From Euglena gracilis (Eukaryota): DNA of 64,000 nt. Position 1 is the stretch's first letter; every line of letters starts with the position of its first letter. The position numbers were made by a program, and so were the translations under genes. This document shows, one piece after another, positions 1 through 64,000 of the stretch. Below the pieces are notes generated by a model. That model saw nothing but the letters and a program-made list of their open reading frames with translations. It ran no database searches and was not told the origin of the DNA. The stretch covers positions 20,508,642 to 20,572,641 of the forward strand of contig CP154954.1 of assembly GCA_039621445.1 (NCBI GenBank). Reading direction: 5' to 3'.

Positions 1-3000
1 CGCCCGAGGCACCGCAGCCCCTGCCCCTTTTCAAAGACAAGGCACGGAGGTGTTGGGGACGCGGGGGGGACGCGGGGGGGTCGCGGGGGGGGACGCGGGG
101 GCACCACCATTCTAGGTACCATGATCAAAGCTGACGTTTTTTTAAAAAAAAATTACTTTGTTTAAAAAAAACCAACAAAAAAGTGTTTTTTTAAAAAAAA
201 TGGAAAGCGTGTTTTTTAAAAGAAGTTTTACAACGCAAAAGTCTTGTCCTCTAAAAAAAAAGGCTCCAAAAACCGGTGCGTTTCCACACCCAAAATGGAG
301 TTTTGTCAAAAATGGCCCGACATTCATCCCAAAAAATGTGATGGTCGATAAGAATATCCTACAAAATTCCCTTTCAAAAAAATTCTTTGGAGGCTAGGCG
401 CGCCACTAGGGGGGGGGTCCGGGACCCCCCTCCCCCCCCCCCCCGCGGCCCCTCGGACCCCCCCCTCCCCACTGTGCCTAGCATAGCCAAGAAAAAGGCA
501 TTTTTTTGAGCAAAAATGGCCCAAAAATGGCCAAAAATGACCATTTTTGGACCCGAAAATGGGCCGCGCACCGCCCGGCGGCCCTCCCCCCCCCCTCAGC
601 GGTGTCGGAACAATTTTTTCCCGGGGGGGGGGGGGGCGAGGAACCGACAAAATTTGGAGCACATCCTTTTTTCCCCGGCGCGAAGGAAGCGCCGAGGAAA
701 ATTTTTTTCATAGCACAACCAAAATGTACTTTTTTCTGTCCCCCTGGCCCCGAAGGGGCCGAGACGCTAACGCCTTTTTTTGAAGTCCAATGCTCCAAAA
801 ACTTGAGCTAGAAAGCGAAATCATGGGTAGAACCCCTTTGGAAACCTCCCAATTCAACCCAACTGTCGACTTCGCAACCTGGGGGGGGGTGAAGAAGCCC
901 CCTCAGCCCCCCCCCCACCGTGCCTAGTCTCCTTTGAAAGGCAGTCTCTAGCAAACTCAAAATGGGAAGATGGCTCTTTGGTATGCACCATGATCAGAAT
1001 TTCCAGGTGAGAGGATGGGCTGAACGCCATGGGCTGTAAAAAATCGACAAAATGGAAAAGACAACAGGAGATGGGAACGGTGTCAACAAAAAGGACACAA
1101 AATGGGAAATGTGTGCAGTGGTTGCAGGGGGACATCCTAGGATTAGCATTGATCATGCCGAACAAATAGGAAATAACAAATGGACACTCTTTGCATGGCC
1201 AACACCAATTGTCTTCCCGAATCCCATCAACTACAGTGTAAAGAAATGGGAAGCATTCCCTTAGAGACTCGTTAGGTCACGACCTTCACCCATCACAAGC
1301 GGTAGGGGGGTCCCACGGGACCCCTCCACCCATGCCTGGGCTCCAGCAACTCACATTTTTTGAGGGGCAAGGATAAAAATTTTGACTTATCACTTGTTTT
1401 TGCAACGTTCTTTTTCCTTCTCCCCTCTTCTTCGTTTCATCGCATCAAGCAATGCAGAAAAGCCTCTTCAAAAAAAAGGACACCAAGCCACTTGGTGGGG
1501 ACGCGGGGGGGACGCGGGGGGGGGGGGACGCGGGGGCTCAACCCCCATTTAGTCCTAATTCATGTGACTTTTCTTCTTCTGGGTGTCTATTTTTTTTTGG
1601 TCGCATTCACCATGTTTTGAAAGCCCCTGGAGGGGTTCAAGTGTGGAGAAGCTGGAAATGCTGTTGCCACTGGCCGCAGGTACTGTGGCCGGTGCTGGTA
1701 TTGCTTTGCGCCTGAAAAGGCCTTGCTTCTGTTTTCTGGGCGCAAAGGCCCCCTATTCAAGTTGTTTGGTGAAGCATTCAAGTTTGGGTGAAGCCGAAGA
1801 AGTTCAAGCAATAACTGAAGTTCAAGAACTATCAAGTTCTTGGTGAACTTCACCGGTGAAGTTCACCGATGGGTTAGGCAGAGGTGGGGGGCCCGGGACC
1901 CCCCGGTGAACTTTCAAACGGTGAACTTCACCATAGGGGGGGGGGAGGGGGGTCAAAATGACCAAAGTCTACTGCCTGATCCCCTGAGGAGTAAGTGGAC
2001 AGACCCCTTGTCAGTCCTGTACCCTCGTATTGCTGCTCGTCCAGAAGGCAAACCTGTGGGGCAGGTTTCATCAAACAACCACCTCCCCCTGTGGGGTAAG
2101 CACACCAACGTTTGCCACAGCCTTCGTACGGCTTCACCACAACACTGCGCACGGTCGGTGGAAAAACAAAAGCTCTGTCGTTCCACCCAGAAGAACTCTT
2201 CGGAAAACGCCCGAGGCACCGCAGCCCCTGCCCCTTTTCAAAGACAAGGCACGGAGGTGTTGGGGACGCGGGGGCACCACCATTCTAGGGACCATGATCA
2301 AAGCTGACGTTTTTTTTAAAAAAAATTACTTTGTTTAAAAAAACCAACAAAAAAGTGTTTTTTAAAAAAAAATGGAAAGCGTGTTTTTTAAAAGAAGTTT
2401 TACAACGCAAAAGTCTTGTCCTCTAAAAAAAAAGGCTCCAAAAACCGGTGCGTTTCCACACCCAAAATGGAGTTTTGTCAAAAATGGCCCGACATTCATC
2501 CCAAAAAATGTGATGGTCGATAAGAATATCCTACAAAATTCCCTTTCAAAAAAATTCTTTGGAGGCTAGGCGCGCCACTGGGGGGGGGGGGGGCCGGCCC
2601 CCCCCCCCCCCCCCCCCGCGGCCCCTCGGACCCTCCCCTCCCCACTGTGCCTAGCATAGCCAAGAAAAAGGCACTTTTTTTTGAGCAAAAATGGCCCAAA
2701 AATGGCCAAAAATGACCATTTTTTGGACCCGAAAATGGGCCGCGCACCGCCCGGCGGCCCTCCCCCCCCCCCTCAGCGGTGTCGGAACAATTTTTCCCGG
2801 GGGGGGGGGGGGGCAAGGAACCGACAAAATTTGGAGCACATCCTTTTTTCCCCGGCGCGAAGGAAGCGCCGAGGAAATTTTTTTCATGGCACAACCAAAA
2901 TGTACTTTTTTCTGTCCCCCTGGCCCCGAAGGGGCCGAGACGCTAACGCCTTTTTAGAAGTCCAATGCTCCAAAAACTTGAGCTAGAAAGCGAAATCATG

Positions 3001-4149
3001 GGTAGAACCCCTTTGGAAACCTCCCAACTCAACCCAATTGTCGACTTCGCAACCTGGGGGGGGGTGAAGAAGCCCCCTCAGCCCCCCCCCCACCGTGCCT
3101 AGTCTCCTTTGAAAGGCAGTCTCCAGCAAACTCAAAATGGGAAGATGGCTCTTTGGTATACACCATGATCAGAATTTCCAGGTGAGAGGATGGGCTGAAC
3201 GCCATGGGCTGTAAAAAATCGACAAAATGGAAAAGACAACAGGAACGGTGTCAACAAAAAGGACACAAAATGGGAAATGTGTGCAGTGGTTGCAGGGGGA
3301 CATTCTAGGATTAGCATTGATCATGCCGAACAAACAGGAAATAACAAATGGACACCCTTTGCATGGCCAACACCAATTGTCTTCCCGAATCCCATCAACT
3401 ACAGTGTAAAGAAATGGGAAGCATTCCCTTAGAGACTCGTTAGGTCACGACCTTCACCCATCACAAGCGGTAGGGGGGTCCCACGGGACCCCTCCACCCA
3501 TGCCTGGGCTCCAGCGAACAACTCACATTTTTTGAGGGGCAAGGATAAATTTTTGACTTATCACTTGTTTTTGCAACGTTCTTTTTCCTTCTCCCCTCTT
3601 CTTCGTTTCATCGCATCAAGCATTGCAGAAAAGCCTCTTCAAAAAAAAGGACACCAAGCCACTTGGTGGGGACGCGGGGGGGACGCGGGGGGGGGGGGGG
3701 GACGCGGGGGGGAGGCGGGGGCTCAACCCCCATTTAGTCCTAATTCATGTGACTTTTCTTCTTCTGAGTGTCTATTTTTTTTGGTCGCATTCACCATGTT
3801 TTGAAAGCCCCTGGAGGGGTTCAAGTGTGGAGAAGCTGGAAATGCTGTTGCCACTGGCCGCAGGTACTATATCCGTGGACTGAGGCCCAAGACACACACT
3901 GTGTCTCGTGGACTGAGTCCACGAGACACAGTGTGTGTCCCCGTGGACTGGGACACACACTGTGTCTCGTGGACTGAAAAATAAAAGGTGTTTGCCAGAA
4001 ATGCGAGGTGTTCTACATCTAATGCAATGCAGCAGGGCAGTGGAAAGATGGTCACCGGACAACCGTGAGCTGTAACAGCTGAGAGACAGTTGGCGCGAAT
4101 TTGGAACAATAGTCGTCGGGACACGGAACGGCATAACAGACAACGAGGA

Positions 4150-4829
4150 GACGTAACGAGTAACCCAGCGTTACGCCTTACTGACCAACACAGAGCCGAC
4201 GTCATGAGGCGGTTCAGTTGCGGAAACTGTTTTTTGGAAGATGGAACCAGAATGCCGTCCGGGTCAACAGATGTGAACACCCGTGCGAGAGAGTTGAAAT
4301 GACCTCGGACAGTAGAAGGCAGGTATGTCTCGAATTTGAATGTGGTGCCACACTGTGCCCGGCGTTGTTGCTCAGCTTGATTGATGAGGGTAGCCTCATC
4401 AAACAAATATCTGGGGTCAATGACCCAACCAGCCCATGCGGAAAAAAAGCCATCCAGGTCCTCATACTGAGCGTTCAGATGTTTACACGCCTGCTGGAAC
4501 TCCAACAGGCGTGTAACAGCTACACGCTCAGCCTTTGCGGTCCATTTTGGGTTCTCTTCCAACACGTTGGCCAACAACGTACCGTGTATTGTGTCAAGAA
4601 CTGTGTTTGGGCCAAGAGTTAGGGGGAGCCCAGGGGCGGGGACCGCGGCGCCGAAGGCGCCGCGGTCGCCCCTGGGCCCCCCTAAAACCTTGGCCCAAAA
4701 CACTGTTCTGGGTCAACAGCAGCGCCCTTCTGCAAATCGACCAAATACTTTTCCAGTGTAGCAACAAATTCATCTGGTTTCGGGGGTCGGGGGAGCATGC
4801 GGTCCACACTGTTTGCGGTCTTCTTCATT
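4150..4829 (-). pseudogene. Truncated tyrosine-recombinase-like ORF (N-terminal/core-binding part), split by a 111-bp hairpin insertion
   Basis: MKKTANSVDRMLPRPPKPDEF...LDGFFSAWAGWVIDPRYLF...STVRGHFNSLARVF...VPSSKKQFPQLNRLM aligns by eye with ORFs 21429-22352 and 26316-27113. 3' boundary approximate. Confidence 0.7.
4598..4708. mobile_element. 111-bp palindromic mini-insertion with an 8-bp TSD-like flank
   Basis: GAACTGTGTTTGGGCCAAG...CTTGGCCCAAAACACTGTTC with tip GGCGCC-GAA-GGCGCC. Flanks TGTGTCAA (4590-4597) and TGGGTCAA (4709-4716). Confidence 0.7.
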
Positions 4830-7038
4830 TTCCGAAAGAAAAAACTGCAAGGACAGATAGTGGAATGTGGTAAAACTTGTCCACGAGAAACCTTTATGCT
4901 CTGAGCCAAGTTATTGGGGGGCACTTGTTGGTCGGACCAGTGGGAATTCTTGATTTTTTCAGTTCACGAGGACACACACTGTGTCTCGTGGACTGGCAGT
5001 CCACGAGACACAGTGTGTGTCTTCGTGAACTGAAAATTTGACAAAAAATCGCAAAAAAATACGGGGTAGACATTGCGTGGCTAAGTTCCACGAGACACAG
5101 TGTGTGTCTTGGGCCTCTTAGTCAACGGATATAGACAAAAATCGTCCATTGTAACCCGGACACACCGTGTACCCGGGTTATGGGCGCCTTCGGCGCCCAT
5201 AACCCGGACACACGGTGTGTCCGGGTGACATGGACGATTTTTGTGTAGTGGCCGGTGCTGGTATTGCTTTGCGCCTGAAAAGGCCTTGCTTCTGTTTTCT
5301 GGGCGCAAAGGCCCCCTATCCAAGTTGTTTGGTGAAGCATTCAAGTTTGGGTGAAGCCGAAGAAGTTCAAGCAATAACTGAAGTTCAAGAACTATCAAGT
5401 TCTTGGTGAACTTCACCGGTGAAGTTCACCGATGGGTTAGGCAGAGGTGGGGGGCCCGGGACCCCCCGGTGAACTTTCAAACGGTGAACTTCACCATAGG
5501 GGGGGGGGAGGGGGGTCAAAATGACCAAAGTCTACTGCCTGATCCCCTGAGGAGTAAGTAGACAGACCCCTTGTCAGTCCTGTACCCTCGTATTGCTGCT
5601 CGTCCAGAAGGCAAACCTGTGGGGCAGGTTTCATCAAACAACCACCTCCCCCTGTGGGGTAAGCACACCAACGTTTGCCACAGCCTTCGTACGGCTTCAC
5701 CACAACACTGCGCACGGTCGGTGGAAAAACAAAAGCTCTGTCGTTCCACCCAGAAGAACTCTTCGGAAAACGCCCGAGGCACCGCAGCCCCTGCCCCTTT
5801 TCAAAGACAAGGCACGGAGGTGTTGGGGACGCGGGGGGGACGCGGGGGGGGACGCGGGGGGGGACGCGGGGGCACCACCATTCTAGGGACCATGATCAAA
5901 GCTGACGTTTTTTTTAAAAAAAAATTACTTTGTTTAAAAAAACCAACAAAAAAGTTTTTTTTAAAAAAAATGGAAAGTGTGTTTTTTAAAAGAAGTTTTA
6001 CAACGCAAAAGTCTTGTCCTCTAAAAAAAAGGCTCCAAAAACCGGTGCGTTTCCACACCCAAAATGGAGTTTTGTCAAAAATGGCCCGACATTCATCCCA
6101 AAAAATGTGATGGTCGATAAGAATATCCTACAAAATTCCCTTTCAAAAAAATTCTTTGGAGGCTAGGCGCGCCACTGGGGGGGGGGTCCGGGACCCCCCT
6201 CCCCCCCCCCCCCCGCGGCCCCTCGGACCCCCCCCCTCCCCACTGTGCCTAGCATAGCCAAGAAAAAGGCATTTTTTTTGAGCAAAAATGGCCCAAAAAT
6301 GGCCAAAAATGACCATTTTTTGGACCCGAAAATGGGCCGCGCACCGCCCGGCGGCCCTCCCCCCCCCTCAGCGGTGTCGGAACAATTTTTTCCCGGGGGG
6401 GGGGGGGGGCGAGGAACCGACAAAATTTGGAGCACATCCTTTTTTCCCGGCGCGAAGGAAGCGCCGAGGAAAATTTTTTTCATGGCACAACCAAAATGTA
6501 CTTTTTTCTGTCTCCCTGGCCCCGAAGGGGCCGAGACGCTAACGCCTTTTTTGAAGTCCAATGCTCCAAAAACTTGAGCTAGAAAGCGAAATCATGGGTA
6601 GAACCCCTTTGGAAACCTCCCAACTCAACCCAATTGTCGACTTCGCAACCTGCGGGGGGGGGGGTGAAGAAGCCCCCTCAGCCCCCCCCCCACCGTGCCT
6701 AGTCTCCTTTGAAAGGCAGTCTCTAGCAAACTCAAAATGGGAAGATGGCTCTTTGGTATACACCATGATCAGAATTTCCAGGTGAGAGGATGGGCTGAAC
6801 GCCATGGGCTGTAAAAAATCGACAAAATGGAAAAGACAACAGGAGATGGGAACGGTGTCAACAAAAAGGACACAAAATGGGAAATGTGTGCAGTGGTTGC
6901 AGGGGGACATTCTAGGATTAGCATTGATCATGCCGAACAAATAGGAAATAACAAATGGACACCCTTTGCATGGCCAACACCAATTGTCTTCCCGAATCCC
7001 ATCAACTACAGTGTAAAGAAATGGGAAGCATTCCCTTA

Positions 7039-7467
7039 GGAGGCTAGGCGCGCCGCTCGGGGGAGTCCGGGACCCCCCCCCTCCCCCCACCCGCGCGGCC
7101 GCCCGCGCGGCCGCTCGCCCCCCCCTGGACCCCCCCCCTCCCCCCACTAGCCAAGAAAAAAATTTTGGTGAAAAATCGATATTTTTTGAGGCCCAAAAAT
7201 GACCAAAAATGACCATTTTCGGACACAAAATGGCAAATTTGGGGGCCGCGCGCTTTGCGCGCGGCCAAAAAAGCACTTTTTTGGTCAAAAATGGCCCAAA
7301 AATGGCAAAAAATGCCCACTTTTTGGACCCGAAAATCACCGATTTTAGGATGCGTTCCGCCCGCGCGGCCGCCCTCGGACCCCCCTCCCCCCCCCTCCCC
7401 CCCGCGCGGCGCCCCGCGCCCCGCTCGCCCCCCCCTCAGCCCCCCCCCCCCGCTGTGCCTAGCCTCC
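7039..7467. mobile_element. MITE with 3-bp TSD (PIF/Harbinger-like)
   Basis: TIR GGAGGCTAGGC...GCCTAGCCTCC, TTA on both sides, absent from tandem units 1 and 2. Confidence 0.8.
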
Positions 7468-9319
7468 TTAGAAGACTCGTTAGGTCACGACCTTCACCCA
7501 TCACAAGCGGTAGGGGGGTCCCACGGGACCCCTCCACCCATGCCTGGGCTCCAGCGAACAACTCACATTTTTTGAGGGGCAAGGATAAAATTTTTGACTT
7601 ATCACTTGTTTTTGCAACGTTCTTTTTCCTTCTCCCCTCTTCTTCGTTTCATCGCATCAAGCATTGCAGAAAAGCCTCTTCAAAAAAAAGGACACCAAGC
7701 CACTTGGTGGGGACGCGGGGGGGACGCGGGGGGGGACGCGGGGGGGACGCGGGGGCTCAACCCCCATTTAGTCCTAATTCATGACTTTTCTTCTTCTGGG
7801 TGTCTATTTTTTTTTGGTCGCATTCACCATGTTTTGAAAGCCCCTGGAGGGGTTCAGACCTGGAAGGGGTTCAGTGTGAGAAAGTGTGGAAGCTTGGAAA
7901 TGCTGTTGTTGCCCACTGGCCGCAGGGGGACTGGTACTGTGGCCGGTGCTGGTATTGCTGCTTTGCGCCTGAAAAGGCCTTGCTTCTGTTTTCTTTCCTG
8001 GGCGCAAAGGCCCCCCTATATTCAAGTTGTTTGGTGAAGCATTCAAGTTTGGGTGAAGCCGAAGAAGTTCAAGCAATAACTGAAGTTCAAGAACTCAAGT
8101 TCTTGGTGAACTTCACCGGTGAAGTTCAACCCGATGGGTTAGGCAGAGGTGGGGGGCCCCCGGGACCCCCCGGTGAACTTTCAAACGGTGAACTTCACCA
8201 TAGGGGGGGGAGGGGGTCAAAATGACCAAAGTCTACTGCCTGATCCCCTGAGGAGTAAGTGGACAGACCCCTTGTCAGTCCTGTACCCTCGTATTGCTGC
8301 TCGTCCAGGAGGCAAACCTGTGGGGCAGGTTTCATCAAACAACCACCTCCCCCTGTGGGGTAAGCACACCAACGTTTGCCACAGCCTTCGTACGGCTTCA
8401 CCACAACACTGCGCACGGTCGGTGGAAAAACAAACGCTCTGTCGTTCCACCCAGAAGAACTCTTCGGAAAACGCCCGAGGCACCGCAGCCCCTGCCCCTT
8501 TTCAAAGACAAGGCACGGAGGACAGCAGGGTCACGCAGAAAAGGAAGACGCTACAAGGCCCAGGCGATACCTCCGCTCGACACGACAAAAGGTCTCGGAA
8601 GCCCATGGGGGGCATTTGGCCCGACCAACCTAGCCGGCTGGCAGACCAACCTAGCCGGCTGGCAGACCAACCTAGCCAGCCAACATGCCGGCTGTCCAGA
8701 TGTTTGTCCAGATGAAAGCCACTATCGCTAGCCGCCCGGCTATCCAGACCAAACAATACGTACGCGCGCTGTGTACGTATTGTGCTAGGGGGACTAAGTT
8801 CGTCGGGGCCAAACTTCGCCCGGGTGAATGTTCGGACCTTAGGAGCTCCGGACAAAAAGATGCCTGCCGGAGGCACCCCCCCCCCCGTAGTGGAGAAGCG
8901 GACCACGACCGGCGCGAGCATTCGGTGATGTGTCCTGACCGTCCCCCCAGTCACGCAGGGTTCCCCCGGGAAAAAAGGTGCAGAACATTAACTCGCAGGT
9001 GTGTTACATTTTCTGCAGAAGCCTGATTTGATCATTTACCCAAGGTGCGCCCAAGGCGTCGCAAAAAAAACCTAAATAAATCCAGCCTGAAAAGCAAAAG
9101 GATTTGTTTCAAGGGGGCATAACCCAAAAAAAATACAAATAATAATACAGGGGGTGGCGTGCAGACCAGCAGATCGCACTTACAATGCAAAACCCCAACG
9201 GCAGGTTGGTACACCCCTCCCCCCCCCCTCTCCGAGTGCCTCGCCACGTAGCCGGACCCCCTCCCCACCGGGATTTTCGCGATTTTTTGAGATTTTCGCG
9301 ATTTTTTGAGGGAAAATTT

Positions 9320-9345
9320 CTTTCTGAGTGTCTATTTTTTTTTCG
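9320..9345 (+). other. Euglenid spliced-leader exon sequence, genomic copy 1
   Basis: CTTTCTGAGTGTCTATTTTTTTTTCG matches the Euglena SL exon as recalled; followed by CATAAT rather than a GT donor. Confidence 0.85.
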
Positions 9346-9381
9346 CATAATACATGGCGGACAATTGAAAGGGGAAAATAG

Positions 9382-9410
9382 ACACTTTCTGAGTGTCTAT
9401 TTTTTTTTCG
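9382..9410 (+). other. Euglenid spliced-leader exon sequence, genomic copy 2
   Basis: ACACTTTCTGAGTGTCTATTTTTTTTTCG, part of a ~52-bp direct duplication (9320-9371 / 9385-9436) just upstream of the retroelement ORF. Confidence 0.88.
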
Positions 9411-9442
9411 CATAATACATGGCGGACAATTGAAAGCCCCTG

Positions 9443-12400
9443 GTGGGGTCAAGTATCCAAGTTAAGAGTTCAATTGCCATTGAGAGTCACCCACAAGTCC
9501 TGCTGGTGCAGGCAGAAGCAGTCCTGAAGTCCTGCTGGTGCAGGCAGAAGCAGCCTTGCAGTCCTGGTGGTGCAGGCAGAGGAACTCCTGGTGGTGCAAC
9601 ACAAGAAGTCCTGCTGGTGCAGGCAGAAGCTGGTACTGGTGTACTGCTGCAGCTGGACATGCTGTCGTCAGTGGCATACTGGGCTGCTCAGCCCTGGTGG
9701 CAACTTATGGGCCTGCAAAGGCCCCCTCATCTGGGCCTGCAAAGGCCCCCTCATCTGGGCCTGCAAAGGCCCCCCCATCTGGGCCTGCAAAGGCCCCCTC
9801 ATCTGGGCCTGCAAAGGCCCCCCCATCTGGGCCTGCAAAGGCCCCTCATCATGGGCCTGCAAAGGCCCCCCATCTGCCAACCATTAAGTGCCACTTTCAG
9901 CTCCAGTGTCTTCCTTTCTGTGTTATGCATTGCATCCCAAACTTCATTTTGCAGCAGTTTTGACTTGACATTGAAAAACATTCTGCCACCCCAACCCCTC
10001 AGTGACACATTTTGCAGCAGTTTTGACTTGACAGTGAAAAACATTGTGCCACCCCAACCCCTCAGTGACACATTTTGCAGCAGTTTTGACTTGACAGTGA
10101 AAAACATTGTGCCACCCCAACCCCTCATTGACACCGTTTTACCCCATACTGCAAAGTCACTGGGCCTGCAAAGGCCCCCCTGTGACACCATTTTGGTCTG
10201 TTGCACCATTTTGCCCCAGTGGCCTGCAAAGGCCCTGGGCCTGCAAAGGCCCCCCTCCAACACCATTTTGCTCCAGTGGCCTGTAAAGGCCCTGGGCCTG
10301 CAAAGGCCCCCCTGTGACACCTTTTTGTCCTTCTTCCTTTTGTGTGCACTTGCTCACCTGACAATGGAAAAACTTCTGCACTCATTTCAAGTTGCAGCAT
10401 CCACACCCCCACCCACCAACCCACCAGGCACCCAAAACCCCCATGGTCCCAAGCTGGTTCTGCTGACATGGAGCCCCAAAACTGTCAGATACTGTTCCCC
10501 TGTTTCCCCAAAACCCACTCTGCAGTTTTCGGAACCAAAAAGTGCCCTGCAAACCCGTGGTTCCATTTTGCTCAAAACTGCCAGGCCCAATTTGCTGAAA
10601 GCCGCCAAAGCGACACAGAAAGTCAAAGCCTCTGTTTCCCCAAAGCTGCCAGGCACACTTTTAACCCCGGAGCCCCAAACCCCCATTTCCTGCAGACCTC
10701 CGGAACTGGAGTTTCAAAGGGAAAGGGATAGCTGGCCCAAACGCATGCCCACCAAGAAGCGCCAAAACCCCAGTACTTGCACCGGTCACCACCGTCGCTT
10801 GGGGCGCGGGGAAGGAATTTTGTCCTGTGGTGACATTCAGCCAAACCCAGGCCCCGCAGTACCCCCACAGACTGAAATTGACTTCAGCGAGGACCCGGCA
10901 AGGGCTGTCGGCTTCTTGATGGCAACTGCCTCGGTCCCACCCACCCTTGCCCCACTCTTGGAAACCTCTTCGCAAGATGGCCGGAATTTACAACAGCTCC
11001 TTCTGGACCTCATTGGGGGTGACCCAGCTCAGAGCGAACAACCTTTGAACTCTGCCTCGGCCCCATTGCCACACAGCGTCGCAATGAACATTGATGCCGC
11101 ATCCCACCCCCTCTCAGGACCATGCCCTGACCTTCATCCAACTTGGGAAGAAATTGCCCACGATCGCCGTGGGTCAATCAGCCTTATCCCTCGCGGGGCC
11201 ATCCAAGCAGTGGCCGAAGTCTATTGCACACTCTTGCGCCGCCTGAACGAACAAAGCACCTGGGAAGCCATGCACGCCCTTTGGTGCTTCCCAAAGGCAG
11301 TGCTGGCACCCTTTGGCCGTGGTGGGCGCGGTCACTGGGCACGGCTTGGCCGCATCCTGCAGGCTCGTTCACGACAATACCTAAACCGCCCGACGCTTGA
11401 GAGTTGGAAGGACACTTCTCCTCCAGTGGAAGCAACTAACGCACGAAAGAGACCACGTACTAGACTGGCTGCCTCGAAAGAGGAAGAAGTAACAAAAGAG
11501 GATTTTGTCTCCAGACTAGAACGACTGGTCGGCAGGGGTGCTGTATCCAAAGCGTGCAACCTGTTGACTTCCGATGGTGTTCAAGATCCCGACAACCCCT
11601 TGGTACGTGAACGCCTCCGGCAATTGCATCCACATGAACCGCCTCCTGGACTTGGCCCAACGACCATGAGACGTTCGCTACCAGCTGCCACTTCTGAGGA
11701 AGACATGCAACAACGCCGGACAATAGTGCGAAAGGCAGTCTTCAGCTTTGGCCCAGAATCTTCCCCAGGCCCCTCTGGCTTGAGGCCCGACCACCTTCGG
11801 TGTTTGATGGGGCATGATGCAGGTTGCCACGCAGATGACCTTTTGGACGAACTCACGACCTTCTGTTATCGCACCATTGACAATGGTTTGCCAAAAGGAC
11901 CTGCGGCAATCATGGCAGCAGCCAGACTGACAGCTTTGCGAAAAGTGAAAGCAGCCAAAAACACCGATGATTTCGGCAACCAATGCCCACCTGCTCCAGA
12001 AGAAGAGGGAACCAGGCCCATAGCAGCGGGCGAATGCCTACGTCGGCTGGTAGGAAAAGTGATCATGAGACAGGAGGTGGTGAGAACAGCAGTTCGCAAC
12101 AGTCTGCCTGGACAATTTGGTGTTGGCCATTCTGATCCCTGTTCCATTGTGGCCATTGGACTTCAGCAGCTTGTCGGCTGTCTCCATCACACAGGTGCTC
12201 AGGATTGGGGTGTGTTGCAATTGGACTTTGCAAATGCCTTCAACTGCCTGCGCCGTGAGGGTATGCTGGACGCTGTTCGAGAACGTTGCCCTGAAATGAC
12301 AGCATGGATGGAGAGCTGCTACAGTGAGCATTCCACTTTGTACTGTGGGTCAACCTCCTTTCGCAGCAAAAGTGGTGTGCAACAAGGTGACCCATGTGGT

Positions 12401-14082
12401 CCTGCGGCGTTCGCAATTGCAGTTCAAAATCTTGTTGAAAAAGTGGGTGAGCTGGTCGGATGGCAAGCATGGTACTTGGATGATGCCCATCTCGTGGGTA
12501 CCCCAGCACAACTGGAGACAGCAGTCCGATACATTTTGCGAGAAGGACCCCTCATTGGGGTTTCCCTGAATATATCCAAGTGTCGATTGTGGGGACCTGC
12601 CTTTGGAATGGAGTGGTCCAGCCTCCCAACCAACACAACCCCGCTCCAACAAATTCCGGTGCAGGAATATTCTGAAGCAAGTGGCCTCAAGGTCCTTGGA
12701 CTGCCAGTCTGCCACCCAGCAGGGGGGGCGTTCGCCTCCACTGTTTGGGCTCCACGAGTCGAAATGGTTCTGAAGGCATGCAATCTCCTACAGCTTGTGC
12801 CAAGTGCCCATGTCCAGTACACCCTTCTGCGTCAATGTTTGGATGCATGTCGCGTCAATGACCTACTGAGGGGAACACCACTGCCGCTTGCTGGGGACCA
12901 ATGCTTATTGCTGAGCCACTGTTTACGAAACACGCTGAGTTGCATCATGACAGGACCAGTTGATGACAACCAGTGGTCACAGGCCACCTTGCCACCCCGT
13001 TTGGGGGGACTAGGAATTAAGGATCCGCAGGAATGCCGACTCGCTGCACGGTGGTCAGCCCAACTGGACTTCCTCCAAAGGGCAGTAAACGTTGTTGGGA
13101 CTTCCGGACTTCGTAATCCGCAATATGAAACCACCAGATTTTGACTCCGCACTGACATTGCTGAAGATCGTTGGTGTTGAAGGTCAACCCCTGCAGGCCT
13201 TAACAGATGACTCCACCCGTGCCACCCAACTACCACGAGAAATGGTGTCACAGAAACACTGGGGGAACGTCTGCTCAATGCTGCGCCAAAAGAAACTGCA
13301 AAACTCCCTGTCCGGATCCGATGCCATCCGATTTTCCTGCCAAACAAGGCCTCATGCCATGGCCTGGACGTGTGCAGTCCCCTCTGCTGGCACAAAAACC
13401 CTTGTTCCCACGAAAGAATTTGTTGCCCTCCTCCAATGGACGCTTGGCGCTCCTGTGGTAAAAACAGAAGAGAGCCACTCTCCCGCATGTCCACGATGCA
13501 TGAGCCCACTTGACACAGCCGGCCACCACCTCGTCTGCTGCCACCGTAACAACCTCGTTCGGCGGCACGGGGCAGTGCAAAGCTTTGTCCTGAACCTGGC
13601 ACAGCGAGCTGGCTTTCCTGCACGTCGAGAAGAAAAAGCTGAGGACGGAACTCGACCGGGCGATGTTTTCATCACTCGATTTGACGCAAATGGACCCGCA
13701 GCCATTGATGTCACAGTCAGACACCCACTAGCACCCTCCAGGTCACCTCCAGCTCAGGTGGACAATTGGCACACTCGACAGGAAGAAGACAAAATTGCCA
13801 AGTATGGGGACCCTTGCAAGCGACGAGGCTGGACATTTATCCCACTGGTGATGGACTGCTACGGTGGCATGAGTGAAGCAGGCCAAGGATTCGTCTCCAC
13901 ATGCATCCGCCTCCAAACAAGCCAACATAACGGCTGGGAGAGAGGGGGGTGTGGAGGCCAGTGCATGGCAGGGACTTGGAATGGCTTTGATGCGCGAGTT
14001 GGCAAGACAACTGGCATGGGGACAGTGCCCTGAGCAACTACTTGATTGCAATAGCGGTGGTACGCATTCCCCATACTTTTGA
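9443..14082 (+). pseudogene. Retrotransposon polyprotein (reverse transcriptase / restriction-like endonuclease), two frameshifts
   Basis: Three overlapping ORFs (9443-13144, 13092-14033, 13873-14082) give a continuous RT-ZnK-REL protein. The C-terminus matches the copy at 29005-29187. Confidence 0.85.
9708..9873 (+). repeat. 24-bp tandem repeat (CTGGGCCTGCAAAGGCCCCCTCAT), ~7 copies
   Basis: Seen directly; encodes LGLQRPPH repeats. Further dispersed copies at 10160-10315. Confidence 0.9.
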
Positions 14083-14457
14083 GTGTGACTTCATCCAGTG
14101 CACCGACCACCTCTACCACCTTCGGTGGCCCACACAGAGCCAGGCCCATGAGGCCGGCTTTCTCACCCACTCTCGGACGGCTCTGAAACAACCCCAGGCA
14201 CAAATCAGCCACTCTCGGACGGCTGTGAAACCACCCCAGGCACAAATCAGCCAACCAGCCAATGACACAAACACGCCAACAGTGGCAGGCAAAACACACA
14301 CTCCCCCCCACCCCCCCCCCCGCCGCCGTATATATTGAAGATGGGACTTTCCCATTTTCCTCTAACCATGGACCGCAGGACGGGCACGGCACTCCGTACA
14401 ACCTTTATGTACTTTACACCCATAGTATCTACCGGCGACCTGTGGCCGCACAGGGAG

Positions 14458-15144
14458 TCATGAGGAGTTTCTCCTTGTGGCGAGGGCCAAAAGAGACATC
14501 TCCCTGGGCCCGGGGCACGGTCTGGGTGAAGCTGTGCTACCCGCCGTGTTGTTGCTTTGTAGACGAAATAAAAAAAAGGGAAAATTGCTTGGCCCCCCTT
14601 CTCACATAACAGGGCAAAGCACAGAACCAGGGAAGAAAACAACATGCAGTGACAATTAAATCTGCACATGGGCCATGGGGGGGCCACCAGTCCAAAGCCA
14701 AATGAATGTCGATAGAGAGGCCAATGGCCCAAAAGCTGGGTGGGGACCACAGCTGCCGGTGGCCACCAGTGGGGACCGATGTGGACCACAGGGACAGGCC
14801 ACGGGCCAATGAATAAAAATTCAAGTTACAGCACAAACTGGTACAGTGCACTTGTGGGCTGGCACGGAGAGGTTGGCGGGCTGACAATACTGTGGCATCT
14901 GAGAGGTCCCAGGTGCGGAAGGAAGGAGATGCGTCGCCTGAATCCATGGGCTTGGACCAGGAGCCACCGGTTTGAGTAGTTGTCAGGTGACAAAATGTCC
15001 GAATTTTTTTGTGTTTTGCATTCACCTCAGGGCTCAATGGGGTCTTGAAATTTTCAAGCGGTTTTCCGCAGTAATACACGGTGGGTAGCACAGCTTCATC
15101 CATACGTCTCTTTTGGCCCTCGCCACAAGGAGAACCTGCTCATG
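14458..15144. mobile_element. Element bounded by long imperfect inverted repeats
   Basis: CTCCTTGTGGCGAGGGCCAAAAGAGAC and TGAAGCTGTGCTACCC at ~14471-14542 recur as reverse complements at ~15075-15134. Boundaries approximate. Confidence 0.55.
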
Positions 15145-16839
15145 GGAGACAAGGCACAGGGGGGGGAGGGGGGGGGAACGAGGGGGGTTGGAAGCTGTAC
15201 AGGGGGGGGGAGGGGGGGGGTCCCCAGAAAATCACAACTGTACTGCCTACCCCCGAGACGGTTGCGACATTTTTCGTCCAATTGAGGTTGGCAATGATGG
15301 ATTTTGCGAAATTCAGATGCATTTTGCAAAATATTTGTGTCTTGTAAAAAGAGTGGTAGCCAGTATTTTCACTTTAAACACTTAACGTGACCCCCCCTTA
15401 TTTGTCCCCCCCCCCTAATTGGCCAGAGCCCAGGTGGCCAATTAGGGGGGGGGGGGTCTCATTTCAAGGGAAAATGCCTTTATTCGGGTGTTTTTCGGGG
15501 GTTCGCGATTATGAAGGACGGGGTCCAGATGGCCAATTGGGGGGGGGGTTAGGGGTAACCCCCCCCCCCAATTTTTCCCCCCCCCGAATTGGCCAGAAGG
15601 GGGGTCCGGGCCGCCCGGAGGGCGGCCAAATAGGGGGGGAGGGGTTGGTAGTAGAAACGCAGGAAGCAGCTTCAATCACTCCCCCTTGGCACACCATGCG
15701 GAATTGAGCCAGGGTTGACGTTTTTTTGTTTTTCAACAAAGAACAAAAAAAATATGTTTTTTTTCCAAAAAAAAACACACACAAAAACATGTTTTCTTTT
15801 TTAAAAAAGTAAAATTTGACCTTTTTCCTTGCGAAATGCCCATTTTTTGAGGAAAAGGTTTTAAGGTCATTTTTTTGGTCATCAAAAGTGACGTATTTTT
15901 AGTTTTTCCGGCACCTTTAATAGACTACGAAGCTGCAGAGATGAAAAAAAGTAAAAAAAAAAGTTTAAAAAAATTCCCCCAAACCCCCATGAGGTTTTTT
16001 TGTTTTTTTTAAAAAAAACATATTTTTTCTTAGGGGGTACTACCCCCGTGTTTTTTGCCCTCTTTCGAAAGGAATTTTTGACCCCCCCCCTTATTTGACC
16101 CCCCCCCCTTATTTGAGCATTTGGGGGGTCCGTGGCCCGTGGGTGTGCTCAAATAAAGGGGGGGGTATCCTTCTCCGCCCAATGCGCCTTCACACCCAAA
16201 AATGGGGGGTCACGGGGGAAGTATGACACTTTGCAGGTAGCCGGGAGGCAACATCCATGACGTGGCATCGCGATAAAATTGGTCATTTTTTGAAAAGGGA
16301 ATTTTGTTAGGATTTTCTTGACCAACACGTTTTTGGGATGAAGTTTGGGCCATTTTTGACAAAATTCCGTTTTGGGTGGGGAAATGCACCAGTTTTTGGC
16401 ACTTCTTTCAGGGGAAAAGATTTTTGGCCCCCGCCCCGTGACCCCCCCCATGACCCCCCCGCGACCCGCACCACCCCCTTAAAAAAGCATGTTTTTTTGT
16501 TTCAAAAAAACAAGCCGTTTTTTTTAAAAAAAATTTCATCTGTCTCGGGGGGGTTGGAAGTGGGGGGGGAGGGGGGGGGTCCGGGAGGGGGGGGTTGGAA
16601 CTGTACAGGGGGGGGGAGGGGGGGGGTCCCAAGGTTTGACCAACTGTACTGCCTTGTCCCCATGACTCCCTGTGCGCACACAGGGCAGTGGTAGCTATAC
16701 TGAGGTTGCTGTACAAAGAGATCTTCGGTGACTTGGTGAGAGGTTACCCCCCCCATTATGCACCTCCTCCCCGGGAGGCCGAAACTGGGGGGGAGGTACA
16801 CTGCTTCCATACCAACCCGCTACAATTCTCTGTAGTGAC

Positions 16840-18235
16840 TCCAGATGAATGCTCACAACACTGGTGGCAACAGGAACTCACCAAATCCTCAATTGACAAT
16901 TTGCTCGCCAAACTGCCCCCCAGGGATCAAGCCCGTTTGCTGGGGGTGTTCCCCCCGCACCCCCCTGCCCCCCCCCCCCCGCGTCCCCCCTGCGTCCCGG
17001 ATTTTGGCCGGGTACATTTTTTTGGTCGACTAAAGGAAAAGTACACACAAATTTTGTTGACGCCAAAGAAAACGAGTGGGGCCAGTTGGGCAATTCCCCC
17101 GCCCCCCGCGTCCCCCCCCCGCGCAGTGGTTTCGGTCACGGTTGGATGGCATCCCCTCCCAACTTCGCGAACCACTGCATAATCAAACCAGTTGACTACT
17201 GCCTGGGCCCGAAATGGTGGCTGGGCTTGCAAATATCCCCGACTTCACCTGATGCACTTTGTGAAGGCTGCCAAAGTGCGGTGGATCCGTTCGGGGATCA
17301 CTGGATGTGCTGCATCCGGAACAACTTCTCTCTGCGCCACAACGCCGTACAGGACGCTCTTTTCACACTTTTGTCCAACACCGGCCAAGGGGTACAGAGG
17401 GAGGTCCCAGTTCCAAATCAACCCGATGGCAGTCTACGCCCTCCTGACCTGTTGTTGGCCAGTTGGCAAGATGGTCAACCAACAGCAGTCGACATTACAA
17501 TTTGCCATTGCTTGCAAGCTTCAGAAAGAACAGCATCGAGAGAGCTTTGGCGCATATTCCTAAAGAGAAAAGAGACCAGCAAGCGCCTCAAGGAGGTTAG
17601 GCAGGGGTGGGGGGGGGCTGTGGACCCCCCCCGGTGAAGTTCACCGGTGAACGTTCACCGGGGGGGAGGGGGGGGTACTTTCGGCGGTGAAGTTCACCGG
17701 TGAAGTTCACCGGTGAACTTCACCGTTTTGATGGTTGGGGGTGAAATTTTCATGGGTAAAATTTTGCTCCTTTCCTCTCAAAATGGTCATTTTGAGGTTG
17801 ATGCTTCATGGAATTTTATCGAAATTTCCGAAAACTTGCCTGAAATGCCATTTTTTGGCCATTTTTGGCCAAAAAAAAGTGCTCTCTTGGTGAACTTCAC
17901 CGGTGAAGTTCACCGATGGGTTAGGCAGAGGGGGGGGGAGGGGTCCGGGACCCCCCGGTGAACTTTCAAACGGTGAACTTCACCATAGGGGGGGGGGAGG
18001 GGGGTCAAAACGACCAAAGTCCACTGCCTGATCTCCCAAGTAACGGCCCGTGCAAAGCAGGAGGCTGGACTTTCACCATGTTGGCATTCGGAACCTGGGG
18101 AGGCGGCCTGGGTCCGGAGACGTCCAAACTGCTCGGTAGGATCATCAAACGAGCAGCTGCATGGCATGACGGTGAACAGCGAACGACGCGTCACGCCAAA
18201 CTCTACCAGAGCATATCCCTAGCCCTCGCCCGAGG
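16840..18235 (+). pseudogene. Degenerate CRE-like retroelement 3' fragment (Zn knuckle + REL), interrupted by MITEs
   Basis: SQHWWQ.., CEGC..GDHWMCC, RHNAVQD, RPPDLL, AVDITICH, GWTF..LAFGTWGG motifs in ORFs 16688-17182, 17086-17637 and 17958-18455. Confidence 0.8.
17592..18036. mobile_element. MITE (GGAGGTTAGGCAG TIR family), 3-bp TSD CAA
   Basis: TIR GGAGGTTAGGCAG/CTGCCTGATCTCC, CAA on both sides, internal 24-bp palindromes GTGAACTTCACCGGTGAAGTTCAC. Confidence 0.85.
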
Positions 18236-18244
18236 TAGAGGTGA

Positions 18245-18352
18245 CCTCTACCTCTACCTCTACCTCTACCTCTACCTCTACCTCTACCTCTACCTCTATC
18301 CCTCTACCTCCACCCAGCCCTGGCTGAGTGCTTGTGTTTTTGCTTTGTGCCG

Positions 18353-18430
<78 letters not shown>
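18245..18430. repeat. (CTCTAC)n and (GT)n microsatellites
   Basis: Seen directly. Confidence 0.95.
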
Positions 18431-18433
<3 letters not shown>

Positions 18434-18689
18434 GTACAAAGTAAAACATCTGTGAGGTAAGATGCGGCAGCAAGACTGGGCATTCAATTCGCTCGTGAAA
18501 ATTTTCCATCGTGAAATTTATGGCCGGCCGTTGAAAATTTCACGCATTTTTTCAAAAATTTCACTCGTCCTTAGTATGGAAGACGTATTTCCTTCGTGGT
18601 CCCTATTGAATGCAAAGAAGATTAGCGTTCATCAGCCGTGTCTGAGACGAATCTATGTTTAAGTTTGCCAGCACTCATGGCCAAAAAAT

Positions 18690-19310
18690 TGACCACAACC
18701 TGTGGTCAAAAACTGACCAGGACCTGTGGCCAAAAACTGGCCACCACCTGTGGCCCAAAACTGGCCAGCACCTGTGGCCCAAAACTGGCCAGCACCTGTG
18801 GCCAAAAACTGGCCAGCACCTGTGGCCCAAAACTGGCCACCACCTGTGGCCCAAAATTGGCCAGCACCTGTGGCCAAAAACTGGCCAGCACCTGTGGCCA
18901 AAAACTGGCCAGCACCTGTGGCCCAAAACTGGCCACCACCTGTGGCCCAAAACTGGCCACCACCTGTGGCCCAAAACTGGCCAGCACCTGTGGCCAAAAA
19001 CTGGCCAGCACCTGTGGCCCAAAACTGGCCACCACCTGTGGCCCAAAACTGGCCACCACCTGTGGCCCAAAACTGGCCAGCACCTGTGGCCAAAAACTGG
19101 CCACTGTGGCCCAAAACTGGCCACCACCTGTGGCCCAAAATTGGCCAGCACCTGTGGCCCAAAACTCCAGCACCTGTGGCCAAAAACTGACCAGCACCTG
19201 TGGCCAAAAACTGGCCAGCACCCGTGGCCAAAAACTGGCTACCACCTTTTGTGGCCCAAAACTGGCCAGCACCTATGCTGGCCACCACCTGTGGCCCAAA
19301 ATTGGCCACC
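18690..19310. repeat. 24-bp minisatellite (TGTGGCC[A/C]AAAACTGGCCA[G/C]CACC)
   Basis: About 25 tandem copies, open in all six frames. Confidence 0.93.
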
Positions 19311-21312
19311 AAACCAACAAAATCACAGTGCACCAGATTACCATTTTGGACAGACAATTTAAGATCCTAGTCACAACAATCACAGCAGAATCAGAAAATA
19401 CACGCATTGTCTCGGATGGCTGCAATAAAAACAAAATGGAGCAGTTTTGCAGGGACATGCTCAGGTCCAGATTATCAATTCCAATGGCTCATCATCATGT
19501 CCTCCAATGATCTCATTCCCAAGCATATAATTCAACAACTGTGAGACCTGAAGCAGAGAAAAATGAAAATTCTCTGACAGAATTGTTTGGCAAACCTTTG
19601 TCATGGGGAGCTTGGCAATACAAATCCAACACAAAGTCTTCACCAGTACACTTTCTTTCGCATCTGCAGCAGGCTGTCCACAAAGTATGAAGCCAATGGC
19701 TTTCCCAATAACGTCAGATAACACAAGTTCGAACTGTTCATGAAGTTGAACTCCACTGCCACTCTTTCAATCCTCCAGATGCCTTCTGCACATCATCCCA
19801 GTGAACAATAATTGCAACAAACATTTGTGGCAACAATTGAATTGAACCTCCGTCTCCTTGAGGACCTGCAATGAGCGTTTCCGGGCCACCCGCCCGCTTG
19901 TCCGACATGTTCATGAGAGAAAAACGGACGCTCAGAAGGAACGGCCGCTTGGGTATTTCCTAGTAGGATTCTCCTATTTTTTCAGTGAAAATATTGAAAT
20001 TTTTGAAAATTTTGAAATTTTCTGAAAAAATAAAAAATCTTGAAATTTGCCCAGTCTTGTGCGGCAGGGAAGGAGTGAGGGCAAAACCCCGCAACGGTGG
20101 TTCTTGCCGCGGTAAGTGTCTCCATCTCTCCGTTGTTGCTTCTCGTTTTGCTGCGTGCTGCTCCCCGCGGCTGGTGCTGATGTCATCGACTTGTTTGCTC
20201 GCCTGGCGTTCTGGTTGGCTTATCTTCTTTCTTCTGGCCTTTTGCTTTTACCATGTGGCATGCTTTGGTCGTAGCAGCTGCCAAACTTGACTCACCTCAA
20301 TGCCAAAATTTTAAAGAAAGTGGCTTATAAAGAAAATTTCTGCCGAGCGAAGGCAATTTTATGCAAAAAATCAGAAATTGGCCATTCTTGTCACGAATCT
20401 CTTAGGTATGGCAGTTTTTGAAACCACCCATCCGGATAGTTTTTCTCATTCGTAACCTAAATAAGAAGCGTTGAGATGCTAATTTGCCAAATTTGAGGCA
20501 TGTGGAGCCTTTTGTGGCCCTCATTGGTGCCAGTTTATGACATTTTATGGACATAGAGGTGACATAGAGGTAGAGGGGGGTCGGCACACCCCTCCCCCCC
20601 CCTCACCAACCCCCTCGCCACGCCATTTTACCCCCCCCCCCCCTTTTTAGACCCCCTCGCCACGCCATGTCAGGCCCGCCAAAGAAAATTTTCTTGGCAA
20701 ACCCCCGCGCACCCCTCCCCCCCCCATCCGGGACACCCTCGCCACGCCAAACCCCCCCCCCCCTAGCCGGATACCTCGCCACGGCGTGCCGACCCCCCAG
20801 AGGTAGAGGTAGACGTGGGTCAGATAGAGGTAGAGGACTTTGACCTCTACCTCTACCTCTATCCAGCCCTGACTCAGCACGTACCGAGCACACACAGCAC
20901 GCACCGCTGTACATGTTGTACATAGAACGGAGGTTAGGCAGGGGTGGGGGGGGGCCTGTGGACCCCCCCCCCCGGTGAAGTTCACCGGTGAAACTTCACC
21001 GGGGGGGGGGGGAGGGGGGGGGTACTTTCGGCGGTGAAGTTCACCGGTGAAGTTCACCGGTGAACTTCACCGTTTTGATGGTTGGGGGTGAAATTTTCAT
21101 GGGTAAAATTTTGCTCCTTTCCTCTCAAAATGGTCATTTTGAGGTTGATGCTTCATGTAATTTTATCGAAATTTCCGAAAACTTGCCCAAAATGTCATTT
21201 TTTGGCCATTTTTGGCCAAAAAGTGCTCTCTTGGTGAACTTCACCGGTGAAGTTCACCGATGGGTTAGGCAGAGGGGGGGGGGAGGGGGTCCGGGACCCC
21301 CCGGTGAACTTT

Positions 21313-22706
21313 AAAACCGTTAACCGTTCACGGGCTTCCCCACGTGAGGAAACGGGGTGCGTTCACGGGTGCGCACTACGGCACCCGTGAACGGACCCCG
21401 TTTTCACATATGCGCACCCGTGGTCGGTTCACGGGTGCACGCACGGCAGCCGTGGACGGAATTTTGCCTTTAAAAAAGGGAAAATATTTATGCAGTAGGG
21501 AAGAGGATTTGAAACAAATGGCGAACGGGCAAGGTCTCCGGGCAAGTTTTTCATTGTGCCCACGACGATGCTGTACGATTTTCGCCCGTCCATAATTTGC
21601 GGCTTGAAACTTTCGACCACCAACCGACGAAGAACCTCCCCTCGGTATCCGGTGGTGTACCCCAACAAAAGTACATTCCTCCTTTGGACCCAAAATGGTG
21701 TGTTCCCTTCGGCAGCCTTCAAAACTGTGAGCAACTCGTCCGCCTGCAAAACTGTGTTTGTCAACCCACCCTTGGCCTCCATTGCCTTTTTGGCCCTTTC
21801 GTGCGTGACGAGTGGCTTCATTAACGCATTGAACTGCGGGAACTGGGACACAGACGATGGTACAATGATGGCATAAACGGGAGCCAATGCCTTGTAAATG
21901 TTGCTTACAGCATTTACATAGGTCCGAAAACTGGACACTGGCATGGAGCGAAGGCGCCCATCTTTTCCTGCCTTCTCCTGCCTTGTCTGGACCCAGGCAT
22001 CGGCTTCCTGCTGCGTCTTGAAAAGTTCACGAGCATCAACGCACCATCTGGCCCATCCCACCAAAACTTCGTCCAAAGAGCCAAAAACAATGCCATGCCG
22101 GTTGCAAACATCCATATACTCCAAAAAACACTTTACTGCGGCATGGTTCTTGGGGCCCAAGTCACAATTTTGACCACCGGTGGGGAGACTGCCTAAAAGG
22201 GCATCCACTGCAGCAGCTCCTAGGGAGCCGGCACCACGTAAAACAGCCAGAAATTCATCTACGTTGGGGGGGCGGGGCATCTGTGCTTCCATCATGTTGG
22301 CAAAACGCTTCATCGGACTGTGGGGAAAAGCAGCAGACAGACAGAAACACAAATTTTAAAAACCCCAAAAAATTCAAATTCCGATCACGGGTAACACCTT
22401 GCGCAACCGTGGTCGGTTCACGGGTGCACGCACGGCAGCCGTGGACGGAAATTCCGTTCACGGGTGCGCACTACGGCACCCGTGAACGGCCAAAGTTCAC
22501 CCGTGAACGCCAAAAACGAGATTTTTGACCCCCTAGGCATCTCGTTAGGAAGCGCTTGCCTACTGCGAGGAAGCCCGTGAACTTGGTTAACGGTTTTAAG
22601 ACAAAAGCGGGGTCCGATCACGATTCCCGGTGGAGAAACGGGGGGCGCCTACGGCGCCCCCCGTTTCTCCACCGGGAATCGTGATCGGACCCCGCTTTTT
22701 CTTATA
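21313..22706 (-). mobile_element. Hairpin-ended tyrosine-recombinase-family element, copy 2
   Basis: Inserted at GAACTTT^CAAACGG of the MITE without TSD. The left end is inverted at 22569-22599, followed by a terminal hairpin ~22598-22704 with tip GGCGCC-TAC-GGCGCC. Confidence 0.88.
21520..22313 (-). pseudogene. Tyrosine recombinase (phage-integrase-like), C-terminally truncated
   Basis: SSFRTYVNAVSNIYK (core-binding helix), then VLQADELLTVL..QRRNVLLLGYTTGYRGEVLRRL (box I Arg), then YSIVVGTMK (Lys). No HxxR or catalytic Tyr box before the ORF runs into terminal repeats. Confidence 0.78.
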
Positions 22707-23639
22707 CAAACGGTGAACCTCACCATAGGGGGGGGGGAGGGGGGGTCAAAATGACCAAAGTCCACTGCCTGATCTCCAACGCCCCACGGAGTCTCTCAAG
22801 GACAACAATCGACAAATTTTGCACAGGGAAAAAATTGGGGGTAGGGGTCCTTGAGCCCCCCCCCCCAATTGAATTGGCTGATTGGGGGTCTGAAGGAGCC
22901 CATTAGCCAAATAGGGGGGGGGGGTGAGGGTAATGTGCCAGGGAGGGGGGGGCGCGTGTGTTGTGCTTTCTTTCCGTTGGATGGCGTGTGTGTGTCGGGA
23001 CCTAAGGGCTGTTTTGCTCCATGTATTCATATGGGTTTCGGTTAATTTTCATCTTTGGTCGCGAACAGATGGCTACACTGACGTTGGTGGCAAGGTTCCC
23101 GTTTTTTTTTGTTTTACAACAAAGCAAAAAAACTTTCATGAGTAAAAAAACGGTTTAAAAACGGTTTTTTGTTTTAAAAAAGGGTGTTTTTTTAAAATAA
23201 AACACTACAAATAGGAAAAACCTGTTTTAAACAACTTGTTTAAAAACAGCCCGGGAACCTTGGGTGGCATATCAAGGAGAGGACATGGGGGACAGGGTGG
23301 TTGGTACGCCATGGCGAGGGGGTCCGAATAGGGGGGGGGGGGGGGGAAAATGGCGTGGCGAGGGGGGCGGCGACCAAGGGGGGGGGGGCGGGGTGTCCCC
23401 TGGTATCCAACAAAATTTTCGTTCAAAAAATCACGAAAATCCCCGGCGGCGTGACGAGGGGGTCCGGCTAGGGGGGGGGGGGGTAAATGGCATGGCGAGG
23501 CCCTCGGAGGGGGGGGGGAGGGGTGTACCAACCCCCCACGGGAGTGTGAAGCGGGTATGGTTCATGTGGAGGGGGTGGGTTAACCAAGGTCGACAGGTGT
23601 TTACTGGGAATACGGGAGGTGGCAACCGGCAGATAGGTC

Positions 23640-23800
23640 GTGTCATTTGACAGGTTGGTGTAGAAGCTCCAAACCAGTTGTTTAGAGATTTCTTTGGCCA
23701 GGAGTGAGAGTCCTTGCCACACTTCTGCTTGGGTTTGGCGCTGAAGCCAACTCTCCCTTTGCCCTAACAAGGCTTTAAGGAGAGTGGACATCAGAGAACG
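23640..23800 (-). pseudogene. CRE-like retroelement C-terminal fragment
   Basis: QAEVWQGLSLLAKEISKQLVW resembles AWQGLGMALMRELARQLAW of the main element. Confidence 0.65.
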
Positions 23801-23805
23801 TCCTT

Positions 23806-24197
23806 GTGAAGTTCACCGTTTGAAAGTTCACCGGGGGGTCCCGGACCGCCCCCCCCCCCCTCTGCCTAACCCATCGGTGAATTTCACCGGTGAAGTTCAC
23901 CAAGAGAGCACTTTTTGACCAAAAATGGCCAAAAATGACATTTTTGGGCAAGTTTTCGGAAGTTTCGATTTAATTACATGAAGCATCAACCTCAAAATGA
24001 CCATTTTGAGAGGGAAGGAGCAAAATTTCACCCATGAAAATTTCACCCCCAACCATCAAAACAGTGAATTTCACCGGTGAACTTCACCGGTGAACTTCAC
24101 TACCGAAAGTACCCCCCCCCCGGTGAACGTTCACCGGTGAAGTTCACCGGGGGGTCCACCCCCCCCCCCCCCCCCCCCCCCGTACTGCCTAACCTCC
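23806..24197 (-). mobile_element. Partial reverse copy of the GGAGGTTAGGCAG MITE
   Basis: Reverse complement of most of 17592-18036, ending CTGCCTAACCTCC. Confidence 0.8.
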
Positions 24198-25356
24198 GAG
24201 GACTTTGACCTCTACCTCTACCTCTATCCAGCCCTGACTCAGCACGTACCGAGCACACACAGCACGCACCGCTGTACATGTTGTACATAGAACGCCCCAT
24301 GGAGTCCCTCAAGGATGATGTGGAATGTACATTTCTAACCCGCCGGAGCACCATGTAACGTGACCCCCCCTATTTGTCCCCCCCCCTAATTGGCCAGAGC
24401 CCAGGTGGCCAATTAGGGGGGGGGGGGTTACTCATTTTCAAGGGAAAATGCCTTTATTGGGTGTTTACGGGGGTTCGCGGCTATGAAGGACGGGGTCCAG
24501 GTGGCCAATTAGGGGGGGGGGGTTAGGGGTAACCCCCCCCTAATTGTCCCCCCCCCTAATTGGCCAGAAGGGGGGTCCGGGCCGCCCGGAGGGCGGCCAA
24601 ATAGGGGGGGGGGTGTTGGTACATAAAAAGTGCACGCCGGTATATGTATGACCCCTGATCCGCGAAAAAAAAAATCGAAACAATAGTGGTGGTGGGGCAA
24701 ATGGTTCGAAACTGTTGAATCTGGTTAATTTTTCAGAAGATTTCACCTGTGCAGCACAGCCACCTCGGGAAAAGGTGTCCCCTGACCAACCCCCTGTCCC
24801 TTGTGCTGTGTCCCGACTGCCTATAAAACAGCAGAAATGTGGTTTTTGTGGTGTTCTCATTCCCAAAAATCCAAATTGTGTGGAGCTGAACAAAGTTGTC
24901 TGTGACGCCTGCGGTTTGGCATATCATTTTCATTGCCAACATTGCGGCGGCCACCAAAGTATGGCTCTTTTTTGTGTAAAGCGTGTCGTGTTCAGTGATG
25001 TCCGCCACTCTGTCTCGTTGTGCTCCAAGGCAACCTAGCCTTCTGTCGTGTTGTAGAGTGCCCCCGACCCGCCTCACTCGTTGAGGACCACCCGGCCTCG
25101 CAACCACCCGCCGATTTTTCATGACAGCGTTTTTTGCTTTTTACTCAGGGTTGCCACAGATGCCTTCATTGAAAACGTGCCTGAGCACAGATGCCTTAAT
25201 CGAAAACGTGTCATTGCCACAGATGCCCTCATTGAAAACGTGCCTAACCACAGATGGCTTCATTGAAAATGTGTCATTGCCACAGATGCCCTCATTGAAA
25301 ACGTGTTCATGACCACGAATTTCAGGGCAGGCATTTGGCGGGCTGAACACGTTTTT

Positions 25357-25830
25357 TACTACAAAAAAGAGGTGTCGGACGCCGGTTCTGTCCAAAGCCC
25401 GGCGTTCCAAACGCCGGTTCCGTCCGAAGGACGGAACCGGCGTTTGGAACGCCGGGCTTTGGACAGAACCGGCGTCCGACACCTCTTGTTTAAGCCGGCG
25501 TTTTAGAGACGCCGGGCTCAGGACAGAACCGGCGTCCCCACCCTTCGGCCAAAGGACACTCCCAGGACCAATCTCCGACCACTGATCTGCAATGTCACAC
25601 CACTTTGCACTTCACCAAATTCCGGCGATCGCGAGGGTATTTCTGGCTGTGTCAATCGTCCAGGTATAAAATCACCCCTCGATCGAAAGCTCTTTTCATC
25701 AGACGACTGGCGATCACCACCAAATTCAGCCACGTCGCCTGGAGCTCTTATTTTCTGTCAGTGGGGAATCCTAATTTCACAACTCTGGTGCCCCCCCAAG
25801 GCCCTCAGGTCGTTGATTCGAAGAGAAACA
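25357..25830 (+). mobile_element. Truncated hairpin-ended element (same family as 27551-28484)
   Basis: Perfect ~59-bp-arm hairpin with tip GTCC-GAA-GGAC, then sequence near-identical to 27657-27990. Confidence 0.8.
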
Positions 25831-26142
25831 GAAAAAACATGGCCGAAAAGGGTCCTAGGTCGGGTCGAGGGAGGGGTCACGGGGGGAACACCCCCTCTAA
25901 AGTTTTCTTTATGTGTGAAAGTATTTCCAAATCTGTGTTTTCTAGTGCAAAAAAATCATGCTTTCAAACCCCCCCCAAAAAAACAAAAAATGAATGCTGC
26001 GGAGATAAAAAATGAACTTTTTTCTAAAAAAAAATGCAAAAAATTTTTCCCCTAAGCCGTACATGACGTTTTTTTTAAAAAAACATATTTTTTCAAAAAA
26101 AAACATGTTTTTTTTTGTTTAAAAAAACAAGCCGTCAACCTT

Positions 26143-26540
26143 GGGTGCCATCCTCGGCTTTCTCTTCACGACGTGCCGGGAAGCCAACTCGCAAGGCTCA
26201 GGACAAAGCTTTGTACCACCCCATGCCGTCGAGTAAGGTTGTTGCGGTGGCAGCAGAAGAGGTGGTGGCCAGCTGTGTCAAGCGCACTCCTACATCGTGG
26301 ACATCCAAGTCTCCCTCATCCGATTTTACTACAGGAGCACCCAGGGTCCATTGGAGAAGGGCACCAAACTCTTTGGTCGGAATGAGAGTTTTCACTCCTA
26401 TTGAAGGGCATGCACATGCCCAGGCCATTGCATGCGGCCTTGTTTGGCAAGCAAACCGAACGGCGTCGGCTCCGGACAAGGATTGTTGCAGTTTCTTTTG
26501 GCACAAAACTGAGCAAATGTTTCCCCAATGTTTTTGTGAC
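26143..26540 (-). pseudogene. CRE-like retroelement fragment
   Basis: SQKHWGNICSVLCQKKLQQSLSGADAVRFACQTRPHAMAW is nearly identical to the main element. Confidence 0.85.
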
Positions 26541-27486
26541 GAGGAAACGGAGCTGCTGACCACAGGAGCGGAACGTTGCTCGGCGGTGGGAAACACAGAC
26601 GGAACATCGGTCAGGTCCTGATTTTCGACCGAGTGTTTTGCGGAATGCCCGAGCGACGGCATTCACGTATGTCTGAAAAGAGGTTGCCGAACGATTCCCT
26701 GAAACGAACAAAGTTCCCGACTGCTGCTCACGTTGAGCCACACATTGTTCAAAGACGCTCGCCTCATCGAACAACAGGCTGGGTTCCAGCTCCCATCCCG
26801 TCCAGGCAACAAAGAAAGCATCCAGCTCAGGATAAGAGGCTTGCCGATGTTGACACAGTTTGGCAAACTCCAAACAGTTGGCAACAGCAGCAAGCTCTGC
26901 ACCTACGGAGCCGGACTTTTTCTTTGTGTTGCCCTGTGCCAGCAAGGTGCCATGAAGGGGGTCAACCTTCGGCTTCTTGGCATCTTGCTGGTATACCGCG
27001 AGAGCAGCCAGGAACAGTTCCGTCCTAGGGGGAGGTGGTAAAAGACCATTCACAAAGTTAGCCGTGCGTTTCGCCATAGTGGGAGGGCTGCGGAAAAAGG
27101 GTGGGGGTGACACGTTTTCAATGAGGGCATCTGTGGCAATGACACGTTTTCAATGAAGGCATCTGTGGTTAGGCACGTTTTCAGTTTTCAATGAGGGCAT
27201 CTGTGGCAATGACACGTTTTCAATTAAGGCATCTGTGTTCAGGCACGTTTTCAATGAGGGCGCCGTTTGGGTCCGAATTTCACAAATTCGCGGTTTTGAC
27301 CCCTTGCGTGAATCATGACCACGAATTTCAGGGCAGGCATTTGGCGGGCTCTGAACACGTTTTTAAACAAATTGTGGCTGAGCCCAGATTTCAGCCTGAA
27401 AACGTGTTCAGGGGGCCCCCTTCGGGAACCCCCTGGCTGAACACGTTTTCAGGCTGAAATCTGGGCTCAGCCACAATTTGTGTATA
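26541..27486 (-). mobile_element. Hairpin-ended tyrosine-recombinase-family element, copy 3 (left end lost)
   Basis: ORF MAKRTANFVNGLLPPPP..DPLHGTLLA..LDAFFVAWTGW..TSFQTYVNAVARAF is homologous to copies 1 and 2. Terminal hairpin 27367-27482 with a CCC-TTC-GGG tip, ending GTATA. Confidence 0.8.
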
Positions 27487-27550
27487 GAAACCGTGTTTGG
27501 GCGAAGATTTACAACTTTTAACGTCTCGAAATCGGCCCAAACACGGTTTC

Positions 27551-28484
27551 TACTACAAAAAAGAGGTGGCGTTCCGGACGCCGGTTCCGTCCGAAGGACG
27601 GAACCGGCGTCCGGAACGCCAGGCTTTGGACAGAACCGGCGTCCGCCACCTCTTGTTTAAGCCGGCGTTTTAGAGACGCCGGGCTCAGGACAGAACCGGC
27701 GTCCCCAACCTTCGGCCAAAGGACACTCCCAGGACCAATCTCCGACCACTGATCTGCAATGTCACACCACTTTGCACTTCACCAAATTCCGGCGATCGCG
27801 AGGGTATTTCTGGCTGTGTCAATCGTCCAGGTATAAAATCACCCCTCGATCGAAAGCTCTTTTCATCAGACGACTGGCGATCACCACCAAATTCAGCCAC
27901 GTCGCCTGGAGCTATTTTCTGTCACTGGGGAATCCTAATTTCACAACTCTGGTGCCCCCCCAAGGCCCTCAGGTCGTTGATTCGAAGAGGAAAAACGTTT
28001 CTGTAGGGTTTATTCAGCATCTTAAAACAAAAGTCACTGAAGATTGCTACAAGTTTCGACTCAGATTCTGGCCGATCCGACCATCGCGAGCGTATCTCGG
28101 GCTGCGTGCAACGTTAGGGTACCAAGTTACCCCTCGATCGAAAGCTCTTTTCAACAGACGACCAGCGGTGCTCATCAGATCTTTCCACGCTGCACGGTAC
28201 TCTATTTCCAAATCTGGGCCGATTTTCACGAGATTTGGATATCCACCCTACTGGTCCCCAGATGGCAAAATTCATTGTCCTTGATGGTTGAAACACTCAT
28301 ACCAGCACCTTAGGGCCACTTTTGGGCACTTTTGGTGACATTTTTAGGAATGAAAATCGGACGCCGGGCTTTGGACAAAACCGGCGTTCCTAACGCCGGG
28401 CTTTAGGACAGAACCGGCGTCCGGAAAGCCCGTGGGGGGGGGACGCCGGTTCTGTCCTGAGCCCGGCGTCTCAAACGCCGGCTT
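27551..28484 (+). mobile_element. Hairpin-ended element, copy 4 (opposite orientation, no YR ORF)
   Basis: Hairpin ~27560-27656 (GTCC-GAA-GGAC tip). The adjacent segment 27659-27706 is the inverted copy of the far end 28438-28485. Confidence 0.8.
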
Positions 28485-29187
28485 AAGTGGACAACTGGCA
28501 CCACCGACAGGAGGCAGGGTTGACGTTAAAAAACAACAACAAAAAACATGTTTTTATAAAAAAAACCCGCAAAAAAACATGTTTTTTGAAAAAGCAAAAA
28601 TTGACCTTTTTCCCTGTGAAATGGCCATTTTTTGAGGAAAAAGTTCTAAAGTCATTTTTTTTGGTCATCAAAGTGACGTTTTCTTTCGTTTTCCCAGACC
28701 CTTCATCCAAAAATACTAAAATCATGGTTCATGTGAAAACCATCACCCTTTACGGACTACGAAGTTGCATGACCTTTCTCCTTTAAAAAAGATTCAAAAA
28801 AGTTTTCACCCAAACCCTCCGTGGCATTTTTTTTGTTTTTTTTATTCAAAATCATATTTTTTTAAAAAAAGACATGTTTTTTTTTGTTTCAAAAAAAACA
28901 AGCTGTCAACCTTGACAGGAGGAAGACAAAATTGCCAAGTATGGAGACCCTTGCAAGCGGCGTGGCTGGACCTTTGTTCCCTTGGTCATGGACTGCTATG
29001 AGGCATGAGTGAAGCAGGACAGGGCTTCATCTCCACATGCATCCGCCTTCTGACCAGCCAACACAACGGCTGGGAGATGCGGGGTGTGGAGGCCAATGTG
29101 TGGCAGGGAATTGGAATGGCATTGATGCGAGAGCTAGCCCGACAATTGGCTTGGGGGCAATGCCCTGAACAGCTTCTGCTGTGGTGA
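28485..29187 (+). pseudogene. CRE-like retroelement 3' fragment (REL C-terminus) interrupted by a MITE
   Basis: VDNWHHRQE|EDKIAKYGDPCKRRGWTF..LMRELARQLAWGQCPEQLL. Confidence 0.88.
28515..28914. mobile_element. hAT-like MITE, 8-bp TSD ACAGGAGG
   Basis: Ends CAGGGTTGAC...GTCAACCTTG, exact 8-bp duplication. Removal restores the retroelement reading frame. Confidence 0.88.
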
Positions 29188-30704
29188 CGTAAGTACACAT
29201 GCCCCGTACCAGTCGTAAATGGATATTCAGCCTTTCAAATGACCGTAGCGGTCTCTGCACCTTCTACCGGCCCCTGGGCTCCCTTGCAACTTGTGATTTG
29301 CCACTTCTCAAGCCAGCCCGATAAACACAATTCTCACTGAAAACTTCCACGCAAGGATGTGTCAGTGCAGGAGCCGGAGAACGCGGGAAGCACGCAGCGG
29401 GACGACGGATGACGGAAGGCAGAAGCAGCGGGCGGACGGAGCACAATGCCCTCTGTTGCTCATGTACGCTAACCACCAGGAACGCCTGGGGGCTACGGTG
29501 GCCACACGAGAAAGTGGGTTTTGCTCATTTTCAATCTCACAACGCTCACGTCAGCTGTAAATAACTCTCACCACCTACGGTGTAAATGTTGTGCATAGAA
29601 CACTCAACCGAGTCCCCTCGGGATGACGTGGAATGTATATCTCTGACCCGCCGGAGCACCATGTACACAAAAGGTGCACGCCGATTATATCTGGTTTAAT
29701 ACAGTTTTTTTTGCATTTAACTTCTCCGAGCTGTTTAAAACCCAACCCTGGCTGCACCCAAGGTAAACAGGCAAGGCCTGTGAAAACGGCCAAAGTTCGT
29801 ACGCACCCGGCCGGGGGCTGCGGTTCAGACTGTCTGTTCCTCCCCGGGGAAACCCGGGTGGCCCAGCGGGGGCTCTGGCCCCTTCTGGGTTGCACTGGAG
29901 TGTGGCGCACTGGTGTTGGGGATCGCTATCGACTGGGTCACTGGCCAGTCACCTAAACGCAGGGAGGTCGCCGTGGAGGCACCTGCGCATGGTGGCTCAA
30001 TGTACAGTCAGGCCCATGTAAGCCCACGTGAAATCAGACGAAGCTCCTTGGGGTGAGCATGGCCTCGGGAAAAAGGCGATCCATGAAAAGTGGTGAGCCC
30101 CTCCTCATCCTGAGGGTGACACGGCATGAGGAGGATGGGTGCCAGCTCCGCACGGGTGTAATCCTCGGCCTTGACGAGCCCATCTCCCCCCAGCCACGGT
30201 GAGGGGTCGGAAGGAGCAACGGTCAGGAGGGAGGTTCGGCAGCCACCCCCCCCCCCTGGTGGTCGGACCCCCTCGGCACGGCAAAATGGGGACCCCCCCC
30301 CTGGTCAGCCGACCTCCTCGGCACGGCATGCTGAACCATACCAATGAATTTTCCTTTGGGAAATTCGGGCTGTCCGCCACGGTGGACCCCGCCTGGGGGA
30401 CCAACGGTCCTCGTCAGACGTGACAAACCTCCGAGCGCCGTGTGTTGTGGGGCGCCCTTGGGGCCGAGTCCGTGGTGACGGGGAGTGTAGTTTCTCTGTC
30501 AGGTGTTGTCGCGTATGCCGGGGCAACCAACCTGTGGCCGTTTGTGAAGAAGCTTGCATCCTTTGTTCTGCAGACAGGTTGTCACCAACAACGGCTTGAA
30601 ACGCCTGCAGTATGACCTCAGAGCACGCAGCAATGCTGTCTTGATGTGTTGCTGGTTTTGTGGGAATCCCCCCGCTTCCCCCCCACAGCACAGCAGCCCC
30701 CGCC

Positions 30705-33700
30705 ATGTCCTCCACCCCAGCCGACGTCCGTGCCGCATGCCTCAAGGCGGCCCGCCCCGACGCCAACCACGGGCTGCCCCCCGCCGAGATCCGCTGAGGG
30801 CGCTGCAGGAAGGGCAGAAGGGCCTGTCAACGGCCGACAAATGGTGGCGCAAGGTTTGCGTTCTCCAGCCGCGTGTTGGATCCCGGAAACTTTAAACGCA
30901 AACAGATTTGTAAGCAAAGCACCCAAAATTTCCCCAAAGCGTGAAGGGTGTGGCTTTTCACAACGGGCGCCCTTTGAAATCTTCCAACAAAAATTCATCA
31001 ATGATGTCCGATCCCACCCCAAGAGGATCCTTGTCTGCGGGCATCCAGATCCGCCCGTAGGGGGCTAGGGGGCTGGGGGGCTGGGGGGGGGGATTGGGTG
31101 GACCCTGTTTGATTTTTTTTTTGTGCAGGCTGTGTGCAATGGTTTTCTTCATCAACACATTCTCAATTTTTACAAAGTATTCTTGAGAGGATTATTTCAG
31201 GGGCTGGCGAAGAACAACGATGAAGAATTTTGCAGCTGTCCAGCTCATCTTGGGGAGTTGCGAGTTGAGTTGCTTTTTTGCTGCTCACTTCCTGTGCTTT
31301 CGCATGGCCCTCCCCCTTTCCATGGCTGCACATTGGGACGAAGGACGACGCCCTGAAATTGCCACTCTTGGATGATTTGAATGTGAAGCCCAGGACCACC
31401 CCCACACAGGCGGAACCCTGGGAACCTGGATATCTGGACACCACACATTCATTTATCCCTTGTGTGATCCCACCCCCTGGAGGGGGACGGGTGAGTGTAT
31501 TTTCAAAAGTGGGTGGGTGGGTTTGGACCGCTGCCCCCCCCCCCCTTGGGGTGGTGTGCGCCAGGGCAGTAGGTTGGACAGAAAATTCTTAAGGGTTTTC
31601 GGCTGATTTTCGGGCGATTTTGGGTGGCTGAGTGGGTGCTGTGGATTGGCAGGTTTTCAAAAAAAAAAGTGGGTGGATGGGTTTTTGCCCAGGAAAGTGC
31701 CAGGGGGTCATTACGTGAACAGCCCCGCCCCCTTCCTTAAGGGGCTAAGTTTTAGGTCAGAAGTTTCTTTCGGCACCTTTTTTTCAGAAGGAATTTTCCT
31801 GCACTATCCTGCTCCGTTGGAAACTCCAAGGCCAGGGCAGGGGGGACATGCAAGTTGCATAGTTTGCTTTTTTTTGCATACTGAATTTTTCTTGCATTTT
31901 TTTTGCATTTTTTTGCATTTTTTTGCATTTTTTTTTTGCATTTTTTGCATTTTTTTGCATTTTTTTTTTTGCATTGGGTATTTTGCCCCCGGTCAGCAGG
32001 GGATTATTTTTTTTCCAAGGGGAGGGTGCGAAGCAAATTGCAGAATTTTTGAAGCCCCGCCGGCCACCGCTGTGTAGGGCCTGGGTGACGGGAAGGTGGC
32101 CGTAGTGCTGGGTGGTGCTGCCGCGGACCGTGATCAATGCGGGACTGAACAAAAGCAATCCGGGGCCTGCCCAGTGGGGAACTAGCGACTTTGCATCCTG
32201 GTGGTGCTGTCCAAATCTCAATACTAAACATGCCCACAAACCCCTGTGCTCACCAACCTATCCTTAATCTCAACCTATTCTTTTGTCTCCTGTCTCTGCA
32301 CCTGCTGATAATTATTCTTCAATCTTTTTTTATTTTTCACTCCTAATTTGTAAATACTTTTCTCAAATAAATACACTTCTTCTGTGCTTCGTTTTCTTGA
32401 CCTTTGAATCAGCTATATTTCAGTCGGGCCTAATGAAAATGAAAATGACCATGCATTGAGGGGAAATGTCTGAGAGTCCAAAAAGAAAGGCCAGGGGGCC
32501 ATGTTTGAATTGAAAATTGAACCTTCTCGGTCAATTTTTGGCGCTGAAAATCATGCGGAACAATTTTATCCCCCTCCCCCTGTATATGCTAAAATACAAC
32601 TGCAGCGACACTGATACACATAAAAATGGTATTGAGGCAATAGAAGTAGGTACACGCTGCCCAAACATTCTTTTTGCCCCTCCAAAAACAGTGCCTCCAA
32701 ATCAACTCCCTGAGAGCCTAAATTCTGCCCAAATATGAGGCTCTTGGCATTGTTGGTACACATTCAGGAAATGTCGTAAGATGTGTGGGAGTGCAGAGGC
32801 AGACAACAGCTGCCCAATGATCTGTATGACTTTCCCAATGCTTCTGGTTTCAGTTCATTGGGGGCAGGCTTTTGCTTAAGGGATTGCAGTTCCCCCGGGG
32901 GGGGGGGGGGCTGGGCTGCAGCTAGTCCAAATCTGGCGAGTGGGATTTCTAGCAGACCCCCCCCGGGGGAGTCTGCTAGCAGGGCTAGCTAGTGGAAATT
33001 TTTTTTCCAGTGCCCGGCGCTTCGAATTTTTTTTGGGACCCCCAAAAATGGCCCAAAATGCCCGTTTTTGGCCATTTTTGGGAATTTTTGGAACAAAATC
33101 AGCCAAAAACCTGTTAAAAACCTCATTTTTCCAGTTCGGGGGACCCCCGGACCCCCCCCCCCCCAGGGGGGAGGGGGTCTAGCTAGTCCACTTTTTCCAG
33201 TGTCTAGCCGATTGGCTAGCCAGTGCCCCCCCCCCCCCCCCCGGGGTCCTTAAGCAAAAAGCCTGATTGGGGGGTTATTATTTCGGCCGTCAAAGTTGGA
33301 GGCGAGGTGAATGTTTTTTTGGGTGTTTTCATCGACTTTTCCCCTGCAAGTTTTTAGGAGTAAATGGGTGTCAAACAAACAAACCGGAGTTTGGTGTCAA
33401 ATGTGGTGTACTAAAGATCTCTTATTCCAAACCAACAAATAAAAAGCACGAGGAGAGCACGACCCTGCCTTGGCTCTTGGGCCCTCTTGTGAAATGCAGG
33501 GAGTCCCCCCATGTTCATCTAACCCCCCGGAAGGGGACCCAGTTATTGAAAGATTTCATTTGTTTATTTTCAATCGTGGGTTGCACCGTTGCTGGCCAGC
33601 CACTGCCTCGGACTTCTACCCCGGGAAAACTTACGTCCCGACCAGAGCGCCGCTGAAGCCCGGAGGTCCTCTGGGACCCTCAGGATCCGTCCAAGCAGTT

Positions 33701-35759
33701 TTACTTTCCCAACTTTCTAAACTGCGGCGCGCCGGGGGGTCTGTCAGCGGCGCCCCGGGCACAGTGGAGATCGAGGACGAGACGGGGGACGTGCTAGCAG
33801 TGCTCCCGAAGGTGATCGATGCCATCGACGGGGCGAAGGCGGCCGGGGAGCCCGCCTACGTGCACTGCGCCGCCTCGGTTTCCCATCCTGGAAGCCCAAT
33901 GCCCGCACCCGGGTTTGACTGACGATGCGTGACCAGGCCAGCACAAAACCCAGGTCATTCTTGCCTACACTCCCGGGCATTCTGAACCCCCCTCCCCCGC
34001 GGTTGGTCAAATTCAGTCTGGTCCAACCCCACCTGCATTACTAAATCCCCAAATGATACCACGGGGTTTGCTCCTTTTCGCCCGAGGTCCCGGTCCAAAA
34101 GGGGGCTATTATTTGGGGGAGTATTCCCTCCTGAAATCTTTTGAAGTCAAAAAATTCGAGGTTGAAAAGGGCCAAAAAAGAAGCCATTTAACGGATTTGA
34201 GGTCAGGAAGAGTGCTTGAAGATGCATTTGCCCAACAAATGTCTCTCAAAAGAACAGAAATACGGGGGGTATTGTTTTTTGGGGGGGGTGGGAACAGGGA
34301 TTTTTTTTAAGTTTGGACCCCCGGGGGGGGGGGGGGGTGGTCGGGGGGGTGGGTCCGGCCGAGCCCCCCCCCCCGGGGGGGGTCCCCCCGGAGGGGGGTG
34401 GGATATACTTTTCGGCGCCGAAAAAATTCTATTTTTAGCACTTTTCGCGATTTTTCGGCCATTTTTTGTGGGTCCCCCGGGACCCCCCCCCCCCCCCGGG
34501 GGGGCCCCCCCCCGGGGGTGGGTGGGTGGGGGGGGGACCCCCCCCTCCCCCCCGGTCTTAAAAAAACCCCTGGGTGGGAAGGGTTGTACTTTTTGCCACC
34601 ACTTCCAGCCCGAGAGGGCCAGTGTTCGCCATCGCCTACGTGATGAAAGAGAAGGGGCTGAACGCCGCTGATGCTACACGGTACGTGGCGGAGCGCTGGG
34701 GCGCACCCAAGCCCCAAAGCTCGATTGAAAGTCCCTTGTCCCCCCCCCCCCCCGATGGTGCCAGACAGCCCCCCCACCCCAATAGTTTCCCCCCTGATAG
34801 TGTCCCATACCCACCCTGTGGTCGAGCTGGGTATGGGACACTGTTGGGGGGGGGCATGGCACATTACATCACAACACAATGCTAGAATTCCGATTCGATC
34901 ACGAATGAGGTATTTGTGTCTTTTTTTGATGTTTTGAAGTAGCCCAGTGCCCTGGATGTGCTTCAACCACCTGACGAAACCTCACTGAATGCAGTTTTGA
35001 AACGCCAATGAACGCAGTTCTGAAGTCCTGAAGGTCACAGCCAGGCTTCTTTTTAAGGCCCCCAAAGGGGCTCCCCTTCGCAACCAGCCCAGCAGGCATT
35101 CCCAGTGGGCAGGGGTCACAAAAAAAAACCCATTAGACAAAACAACAACAACAAGAACAAACCATCATTTCATCGTTCTTGACCCCTGCTTGAAAATTAG
35201 GGATTATTTTGGCAAATATTTTTCAGGTTGGCCTCTGAAAAATACAAACAATACAAACAAAAAATTTCCGATTATATTCTGCCGGTTTCTTTTTTCAGAA
35301 TGTCCGGCTCGGTTCCGGCCTTACCCTGTCCGGGTGTTGTGTGCTTAAAGAAAACCCATGTCTCCAATTGGCGCAAATCAAATGGTTTAGGGAATAGGAT
35401 TCATGGCAGGGCGGGGTGATCCAACAACCAACTCAGGAGGGCCACCCCTCGTGAGTGAAGCCAGACAAACTAACAAAACAAACAACTCATTTTACTTAGT
35501 TTGTGATTCTTCAGTTTTCTCGGTATTTGGTTGTTGATGAGGCTCCCAGCACCTATTTCCCCTGTGAAATAAGTTTTTTTTGGTATTTGCTTTCCCCAAG
35601 ACTCCAGCTGTTATCAACCACTTTCTGTGGGGGCCAGCTCTTTCTCCGTACCACCACTCTCGTTGTTCAGTGAGCTGCCATGGGTGCTTGCTGGCAACAT
35701 TCCCTTGTGACGGTTTCATCGACCAACTGATCACATATGAGAAGCAGCTCCAGAAATAA
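30705..35759 (+). CDS. Dual-specificity protein phosphatase (atypical DUSP-like), multi-exon
   Basis: Exons 30705-30792, 31318-31387, 32126-~32168, (middle unresolved), ~33600-33639, 33763-33884, 34614-34704, 35696-35759. They give PAEILPWLHIG..LNVKTVIN..VEIEDE..YVHCAASVSRGPVFAIAYVM..FPCDGFIDQLITYE (CX5R, AYxM-type and GF..QL motifs). Confidence 0.85.
30793..31317 (+). other. Nonconventional intron (DUSP)
   Basis: GCT-GAGGGC...GCCCTC-CCCCT; the stem pairs +4 with -6; splicing gives EILPWL. Confidence 0.75.
31388..32125 (+). other. Nonconventional intron (DUSP)
   Basis: GCC-CAGGACCACCC...GGGTGGTGCTG-CCGCG (10/11 paired); splicing gives LNVKTVIN. Confidence 0.82.
32865..33265. mobile_element. 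hAT-like MITE, 8-bp TSD ATTGGGGG
   Basis: CAGGCTTTTGCTTAAGG...CCTTAAGCAAAAAGCCTG; second copy at 61163-61532. Confidence 0.9.
33640..33762 (+). other. Nonconventional intron (DUSP), 123 nt, no in-frame stop
   Basis: GAC-CAGAGCGCCGCTGA...TCAGCGGCGCCCCG-GGCAC; splicing gives TYVPVEIED. Confidence 0.72.
33885..34613 (+). other. Nonconventional intron splitting the catalytic Arg codon
   Basis: ATC-CTGGAAG...CTTCCAG-CCCGA; splicing gives C|GA and completes HCAASVSR. Confidence 0.82.
34295..34572. mobile_element. hAT-like MITE, 8-bp TSD GGTGGGAA
   Basis: CAGGGATTTTTTTTAAG...CTTAAAAAAACCCCTG with an exact 8-bp duplication. Confidence 0.88.
34705..35695 (+). other. Nonconventional intron (DUSP)
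   Basis: ACC-CAAGCCCCA...TGGGTGCTTG-CTGGC; splicing gives ERWGATFPCDGF. Confidence 0.75.
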
Positions 35760-38174
35760 GTCCAAAGGGGGCTGGGAACCCTTCCCAGGCTGTATTTTGC
35801 AATGCCGACTCACTGGGCTCATGCGTCAAAAATGGGCCCAGCGCTGCCCCGCCCAGGGTTGACAAGGAGGTCTCTGGGGCCAAAATTATGCGATGATGGT
35901 GCTTTCTACGCTTTCAATGGCGAGTGCCAAAGTAACTTGGGCCACACACATAGATTCACTGAACACCTGTGCGACCCCCCCTGGGGGTGGGTTTTCGAGA
36001 GTGGGTGGGTGGGTCGGGGCCTCTGGACCACAGCCAAAATCGTCCCAAAACGTTCATTTACGTTCAAATTTACGTTCAGCAAGGCCAAAACCCTGACCCA
36101 TGCGCACCCTACCCCTCAGCGGGGGATTGTTTTACTTAAGTCTCAGACCCCCCCCCCCCCAGGGCCGCCCCCAGGAGGGAAGGAGGGAGGGAGGGTAGGT
36201 CATGATCCCCTGGAGGGGGGTCAGATCTTTCCTCCCCCTGTAAAAATACGCACAAAGCGCCAGAAATTTTTGGGGATTTGAAATTTGCCCCCCCAAATGG
36301 CATTTTCGGGCATTTTTTTTCTCACCGACTCTATCAAAAATATTGTGCAATGCACACACAAACACATATCTTATGGCGGGTTCAACCCCCCCCCCCCAAG
36401 AAGGGGAGCAGGGGTGCCTACATCATTTTCAGTTTGGTGACATTGGGGGTCCCCAGGGACAAGCCGAGTGCTTAACCCCCCCCTACGGGGGGCCCTCCCT
36501 CTTTTTTTTGTGCGAAGCAACAAAAAAATTTGGACTCAAGATTGTCTCCCCCAAGCCCCCCACCCCCAAGGTGTGCGTTGCACAGAAATGCTCTCACCAG
36601 TAGGAAGGATGTGGTTGCTTCGGTGCCTGACTGTTGTTCAGTCAAATCCAGCCTGCTCCTCACCATGTTGTCTGCGGCACCTAAGCGCCAAGGGCAGCAT
36701 GCCAGGTAAGCAATGCCGCATGTGCGGCCCCTCAATGACCCCCCCATTGGGTGTCGGCCGCCGTGTCAGTATATGATGTTGTGCGTGTACGGCGTACAAT
36801 GGTGCCTCTGCAGGGTCTGATACTTTGGGGTGGTGGAATGTGGACCATCAAATTAAAGAGGGCTGTCACCGCCCCCCACCTCCCACGCTTCCTCCCTGAT
36901 GCCTGAAATGGTCGGGGTCCCTTGTGAAGCCAGGGTCTCTGGGTCAGGAGGTCAGGAAGTTGTAGCAAACCGGTTCTCGAATTGCCAGGGACAAATGATG
37001 GGCGAGCACCCTGCCGTCACAGCGAGCTCCTTCCGCAGCCTCTCAACCCCTGCCTCCGATAGGCTGAATTTGACCAACCTGGGGGGGGAGGGGGGGGGCA
37101 GGGCAGAACGGGAAGGCCTGGTGGGGGGGGGTGGTCGACCCCCTCCGACACCCTGGTTGTTTGGCCGACTCCCGTTCTGCTTTGAGGGAGGGCCCCTCCC
37201 CGGGAAGGTGGCCCAGACCTGTACTGCGCTGGAAAAACCGGGCCACATACCACCCCCACAAAACTGTCCTCTACCCACTTTTCTCTCACAGGGACCTGAT
37301 AGTCTGGCTCCTGCCCCGTCTCTTGACAGTTTTTCCCCCACATTTTACAGCAATTTCCCACAGTGAAGAAAACTACAAACACTTTTTCCAGGTTTCTGGT
37401 CATGAACATGTGTGAACTTTATTTTGGATTCTTCTGTTGGCGGCAAGCAACTGTCATTTCCCCCTCTGATCGAGACCCCCTCGGAAATTGTCCTCTGGTC
37501 CTGCACTCGCTTGTGCGTCCTCACAATGCGTCCTCACAATGCGTCATCACAATGCGTCATCACAATACGAGGAAAGTCGTCTTTAATAATGAGGAAAGGT
37601 GCTGAAAACCCACCCCAAACACCATGGTCCCCAACCATTACAACGCAAGCTTTTGGGCATTGGCTTCGGAAGTTATCATTGTTTTGCACAATACCTTAAA
37701 GAGGGGACGTGTTTCGGGTTACCTGACAGTTAGGCCCTGGGCCAATCCGTGTCACCCTGGCTCGGTCACCCCCCCCTGGTGCATTGGGACAGTGCTGAAA
37801 CAGGTTGTGTGTTCAAGGATTTCCTTTCTGTCCCAAACATATTTAAAAGTATTCATCTCAGTTTGAATCTTAAGCCCCCCCCCCCCAGTTGTTTGTTCAC
37901 AAAAACAAGGGAACGCCGTCACACAAGACGCTGTATCAGACCTTCATTTGGGCCCTTGTTGCAAGTGTTAGGCCGGATGACCTCCTTCCTGGCCTGACCC
38001 AGAGCCTTTCTCGCGCTTTCTTGCTGGCCTCCACACTGCTTTTCTAACGTTTATTTTTTTTCTTCACTTGTTGCAAGGGGGGAATGAAACTATGTTTCTT
38101 TTGCAGCCTTTGCATTTTTTCGCTTTTGGTGTTTTTCTTGCATGTTTCGAAACAGTGTCCATGCATGAATGCAT

Positions 38175-38381
38175 GCATGTATGTATGTATGTATGTATGT
38201 ATGTATGTATGTATGTATGTATGTATGTATGTATGTATGTATGTATGTATGTATGTATGTATGTATGTATGTATGTATGTATGTATGTATGTATGTATGT
38301 ATGTATGTATGTATGTATGTATGTATGTATGTATGTATGTATGTATGTATGTATGTATGTATGTATGTATGTATGTATGTA

Positions 38382-38418
<37 letters not shown>

Positions 38419-38921
38419 ATGTATGTATGTATGTATGTATGTATGTATGTATGTATGTATGTATGTATGTATGTATGTATGTATGTATGTATGTATGTAT
38501 GTATGTATGTATGTATGTATGTATGTATGTATGTATGTATGTATGTATGTATGTATGTATGTATGTATGTATGTATGTATGTATGTATGTATGTATGTAT
38601 GTATGTATGTATGTATGTATGTGTATGTATGTATGTATGTATGTATGTATGTATGTATGTATGTATGTATGTATGTATGTATGTATGTATGTATGTATGT
38701 ATGTATGTATGTACGTACGTACGTACGTACGTATGTATGTATGTCTGTGTGTGTGTATGTATGTGTGTGTGTATGTATGTATGTATGTATGTATGTATGT
38801 ATGTATGTATGTATGTATGTATGTATGTATGTATGTATGTATGTATGTATGTATGTATGTATGTATGTATGTATGTATGTATGTATGTATGTATGTATGT
38901 ATGTATGTATGTATGTATGTG
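38175..38921. repeat. (TATG)n microsatellite, ~750 bp
   Basis: Seen directly. Confidence 0.98.
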
Positions 38922-39779
38922 TTTATTTAAGCATACACACCCACACACTTGCGTTTTTTTTGCGTTTTCTTGCTCGTTTTTGTATTTTTGTGCCGCTTTT
39001 TTCAAAGTCCACGTTGCATTCTCTCCCCCCGTTTGTTGTTCACTTCTGTGCTCTTGATATTTTCACAATCAATCTTCACATTGTGCGATTTGTGATGAAA
39101 TGCGTAGATGGAGCCCCTCTTTGTTGAAAAATTGAGACAGTAATCATCTCATTAGAGTTTTTGGGGGCAGAAGTAGAGTATTTGCAAAAATAGTTTCACA
39201 AGGGTTTTTTGCAGACCATTCAGGTATGTGCTTCCTCTCGCGCAGTATTGTGCAATCAAGGGCTCTTCAAGAAAAATACATGAGAATTATTGAATCATTG
39301 AAACGTTTTCGGAAAGGGGTGGCAAGTCGACAAACAATTGCATGCGGTGATGGCTCCAGATTAACCCTGAATATTCAACGATTGCTCATTTTGTGGTAAT
39401 TTCCTAACTTTTGCTCTTTTGCTCTTTTGCTCTTTTGCGTCCCCAAACTTTTACAGTCTAATGTGTCCATTTCGAAAATTGATTGAAAATTGGCATGGCG
39501 GCCGTCCACATGACAGGGCAGGGGATGATACTTCGGTCTGCATCGTTGATTCTGATGAATTTGACCCCCTGGGAGGACAAATATCACTGCGCTGGTTGAG
39601 TGCCCTCATTCCTCCTCGCAACAGATCAATGTCATTTCTTGCAATCTGCCCTGTAGCGACCATAACAGCCGATGTGTGATGGGCCCGAAGCGGAAAGGGG
39701 ATCGGCCCTCACGTTGATGGGGAGGAGCCTCCCGCATTTTTTTTGTGGTCCTTTTAATACAATTCGTCTCAGAAAAATC

Positions 39780-39982
39780 TGTGTGCGTGCGTGCGTGCGT
39801 GTATGCGTGCTGTGTTGTGCATGCGGTGTGTGTGTGTGTGTGGTGTGTGTGTTGTGTGTGTGTGTGTGTGTGTGTTGTGTGTGTGTGTGTGTGTGTGTTG
39901 TGCATGAGTGCATGCGTGTGTGTTGTGCATGCATATTGCAAGGGTGTGTGTGTGTGTGTGTTATGTGTGCGTGTGGTGTGTG
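39780..39982. repeat. Degenerate (TG)n microsatellite
   Basis: Seen directly. Confidence 0.9.
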
Positions 39983-40034
39983 GCGTTTTGTCCTAAGTGC
40001 TTCTTGGCCTCAACGTCGGTGCCCCGGCAACCAG

Positions 40035-43000
40035 ACCGCCTAGCGGCCACCCTGCGGGCCTTTGACGCCCACTATGGAGCGGTGTACGGCGGCCGCTGGG
40101 TTGGCCTCAGGCAGGCGATGCAGCGCCTGGGGTGAATCTCATGCACTGCCGCGGTGGCGAGGGGTGGCGGTGGCCACTGTCAGTGTGTTCCTGGGGGACG
40201 GATCGATGGGGACATGCCTCTGATGGGAAAATGTTTTTAGGTAACGATCTAAGCTTGATTATGCATGAAAAAATGTTAAAAAAAGGACTGGGATGTTTAC
40301 TTTTTTTCCTCTTGGTTGGGGAACCTTACTACCCCCCCCCCCCAAGTAATAACCCCCTGGGTATTCTTTTTTTCGCCCGAAGTCCCGGCCCGGGGGGGGG
40401 GAGGGCCATTGTTTGGGCGGGGCAATCGCACCCCAAATTTTTCGAAATTTTTCGAAGTCCCGTAATACGGGCCCAAAACAGCACCCAAAACCACCCTTTG
40501 GGGTCATTTTTTTTTTGTATTTTCTCATGAAATTCAGCATTTTTGGAGGCCAGATGATCCAGAAAAATCAATTTCTTTTCGTATTTTTTTTGTCAGAGAT
40601 TGAGATTTTTACCTATGTTTTCAGGTCAAAATCCGGGTCGTCGGCCCGAGATTGGGGGGAGGGTATTGATTCGGTCGCCGAAGTTGGAACCCGAGCGGGG
40701 GGAGTATTATTTGGGGGTGGTATTATTTGAGGGGAGGGTTTACTTTGCTCTTGAAGCCCCAAACTCCCGGTGTCTTGCAGCAAGAAAGTCAGCCACAACA
40801 CCAAAAAAGAAAGTGGGCCGCACTCCTGTCCTTATTCTCAGCACCGATGGGCCCCATCCCAACCCACGCAGCACATTGTCCGCGTCAACGGCTTTGCCCC
40901 GATGGAGGAGGTGTGTTCTTATCCCAATGACCCGCTGGAACTGTGCCAAAATAGTTTCGACTCTTTGGGTATTTTTCCCTGCTAAAACATGGTAAACGAT
41001 ACCTTAAACGATGCAAGAAGACAGTTCATACTCCGCCCCTAAAACATTTCATGACAGCCGCTGCTGTATTTTTTTGGCACGTGTAAGTGACGGTGTGCAA
41101 TTTGCCTCAGCTGTTTTTTTTTTGCAATTTGCTGTTGTATATTTGTCGTTTGTGGAGACAGAATTGCATTTTACCCCCCCCCCCCCGTCCAACGACCCCC
41201 CCCCCTATGTCCAACGACCCCCCTATGCCCAACGACCCCCCCCCCGGTCAGAGGACACCTTTTCGGACGTTTGATGTTTTTCTGCAGGTGTGTGAAAACT
41301 GGAGGTTTGCCAGCCCTGAAAGGCTTTTCTTCTGCCCTTCTCTTCTACACTGCAGCCCATCGTCCATTAAAATGTTCCCTCTGGGGAGTTTTGTGCATTA
41401 ACGAGCGCTCCACCGGGGAGATAGTGCCTGCGGTTGTTGAAGGAGCTTCACCACACTCCTAACATTCCACCATGACATTTTCGGGTGTTTGCTGGGTTGT
41501 ATGATGGAGTGAAGATGGTTGATGGAATGCAGGGATTGTCGACTGGGTATCTTTGTTTTTTTCCCGATTTTGAAGCAATGTGGATTTTTTCGATTCCAAA
41601 GTGATCCTGTTTGCTGAGGGCAAGAGGGGAACATGGGGCTTGGCACACAGTTTTGGAGGCAAACTGTATTTCACACGCGATGTGCTGCGGGATGATTTCA
41701 TTCCTCCAATTTGGAGGTCCCAAAGATGGAAGAACCGAAGAAAAAGAAGGAAGCTGTACCTGTGGTGGGAAAGGATGGAAAAGTTGTGCAAGAGTTTGCC
41801 GTGATGTGGGATCAGAGAAAGGGTTTCACCAACCGCCCAGTACCCAAAAAAGGGTGACGGAGTGATGGTTGGAGAGACATGTAAGAGAAGCGATGGGAGG
41901 GAAGAGGAAGTTGCGTTATGGTTGCGCCGCTGTGATCCGTTTCGTTTCCGTGACCAGTGTTTTCTGTCACAGAGCCTCTTTATTTACATTGGTCACCAAC
42001 CTTCGTTTGCATTTTCTTTGCATGTTCTCTTGACGTGATCTCCACAACAAAATCGTCCAAGGATGTCAGTTTTGGGTGCTATTTAAGTAAATATTCGTTG
42101 ACAGGGCTGGAAATGGGGGCGCGAAGCGCCGGAAGGAAAACTTTGACCTGTTTGGGGGGGTTTCGGCAAACCTTTTTTCCCGACCCTGTGTCCAATGACC
42201 ACCCCCCCGGTCAGAGGACACCTTTTTGGTCAATACCCTATGTCCAACGACTGCCCCCCCCCCCCCAGTCAGAGGACAGAGCCAGGCACCTATGCCGACC
42301 GCAGCCGACCGCAGCCGACCGCAGCCGACCGCGGCCGACCGCGGGTTTCAGGACTGTCATAGGTGGGGTGCCGACCGCAGCCGACCGCAGCCGACCGCAG
42401 CCGACCGCAGCCGACCGCACAACTTTTTTCTAATTAATGTCAATTATTCAGTGAGAATGATGAATTAGGCTCATTTTTATCCCAGATGTTGAGATTTTTC
42501 TGGCTTATGTGGCTCACGTTGTCACTTTTGGCCACTTTTGGCCACTTTTGGCCATTTTTGGTCGCTTTTGTCCCCTTTTGGCCCATTTGCCACCACAATT
42601 CAACCATTTTGACCGATTTTGACCATTTTTGGCCACTTTTTGCCCATTTCTTGTAATTTTGGGCCATTTTGTCCTGCTCTTGGGCCATTTTGGGCCATTT
42701 TGGGCCATTTTTGACCATTTAAAGCCATTTTCGACCTTTTCTTTTGTTATTTTTGCCCATTTTTTGTTCTCTTTTTGGTCCAATTTGACCATTTTGAGCA
42801 TTTTGCGCCAGTTTGTTGCCAAAAGTGAACAAAAGCTGCTAAAGTGACCCAAATTGGCCAAAAGCAGGGCCATTTTGGGCCATTTTTGGCCCAAAATTTT
42901 TGTTATTTTTGCCTGCTTTGGAACTTTTGGCCATTTTAACCATTTTTTGCCACTTTTAGGCCATTTTTTTTAGGTCACATTTGACTGCTCTTGATGTCAA

Positions 43001-46000
43001 AAGCAACAAACAGACGTTTAAAGTGGCCTGAAAGTGGCCAGAAGTGGGTAAAAATGGCCAAAAGCAGAGAAAAGTGGTCAGAAGTAGGTTAAAGAGGCCA
43101 AAAGTGGTCAAAAGAGGTCAAAGCAAAGCAAAAGCTGGCCAAAAGCAGCCGAAACACAGCAAAAAAGTGGGCAAAAGCAACAAAAGTGACCAAAAGAAAG
43201 CAAAAGGTAGGAAATAATGGGCAAAGGCAGCAAAAATTGACCAAAAGTCGGCAACAGTGGCCAAAAGACAGTCAAAAGCAGCAAAAACTGGCCAAAGGCA
43301 GCGAAAAGTGGCCAAAAGTCGGCAACAGTGGATTGCGTGATTGTGGTATATGCTCATTTTTTGTTGGCCTGCCCCCCACCTACAGCCAACTACTTTGCCG
43401 CCCGCCGCCGACCGCAGCCGACCGCAGCTGACCGCGGCCGACCGCGGCCGACAGCGGCCGACCGCAGCCGACCGCGGGCTAAAATTTGGAATCTGTCATA
43501 GGTGCTTTGACAGAGGTTACCGGTCGTTGGACATAGGGGGGGGGGGTGGTAAAAAAATATCTGGACATTTCCCCTCAGGCGCAGCTCTTCAGACAGGAGT
43601 TCAGCGAAGGTGGTCCTTTCGGAATGCCCCCTTGGGCGCCTGGACGGTGCCGCCCTGCCTTGATTGGCCTCATCGTCAGGTGCCCACCCCCCTCGTTGAC
43701 CTTCCAACGACGATGATTTGGGCTCTCTGGAACCCGTACCTGCGGGGGCTGCCTTTGCCCTTCTGGCCATCTTCCGACCGACTGCCGGCCGGTCACTGCT
43801 GCAGCCTCCCACCCCATCTTTGAGAACTGCCTCATCGCCCAAAAGCTGCCACCAGGGACCCCGACCAGGTGAGCACTGGCCGGAATATCGGTACCAGGTT
43901 GTCGGTTTGTCCCCAACATGGGGCTTACATTGTTTTTTTTTAATGTTAATTTTCTTGTGAATATTGGCCCTGGGAAGCTTTTTTTGCCCTGGTCCTGCCT
44001 GGGGAATTGTTAGGACCTGCAAGAGAAACCGCCAGGGACCTGTCCGGTGGTGGCCGACCGGTTTCCTGCGGGGGTGATGGGCGACTTTTCATGCGTCTCT
44101 GGAACAGACCTCTGTTTAGTGTGTATCGGCAAAAAAAATTTGTGTATCGTGTGTATCGGCAAACAATTTTTTGTGTATCGGTGTGTATCGGCAAAAAGAA
44201 ATTATGCATCGTTTTTTTTTTTGAATTTGTGAATCGGCTTTTCGAAATGAAGGATTTGACACCAAAGAGACTTTCCCATTTCTCAGCATCTCTCCCCCCT
44301 GGCGTGAGGCGGTTAGTGGAAGACGTCAAGAAGCAAATCAGTGCAGCTACAAGCAGCACACCTTGACAGATTCTGTCTGTCATGTGTTGAGCGTCTCAAA
44401 AAAAAGAAGAAAAAACAAAAAATAAAAATTCAAAAAAGGAGAGCCGGGGTATGGGCATGCGCAGATGTATCCGGGCCTCTGCATTTGCCATGTGAGGGAG
44501 TAGCACCCCTCCCCCAACCAGAACAGTAGGGTGAGATTCCCTGCCACATTTTACGGGTTGAGCCGGGGCCAATGTCCACATAGCTCTGTGGCAATGGTGT
44601 CAAAAGCTTAACCCATGTTTTTCCCCCATTTTTGTAAAATTTTGTGTATCGGTGTGTATCGGCAAATTTGTTTTTGTGTATCGGTGTGTATCAGCAAAAA
44701 AGATCGTGTGTATCGGTGTGTATCGCTGATACACATTACACATAGGTCTGCTCTGGAAACAACCTTCCTTTTTGGTCTAGGAGGATTGAACCTTGACCGA
44801 TGCACCTGCACCGGAATGCGGCGGTAGTGTGGCTGCACATCACCCCACAGCACACGTATGGGTGCTTTGCCTGGCCCCACCGCGGTGCCGCGACGGCAGC
44901 CTGTGCCTCTACTACCTGATGGACTTCGGCAGCGTGGTGGCCGCCTGGGCGGTCGGGGCGAAGCCGGGCGACCGCGTCCTGGACCTGTGTGCGGCCCCGG
45001 GGGGCAAGTCGCTCATCCTGGCTGAGGCAGTGGGTGAGGGAGGACGGGTGGTGTGCCTCCAGGGCGGCGGCCGACCATCTGCCGTGTTGGTTCAGGTAGT
45101 TATGCCGGAATGAAAGGTGTCTTTCTCTTTCAAGTGCGATCGCAACTGTGTGTGTATGTGGTGTGTAATCGGTAAGTGAATGAGTGAGTGAGTAAGTGAG
45201 CAAGGCAGCGAGGGGGAGTGAATGCCTGCGTGTGTGTGCGTCCGTGCGCGTGCGCATGTGCATGAGTGAGTGAGTGAGTGAGTGAGTGAGTGAGTGAGTG
45301 AGTGAGTGAGTGAGGGAGTGAGTGAGGGAGGGAGGGAGGGAGGGAGGGAGGGAGGGAGGGAGGGAGGGAGGGAGGGAGGGAGCGAGCGAGCGAGCGAGCG
45401 AGCGAGCGAGTGAGTGAGTGAGTGAGTGAGTGAGTGAGTGAGTGAGTGAGTGAGTGAGTGAGTGAGTGAGTGAGTGAGTGAGTGAGTGAGTGAGTGAGTG
45501 AGTGAGTGTTTGTGTGTAAGGACGTGTGCATGTGTGTGAATTTGCATGTGCTCACGTGGATGTCATGCATTTGTGTTGCAAATCTGTGAACTTGCTTGAA
45601 TCAACACATGCATCAGTTGCATAAATACATTCATGAACAAAAATCCTTTCTGCCACAACATGCAAAAACAACATAAAGTTGAAAAGGTGTCAAGGACGGA
45701 GGAGGGGGGGTGCCAGGACTCGAAGAAACCTGGTGTGGGTACAACTGACTTCCAACTTAGGTCCATTTTTGGGACATTCAGGGGTCAAAAATCGATTTTC
45801 AAAAAAATATTCAAAACCCGCGGGGAATTGAAGGAAACACCTGGGGGGCAAAATTGAAGCCCCTGGGACCGCATAACCACTGGTGGAGACCCAGAAACCC
45901 AGCTGCACCACCAGCCTGAGAAACGGGCCGTCGGGGGTCCAAAACACGGGCCCCCAAGGGGGGACTTGGGCATTTTTTGACCACTGTGGGGGTGAAAATC

Positions 46001-49000
46001 AACTTTTCCAAAATATCTCGAAACCCATGGAAAATTGAAGGAACCCCCTCCCCCCTGGATGTCGGGAGGGGGATCCAGGCCCTCTACCCAACAAAAGTCG
46101 AGAAAATTTCTTCCAACTGGCGCCGTAGATTCCAAAAAAATTCCCTCAAATTTTACATATTTTCTCATTCTTTGGTTCTCTTTTGCATGCTTGCACAATT
46201 TGGAATTTTTCATTTTTTTTGGCAGATGTGTTTGGCACATTTATTTCTGTTTTCAAAGTGTATGTTTTTGATTTTTTTTTATACAGGTGATATTATTTTG
46301 AAAAATATTGTTTTAGAAAATTATTTTTTTCTGAAGTTCTGTATGCATGTATCTGTATGCATGTATGTGGTGGTTATATATTAGGTCACCAAACCTAAGC
46401 ATTGCATAAGCACAATGCGTTCTGTGGAAGTGTGATACCCACGCACGCGAGCATCCCCCAGGCAACCCACGGCCCATTCTCTGGCCCACTCCGTTGGCCA
46501 CTGCCCTGCCCGCAACGAAATGTCGGCCCCACGGCGGGCGCGCCTCCTCAAGGTGCTGAAGGACTACGTGCCGTACGCGCGGAAGCACGTCGCGGCGGTG
46601 ACGGGCTACGACGCCACCCAGTGGCGCCGCAGCGCCCGCGGGGCCCCCGTCAAGTGCGCTGCCCTGGCCCGGCCGGTGCGACCCAGGACTGCGGAACTGC
46701 GACCGCCGCCAGTGAGAAGGAACCCCACCCCATGTCCATCAAACCCCCCTTTTCCATTTTGATGTCCGCCCCCATGCGGTCTCCGGTTCAGCGTGGAGGG
46801 TGGCGAAGGCGGTGTGCTTTTTTCAAGACCCCACCGTTGAGTGCTGAGGAAGCGTGCTTTTGAACAAGTAGGGCTTAACTCCCTGCCTCTCTGGACCGAA
46901 GAGGGTCCAGGGACCCCTCAAGAACCAACATTTTCCACATTTTCCTTCCCTGGCACTTTGCACCAGAATAATTATGTTTTTTTTATGTATTATCTGTTGA
47001 TATGCCAACAAAGGCACCCAAAAACGATTTTTTTGGCATTTTTCTTCAATGTGAAGATGAGCCAAAAATTGTCAAGGATGGGTTGAAAATGGCTGCCCAG
47101 TCGAATCTTGGCAAACCTCGACATTTGCATAATCTGCAGTTTTTTTTGGGTTTTTTTTTGCAGTTTCAATTTTTTTTGTTCCCGGTTCGACCACAGGTGA
47201 GGTCAGTTCCAACCAGGGATCCTATGGAGAGAGGCTTTTTCCAGCCGGCCCAAATTTGCCAGCCTCTAAGCCTCTGAGCTGGACCCCCCCCAGCTTCTCG
47301 GGGCTAAGCTACGCCCTGCTTCTGTCCGCCTCACGCGTCCACCATTACCCCTTCCCCACCCCATCCCGCAGGGACTTCCACGCGGTTCTGCTGGACGCCC
47401 CGTGTTCCTCGGAGCGCCACCTGCTGCATGACCCAAAGGAGCTGTTGACGTGGCCCCGGCGTGTGCTTTTCAGCAATCGTCTGGTTGCGACGGGCTGTTG
47501 ATGGAGCAACGCGAGGGAGGGGGGTAGGCAAATTTTGTGTGTTTTTTTTGTGTTTTTTTGATTTGCCGAAATTTCGTATTTTTCATATTTTTCGTTTTTA
47601 TTGCTTTTTTTGGTTCTCTTATGTTTTTTTGCGGCATGTTTTTTTGACATCCGTGTTGTGGTCCCCCCCCCCCCGCGAAATGGGCCAGCGCAACATCCAC
47701 AATAGTTTTAGGACGATGCTTACCACCACGATAGGAGGGTGGTTTCCACATTTGTAGGGCCCCCACTGTGGGCACAAGCACCCACAGTGGTGCCCCTCTC
47801 CAAACAGCTCATACCTACCCCCCCCCCCCCGGGAAACTGTCATGCCCGAGAACCTGTCAGGGTCCCGCACGGGAAACTGTCAGGGTCCCCGGTACCGGCC
47901 AACCTGTCAGTATAGGAAGTTGTCAGGATCCCCGGTACCGGCCAACCTGTCAGTATAGGAAGTTGTCAGGGTCCCCGGTACCGGTCAACCTGTCAGGGTC
48001 ATTTTTCATTGACTTTCCCTTGAAATGCCCTACCCGGGAAACTGTCAGGGTCCCGCTCGGGAAACTGTCAGGGTCCCTGGTACCGGCCAACCTGGCATGA
48101 TAGGAAGTTGTCAGGGTCCCCGGTACTGGCCAACCAGTCAGGTGACAGTTTCCCGGGCCGGGGGGGGGGGTAGGTATTCGCCTGCACTGGACAAGGTCCG
48201 GACGGTGGGGGCATCGCCTGCATGGTTTTCAGCTGTGCAACACCACACTACCCCCCCCCCCCTCGTGACAACTCCCGACTCCAACGTTGGCTTCCCTTGC
48301 AAAGTTGTCCTTTGGGGCAGTGCTCGCCACCGGGACAGATGGGGAGGTTGCCTCCCCCTCTTGTGCTTGCCAACTTGGCCGAAGTCAATTCCCTGAGGGT
48401 TGGGGGAGGTACGACGTTGCCAGGCAACAGATTCTTAGGCACCCTCTTCCTCATGGTGGAGGGTGGAGGTGCTGGCAGTGGGCATTTCTCCGCTCGGTGT
48501 ATTCCTGCTGTTTGGGGGCGGAGGAACCCAGCAACAGGGAATCTTGGGGTATTTTTGGGGCATTTTTTTTTCATTTTTTCCCATTTTTCCATTTTTTTCC
48601 ATTTTTTCCCATTTTTTCCCATTTTTTTCATTTTTTTCGTTTTCCCCCCTTTTCCCCCCATTTCCCCCTTTTTTTCCATTTCCCCCTTTTTTTCATTCTC
48701 CCCCGGTCCTGCCAGCGGAACTTCATCGGGTGGTCTTCAGCGCAAGCCTGACAGGGACCCCAAAGCGCACCAAGCAGAACGCCAAGCGCCAGCTGGACAT
48801 CCTGTTGCAGGCCATCCACGCCGTCGCCCCTGCCCCAGGGATGCCTCGGCGTTCGGTCCCTGCCAAACACAACATGGCAACATGGGCACAGACACATGGC
48901 CAGGTCCGGAATTGAGATCCCCGACCTCTTTTTTTTGCCCCAATTGGTGAAATGCTCAAAGGTGAAAAGGTGAAAAGCTCTTCTCTTTTGGCCTTGGAGG

Positions 49001-51357
49001 CAGCTTGAGGTTCTAAAATGTTTGCAAACAGTTGGACAGTACAAAAGTGACTCACGATTTCACCATCCGGTATTTATTCAAAGGCCTCTAAATTTAGTGG
49101 TGTCTACTTTTGGGCCAGCCAGAAACCTTTGGGGTGGGGCATCTATGGTAGGATACCACAAAATTTGTTTCTCATTTGTGAAACACATTAAATGGGTATA
49201 TGCCTTGTTCTCTATCGAATATCTAATTTTCTGCACTAAGTGCCAACACAATTTGCAGCCACCCCACCCATCTGCTTCGAAGTCCTTCATCCATGTCTAC
49301 TCAGATTCACGGGACGTCGTAATACCCCAACACACCAGTGTGCACGCGTGTGTGCGTGTGCGTGTGTGCGTGTCTGTGTGTGGGGTTTTTTTTAGCAGCC
49401 AACCTGGCTGCGGAGGCCGGCTGCTGTATAGCACGTGTTCTATTTCCCCACTGGAGAACGATGCGGTGGTGGAGAAGTTGGTGAAGAAGCGCGGCGATTT
49501 GGTTCAGGTCCGTTCATTTCATTTTGCCAATGAACGCAATTCCCAAAAATTTCCCCCTCTTCAACCTTCTTCAAGTCCCCGCCCCCCTTCCCCTTCGTCC
49601 ACAAACACAAACCTGTTCCCCTTCCCAAAGCTTCCAGACGGCTCTATGCAACTGTTCATCTGTTGCAACTGTTCGGCCTGCAACTTTTACAACTGTTCGG
49701 CCTCTCAAGAAACGTGTCAGATGTTGGGTTTCTCCGAATCAACGAGACACGAAGCGGTCTGCATCAGAAAATGGCTGGGCACCAGCTTTGCCGGCCACAC
49801 AAACAGAATGTTGAAGGCAGCATCTCGAAAGTAATCCTCGACACACGCACATGCATTCTTACTCATACGCCCACATACGACTGGCACACACACGAACAAA
49901 ACACACACATCTTGCACCGCTGCAGCACAGAAGACGTGGGCAACCGTTTGGTCACCCTTGGTCACCCGGAGGGGGGTGGGCGGTGGGTGGGCGGTTGGGT
50001 CCAGGCTTAGACCCCCTCCCAGGGGCGGTGGGGTTTCCTCCATTTTCGACCCGAAGGGTGTACCCTACCCCCCCCCCCCTTTCCGCGGTTCCACCAGCGC
50101 GACTACCAACCAGAGTGAGGAGGAGTACAGGGCGCTATCAGAGCGGCCCTTCCCCCCACCCCCCGCCCACACATCCCACAGGTCCCCCCCCGCCTCCCGG
50201 CCCTGCAGGTGGCCACGGAGGCCGACTTCCCCAACAGTCCCGCGGCGCTGGGGGCGGAGCCGACGCGGGTCAGGCAGGGCTGAACGGAGCCATCCCCCAC
50301 CTCCTCCGCTTGCCCGCTGGGGGCCGCTGAGCGACGCCCTGATGGGAATCCCAGACTGGGAGCCCGGAGTGAGGGGAACCCAACCTGCGGGGGGGGGGGG
50401 ATCAGCCAGGTAAGTCCCGCCAGGCTCCGGCCACCTCCATGCACACGGACAAAAAGGGCCAGAGGCGAAAAAAAAACAGCGCCAGGCCAGAAGAAGGGAT
50501 AAAAAGGCACCGTACAAACAGCCACACATGGGGCGGGGGTGAGCCAGCCGCCAACAGCTCCCGTCCAGCGGGACCCGTCCCGGGCCACCCCCCGGCCAGC
50601 CCTGCAGCCGGGTGGACGTTCCTCCCCGACCGGTGCGGGTGGGGCCCGCTGTACTTCAGCCTGCTGCTGGCCCGGCCCCGGGCCGCTGCGGAGGCCGGGG
50701 GCGAAGACGGGGACGGGGACGGGGAGGAGGACGAGGAAGAGGAGGATATGTGGGAGATTCCTTGTTTTTTTTCGCCTTGCCTTCCCGCGGGACCCATTCC
50801 CGGGTTGGGGTCGGATGGGGCATGAGTGGGATGAAGGTTTTCTGTCCTCCCAAGTGGGTGTCATTGTTGAAGACGACGTCCCCCGCCTTTCCATCTGTGG
50901 TCCGAAAATTATTGTGGCGTGCAAATATCGCGCACCGTCATTTTTAGGACAAAAAAGCAACAAAAAAGCTGGAGCGACCACTGACTGACCGATTGAGGCA
51001 GGTGTGGCTGTCAACAAAAGTTTAGACTGCTCTACAAGAACGTCCGAAAGTGATATTTAAAGCGAGAGAAACAAGAGACAAAAGACAAAGACACTATCCA
51101 GACAGACATTGAAGGGTGAGCTTTAAAACCGCTGGGTCTTTGCATGCCCACGGCCTTGAAAGGTTGAGGCAGACCAGCTGCCAGCCCATCACGCACTGCG
51201 TACGCATTTTGCATTTCCCGCTCTGCCTGAGGGCGATCCGGCCGATGGATGTCCCAGCCACGCCGAGGACTCTGGGGATGAGCCCATGGGAGAGCGGAGG
51301 CGGGCTGAGGCTGAGGACCCCGAGGAGGAGGAGGAGGATGATGAGGAGGCCTCGTAG
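40035..51357 (+). CDS. NOL1/NOP2/Sun-family RNA m5C methyltransferase (NSUN3/NSUN4-like), multi-exon, 5' end not found
   Basis: Exons ~40035-40124, ~40861-40910, (unresolved), ~44877-45056, 46514-46653, 47372-47452, 48756-48831, 49412-49507, 50209-50271, 50610-50747, probably 51226-51357. Motifs FDAHY..GGRW, YYLMDFGS, VLDLCAAPGGKS, VLLDAPCSSER, LLYSTCSISPLEND, FLPD..GWGPLYF, plus an acidic tail. Confidence 0.88.
44105..44750. mobile_element. hAT-like MITE, 8-bp TSD CTCTGGAA
   Basis: CAGACCTCTGT...ACATAGGTCTG with subterminal TGTGTATCGG repeats and an exact TSD. Confidence 0.88.
45057..46513 (+). other. Nonconventional intron (methyltransferase)
   Basis: CTC-CAGGGCGGCGGCCGAC...GTTGGCCACTGCCCTG-CCCGC (13 WC + 2 GU of 16); splicing gives GRVVC|NEMS. 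Confidence 0.85.
45263..45508. repeat. Compound (TGAG)n/(GGAG)n/(CGAG)n microsatellite
   Basis: Seen directly. Confidence 0.95.
47453..48755 (+). other. Nonconventional intron (methyltransferase)
   Basis: GCC-CCGGCGTGTGCT...AGCGCAAGCCTG-ACAGG; splicing gives LLTWTPKR. The junction can slide by 1 nt. Confidence 0.7.
48832..49411 (+). other. Nonconventional intron (methyltransferase)
   Basis: GCCCCAGG...CCTGGCTGC with Y|R junctions; splicing gives AVAP|GGRLLYSTCS. Confidence 0.72.
50272..50609 (+). other. Nonconventional intron (methyltransferase)
   Basis: AGG-CAGGGCTG...CAGCCCTG-CAGCC, perfect 8-bp stem; splicing gives EPTRV|GWTFLPD. Confidence 0.85.
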
Positions 51358-54300
51358 TACTGCACTGCTCCCTTCCATGGCACAGCTCCCCTGGCCGACA
51401 TCCCGTTACTTGCACCGCCAAAGAGCTCCTATGTTCTGCGGGCAAGCGACACCGCATGACTGTAGGGGGGATGTGCAGAACCCTTTTCTTTGTGCATATT
51501 TCGCATATTTAGTGCACGTTTCACTTTTTTTGGCCAAAAGCGCATAGTTTGTATATTTTGTGCATGTTGGGAGGGTTTTCAGAATTTTCCCACTGCATAT
51601 TTTCCCAGCCTCGCATATTTTCCGCATATTTCCTGCATCTTATTGGGGCCATTTTACTTTCTTCCACCTTCTTTTTAGGCCATTTGCTTTCATTTTTGGG
51701 ACCATTATGGCATTTATTTGGGCCATTCTGAGTCCCTGTGGGCCATTTTTGGGTCATTTTGGACCACGGTTGGCCATTTCTGGACATTCTTGGCCACTGT
51801 TGGCCTTTTTTTTTTTAGCAAATCAGCTGTTTATTAGGTCATTTGGGCCATTTTTCATTACAAACTCATCCAAATTTGCTGACTTGCCAGTTGGGTCACC
51901 TGAACATGTCCAAATATGGCCCAGCTCCAGAAATATCACATATTTTCCACATCCTTTCCCGCATATTTAGCACACATTCCTGCATATTTTAGGGGGTGCC
52001 TTTTCGCACATACTTCCCCCCATGACTTCCTGGGCCAACCCTTTGACCTATCTTGAAGCCCCTCTTGAAGCTGGGCCCTCGCAGGCTGGCGGAGCAGGTA
52101 CCATTCACTGAGAGACCCCAGACTTGTCGGAGGTAGGAAAGGGCATCCATCATCCATGCTCAAAAGAGGGTCATTTACTGTCCCATTTTGTCTCATTTAT
52201 TGTCCTATCTGAATTTTAAGGCGAAGCCGACCCCACCCCGGGGTGTTGGAGCAAGAGCTCCAAGGCACCCAGGTCCGACCCCAGGGGGACCATGGCCAAA
52301 GTGCTTGGGCACTCGACGAAGGCACTCCGTCGCCAAAGGTGCCACAAGCCAAATGCCGAGAAACGGCCTTTTTTGGACAATCTTCGCAATTTTGGGCAAT
52401 TTGGGAATTGTTTTTCTCGGCCAGGCAGGCACCGACCCCTCCGGGGGGTGCCTGCCTGCCTGCCAGCCCGGCACTCCAGGGCACTTCAGGGCACTCCAAG
52501 GGCCGCCATCCCCCTTGGGTTGGTGGAAACTCCACCCCTTTCGCATCTGATGACGACCCTGGGTTTGGTAAACCCCTCCCCCCAAATAATAAACCCCCCG
52601 GTTTATTATTTGGACACCCGAAGTCGGGGTCCAGGGGGGTTTATTATTTGGGGGTGTTTATTATTTGGGCAAAAATTTCGAAGTCAAAAATTGACCCGAA
52701 AACCCCTCCACAGGCTCCAATGGTCACTTTTTTTTTTGGCATTTTTGGGCTTTTTTTTTGAAAATTGGGTGCTTTTTTGGCATATTTTCTGCACCAATTT
52801 GATCCATTTTTGTGTTTTTTTTTGCAGCATTTCTGCTAATTTTTGACTCTTTTTTTCCTTTGCCCTCACACCTGCCAGAGGTGGGGGTTTATTATTTGGG
52901 CGGCCGAAGTCAGTCCTCAGGGGGGGGTTATTATTTGGGGGGGTTATTATTTGGGGGGGGGGGGAGCTTAGTTGTGAACCACCCCCACCCCGATGCCTCG
53001 CCCTTCAGCGGATGAGGGTAAGGCCCTCAAGGTCCTCATGAAAGTTCTATGTCGTCCTTGCTCCTTAACGTCTTCGAACCTAGACCCCCCATGTCCACAT
53101 GTCCAATGAACCCCTTGCTCAACGAACAGGGGGTGTCCGGGCCGTCCAGTTTGTAACTTTTTACAGCAATACAAATGGCCATACAATCCATGCCCAATGA
53201 ACGTCTCACATCCAGATTGACCGTCCAGATTTTCTCTGTATTGTTCATTGGGCTTGTGGGGGGGGTACGTCAAGTCCCCCCCCCCCCCCCGCACCCTTTG
53301 AAACCTCCAAATTCCTTTTCCGCCACCCCCACAACCCTTGTGTTCCACCATCCATGTGCCACCTCACCTCTCGGATTTGTGGGTCCCCAATCCCCCCCCC
53401 TTCTCTTCCGCAGCCCGCCGCCCTTCCTCTCCACAGCTGCCCCCTCCCCCAGACGGTCTGCTCGGTGATGGCTCAGACCCGCCCTGCCCAACCCAAGCTG
53501 CCCCCGCTCACCCAGCACTTCGCCCCAACCCTGGAGGCCAGAGTTCTGGGGACGAGGGTCCTTTGGTCGGGAAGGGAGGCCAGGAGACCACTGTAAGAGC
53601 TGGGAGAAATATGGGAGGCGGATTTTCTCCCCTGGAAAAGCGCAGAACCGAACTCCTGCCAAGTTTATCCTTTCTACCAACTCAGCTTTCTGCCAATGTT
53701 TCTAAAGCTCAATGCTACCCCCATCGCATTGGCCCATTCTACGGAACAAAAAGCCAGCGCCTTTGCCAAAATTTGTGGCCCGTTTTTTAAAAAAAATTCA
53801 TGCCAAATTTGTCACGTCCGTAATTTTGTTGGTGCCATAAAGTGTCGCCATAAATTCACCCGTGCCATGCTTCATGGGGTGGTCCGCCAGGCTGCCGTCT
53901 GACCCCACTCACCCCATCACTGTCAGTTTGGTCTGTTATTCGGTGGGGTGGGGGTACGCCCCCCCCCCTCACCAGCATTTTTCCTGCCCATTTCTTTGCA
54001 ACAACATTGGAGGATTCTCTTGTGTGCCGGCTTTCCCTGGGGGGTGGAGCGGTTGCTGTGCTGCTTTGAAGGGGGGGGTTCAGCCCAGCCACCCCATCAG
54101 CCGGAATGCTGGTGCCGAGTACCAGAAGATGCGCAGGGATCGCCGTGCCTTCGTGAGAGGAATGCCATTGTGAGTTACCACGTCACCAGGTTATCAGGCT
54201 GGTCCCATTCAATGCCAAGTCAGGGAGGCTGGGTTCCTTTTCCTTTTCCGGGTAGTACATTTCGGGTGAGCAAGCCGCGGCGGCAACCCTTCTGAAGGAC

Positions 54301-55340
54301 TGAAGGGCTTTCATTCCGTCATGGTTTGGCCACTCCTGGCAAAGGTGGGTGATGCATTTTTTTTTTGCTTTCTTCTTGCAATGTTTTTTTTTTGGAAACA
54401 AGTTTTGATTTGTAACATTTTTGAGCTCTGGAGCGACTTCTCCTGCGCACCAGTATTTCATAGTTGTTTTTTTTTGTGTGGAGCTGTATATTTTCTTAAA
54501 TCCTCACAAGAAAGTGGCCACCGGCCTTCATTTTAACAACCTGGAAGGGGGGGCCCAAAATCCACAACTTAAATTTGGTACTTATTATTTTGGTATTTTA
54601 ATTATAATTTTTCGAGACAACCCCCAAAAATTTTATATTTGGGAGGGGGAGCTAATTTGCTTTAAAATTCTTTCAGATGTATGAATTATGGTGTTTTGAT
54701 CCACAAATCCTTTCGAAATGTTTTTCGAAAAGGTCTTTGAAAAATTTGGTCATTGTCTTAAAAAAATTTGCACGACGATGAAACTGAAATGCAGAGGATG
54801 GTCGCAAGCGATTTCATTCAACCCAGCAACACTCAGAATGCATGGCTGCGCAGCAACTGAAGCGGGCATACAGCTGTTTTTTCCTCCTCTGATGCTGTCT
54901 CAAACTACACAAAATCCATGCAAAAACGAAGCCAATGTTCAGTAACCCAACAAATATGTTTGGCAATTTGTCATTGGCATATCCATCCATCCAGTCTTCC
55001 AGCTTGCGGTGGGTGTTCCCTGAAGCCGGCATATCCGCAGATGCGCAAGCTGTTGCAGGATTTGCGAACAAATCCAGTCCGTTGTTCGGAAGTGGTGCAC
55101 TACTGCGGGCAGCAGCTGTTGAAGCATTATGCGAAATCCCTTGGCGATGAAGTATGTGATGCAAAAAAATGACGTATTTGATCCACTGCAGTGTACATGT
55201 ATGTGCGTGAGAGCGCGCATTCGTGTCGTGTGCGTGTGCGTGTATGTGTGTGCGCACACGTCCGTGTGTGTGCGCGCGTGCGCATGTTGCATGTGAACGC
55301 GTGTGCTGTTAACCCTTCCTCCTCCGTATGGCTGCTGCAG

Positions 55341-58300
55341 GTGTGGGTCATCACAGAGCAGGTCCTGATGGCCTCCCTCGACTGCCGCTGCATTCCAGAT
55401 GCCGAGGAGTGTTGGGCCCGGCCAGGGTTGGGCACCGCCGGGGTGTGCGCTGGTTGCAAGGATAGATGGGAAACCTTTCGGTTTTGAGGTAGGTGGTAGT
55501 GGGGGTTCCGACCCCCCCCACAGGGTAAGGTGTTTTCCAAACCCCCTGTTGAGAGGGGGCGTCCGGACCCCCCCTTCCTTGACAGGTTTCAAAAAATGAA
55601 GGAAAAAATTCCTCTGACGCTGTGCGCTGGAAAATGAACCAAAAATGCCTCTGTTCTCACCTTTGAGTACATTGCACTTTTTTTTTGATGTTTTGTTCTT
55701 TTCCACAAAAAAAAACTGTTCAAATAATGTGCATTTCTGGATTTATTTTCAAATAAAATTCAGGGATTTTTCAACAATGCTTGCGTGGTACCACAAAATT
55801 GAAAAATTTTCAGGCCCATGCCGGTTTCGAGGTCGGCGGGGGTCCGACCCACACCCCCACTCTGTGTTGGGAGGGGTGTCCTAAACCCCACCGCCTCAGG
55901 GCTTCAGGGTTGGGTGGGGAGGGGGCCAATTCCGGCTCGTGGTCCAAACCAACCCTGTCATCGGCTGGCCACCCGTTTCTCGGAGGACAGCCGCCGTGTG
56001 AGGCGGTGTGGCTGCTGCAGTACCCTTGCACAGTGCTGCCCGTTGAAGACACAACATGCACGGTGCCAAAAACTGGCGATCAACAGGGGACAAGTGATGG
56101 GTATTGCCCTGGCCGCGGCACTTCCCAGTCAAACATTGCATGAGTGCGCGAGTACGACTTCCGTGCACTTGTAGGTGTAGGAGTAGCAAGTGGCTCAGAC
56201 GCTCTTCATCAGTTGTTTGCCGACTGGACTGGCAACCGTGCGTGATATACCACGATGAGCACAAAGTGCCAAAAATTCTTTACCCCAAAGTTGGCCCCTA
56301 AAAAGTGGGTCCAACCCCCCTCCTGTTGGGATCGGGGGCCCTCACCCTTTTTTCAAAGAAATAAAAATAAAATGAATTAAAGAAAATTCCGAGTAGGGGT
56401 GTGTGTAGTTTGTGCCGTATCTCGCGATCCCAGCCCTTGACTCGATGGACCCCACCACCCCTGTTCCCCACAACATGCTTCCACAGCCTCCATGGGCTCA
56501 TCCTGGAGGCGAAGGAGCAGTACGAGGACGCGGACAAGTGCTACAAGGACCTGCTGGAGGAGACTCAGCGCTGTGACAAGCTGGCGTTCAAGCGCCGGGC
56601 GGCCGTGGCGAAGGCGCGCGGCCACCGCGGGGATGCCATCAAGATTCTGGAGGAGTACCTGACCGTGTTCCAGGTCCCCACCCCTCCCATACACGCGGGG
56701 GGGGGGGGGCTCGTTTTTCCTGCAGTTTTCGATTCTGGCAAGATTTTTTGTGTGTTTTTTTTTCGACTCCATATTGTGTCCTCGCGTTTTGTTCTGGTGC
56801 TTTTTGAATGGTCGTTTCATTTTTCTGGACCCATTCTCCCCCCCGGTCGTTGTGGAAGGCAAACCCAGTTGAGAAAGGCATGCCATCATGCCATTCTTTA
56901 TTTTGCATTCTTGTCCGGAAGCAACACATCCTTAGCCTTCACATGCTAAAAGCTCTTTCCAACTTTTCCCCAACGTGCGATGCCACACATACTCACAACG
57001 CCGATCCTCCCCCCCCCCCCTGTGCACATCTGAGGACATTGTGGGCGGGGATACCCACCTCCGGTTTTCCTGTCCAGGTGGATGAGGACGCCCAGCACGA
57101 GCTGGCTGGTCTCCACCTGGTGGACTGCGATTACAACAAGGCGGCCTACTGCTTCGAGGAGATGATCCTCGGGGACCCGCACAATTTCCTCTTTATGCTC
57201 AAATATGCCGAGGTGCCATGTGGAACGTGATGCTAAAACTTAGATGCATCGACATGTATCTACCCCCAGTCTTCCCCGAGAAAGTATCTTCTGCCTTCTT
57301 TACCTGCCAACCTGTCCTCATATGGACCTGTCTCCAACCCTTGTATCCGCTGACCTGTCTCCTAAGAATTTTTATAAGGTTTTTCCATGATCATCAAAAT
57401 GACTGTTTCTGTGATCATTTTTCTTTCAATGTGTTAAAGAATCACTTTTTCTGATTTTCATGTCTGCCAGGGGAGTCGGAAATGTCAACTTTGTTCCTCT
57501 GACTCAATAATTCAATTCATCCTCAACCCAATAATTCACAGTATAAGTCAGATTCTATGCAATTGTTTTTGAATGTGCACACATAGGTACCCCCCCCACA
57601 AAATGTCCCAGATGTGTCGTACAGAGGTCAGAGACAGGACCCGATGAATTCAGGCCAGCGAGTACAGGTCCCAAAGAAATCTCCAGGGGAGGGTCCAAAT
57701 ATCAAACCCAACCAGAGAGGAGGACTTCATATGTTTTTTTTTGCAACCTTATGTTTTCCAATTTAGCCTCATCAATCCAGGAGATGCCATTGTTCTACAT
57801 CGTTTCGTCGTCAGTGACGTTTCAACCAATATTTCGTCGTTTGCAAAAGAGTGAATCTATTTTTTTTCTTTCAAAAATAAGTGACAGAATCCGACATTGG
57901 CATTTTGTTGTCTATCCAGCCCTGCAGCCAGGAGTGGGTTCTGCATTTGGCAGCCAATCAACAAAGAAGGTTCTATTTCTGCAGGGGAGATATCTTATGA
58001 GATTATGTTTGACCATTCGTGATATTAGGATACAGATCCTAAAATATGCATGGGGTGGGTCCATATAAGAGCACCCCTATCGAGGAAGGCAGCCAGGAGC
58101 CTGGAAACCCCTCCATGGTTTTTCTTGTTTGGAGTAAACCCCTAAAAATAGGACCCCCGAAGTGCTCCCCTGTTTTGATGGGATTTCTCCCTCGTGTCTA
58201 ATCAGGTGCTGTACTCCATCGGGGAGAAGCGGCCCACCGAGGAAGCCCGGAAGTACTTTGCACAGTCCATCAAGCTGAACGACTCGGTGCGGAACCTGCG

Positions 58301-59548
58301 GGCGTACTACGGTGTGTGCCCTGTCCCCATCCGGGGCCCCGCATCCGATCTGTCCCAACGTGCGCCATTCATGTATTCACCCAACAATACATCCCACCCA
58401 ACACATACAATACACCAATGCATCACACATGACGCAATGCATCACATACAATACAATACTTCAAATGCATCCCAATATACGCCATTCATCCATCACACAA
58501 AGTACGCGCTGTTACGTTGTGGTTCAGGGCTGCACGGATTGTCCAACAACCGCTTGGGCTGATGGGGGGTTTGTTGGCCCGTCTTACATTGACTGTTCCT
58601 GACAGGGGGGACCTCTTCTTTCCCTCCCCAGGCCTCTGGATCTGCTGTATCACCCTGGCCACGCAGTTTGGTCTGCGCGACACCCAGTGACCCTGGAAGG
58701 ATCGACCCCCCCCCACCATGTCTCACTTTGTTCTCCAAAGACCTCTGGGGAGGTTTCTTGTAAAGCTGGTCCATAAAGAAAGAGAACTGATTTTTGTTGT
58801 TCCCAGCGCGCTGTTCAAAACCATCGTTTGGCATCCTTCTCGGCAAGTCTATCAAAAGCATCCAGATCAGAGTGGGCGTGGGAAGTGTCGGTGGAGTGAC
58901 CTGAGAATCTCTGCCAACCACTATTCTTGAGACCTTCTGAAAGCGACGGCTATCCATTGGGCCGGTCCAGGGGGTCTCCAACAAAAGCCTCTGCCCCAAG
59001 GCCATCACCCTGCCAGCTTTTCTGGACAAATTTTGGGTCGACCCTGACCCCCCCTTTCGGAATTGGAGGTTTCCAGACCCCCCCAGGGGTGAGGTGGCTG
59101 GGGGGGCAGGTCCCTCCAGACCTTGGGAGGCGGTGTCCGGACCCTCTTGGCAGGTTCCAACAGCAGTTTTCCTGCGCTGTGCGCCGGAAAATGCAACAAA
59201 AACTGTCTTTTCTTCTGACTTATAGCATATTTACATTTTTTTTGATATTTTGGTGTTTTTTTTGCAGTGAGAAAATGTTCAAACGACACAAAAATGGGCA
59301 TTTTGGATTATTTTTTCAAATTGGAGGGGGGTCCAACCCCCCCCTTAGGGCCTCCCATGGATCCCTGCCCATCTGTGGGGGAGGGGCATCCCCTGCCCAG
59401 GCTCACGGGCACTGCTGCCAATGCGGAGAACAGCGATGTCCTCAACTGGGTGACCAAGAAGCTCCGGGCGCTGTACCAGGCCGCCGCCCCACAACACGCC
59501 GGCACTGTGGACTGCGCGTTGCGGCTCGCCAGCCCGGAGGACAACTGA
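55341..59548 (+). CDS. EMC2: ER membrane protein complex subunit 2 (TPR protein), 5' exons unresolved (candidate ATG 53468)
   Basis: Exons 55341-55419, 55963-56005, 56487-56673, 57078-57212, 58206-58311, 58632-58660, 58945-58964, 59401-59548 join in frame. Motifs WVITEQVLMASLDC, RFSEDSRRVRRLHGLILEA, YLTVFQVDEDA, AAYCFEEMIL..PHN, KYAEVLY, ARKYF, NLRAYYGL. Confidence 0.88.
55420..55962 (+). other. Nonconventional intron (EMC2)
   Basis: GGC-CAGGGTTGG...CCAACCCTG-TCATC, perfect 9-bp stem, C|G at both junctions. Confidence 0.88.
58661..58944 (+). other. Nonconventional intron (EMC2)
   Basis: ACG-CAGTTTGGTCT...AGACCTTCTG-AAAGC; keeps frame into a 20-nt exon. Confidence 0.65.
58965..59400 (+). other. 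Intermediate intron (GT-AG plus nonconventional stem)
   Basis: GTC-CAGGGG...CCCCTG-CCCAG. Confidence 0.7.
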
Positions 59549-61162
59549 GACCAGCCTATGCCCAAGGGGGCTCATTTGCCTTCCTGCTGGGCTGCGACTG
59601 GGTCAGGAATACCAGTGAGGCCATCATGGGCCATCAAGAGGAGAGGGTCATGACCAACTTCCAACCCCCATAGCAGCGCGACGTGCTTGTCTTTTCCTCA
59701 GCACATCTTTTTTTTCTCAGCCACCTTTTGAGCCATGTTTTTGGGATCACTCTTTTGAGCAGGTTATTTACTGCAAAACGTGCCCCCTTGCCCAGTGCCC
59801 AACGGCCCTTCCCCCCCCCCCCCCCTGCCCCCCCCCCCCCCCATTTGCCCCCCCCACCGTGCCCCCCCCCCGCCCCCCCCCTTTCCTTTCCCCCCCACCC
59901 TCAACTCAAGGTTGGGGGAGGGGTGAGGCAAGAAGGGCTTCATTTGTGGGTGCTATGCACACATAGCATTACAATGATGCCAGGAAGGTTCAATCTTAAG
60001 GGCGGTCCTTAAGGGACAGGAAAGTCTTTTTTTTATTCCCTTAAGGACTGCCTCCCTTTCGGCCAAAGGGCCGGTTAAGGGCCAGACTGGGACTTGAACG
60101 GGGTCCAAAATTAAAAAGTCCAAAAAAAGCACAGTTTTTGATGATTTGGGTGGATGGATGATGGTCCAGGGGTGCCAGGAATCAATTTTTTTTTCCCGAT
60201 GTCGACGTGTTCTCACTGAAAAATGCCAAAAATTTCTTGCCATTTTCCTGTATATTTTTCACTGAGTGTGCTGGGACGGCCGAGAATTTTTTTTATTTGC
60301 TTAAGGACCGCCCTGCAAACATTCCTGGGGTGTTTGGCTCTCGTTTGTGCTGTTCTTAATCTTGATTTCGGAAAGCACCTCTTTCAGTGCAAAGCTGCAG
60401 GCAGGTGAGCCCCCCCCTGTCCTTGGAGACCCCCCACAGCATCCCGATGTGGTGGCGCTATTTCCCCTCGCCCTGACCGGTACCATTCACCACTCTGCCC
60501 CCCCTGTGGGGAGACTCCTTGGTTTGGCGTCCTCGTAGCTAGCGGCACACTACGGCACTGATTTGGCCCGCGACACGTGCGCCTCTGGGCTGAATGACGG
60601 AGACGCTTCTTCCCCCTCCTTTCCAACCCGAGCCTTCCAGCGAACCTCTGCTTGACTTGTTGGAACAAGTGTCTTTCACATCTGATGAGTTTTGTTTTGT
60701 CTCATGCTGGTTGTGATGGTGGTGTTTGTTTGTTTGTTTGTTTGTTTGTTTGTTATTTTTGCTTTGGTTCCTCCTTCAACAAAACAAAGTCATTTTGTGC
60801 TGCCAGTTCAACTCCAACTCTCCTCCCTGTTTAGGACTCTGGGTCTTTGCCTCAGCAATTTTCAACATGTGCCCTTGTGCGATTTTATAGTGAGGTTGTG
60901 TCCTTCATCCAAACATATTGAATGCCAGGAAGTGGGGGGGGGCAAGAGTTCGGACTGGTCTTGGAAAAACACAATCAAAATTTGGGAATATCCAGAATAT
61001 CCAGAATATCCAGAATGGCAACTGGTCTAACAATGATGCAAAGAGGCAGGCAAGGCATGGCCTGAGAACTCATGGATCACCGATGGCACCAAAAGTGCTG
61101 GAAGGAGCCGAATGTGTTGAATTTAAGGCATTTGGCAAGCCCTCCTATGCAAACATGCAGAC

Positions 61163-61532
61163 CAGGCTTTTGCTTAAGGGATTGCAGTACCCCCCCGGGG
61201 GGGGGCTGGACTGCAGCTAGTCCAAATTTGGCTAGTGGGTTTTCTAGCAGACCCCCCCCGGGGGGGGTCTGCTAGCAGGGCTAGCTAGTGGAAAAAAAAA
61301 TTCTTTTGGGACCCCCAAAAATGGCCGAAAATGCCCGTTTTTGGCCATTTTTAGGAATTTTTGGAACAAAATCAGCCCAAAACTTGTTAAAAACCTCATT
61401 TTTCCAGTCCGGGGGACCCCAGACCCCCCCCCCCCGGGGGGAGGGGGGTCTAGCTAGTCCACTTTTTCCAGTGTCTAGCCGATTGGCTAGCCAGTACCCC
61501 CCCCCCCCCGGGGGTCCTTAAGCAAAAGCCTG
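61163..61532. mobile_element. hAT-like MITE, 8-bp TSD ATGCAGAC
   Basis: Same family as 32865-33265, exact TSD. Confidence 0.9.
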
Positions 61533-62233
61533 ATGCAGACACACCGAAAAATGAAAATGTAAATGAAAGAATATACATATACCTCTATGTATTTATAGGT
61601 ACATGTATGCATATCTGAAAATATATATACATACACATACTCACATATACAGCTGGATATGTGTGTATGAATGCATACACGTACAAATATGCAGGCATAT
61701 TTTTCATATATACATCCCCCCCAAATAACGGGGCAGGGTGCTCCGTTACTGGCACCATCTTTTTTGACCTTCCCCCCTGCCCCATTATCTGTGTACTACC
61801 CGTCATCATGGAATTCCCTCACAGACCTTTTGTGATGAATGACACATCAACCTATTTATGAAAATGATGAGTGTTACAAACCTGAGATCCGATACCTTGA
61901 ATATGATTTGGTTTTGCCCATCCCTAATTCCACTCGCACCAACCGCACCCGCGGCAGGCAAGCGTTGTGGAATATTTTCGTCGTTGCTAACCTTTTGGGC
62001 CAAAAACTGAGGGTGCCCCGTAATTGGAACCATCTTTTTCGGCCTGCCTCCTGCCCCGTTATTTGGGCACTGCCCACTCAAAGGGCACTGCCCCGTGATT
62101 TGGGGGTCTTTACGTATAACTAACTCTATGGTCACTGTGAATTTTTCTTGACCTCATTTTTTCAATTTCCCACGGCCACCCTGAATACTGCGGCTGCATG
62201 GACCCCAGACTCCCTTCCCCCCCCCCCCCAGCG

Positions 62234-62340
62234 ATGGCTTGCGTGGCCCTGCAGGAGGCGGTGGACGCCATCCACCGGTTCGGGGCCCTGCAGCAGGGCC
62301 GGCTGGACCGGCTGGCGGCCGCCAGCACGACCGGCGGCTT
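62234..62340 (+). CDS. Probable first exon of an unidentified gene
   Basis: C-rich tract + CAG immediately before ATG; GC3-rich codons MACVALQEAVDAIHRFGALQQGRLDRLAAAST. 3' end uncertain. Confidence 0.45.
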
Positions 62341-64000
62341 CCCCTCCGTCCCCCCTCCGCTGCCGTCCCCCGGCCAGGGGAGGGGCCGGACGGAATGGGA
62401 ATCCCGGCAACCCTGGGGGCCAGGGCAGAACAGGAATCGGCCAAACAGTGGTGGGTGGGGGGGGGGTCGACCCCCCCCCCAGCCCATATTTCCGGAGCAC
62501 CAATTTTCGACCCAATTTTTTTTCCCGGCGTCAAAGGCGCCAGGGAAAATTTGTTTGAAAAATCCGTGAAAATGCTGTGGTGGGTGGCCCCCCATCTCCC
62601 GGGGGGGGGTCGACCGACAGAAGCCAAAGTGCATCTAAGGGGGGGGTCGACCGCGGTAATTGGGGAGTTGACCCCCCTACCCCAGTATCCTGGTGGGCGG
62701 TTGGGTTACTTGACCATAGCCCCAAACTGTGAGTTTTGCTGGCGACCACCGCCCGCCAGCAAAACTCACAGTTGTGTGACGTTGCCCAAGCCGAATCATG
62801 AAACTAATTCAGAATTCGGAAATATTGCAAAGCAGGATGACTCGAGCGGGGACGGGAGTCACGGCAAATGTATGTCGGGCAGGGTGTGCCGAATGTGGAG
62901 GGTCCGACCTCACACATCACCTCATCAATATTTAGGTTAAAATTTTCGTTTGGTATTGAAGGAATGATCTGCCCCCCCCACCCTCCAAACAGAGTGGGAG
63001 AGGGCGGTGGAATTAAAGGTCTAGGAGCGTAGACTCATTTGACACCTGTGTTACCCTTCCCCAGGGGTGGATGGTGGGTGTTCTAGAGTGGGTGAGTTTT
63101 GCCCGGCTGAAGCCGGCTGAAGGCTGATGATTTTTTTTCCAGGGGTTCTGGCTGATTTTGGGTGGGTTTTGGGTGGGTGGGTGGGTGGGTCGACCTGGTC
63201 ATGCGAGGGCCGATTTTTTTTTAAAGAAGTGGGTGGCAGGTTTGGGCCCTGGGAAAAGTGCCCCACGCCCCAGGGATCACTAGCTATTCCATGCCTGAGA
63301 GACGACGTTGCGGACGGAACACCCCTGGCAAGCCCCAATGCGGTGTGAATGGACTCCCCCCAATGCATAGTTGTGTAAAACGTTTCGCCATGCGAAACGT
63401 AACTGCTGGCCTGGCTTGTCGCAGTGCCAGTCGGCAGTGCCACAGCCCCGGCCCATTTGTCAAACCGCCGCCCTCCCACTCCCTGGCCCCGCTCGGCACC
63501 GGTCGGAGGAGCAAGCCCGGGCAGCGTGGGACAAGGCGGAGTGGGAGCGGGCGGAGAAGGACCGGCCGGGCCAGCCTGGGCTGCCACCTGGATCCCCAAG
63601 CGCGGAGGTGGTGTCTGAGTGCCTTGCGAGGGGGGGGGGTCAGAAACCTGGACCACCAATCGGTGGTGGTTTGGGCACCCCACCTCTCTCCTGCACTTGT
63701 GGTCAGCCCCCGAGTTCATCATTTTTGTGATTTGGATAATCCCAAAATCGCCTAAAAAAACCCCAAAAAATCAACTAACCCCCCCAACAGGGCCCACGTT
63801 TCCCGATATTTTTTTCGGGATCCGATAAATTCAAGATCGTCGACAAGGCCCAAATGGGCCGATGTCCAATACAACGATTCTTGCTCTGGGGACGATGGGT
63901 CGCTGCCAGCCACCGCTGACGCCGACATTTTTTTTTGGGAGGCTTTGTTCTAAAAAAAACGCCCCAGCCGGCGGGCCACAGGACCGTGGTGCGGGCGCCG

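Follow-up and report, generated by a model that had tools for sequence, protein, structure and literature searches.

Within a 64,000-nucleotide stretch of Euglena gracilis DNA, hereafter the window, several elements carry an inverted copy of both of their termini just inside one end. What kind of mobile element are they, and how would such ends be joined? Eukaryotic recombinase elements form two groups, DNA transposons with plain ends (Cryptons, Starships) and retrotransposons with elaborate repeats (DIRS, Ngaro, PAT, VIPER), which are thought to be needed to restore an incomplete RNA copy. An internal inverted copy of both ends has so far been described only for DIRS retrotransposons, and a survey of the openly searchable articles found no eukaryotic element coding for a recombinase alone that has either an internal complementary region or a terminal hairpin. 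Finding a DIRS-type complementary region in a small recombinase-only element would mean that ends of this design can do without reverse transcription, would inform how DIRS elements arose, and would provide a compact one-gene system of about 3 kb in which to test what the complementary region does.

Empty sites define mobile elements with exact borders

The copies (E1 to E4), the remnants (F and E3c), their parts and the empty target sites lie as follows:

1670–1700 (+): E1 empty target site, cut between 1684 and 1685
3869–5247 (+): E1, 1,379 bp, complete ends, of another family than E2
3869–3923, 5076–5132 and 5133–5247 (+): E1 L, L' and hairpin (loop 5189–5191), from sequence comparison and fold
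4071–4891 (−): remnant of the E1 recombinase ORF, interrupted at about 4596–4708 by a palindromic insertion nested in it
17950–17985 (+): E2 empty target site, cut between 17966 and 17967
21313–22706 (+): E2, 1,394 bp, complete ends, internally deleted; both borders set by five paralogous empty sites
21313–21352 (+): E2 end L, starting AAA; pairs with 22556–22597, MFE and centroid folds agreeing
21360–21464 (+): E2 left subterminal repeats, a 35-nt palindromic unit and a 54-nt unit, in which the motif GTTCACGGG recurs
21429–22313 (−): E2 recombinase ORF, 294 aa, N-terminal two thirds; homology stops near 21531
22400–22489 (+): E2 right subterminal repeats, direct copies of the left units
22556–22597 (+): E2 L', the internal complement of the left end; its 2 extra nt lie 13 nt from the junction
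22598–22706 (+): E2 R'-loop-R terminal hairpin, loop 22650–22652, last 3 nt (ATA) unpaired
24742–24936 (+): C-terminal piece of the E3c ORF, Cys-rich and PHD-like, that reads towards the E3c L end
25151–25356 (−): E3c, L end and subterminal repeats of a further, reversed E3-type copy; its first base is adjoined by the R end of F
25357–25828 (−): F, R-side part of an E4-type copy; intact hairpin 25363–25491, L' from 25492
26541–27486 (+): E3, right part only, without L; L', R', loop and R kept
26580–27080 (−), 27108–27261 and 27313–27364 (+): E3 ORF remnant, 35-bp repeats and L', from BLAST and tblastn
27365–27486 (+): E3 hairpin, loop 27421–27423, from sequence comparison
27551–28484 (−): E4, complete ends, without recombinase ORF; R/R' 27551–27658, L' 27659–27715, L 28430–28484

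E1 and E2 are mobile elements, and their borders are exact because the flanks are contiguous at paralogous empty sites. Two such sites occur in the window for E1, one close and one diverged (flank identity at 1684/1685, 98.7% and 99.3%), and five for E2, the further ones being at 1914/1915, 5477/5478 and 8181/8182 and, as a reversed copy, near 23822. The exact empty sites establish the copies as a mobile-element family; comparison of their sequences indicates that they belong to at least four families of unrelated sequence that represent one kind of mobile element. Neither E1 nor E2 has duplicated its target at these sites; both are inserted behind a T, begin with A and have an R that ends in TA, just as the first-pass annotation of this DNA had proposed.

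The insertions also share a target motif. AAACSGTG stands at +1 after three of the five R ends, and a near match follows a fourth; in the whole window, both strands counted, the motif has just 11 matches. The target consensus reads ACTT/xAAACSGTG, with the cut at the slash, and its right half resembles the element's own L arm. The F-type insertion abuts the first base of the resident E3c L end in head-to-tail orientation. A crossover within the AAAC common to L start and flank was considered as the origin of the borders and rejected, as the adjacent bases misfit the predicted hybrids.

Both ends are complementary to one internal region

The common layout consists of L, an interior, L' directly abutting R', a 3-nt loop and R. 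It had earlier been ascribed to four elements alike; it is complete in E1, E2 and E4, while E3 lacks L and E4, against the earlier list, lies on the minus strand, so that its hairpin sits at the left end of its coordinates. In E2, L and L' are paired in 36 of 43 aligned columns (a 31-nt core is 93.5% identical), and R' and R form a 47-nt hairpin of 100% complementarity (22603–22649 with 22653–22699), continued by four further pairs beyond a bulged C. Pairing between L and L' extends over 52 of 58 columns in E1 and 51 of 57 in E4, and the 115-nt hairpin of E1, with loop TTC, is paired at 50 of 54 positions. A chance origin of these inverted repeats is ruled out by BLAST E-values within the window (2e-15 for E1 L/L', 6e-36 for the E1 hairpin, 4e-16 for E4 L/L') and by the whole-element fold of E4 (z = −12.2 against 20 shuffles).

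Whole-element DNA folds gave L paired with L', R' paired with R and a free 3' tail in all three complete elements; with L'R' as their continuous partner, the 5' end of L and the 3' end of R come to lie next to each other. The earlier proposal of a single strand folded with both ends at L'R' corresponds to the geometry of these predicted folds. L' has 2 extra nt located 12–13 nt from the junction in 4/4 families of unrelated sequence, a position that agrees with the 11–13 bp length of recombinase-site arms given in the relevant part of a published account (PMC3212892). Likewise, R ends in an unpaired tail terminating in TA across unrelated families; because this tail is 1 nt long in E1, 3 nt in E2 and 6 nt in E4 and F, the junction rule is not uniform. 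There is a mismatch near the base of the R'/R duplex. The junction motif noted previously as conserved is recognizable in the R' starts of four copies (AGACAA, AAGACAA, AAACAA and AAACAA).

The ORFs derive from a Cre-like recombinase family

Using 12 full-length relatives as queries, tblastn identified coding remnants in E1 (4891–4071), E2 (22313–21522) and E3 (27080–26580), all on the minus strand and running from the hairpin side inward, in line with the homologous ORFs reported at first pass. Two pieces of the E1 ORF (4825–4709 and 4595–4212) meet at residues 40–41 of relative P0012 (tblastn), and contigs of other copies in sequencing runs diverge from E2 at 21526 and 21532. The ORFs are, as previously suspected, truncated remains of a family of 400–600 aa proteins, of which 145 cluster representatives match at E ≤ 1e-3; every ORF-bearing copy in the window (E1, E2, E3) is truncated or deleted.

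By structure prediction, this family has a two-domain, Cre-like tyrosine-recombinase fold. The AlphaFold2 model of the 491-aa relative P0006 (pLDDT 78) matched Cre in a Foldseek search (E = 2.7e-9) and superposed on Cre/Tre with Z = 20.9 and an rmsd of 3.4 Å over 292 residues, model positions 19–405 covering both the core-binding and the catalytic domain. XerH, IntI (Z = 16.1), Tn1549 Int and lambda Int were matched as well, 98 PDB chains reached Z ≥ 8, and an Atlas structure search returned the same recombinase families. Putative catalytic residues, assigned by order and spacing, are conserved as R225, K257, D353-x-x-R356, R356/R357, a variable H/N/S position and Y388, with Asp where the canonical motif (R, K, H-x-x-R, H/W, Y) has its first His.

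Pfam searches of the window ORFs gave no hit. Colinear hits to PF00589 were obtained for 6 of 23 relatives, all under the gathering score (best E 0.0028), P0016 residues 151–339 aligning to profile positions 3–158 with 15.3 bits against a cut-off of 27.1. A profile of the 23 relatives compared with PDB sequences gave weak helix-turn-helix matches only and no recombinase, and many relatives have weak Pfam helix-turn-helix hits across their last helices. The doubt that these matches cast on the recombinase reading was settled by the structure search, and the original assignment of the ORF as a tyrosine recombinase holds on the strength of the Cre match, with Pfam below threshold. The 145 representative clusters are a family without a detecting Pfam model and hence missed by standard annotation.

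A folded single strand as the proposed recombination substrate

We propose, with a probability of roughly one half, that these are recombinase-only elements of at least four families, that a folded single strand serves to join their ends, and that the copies in the window moved in trans. The sole gene would encode the two-domain Cre-like recombinase of about 400–600 aa, and the window copies would be internal-deletion or cargo-less derivatives mobilised by an enzyme supplied in trans. With L' and then R' placed just inside the right end, L would pair with L' and R with R' on one strand, which would bring both element ends together on a continuous template. The recombinase would bind the resulting imperfect duplex, composed of two arms of about 12–13 bp, the 2-nt L' bulge, the R'/R base mismatch and a 1–6 nt unpaired tail ending in TA, and would exchange one strand with a genomic target that resembles the L arm in its right half, after which replication would finish the insertion. 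One-strand exchange followed by replication would produce exact borders, no target duplication and head-to-tail insertion beside resident elements. We infer in this scheme a single-stranded substrate, the exchange of one strand and no RNA step.

Bacterial precedents exist for such a substrate. The folded attP of the single-stranded phage CTX is recombined by a bacterial enzyme acting on the folded strand. At integron attC sites, according to the part of the literature that treats them, the recombinase also acts on a folded single strand and replication resolves the product (PMC3458562). Like these sites, the elements described here have a hairpin that is imperfectly paired, with bases left unpaired close to the crossover, and exact borders without duplication, as expected of one-strand exchange, and the presence of IntI among the structural matches of the P0006 model adds a likeness of working, not of membership. 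Unlike attC and the CTX attP, they are eukaryotic, and the folded site would pair ends 1–3 kb apart on what we take to be a single strand. If the folded-strand reading is true, single-strand recombination of the integron type would have its first counterpart in eukaryotes, and a site-specific recombinase acting on structured DNA would become available. More tentatively, the elements may constitute a eukaryotic class in which a Cre-like recombinase acts on a folded single strand, with the ends held on an internal template and no reverse transcriptase; the unpaired bases, namely the 2-nt bulge 12–13 bp from the crossover and the 3' tail, would mark the site.

Hairpin ends and insertion at a fixed base without duplication are also features of Helentron/Helitron2 and IS200/IS605-type transposons, which use HUH Rep enzymes. 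A transposon of the HUH/Helitron type carrying the recombinase as cargo, or a hairpin-ended or rolling-hairpin replicon in which R'/R is a replicated telomere or fold-back primer resolved in a protelomerase-like manner, is nonetheless very improbable here. A replicon of this kind would account for the long palindrome at one end and for the insertion beside a fixed base without duplication, and its circle would hold L'R'-loop-R-L as a single palindrome of about 190 nt. Structurally, however, the protein is best matched by Cre, XerH, IntI and Tn1549 Int, with no telomere resolvase among the 50 matches listed, and because the 3' tail is unpaired, the hairpin would be blocked as a fold-back primer. 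Similarly, no Rep/helicase or HUH Rep ORF or Pfam hit was found in any window copy, the encoded protein is predicted to have the Cre fold, and the recombinase family and the end layout co-occur in three families of unrelated sequence.

Coding content and comparison with DIRS retrotransposons

Pfam and tblastn detected no reverse transcriptase (RT), RNase H or methyltransferase signal in or beside any window copy, and the longest frame of E4 had no Pfam hit. Contigs with full-length relatives measured 2,755–3,002 bp in eight members of one cluster and at most 3,002 bp among the rows listed; a search for fused relatives of 861–2,455 aa gave no match, which is weak evidence. The element does not seem to encode an RT; for full-length copies, the absence of RT and Rep is argued indirectly from contig size and from the lack of longer fused proteins. 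The copies in the window are deleted only, none being full-length with both ends and a complete gene. Scans of metagenome and viral contigs for related DNA loci returned pattern matches and no confirmed relative.

The ends of Ngaro, PAT and VIPER elements are split direct repeats (A1 ... B1 A2 B2), unlike the internal end copies here, which are inverted. The closer parallel is DIRS1. The sections of published work that describe DIRS1-like ends give the order lTer ... lICR-rICR ... rTer with a short junction overlap and end trinucleotides that include a middle mismatch (PMC3266345; PMC7192593), sizes of 5,222–6,196 bp among five rows listed (PMC3266345), and an experimental link between the DIRS-1 internal complementary region (ICR) and reverse-transcribed cDNA (PMC7192593). 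Judged by sequence, our layout is this end design: the complement of the left end is followed directly by that of the right end on a short junction, the elements begin and end with closely similar trinucleotides, target duplication is absent, a tyrosine recombinase is encoded, and insertions tend to land beside resident copies. The 3-bp junction overlap of the published description recurs in two of the four families, E2 and E3, which start with AAA, end with ATA and have TTT at the junction (PMC3266345; PMC7192593); the overlap is 1 bp in E1. The combination, which the first reading had not recognised as a described family, is consequently less unprecedented than it implied, whereas the lack of a detected RT, the hairpin and the ORF direction still set it apart. 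In comparison with DIRS1 as described in those sections, the window copies have no gag, RT, RNase H or methyltransferase and measure about 1–3 kb instead of about 5–6 kb. Inverted terminal repeats beyond rICR, towards the right end, are missing as well, R following R' after the 3-nt loop; the subterminal repeats lie inside L' and, in E2, are in direct orientation. Their complementary region is upstream of the recombinase ORF, which reads away from it, and not 3' of the ORFs, and the junction trinucleotide is absent at the cut of the empty sites.

These parallels raise the alternative of a DIRS-type retroelement, whose full-length copies would carry gag, RT and RNase H, perhaps with the recombinase gene on the other strand, whose ICR would restore and join the ends of single-stranded cDNA, and whose trans-mobilised deletion derivatives would be the copies in the window. 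We regard it as unlikely. Besides the shared layout, the trinucleotides of E2 and E3 and the lack of target duplication, it would accommodate the deletion of all three ORF-bearing copies on the side where extra genes could sit, and the RT ORF of another element at 9434–13144, which could act in trans and a fragment of whose element abuts E3. The k-mer depth in sequencing runs is very high, indicating a very abundant element, and would fit a copy-and-paste retroelement too; these data are assembled contigs covering 60–450 nt over the repeat and are blind to circles, starts, strands and copy number. Half or more of the sampled words were present in 17 of the 24 runs listed, all under one organism label, and a fraction of 0.32 in one leaf-litter metatranscriptome; the joints across E2 among those listed have short sides (21–26 nt) and may derive from paralogous empty sites. 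A retroelement is, on the other hand, at odds with the missing RT, RNase H and methyltransferase signals and longer fused relatives, with complete-gene contigs that end at about 3.0 kb among the rows listed and leave no space for an RT, and with a complementary region 5' of the ORF and no inverted terminal repeats beyond it. In addition, the ends of E4 are correct but enclose unrelated sequence, a pattern usual in DNA-transposon derivatives. Under the more tentative reading of a eukaryotic class of folded-strand recombinase elements, such elements could be the recombinase-only stock that lent DIRS its end design, or the reverse.

Comparison with Cryptons

Like CryptonF, S, A and I, the elements have a tyrosine recombinase as their only gene as far as seen. 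The published Crypton descriptions, as far as they deal with termini, report no inverted or long repeats (PMC3212892; PMC13465315) and 4–6 bp direct repeats at the ends (PMC3212892), while in an active Chlamydomonas Crypton terminus and target are near-identical (PMC9977147). Shared with Cryptons as so described are a terminus resembling the target, the lack of a true target duplication and abundant deletion derivatives. The L/L' pairs of 40–55 nt and the hairpin of about 110 nt separate our elements from them as so described, and L start and right flank are alike only imperfectly, forming in E2 an imperfect direct repeat with agreement at 9 of 14 positions.

This repeat, which recalls both the terminus–target similarity of the Chlamydomonas Crypton (PMC9977147) and the short Crypton terminal repeats (PMC3212892) in the passages concerned, would suit a Crypton-type pathway. 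In such a pathway a double-stranded circle would undergo two-strand exchange between its R-L junction and a target like the L start, and L'R' and the hairpin would be binding or regulatory sites, or a spare site, that never pair. Head-to-tail insertion at a resident L end fits any site-specific recombinase, and so also this one. We consider the pathway improbable, because it leaves unexplained why L/L' and R/R' complementarity is kept while the sequences differ wholly between families, and offers no reason for the 2-nt difference at the same position in every family or for R lying only 3 nt from R'. Moreover, no overlap sequence is common to both borders: in E2, a comparison of the 7 nt left of the target cut with the final 7 nt of R gives 3 matching positions.

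Remnants and neighbouring copies

The right subterminal units of E2 repeat the left ones in direct copy, with 100% identity for the 35-nt unit (22455–22489) and 96% for the 54-nt unit (22400–22453). Rfam and tRNA scans of the window gave no match. The fragment recorded at first pass at 25357 is present and extends to 25828, with 97% identity to E4; the R arm of E4 is about 24 nt shorter than the intact 63-nt arms of F at 25363–25491.

E3c was recognised from two stretches: 25307–25356 is 96% identical to 27313–27364 of E3 with a 2-nt gap, and 25151–25310 is an inverted copy of E3 27108–27261. Its Cys-rich ORF piece matches residues 415–486 of P0084, the relative with PHD hits (tblastn, E = 6.6e-5). 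No support was found for reading E3 and the reversed L end at 25356 as the two halves of a single inverted element. E3 and E4 each border one arm of the same 64-bp palindrome, and the two target sites are therefore not wholly independent. At its left edge, E3 adjoins an inverted copy, 78% identical, of 13247–13651.

Element copies share a layout across unrelated sequences

The copy at 21313-22706 (E2) begins with a 40-nt left end, L, complementary to an internal inverted copy, L', at 22556-22597 (36/43 aligned columns). Directly after L', without a gap, come R', a 47-nt perfect hairpin arm, a 3-nt loop and the right end, R, the second arm, extending as far as the element's last base. The copies and associated pieces in the window are listed below.

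Element copies and associated pieces in the window
3869-5247: E1, same plan in wholly different sequence; L/L' 52/58, hairpin 50/54
21313-22706: E2, L ... L'R'-loop-R
24742-24936: Cys-rich ORF piece matching the PHD-bearing C-terminus of relative P0084; reads toward the L end of E3c
25151-25356, minus strand: E3c, left end (L) plus subterminal repeats from an E3-type copy in reverse orientation
25357-25828: F, partial E4-type copy with intact 63-nt arms
26541-27486: E3, with L', R', loop and R but without L
27551-28484, minus strand: E4, same plan; L/L' 51/57

The first-pass annotation had ascribed this layout to all four elements, which holds for E1, E2 and E4 but not for E3, where L is missing; E3c was absent from its list. 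Save for a 2-nt gap, E3c matches L' of E3 with 96% identity across 50 nt. The left edge of E3 adjoins an inverted 78% copy of 13247-13651, a stretch downstream of a reverse transcriptase (RT) ORF. The R arm of E4 is ~24 nt shorter than the arms of F.

Insertions have exact borders and no target duplication

The window also holds paralogous copies of the flanks that lack an element: 1684|1685 for E1 (flank identities 98.7% and 99.3%), and 17966|17967, 1914|1915, 5477|5478, 8181|8182 and one reversed copy for E2. The flanks at these empty sites are contiguous with single-base precision; the borders are therefore exact and a target duplication is absent. The E1 and E2 coordinates initially read from sequence, together with insertion after T, no duplication and ends A...TA, are thereby confirmed.

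Left flanks finish in ACT, ACTT or ACTTT. On the other side, AAACSGTG lies one base past the R end in three of the five readable junctions (E2, E3 and E4) and has 11 matches in the window on both strands; the R end of F adjoins a near match made up of the opening bases of L in E3c itself, and the E1 flank bears a looser likeness. At each of the five junctions the R-end flank resembles the start of the element's own L. Between E3 and E4, which face one another, lies a 64-bp palindrome (27487-27550); its arms provide the sites of both elements, and these two targets are therefore not fully independent. The R ends of E3 and reversed E4 adjoin the two ends of this palindrome exactly, as if its arms were target half-sites; the ends also resemble those of an insertion within E1 (4596-4708).

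The E2 target is a dispersed repeat with abundant GGTGAAC/GTTCACC palindromes and runs of G or C, present in one occupied and five empty copies.

Copies of the E2 target repeat
1838-1981
5401-5544
8101-8245
17816-18036
23823-23969
21163-21312 with 22707-22777

The first 9 kb of the window contain repeated units of ~2.2 kb (1534-1834 compared with 3719-3868 plus 5248-5397, and also with 7753-8095). E1 lies inside one unit, and the adjacent unit is 99% identical yet empty, which dates the insertion after the duplication.

The elements carry remnants of a tyrosine recombinase gene

E1, E2 and E3 contain minus-strand pieces of one protein family, running inward from the hairpin side. The 294-aa ORF of E2 gave no Pfam match but found 145 cluster representatives at E<=1e-3 (15 at E<=1e-30), the closest with 91% identity. 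Homology to the full-length relatives, of about 400-600 aa, ceases near residue 262 in E2 (about 21531), 150 in E3 and 170-240 in E1. Contigs from public runs part from E2 at precisely two positions, 21526 and 21532, and their consensus before 21532, read by eye, carries the ORF on in frame like the 91% relative, which makes E2 an internal-deletion derivative. In all three DNA runs examined, contigs joined 21697 to 21805, and a subfamily with this 107-nt deletion (21698-21804) in the ORF is common in the organism. Element words are very abundant in these runs, all under a single organism label, and occur in a leaf-litter metatranscriptome; the contigs measure neither copy number nor expression.

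The E1 ORF is also interrupted by the nested insertion at 4596-4708, a palindrome of ~113 bp whose loop is GAA. It is flanked on each side by near-identical 8-nt stretches resembling a target duplication and would therefore be a different miniature element, probably DDE-type.

A 23-member profile recovered only weak helix-turn-helix chains among PDB sequences; in Pfam, 6 of the 23 members matched PF00589 below threshold and 10 gave weak helix-turn-helix matches. Sequence profiles alone thus did not demonstrate a tyrosine recombinase. An AlphaFold2 model of a 491-aa full-length relative (P0006) was built on the 23-member alignment (mean pLDDT 78, 256 residues at 90 or more). Its best Foldseek matches were Cre variants (E 2.7e-9, probability 1.0), and VIA-align superposed residues 19-405 on Cre (Z 20.9, 292 aligned residues, rmsd 3.4 A), followed among the matches listed by XerA (Z 17.6), XerH (17.5), IntI (16.1), Tn1549 Int (15.6) and lambda Int (14.1); type IB topoisomerases matched the catalytic half. 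The protein atlas' own model gave the same families. The predicted structure settles the tyrosine-recombinase fold, bearing out the original call for the family. The conserved residues are, in sequence order, R225 (G-x-R-x-E), K257 (M-K-N), D353-x-x-R356-R357 and Y388-H389; by this order rather than by superposition, Asp sits at the expected first-His position.

One of the 23 members scanned, P0084, has a PHD-type zinc finger at its C-terminus (PF13831, E 3e-5), which could tie the recombinase to chromatin.

Predicted folding and a model for integration

Single-strand DNA folds of the complete elements, both MFE and centroid, pair L with L' and stack R':R directly on L:L', leaving the last 3 nt (E1, E2) or 6 nt (E4) as a free 3' end; for E4 the whole-element fold has z = -12.2. 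The proposed single-strand dumbbell, with both ends brought together, is thus reproduced as a prediction. In E1, E2, E4 and the E3/E3c pair, L' exceeds L by 2 nt located 12-13 nt from the junction, which corresponds to the usual recombinase-site arm of 11-13 bp (available text of PMC3212892). A single imperfection per family also sits close to the base of the R'/R stem: a G-G mismatch in E1, a bulged C in E2, A against G in E3 and C against T in E4/F. Such details, kept despite unrelated sequences, are predicted by pairing or by recognition of the paired form. An ordinary double-strand, Crypton-like mechanism may instead apply, but two independent duplex binding sites would not predict them.

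Joining of the ends would turn L'R'-loop-R-L into a single long, imperfect palindrome, and the integrated element would be this joined circle opened in one arm. In the model we favour, the recombinase would act on the folded strand, with the R-L junction held on L'R' and the tail as a bulge; one strand would be exchanged with a target that imitates the L arm in its right half, and replication would afterwards resolve the junction, as described for integron attC in the abstract of PMC3458562. This folded-strand model would account for the exact borders, for the lack of an overlap sequence common to the two borders, and for F having inserted exactly where L of E3c ends.

Comparison with known end designs

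In DIRS1-like elements, as excerpts of PMC7192593 and PMC3266345 describe them, a left internal complementary region matching the element start is directly adjacent to a right one that corresponds to the element's end; they overlap by a 3-bp circular junction, to which the start and end trinucleotides are each roughly complementary, and integration occurs without target duplication. E2 and E3 match this description exactly (start AAA, end ATA, junction TTT), whereas in E1 the overlap is 1 bp and R of E4 and F finishes in 6 unmatched nt. The window elements differ in that gag, RT, RNase H and methyltransferase were found in no window copy, the complementary region lies upstream of the ORF, between the right complementary region and the right end there is a 3-nt loop rather than an inverted terminal repeat, and the subterminal repeats of E2 are direct and located inside L'. 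They also differ in size from five DIRS1-like elements tabulated in PMC3266345 (5222-6196 bp). A retro-mechanism may still operate, in which RT would come from full-length copies or act in trans. The evidence against RT is indirect: a protein search found no relatives of 861-2455 aa, which is weak evidence, and contigs with complete genes were at most 3002 bp among the rows listed, eight members of one cluster lying on contigs of 2755-3002 bp.

Cryptons share the apparently recombinase-only coding and a terminus resembling the target (in the text available from PMC3212892 and PMC9977147) but are described without inverted or long repeats (likewise PMC3212892 and PMC13465315); the 2026 summary in the accessible portion of PMC13465315 gives them only short direct repeats and leaves some families undescribed. 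The split direct repeats of Ngaro, PAT and VIPER do not fit, and neither do HUH elements. Literature outside Repbase Reports, subscription journals and supplements yielded no eukaryotic element that codes for a recombinase alone and has either a terminal hairpin or an internal complementary region. We consider the observation robust.

Setting of the window

The window is repeat-rich (G+C ~52%), gave no match in tRNA and Rfam scans, and behaves like a eukaryotic nuclear region. Unlike the remainder, 38001-40000 has a G+C of 0.38, a GC skew of +0.35 and short TATG/CATG-type tandem repeats. On the plus strand, 9434-13144, with 13089-14033, holds an open frame of 1236 aa that encodes a reverse transcriptase domain (RVT_1, E 5e-10) and has internal tandem duplications of 63-72 nt. 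Diverged pieces of the 3' region of this RT element, at 26145-26540 (inverted, 78%) and 28911-29168 (direct, 85%), bracket the E3/E4 cluster.

Follow-up and report, generated by a model that had tools for sequence, protein, structure and literature searches.

The window analyzed in this study, a 64,000-nucleotide stretch of DNA, carries two host genes, retroelement sequences, and short inverted-repeat elements of the MITE type that are flanked by 8-bp duplications (TSDs) (Table 1). The two genes, encoding EMC2 and an RsmB-F/NSUN-like methyltransferase, were recognized by Pfam and then mapped with the transcript-derived E. gracilis proteins P0002 and P0049, from which the exons differ by 0 to 3 residues per junction segment, a closeness that identifies the source as Euglena gracilis or a species very near to it. 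A search of representative proteins yielded only distant RsmB-F relatives, and a 286-aa frame that was searched whole against longer proteins matched no homologue. RNA reads of three runs cover positions within the mapped exons (e.g. 49489, 53496, 55094 and 59506). Reads at about 2-6x in the interval 60328-64000 (e.g. 19 at 62324 in X21) point to transcription of a third region, surrounding the MITE at 61163-61532; 66 ORFs from this interval gave no match to a Pfam family. The protein P0001, derived from an assembled public run, runs through the EMC2 GT-AG intron at 56674-57077 (within 56410-57162). Its exon parts are identical whereas its intron parts have diverged, so the contig behind it, which comes from a related strain, is either unspliced or genomic.

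The retroelement at 9434-14043 consists of a reverse-transcriptase frame (9434-13141, 1236 aa with an RVT_1 domain) followed by a 3' ORF (…QEEDKIAKYGDPCKRRGWTF…). A second copy survives as a fragment (28480-29177) that is interrupted by the element on which this study is centered, referred to hereafter as the focal MITE. Palindromic repeats of the GACGCCGG type at 28360-28480 also break this second copy.

Other repeats and coding families are present as well. Two segments of ~430 nt (25400-25830 and 27567-27992) share 95-97% identity at the translated level, and near them lie 32/63-nt tandem repeats (25151-25306 and 27108-27261) that are mutual reverse complements. A coding family lacking a Pfam match occurs in three copies on the reverse strand (4275-4825, 21891-22325 and 26640-27090) with 27-40% protein identity. 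Short repeats of another family, whose inverted ends are of the GGTGAAGTTCACCGGTGAAGTTCACC type (17703-17897, 21050-21241 and 23893-24084), are situated between poly-G/poly-C runs and do not belong to the CAG...CTG type. Microsatellites include (ATGT)191 at 38161-38920 and, within the methyltransferase gene, (TGAG)61 at 45263-45508 in intron 6 and an impure (TG)106 at 39780-39982 in intron 1. Intron 8 of this gene harbors a ~367-nt element (47811-48177) with ~32-nt inverted ends, and 47876-48097 is occupied by hairpin modules of ~34 nt that recur in the form CAGGGTCCCCGGTACCGGCCAACCTG. Summed contig depth from run X1 in the region of this element is 4.6-7 x 10^5, compared to ~150 in unique bins.

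Table 1. Coordinates of the elements, genes and nonconventional introns mapped in the window.
Feature	Position	Strand	Details
Focal MITE	28515..28914	.	400 bp, 30% GC, TIR CAGGGTTGAC / CAAGGTTGAC (9/10), CAG...TTG ends
TSD of focal MITE, left copy ACAGGAGG	28507..28514	.	8 bp, read from sequence
TSD of focal MITE, right copy ACAGGAGG	28915..28922	.	8 bp, read from sequence
Paralogous empty site, single ACAGGAAG	13778..13785	+	3' ORF of intact retroelement copy
Focal-family partial copy	15711..~16030	.	5' end CAGGGTTGACG kept, 3' end gone
Focal-family partial copy	~26012..26143	.	3' end ...CGTCAACCTTG kept, again ...CCTTG
MITE 32865-33265 with TSD ATTGGGGG	32857..33273	.	CAGGCTTTTGC... family
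MITE 34295-34572 with TSD GGTGGGAA	34287..34580	.	CAGGGATTTT... ends, 69% GC
MITE 44105-44750 with TSD CTCTGGAA	44097..44758	.	Nested in methyltransferase intron 5 (nonconventional, 43863-44878)
MITE 61163-61532 with TSD ATGCAGAC	61155..61540	.	Family of 32865-33265
Sixth element 18471-20059 with TSD TGCGGCAG	18463..20067	.	Ends CAAGACTG...CAGTCTTG, TIR 10/10
RsmB-F/NSUN-like methyltransferase gene, 380 aa	39679..51354	+	13 exons; Pfam, then P0049 (eukprot EG_transcript_15255)
EMC2 gene	53468..59545	+	10 exons including a 15-nt microexon; Pfam, then P0002 (eukprot EG_transcript_15154)
Nonconventional intron, 1016 nt, contains MITE 44105-44750	43863..44878	+	GAC CAG...CTG GCCCC|A
Nonconventional intron, contains (TGAG)61	45057..46513	+	CAG...CTG N5|A
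Nonconventional intron, 3+6, rich in high-copy repeats	47454..48756	+	CGG...CTG N6|A
Nonconventional intron, 3+6	48833..49412	+	CAG...CTG N6|G
Nonconventional intron	50272..50609	+	AGG CAG...CTG CAGCC|G
Nonconventional intron	53510..54116	+	ACC CAG...CTG GTGCC|G
Nonconventional intron	54131..55027	+	GCG CAG...CTG AAGCC|G
Nonconventional intron	55420..55962	+	CAGGGTTGG...CCAACCCTG, 9-bp perfect stem, N3/N5|G
Nonconventional intron	58682..59419	+	ACC CAG...CTG CTGCC|A

The focal MITE inserted into a retroelement copy

The focal site reads ...ACAGGAGG|CAGGGTTGACG...CGTCAACCTTG|ACAGGAGG..., with flanks that agree at 8 of 8 positions. An uninterrupted counterpart is present in the intact retroelement copy, which reads ...CACTCG ACAGGAAG AAGACAAAATTGCC and contains the 8-mer once only. 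This site agrees with the left focal flank at 19/25 positions and with the right one at 38/40, and the sequence to the right of the focal MITE (28915-29177) is 84% identical overall to 13778-14042 of the retroelement 3' ORF. Because the paralogue has a single 8-mer, the duplication at the focal locus arose on insertion, and the paralogue represents a true empty site. The focal feature is best explained as a MITE that inserted into a nuclear genome of the Euglena gracilis type and duplicated 8 bp of its target through a staggered cut. The first-pass annotation observed that removing 28512-28919 restores the peptide RQEEDK. This is correct according to the empty-site paralogue, and also trivial, since the same holds for any element that is removed together with one TSD.

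Two partial members of the focal family are found elsewhere in the window, one retaining the 5' end and the other the 3' end. The latter copy again terminates in TTG, and thus the TTG terminus is a family-wide trait rather than a peculiarity of the focal copy.

The window contains at least six elements with exact 8-bp duplications

Five elements with exact 8-bp TSDs and CAG...(C/T)TG ends had been listed by the first-pass annotation, and all five withstand inspection. Their flanks agree at 8/8 positions, their terminal inverted repeats (TIRs) agree in 9 or 10 of the 10 outermost bases, and their ends are CAG...CTG in four cases and CAG...TTG in the focal MITE. Scans of the window added the element at 18471-20059, which has CAA...TTG ends and contains a 24-bp x 24 tandem array. 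The window therefore holds at least six such elements belonging to at least four families, with perfect TIRs of up to 17 bases. The 8-bp TSD is exact in 6/6, although two of the six can be read as 9 bp via one ambiguous base. The exactness of the TSDs in the original five is partly an ascertainment effect, because scans recover only well-kept elements. A chance control was made with all CAG..CTG pairs of the whole window that lie 30-3000 nt apart and have a TIR of at least 8/10. Flanks agreeing at 8/8 were found for 4 of these 1046 pairs, compared to 0.016 expected, and six controls with shifted flanks gave 0, 0, 0, 1, 0 and 0.

The elements at 32865-33265 and 61163-61532 are two copies of one family, with 86% identity. 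In run X1, the bin containing the latter has a summed contig depth of ~1.4 million versus ~120-175 in unique bins, where depth is not equal to copy number. The elements are located in retroelement debris and in introns, and not in exons alone; apart from the focal MITE and the one within the methyltransferase gene, they occupy unmapped DNA. For no MITE in the window does excision leave a frame that is open for at least 40 codons on both sides. The possibility that the MITE at 34295-34572 splits a coding exon was considered and dropped, as the adjoining DSPc match (E=0.005 among 148 ORFs) was judged to be due to chance.

Host introns of the same window

Introns of the two host genes were classed by listing all donor/acceptor pairs that reproduce the protein and then checking the fit to each rule. 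The 21 introns mapped in this manner comprise eight of the GT-AG type, seven of the form N3-CAG...CTG-N5|purine, two with 3+6 spacing, and four that fit neither rule. For the seven code-type introns, the fit lies within the positions that the protein allows, and the stem begins at +4 and ends at -6. Among the four that fit neither rule is the intron at 43603-43779, for which a 3+5 stem with GAA/TTC can be discerned by eye, and three to four of the 21 are nonconventional introns that are off every code. The first-pass annotation had counted about eleven host introns with a stem spanning +4 to -6. The geometry is real, but the number is seven when the rule is strictly applied and at most 10 when introns with stems starting from +4 are included.

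Repeats of 5-8 nt are also present at the junctions of GT-AG introns in the window, and therefore junction repeats alone are not specific to the nonconventional class. In EMC2, a microexon of 15 nt (54117-54131, GAGTACCAGAAGATG, encoding EYQKM) has a code-type nonconventional intron on each side.

The ends of four elements correspond to the published splicing code

A cis-acting code for euglenid nonconventional introns, 5'-N3CDG-/-CH'GN5-6|R, has been established by knock-in experiments (Nomura et al. 2025, PNAS, PMC12501133). The tests reported there show that splicing requires a 5' spacer of 3 nt, the CAG/CTG triplets and the stem, and that 5 nt is the optimal length of the 3' spacer; even fully synthetic 50-bp inserts that obey the code are spliced (PMC12501133). 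In the same account, ~39% of E. agilis nonconventional introns lie off the code. Arithmetic on the counts given in that paper indicates that junction repeats make 81% of the nonconventional introns in E. agilis 'slidable', compared to ~44% estimated for a one-base chance match.

Euglenid nonconventional introns as described in these sources (PMC12501133; Milanowski et al. 2013/2016) share with four of the six MITEs the CAG/CTG triplets, the adjacent stem, the spacers of 3 and 5 nt, and the purine at the exon start. The MITEs described here differ in that they are free-standing repeats, have exact 8-bp duplications, and reside in non-coding DNA. The first-pass annotation had proposed that an element plus one 8-bp TSD is equivalent to N3 + CAG...CTG + N5. 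This arithmetic is correct, and it agrees with the code as given in PMC12501133.

When read by eye on the forward strand, 4/6 of the MITEs with their TSDs (32865, 34295, 44105 and 61163) satisfy the full sequence code and carry a purine at TSD base 6, whereas the focal element (CAG...TTG) and 18471-20059 (CAA...TTG) depart from the code. In all five of the originally listed elements, base 6 of the TSD is a purine on this strand. Moreover, the first triplet pairs with the last in the predicted RNA folds of 5/6 elements, the exception being the focal MITE, whose ends are predicted to be unpaired. The published single-base mutants suggest that the TTG end of the focal family is not spliced. With a TTG terminus that is off the CH'G code and ends left unpaired in the predicted fold, the focal MITE is, as modeled, the poorest intron candidate of the set.

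No mapped intron of the window corresponds to a MITE

The first-pass annotation further pointed to MITE-family members that are whole introns, and to TSD-like identity at introns, as genome-wide marks of its idea. Neither stands out among the introns mapped in the window. None of the 21 mapped introns (0/21) belongs to a MITE family or bears a resemblance beyond the terminal bases. The sole MITE in a mapped gene (44105-44750) does not constitute a whole intron but is nested in a larger one. Nor do the 21 host introns have paralogues in other parts of the window, with the exception of a single match of 42 nt. When the 8 nt before CAG are compared with the 8 nt after CTG, identity is 3.43/8 for seven introns and 3.1/8 for 10 introns, versus 2.63/8 for mismatched pairs, a weak difference that is not significant (permutation p=0.13).

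RNA mapping of 45520-64000, where depth over exons is ~1-5x, revealed neither a read-supported intron joint nor a skip over a MITE among the joints listed (15 of 406). Fourteen of these joints occur in X1 contigs only, and the remaining one is an RNA-read back-joint from 59842 to 59811 at a poly-C tract. This tract (59811-59884), which is located downstream of EMC2, draws RNA reads that fit only in part, in excess of 1000 for each run, together with the joint that 'goes back 32'. These signals are most likely a low-complexity mapping artefact.

Superfamily assignment of the elements

The first-pass annotation attributed the MITEs to the hAT superfamily. The terminal consensus of hAT elements is 5'-YARNG, with ends of the CAGGG/CAGAG type being typical, and their target preference is nTnnnnAn. 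MITEs of this superfamily (Ac/Ds, hobo and Hermes type) have an 8-bp TSD and short TIRs starting with CAG(G/A). The elements in the window share the TSD length and short TIRs with a CAG(G/A)-like start, but they conform only in part at the fifth TIR base and to the consensus for the target site. All six begin with CA, followed through the fifth base as CAGGG in two, CAGGC in two, CAGAC in one and CAAGA in one, such that G is the fifth base in 2/6. Among the TSDs, which constitute few sites and were read by eye, T is at position 2 in 3/6 and A is at position 7 in 4/6.

A Pfam scan of 482 window ORFs, outside of which lie 65 short ORFs in 47.7-59.6 kb, revealed no transposase of any family, and specifically no hAT transposase, BED finger or dimerisation domain. 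The attribution agrees with the TSD length and fits partly with the end motif and target preference, and the scanned ORFs supply no transposase to accompany it. Given the TSD length and the end motif, 'hAT-like' is a reasonable label for these putative hAT relatives.

Relationship to earlier proposals and to a young gapC intron

A MITE origin for these introns, with TIRs and TSD-like junction repeats, was proposed by Milanowski et al. 2013 (PMC3935182) and again in a 2024 review, and the 2013 paper remarks that no transposable elements had yet been identified in euglenid genomes. The accessible text of the papers proposing this origin differs from the present account in containing no 8-bp TSD, no hAT link and no source elements. 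The full-text literature that was searched likewise yielded neither the equation of 3+5 with an 8-bp TSD nor a hAT link for these introns, and free CAG...CTG MITEs are not described in the available portions of the E. gracilis genome and transposon literature that was searched. A general MITE origin and the 3+5 rule are in print, whereas neither an explicit rule of 8 bp nor free source elements seem to have been published.

The only documented recently gained nonconventional intron is gapC-4 of E. agilis ACOI 323, a strain-specific young intron with 'eight nucleotide direct repeats' (PMC4770533). Its junctions are reported as GTCCC|aac-cattaccttg...caaggtatg-gtccc|AAC (PMC4770533, Suppl. Table S3). 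In these junctions, the 8/8 repeat GTCCCAAC abuts a TIR segment, and the annotated cut falls after repeat base 5 (t5|t6). The gapC-4 intron (Milanowski et al. 2016, PMC4770533) thus resembles the MITEs in having a TIR segment with a flanking 8/8 repeat. It differs in its triplets (CAT/ATG rather than CAG/CTG), its length of 160-162 nt, and the inference of break repair made by the authors. For the older introns in the tables of PMC4770533, a hand count of 54 rows at nine positions gave a mean identity of 2.9/8 (per-position means 1.5 to 4.2), which is the expectation if TSDs decay.

Introners of Micromonas, Aureococcus and dinoflagellates (Mob DNA 2024, PMC11282704) are also short TIR transposons whose insertion creates an intron, and there too the TSD supplies part of the splicing needs and the mRNA is restored. 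Introners are removed by the spliceosome and draw a splice site from a TSD of 3-5 bp, whereas removal of the MITEs described here would be non-GT-AG and stem-dependent, with an 8-bp TSD presumably split 5|3 around the cut. Introner families comprise many similar copies that are each a whole intron in a different gene, a pattern with no counterpart among the 21 introns mapped in the window. Splicing of a transposon has a further precedent in Ds, which is spliced from maize transcripts (Giroux et al. 1994, as cited in PMC3935182).

Discussion

The window contains the insertions with their TSDs, the published code at seven host introns, and one MITE nested in an intron of a transcribed gene. We consider it probable that the focal feature is a non-autonomous cut-and-paste MITE residing in a decayed retroelement ORF, and that elements of the form TSD8-CAG...CTG-TSD8 constitute the cis-code of nonconventional introns and could be spliced without a scar. 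The element anatomy, TSD8 - CAG + inverted repeat ... inverted repeat + CTG - TSD8, matches letter for letter the code N3-CAG...CTG-N5|purine with paired ends. In the proposed mechanism, an element would land in a transcribed exon in either orientation, creating a duplication whose bases can be numbered t1 to t8. The nonconventional machinery would then cut at t5|t6 upstream and at t5|t6 in the downstream TSD copy. Such excision would take the element and exactly one TSD, restoring the pre-insertion mRNA if t6 is a purine. Under this mechanism, elements with an 8-bp TSD and hAT-like ends would be the main source of code-type nonconventional introns, and the total of eight unpaired bases would be fixed because other totals would leave a scar or a frameshift.

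The stronger claim is that most code-type Euglena nonconventional introns are domesticated CAG...CTG MITEs, and that cuts occur at 3 + 5 nt precisely because 3+5 is the 8-bp stagger of the transposase. We judge this claim to be evenly poised between true and false. The idea that MITEs are ready-made introns and the source of this intron class, which was advanced in the first-pass annotation, gains from the exact geometry and the young published intron and loses in that no intron mapped in the window corresponds to a MITE.

Several other explanations must be weighed against this proposal. The elements could be ordinary MITEs whose resemblance to introns is a coincidence, with the 3+5 spacing set by structural reasons of the splicing enzyme itself and most nonconventional introns having arisen otherwise. 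On this reading, many DNA transposons share CAG...CTG ends and 8-bp TSDs. The TSD signal at host introns is not significant, no mapped intron of the window belongs to a MITE family, introns with 3+6 spacing or off the code occur in the window, and ~39% of E. agilis nonconventional introns lie off the code (PMC12501133). Coincidence must nevertheless account for three independent features at once (the triplets at the ends, the stem next to them and a sum of exactly eight), and also for gapC-4, a documented young intron whose 8/8 repeat abuts a TIR (PMC4770533), and for a 'slidable' fraction in E. agilis that is well above the chance estimate. We regard coincidence as unlikely. Junction repeats could instead derive from double-strand-break repair, with the window MITEs as bystanders, as in the reading that Milanowski et al. 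2016 gave to the 8-nt repeat of gapC-4, for which the high break-rejoining activity of euglenids can be invoked (PMC4770533). Break repair predicts neither a fixed length of eight nor inverted-repeat ends that abut the repeat, and the same anatomy occurs in non-genic DNA of the window together with a paralogous empty site; we consider this explanation very unlikely.

It is also conceivable that the direction is reversed, such that introns excised as full-length circles re-enter the genome and the MITEs are escaped introns. Exact 8-bp duplications with TIRs are hallmarks of staggered cuts by DDE transposases, and the elements carry both; furthermore, they form distinct families with long TIRs of up to 17 perfect bases and sit in retroelement debris and introns as well, rather than in exons only. 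Against these observations, the ends of MITEs and introns are interchangeable in sequence, and circular excision products have been reported (cited in PMC11282704), but we consider this reversal the least probable of the explanations, with scarcely any likelihood. Finally, the model could be right and the superfamily wrong, the source being a non-hAT transposase that generates 8-bp TSDs (Merlin, P or another). The scanned ORFs of the window contain no hAT domain, and the G of YARNG is present in 2/6 elements only, whereas the CAGGG/CAGAG-type ends are hAT-typical. Merlin is represented in E. gracilis by two described families that make 8-bp TSDs, yet these, like all Merlin families, have TIRs that start with GG (PMC8101967). 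All six elements described here begin with CA, and the CA/TG lies inside the inverted repeat rather than in the duplication. We regard a non-hAT source as somewhat unlikely.

The question of how euglenid nonconventional introns arose dates back to the 1990s. In the window, elements that stand free, have suitable ends and are flanked by an exact 8-bp duplication adjoin genes whose introns follow the 3+5 code. The relation 3+5=8 makes the MITE-origin hypothesis quantitative, in that junction repeats should have a length of eight and should decay with intron age. If domestication of CAG...CTG MITEs is the true origin, insertion into an exon in either orientation would be silent from the first generation whenever base 6 of the duplication is a purine, and this would explain how it is possible for ~72% of the introns in a Euglena genome to be nonconventional. 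Host RNA processing would then be tuned to the cut geometry of a transposase, and euglenids would possess a second, non-spliceosomal route to mass intron gain.
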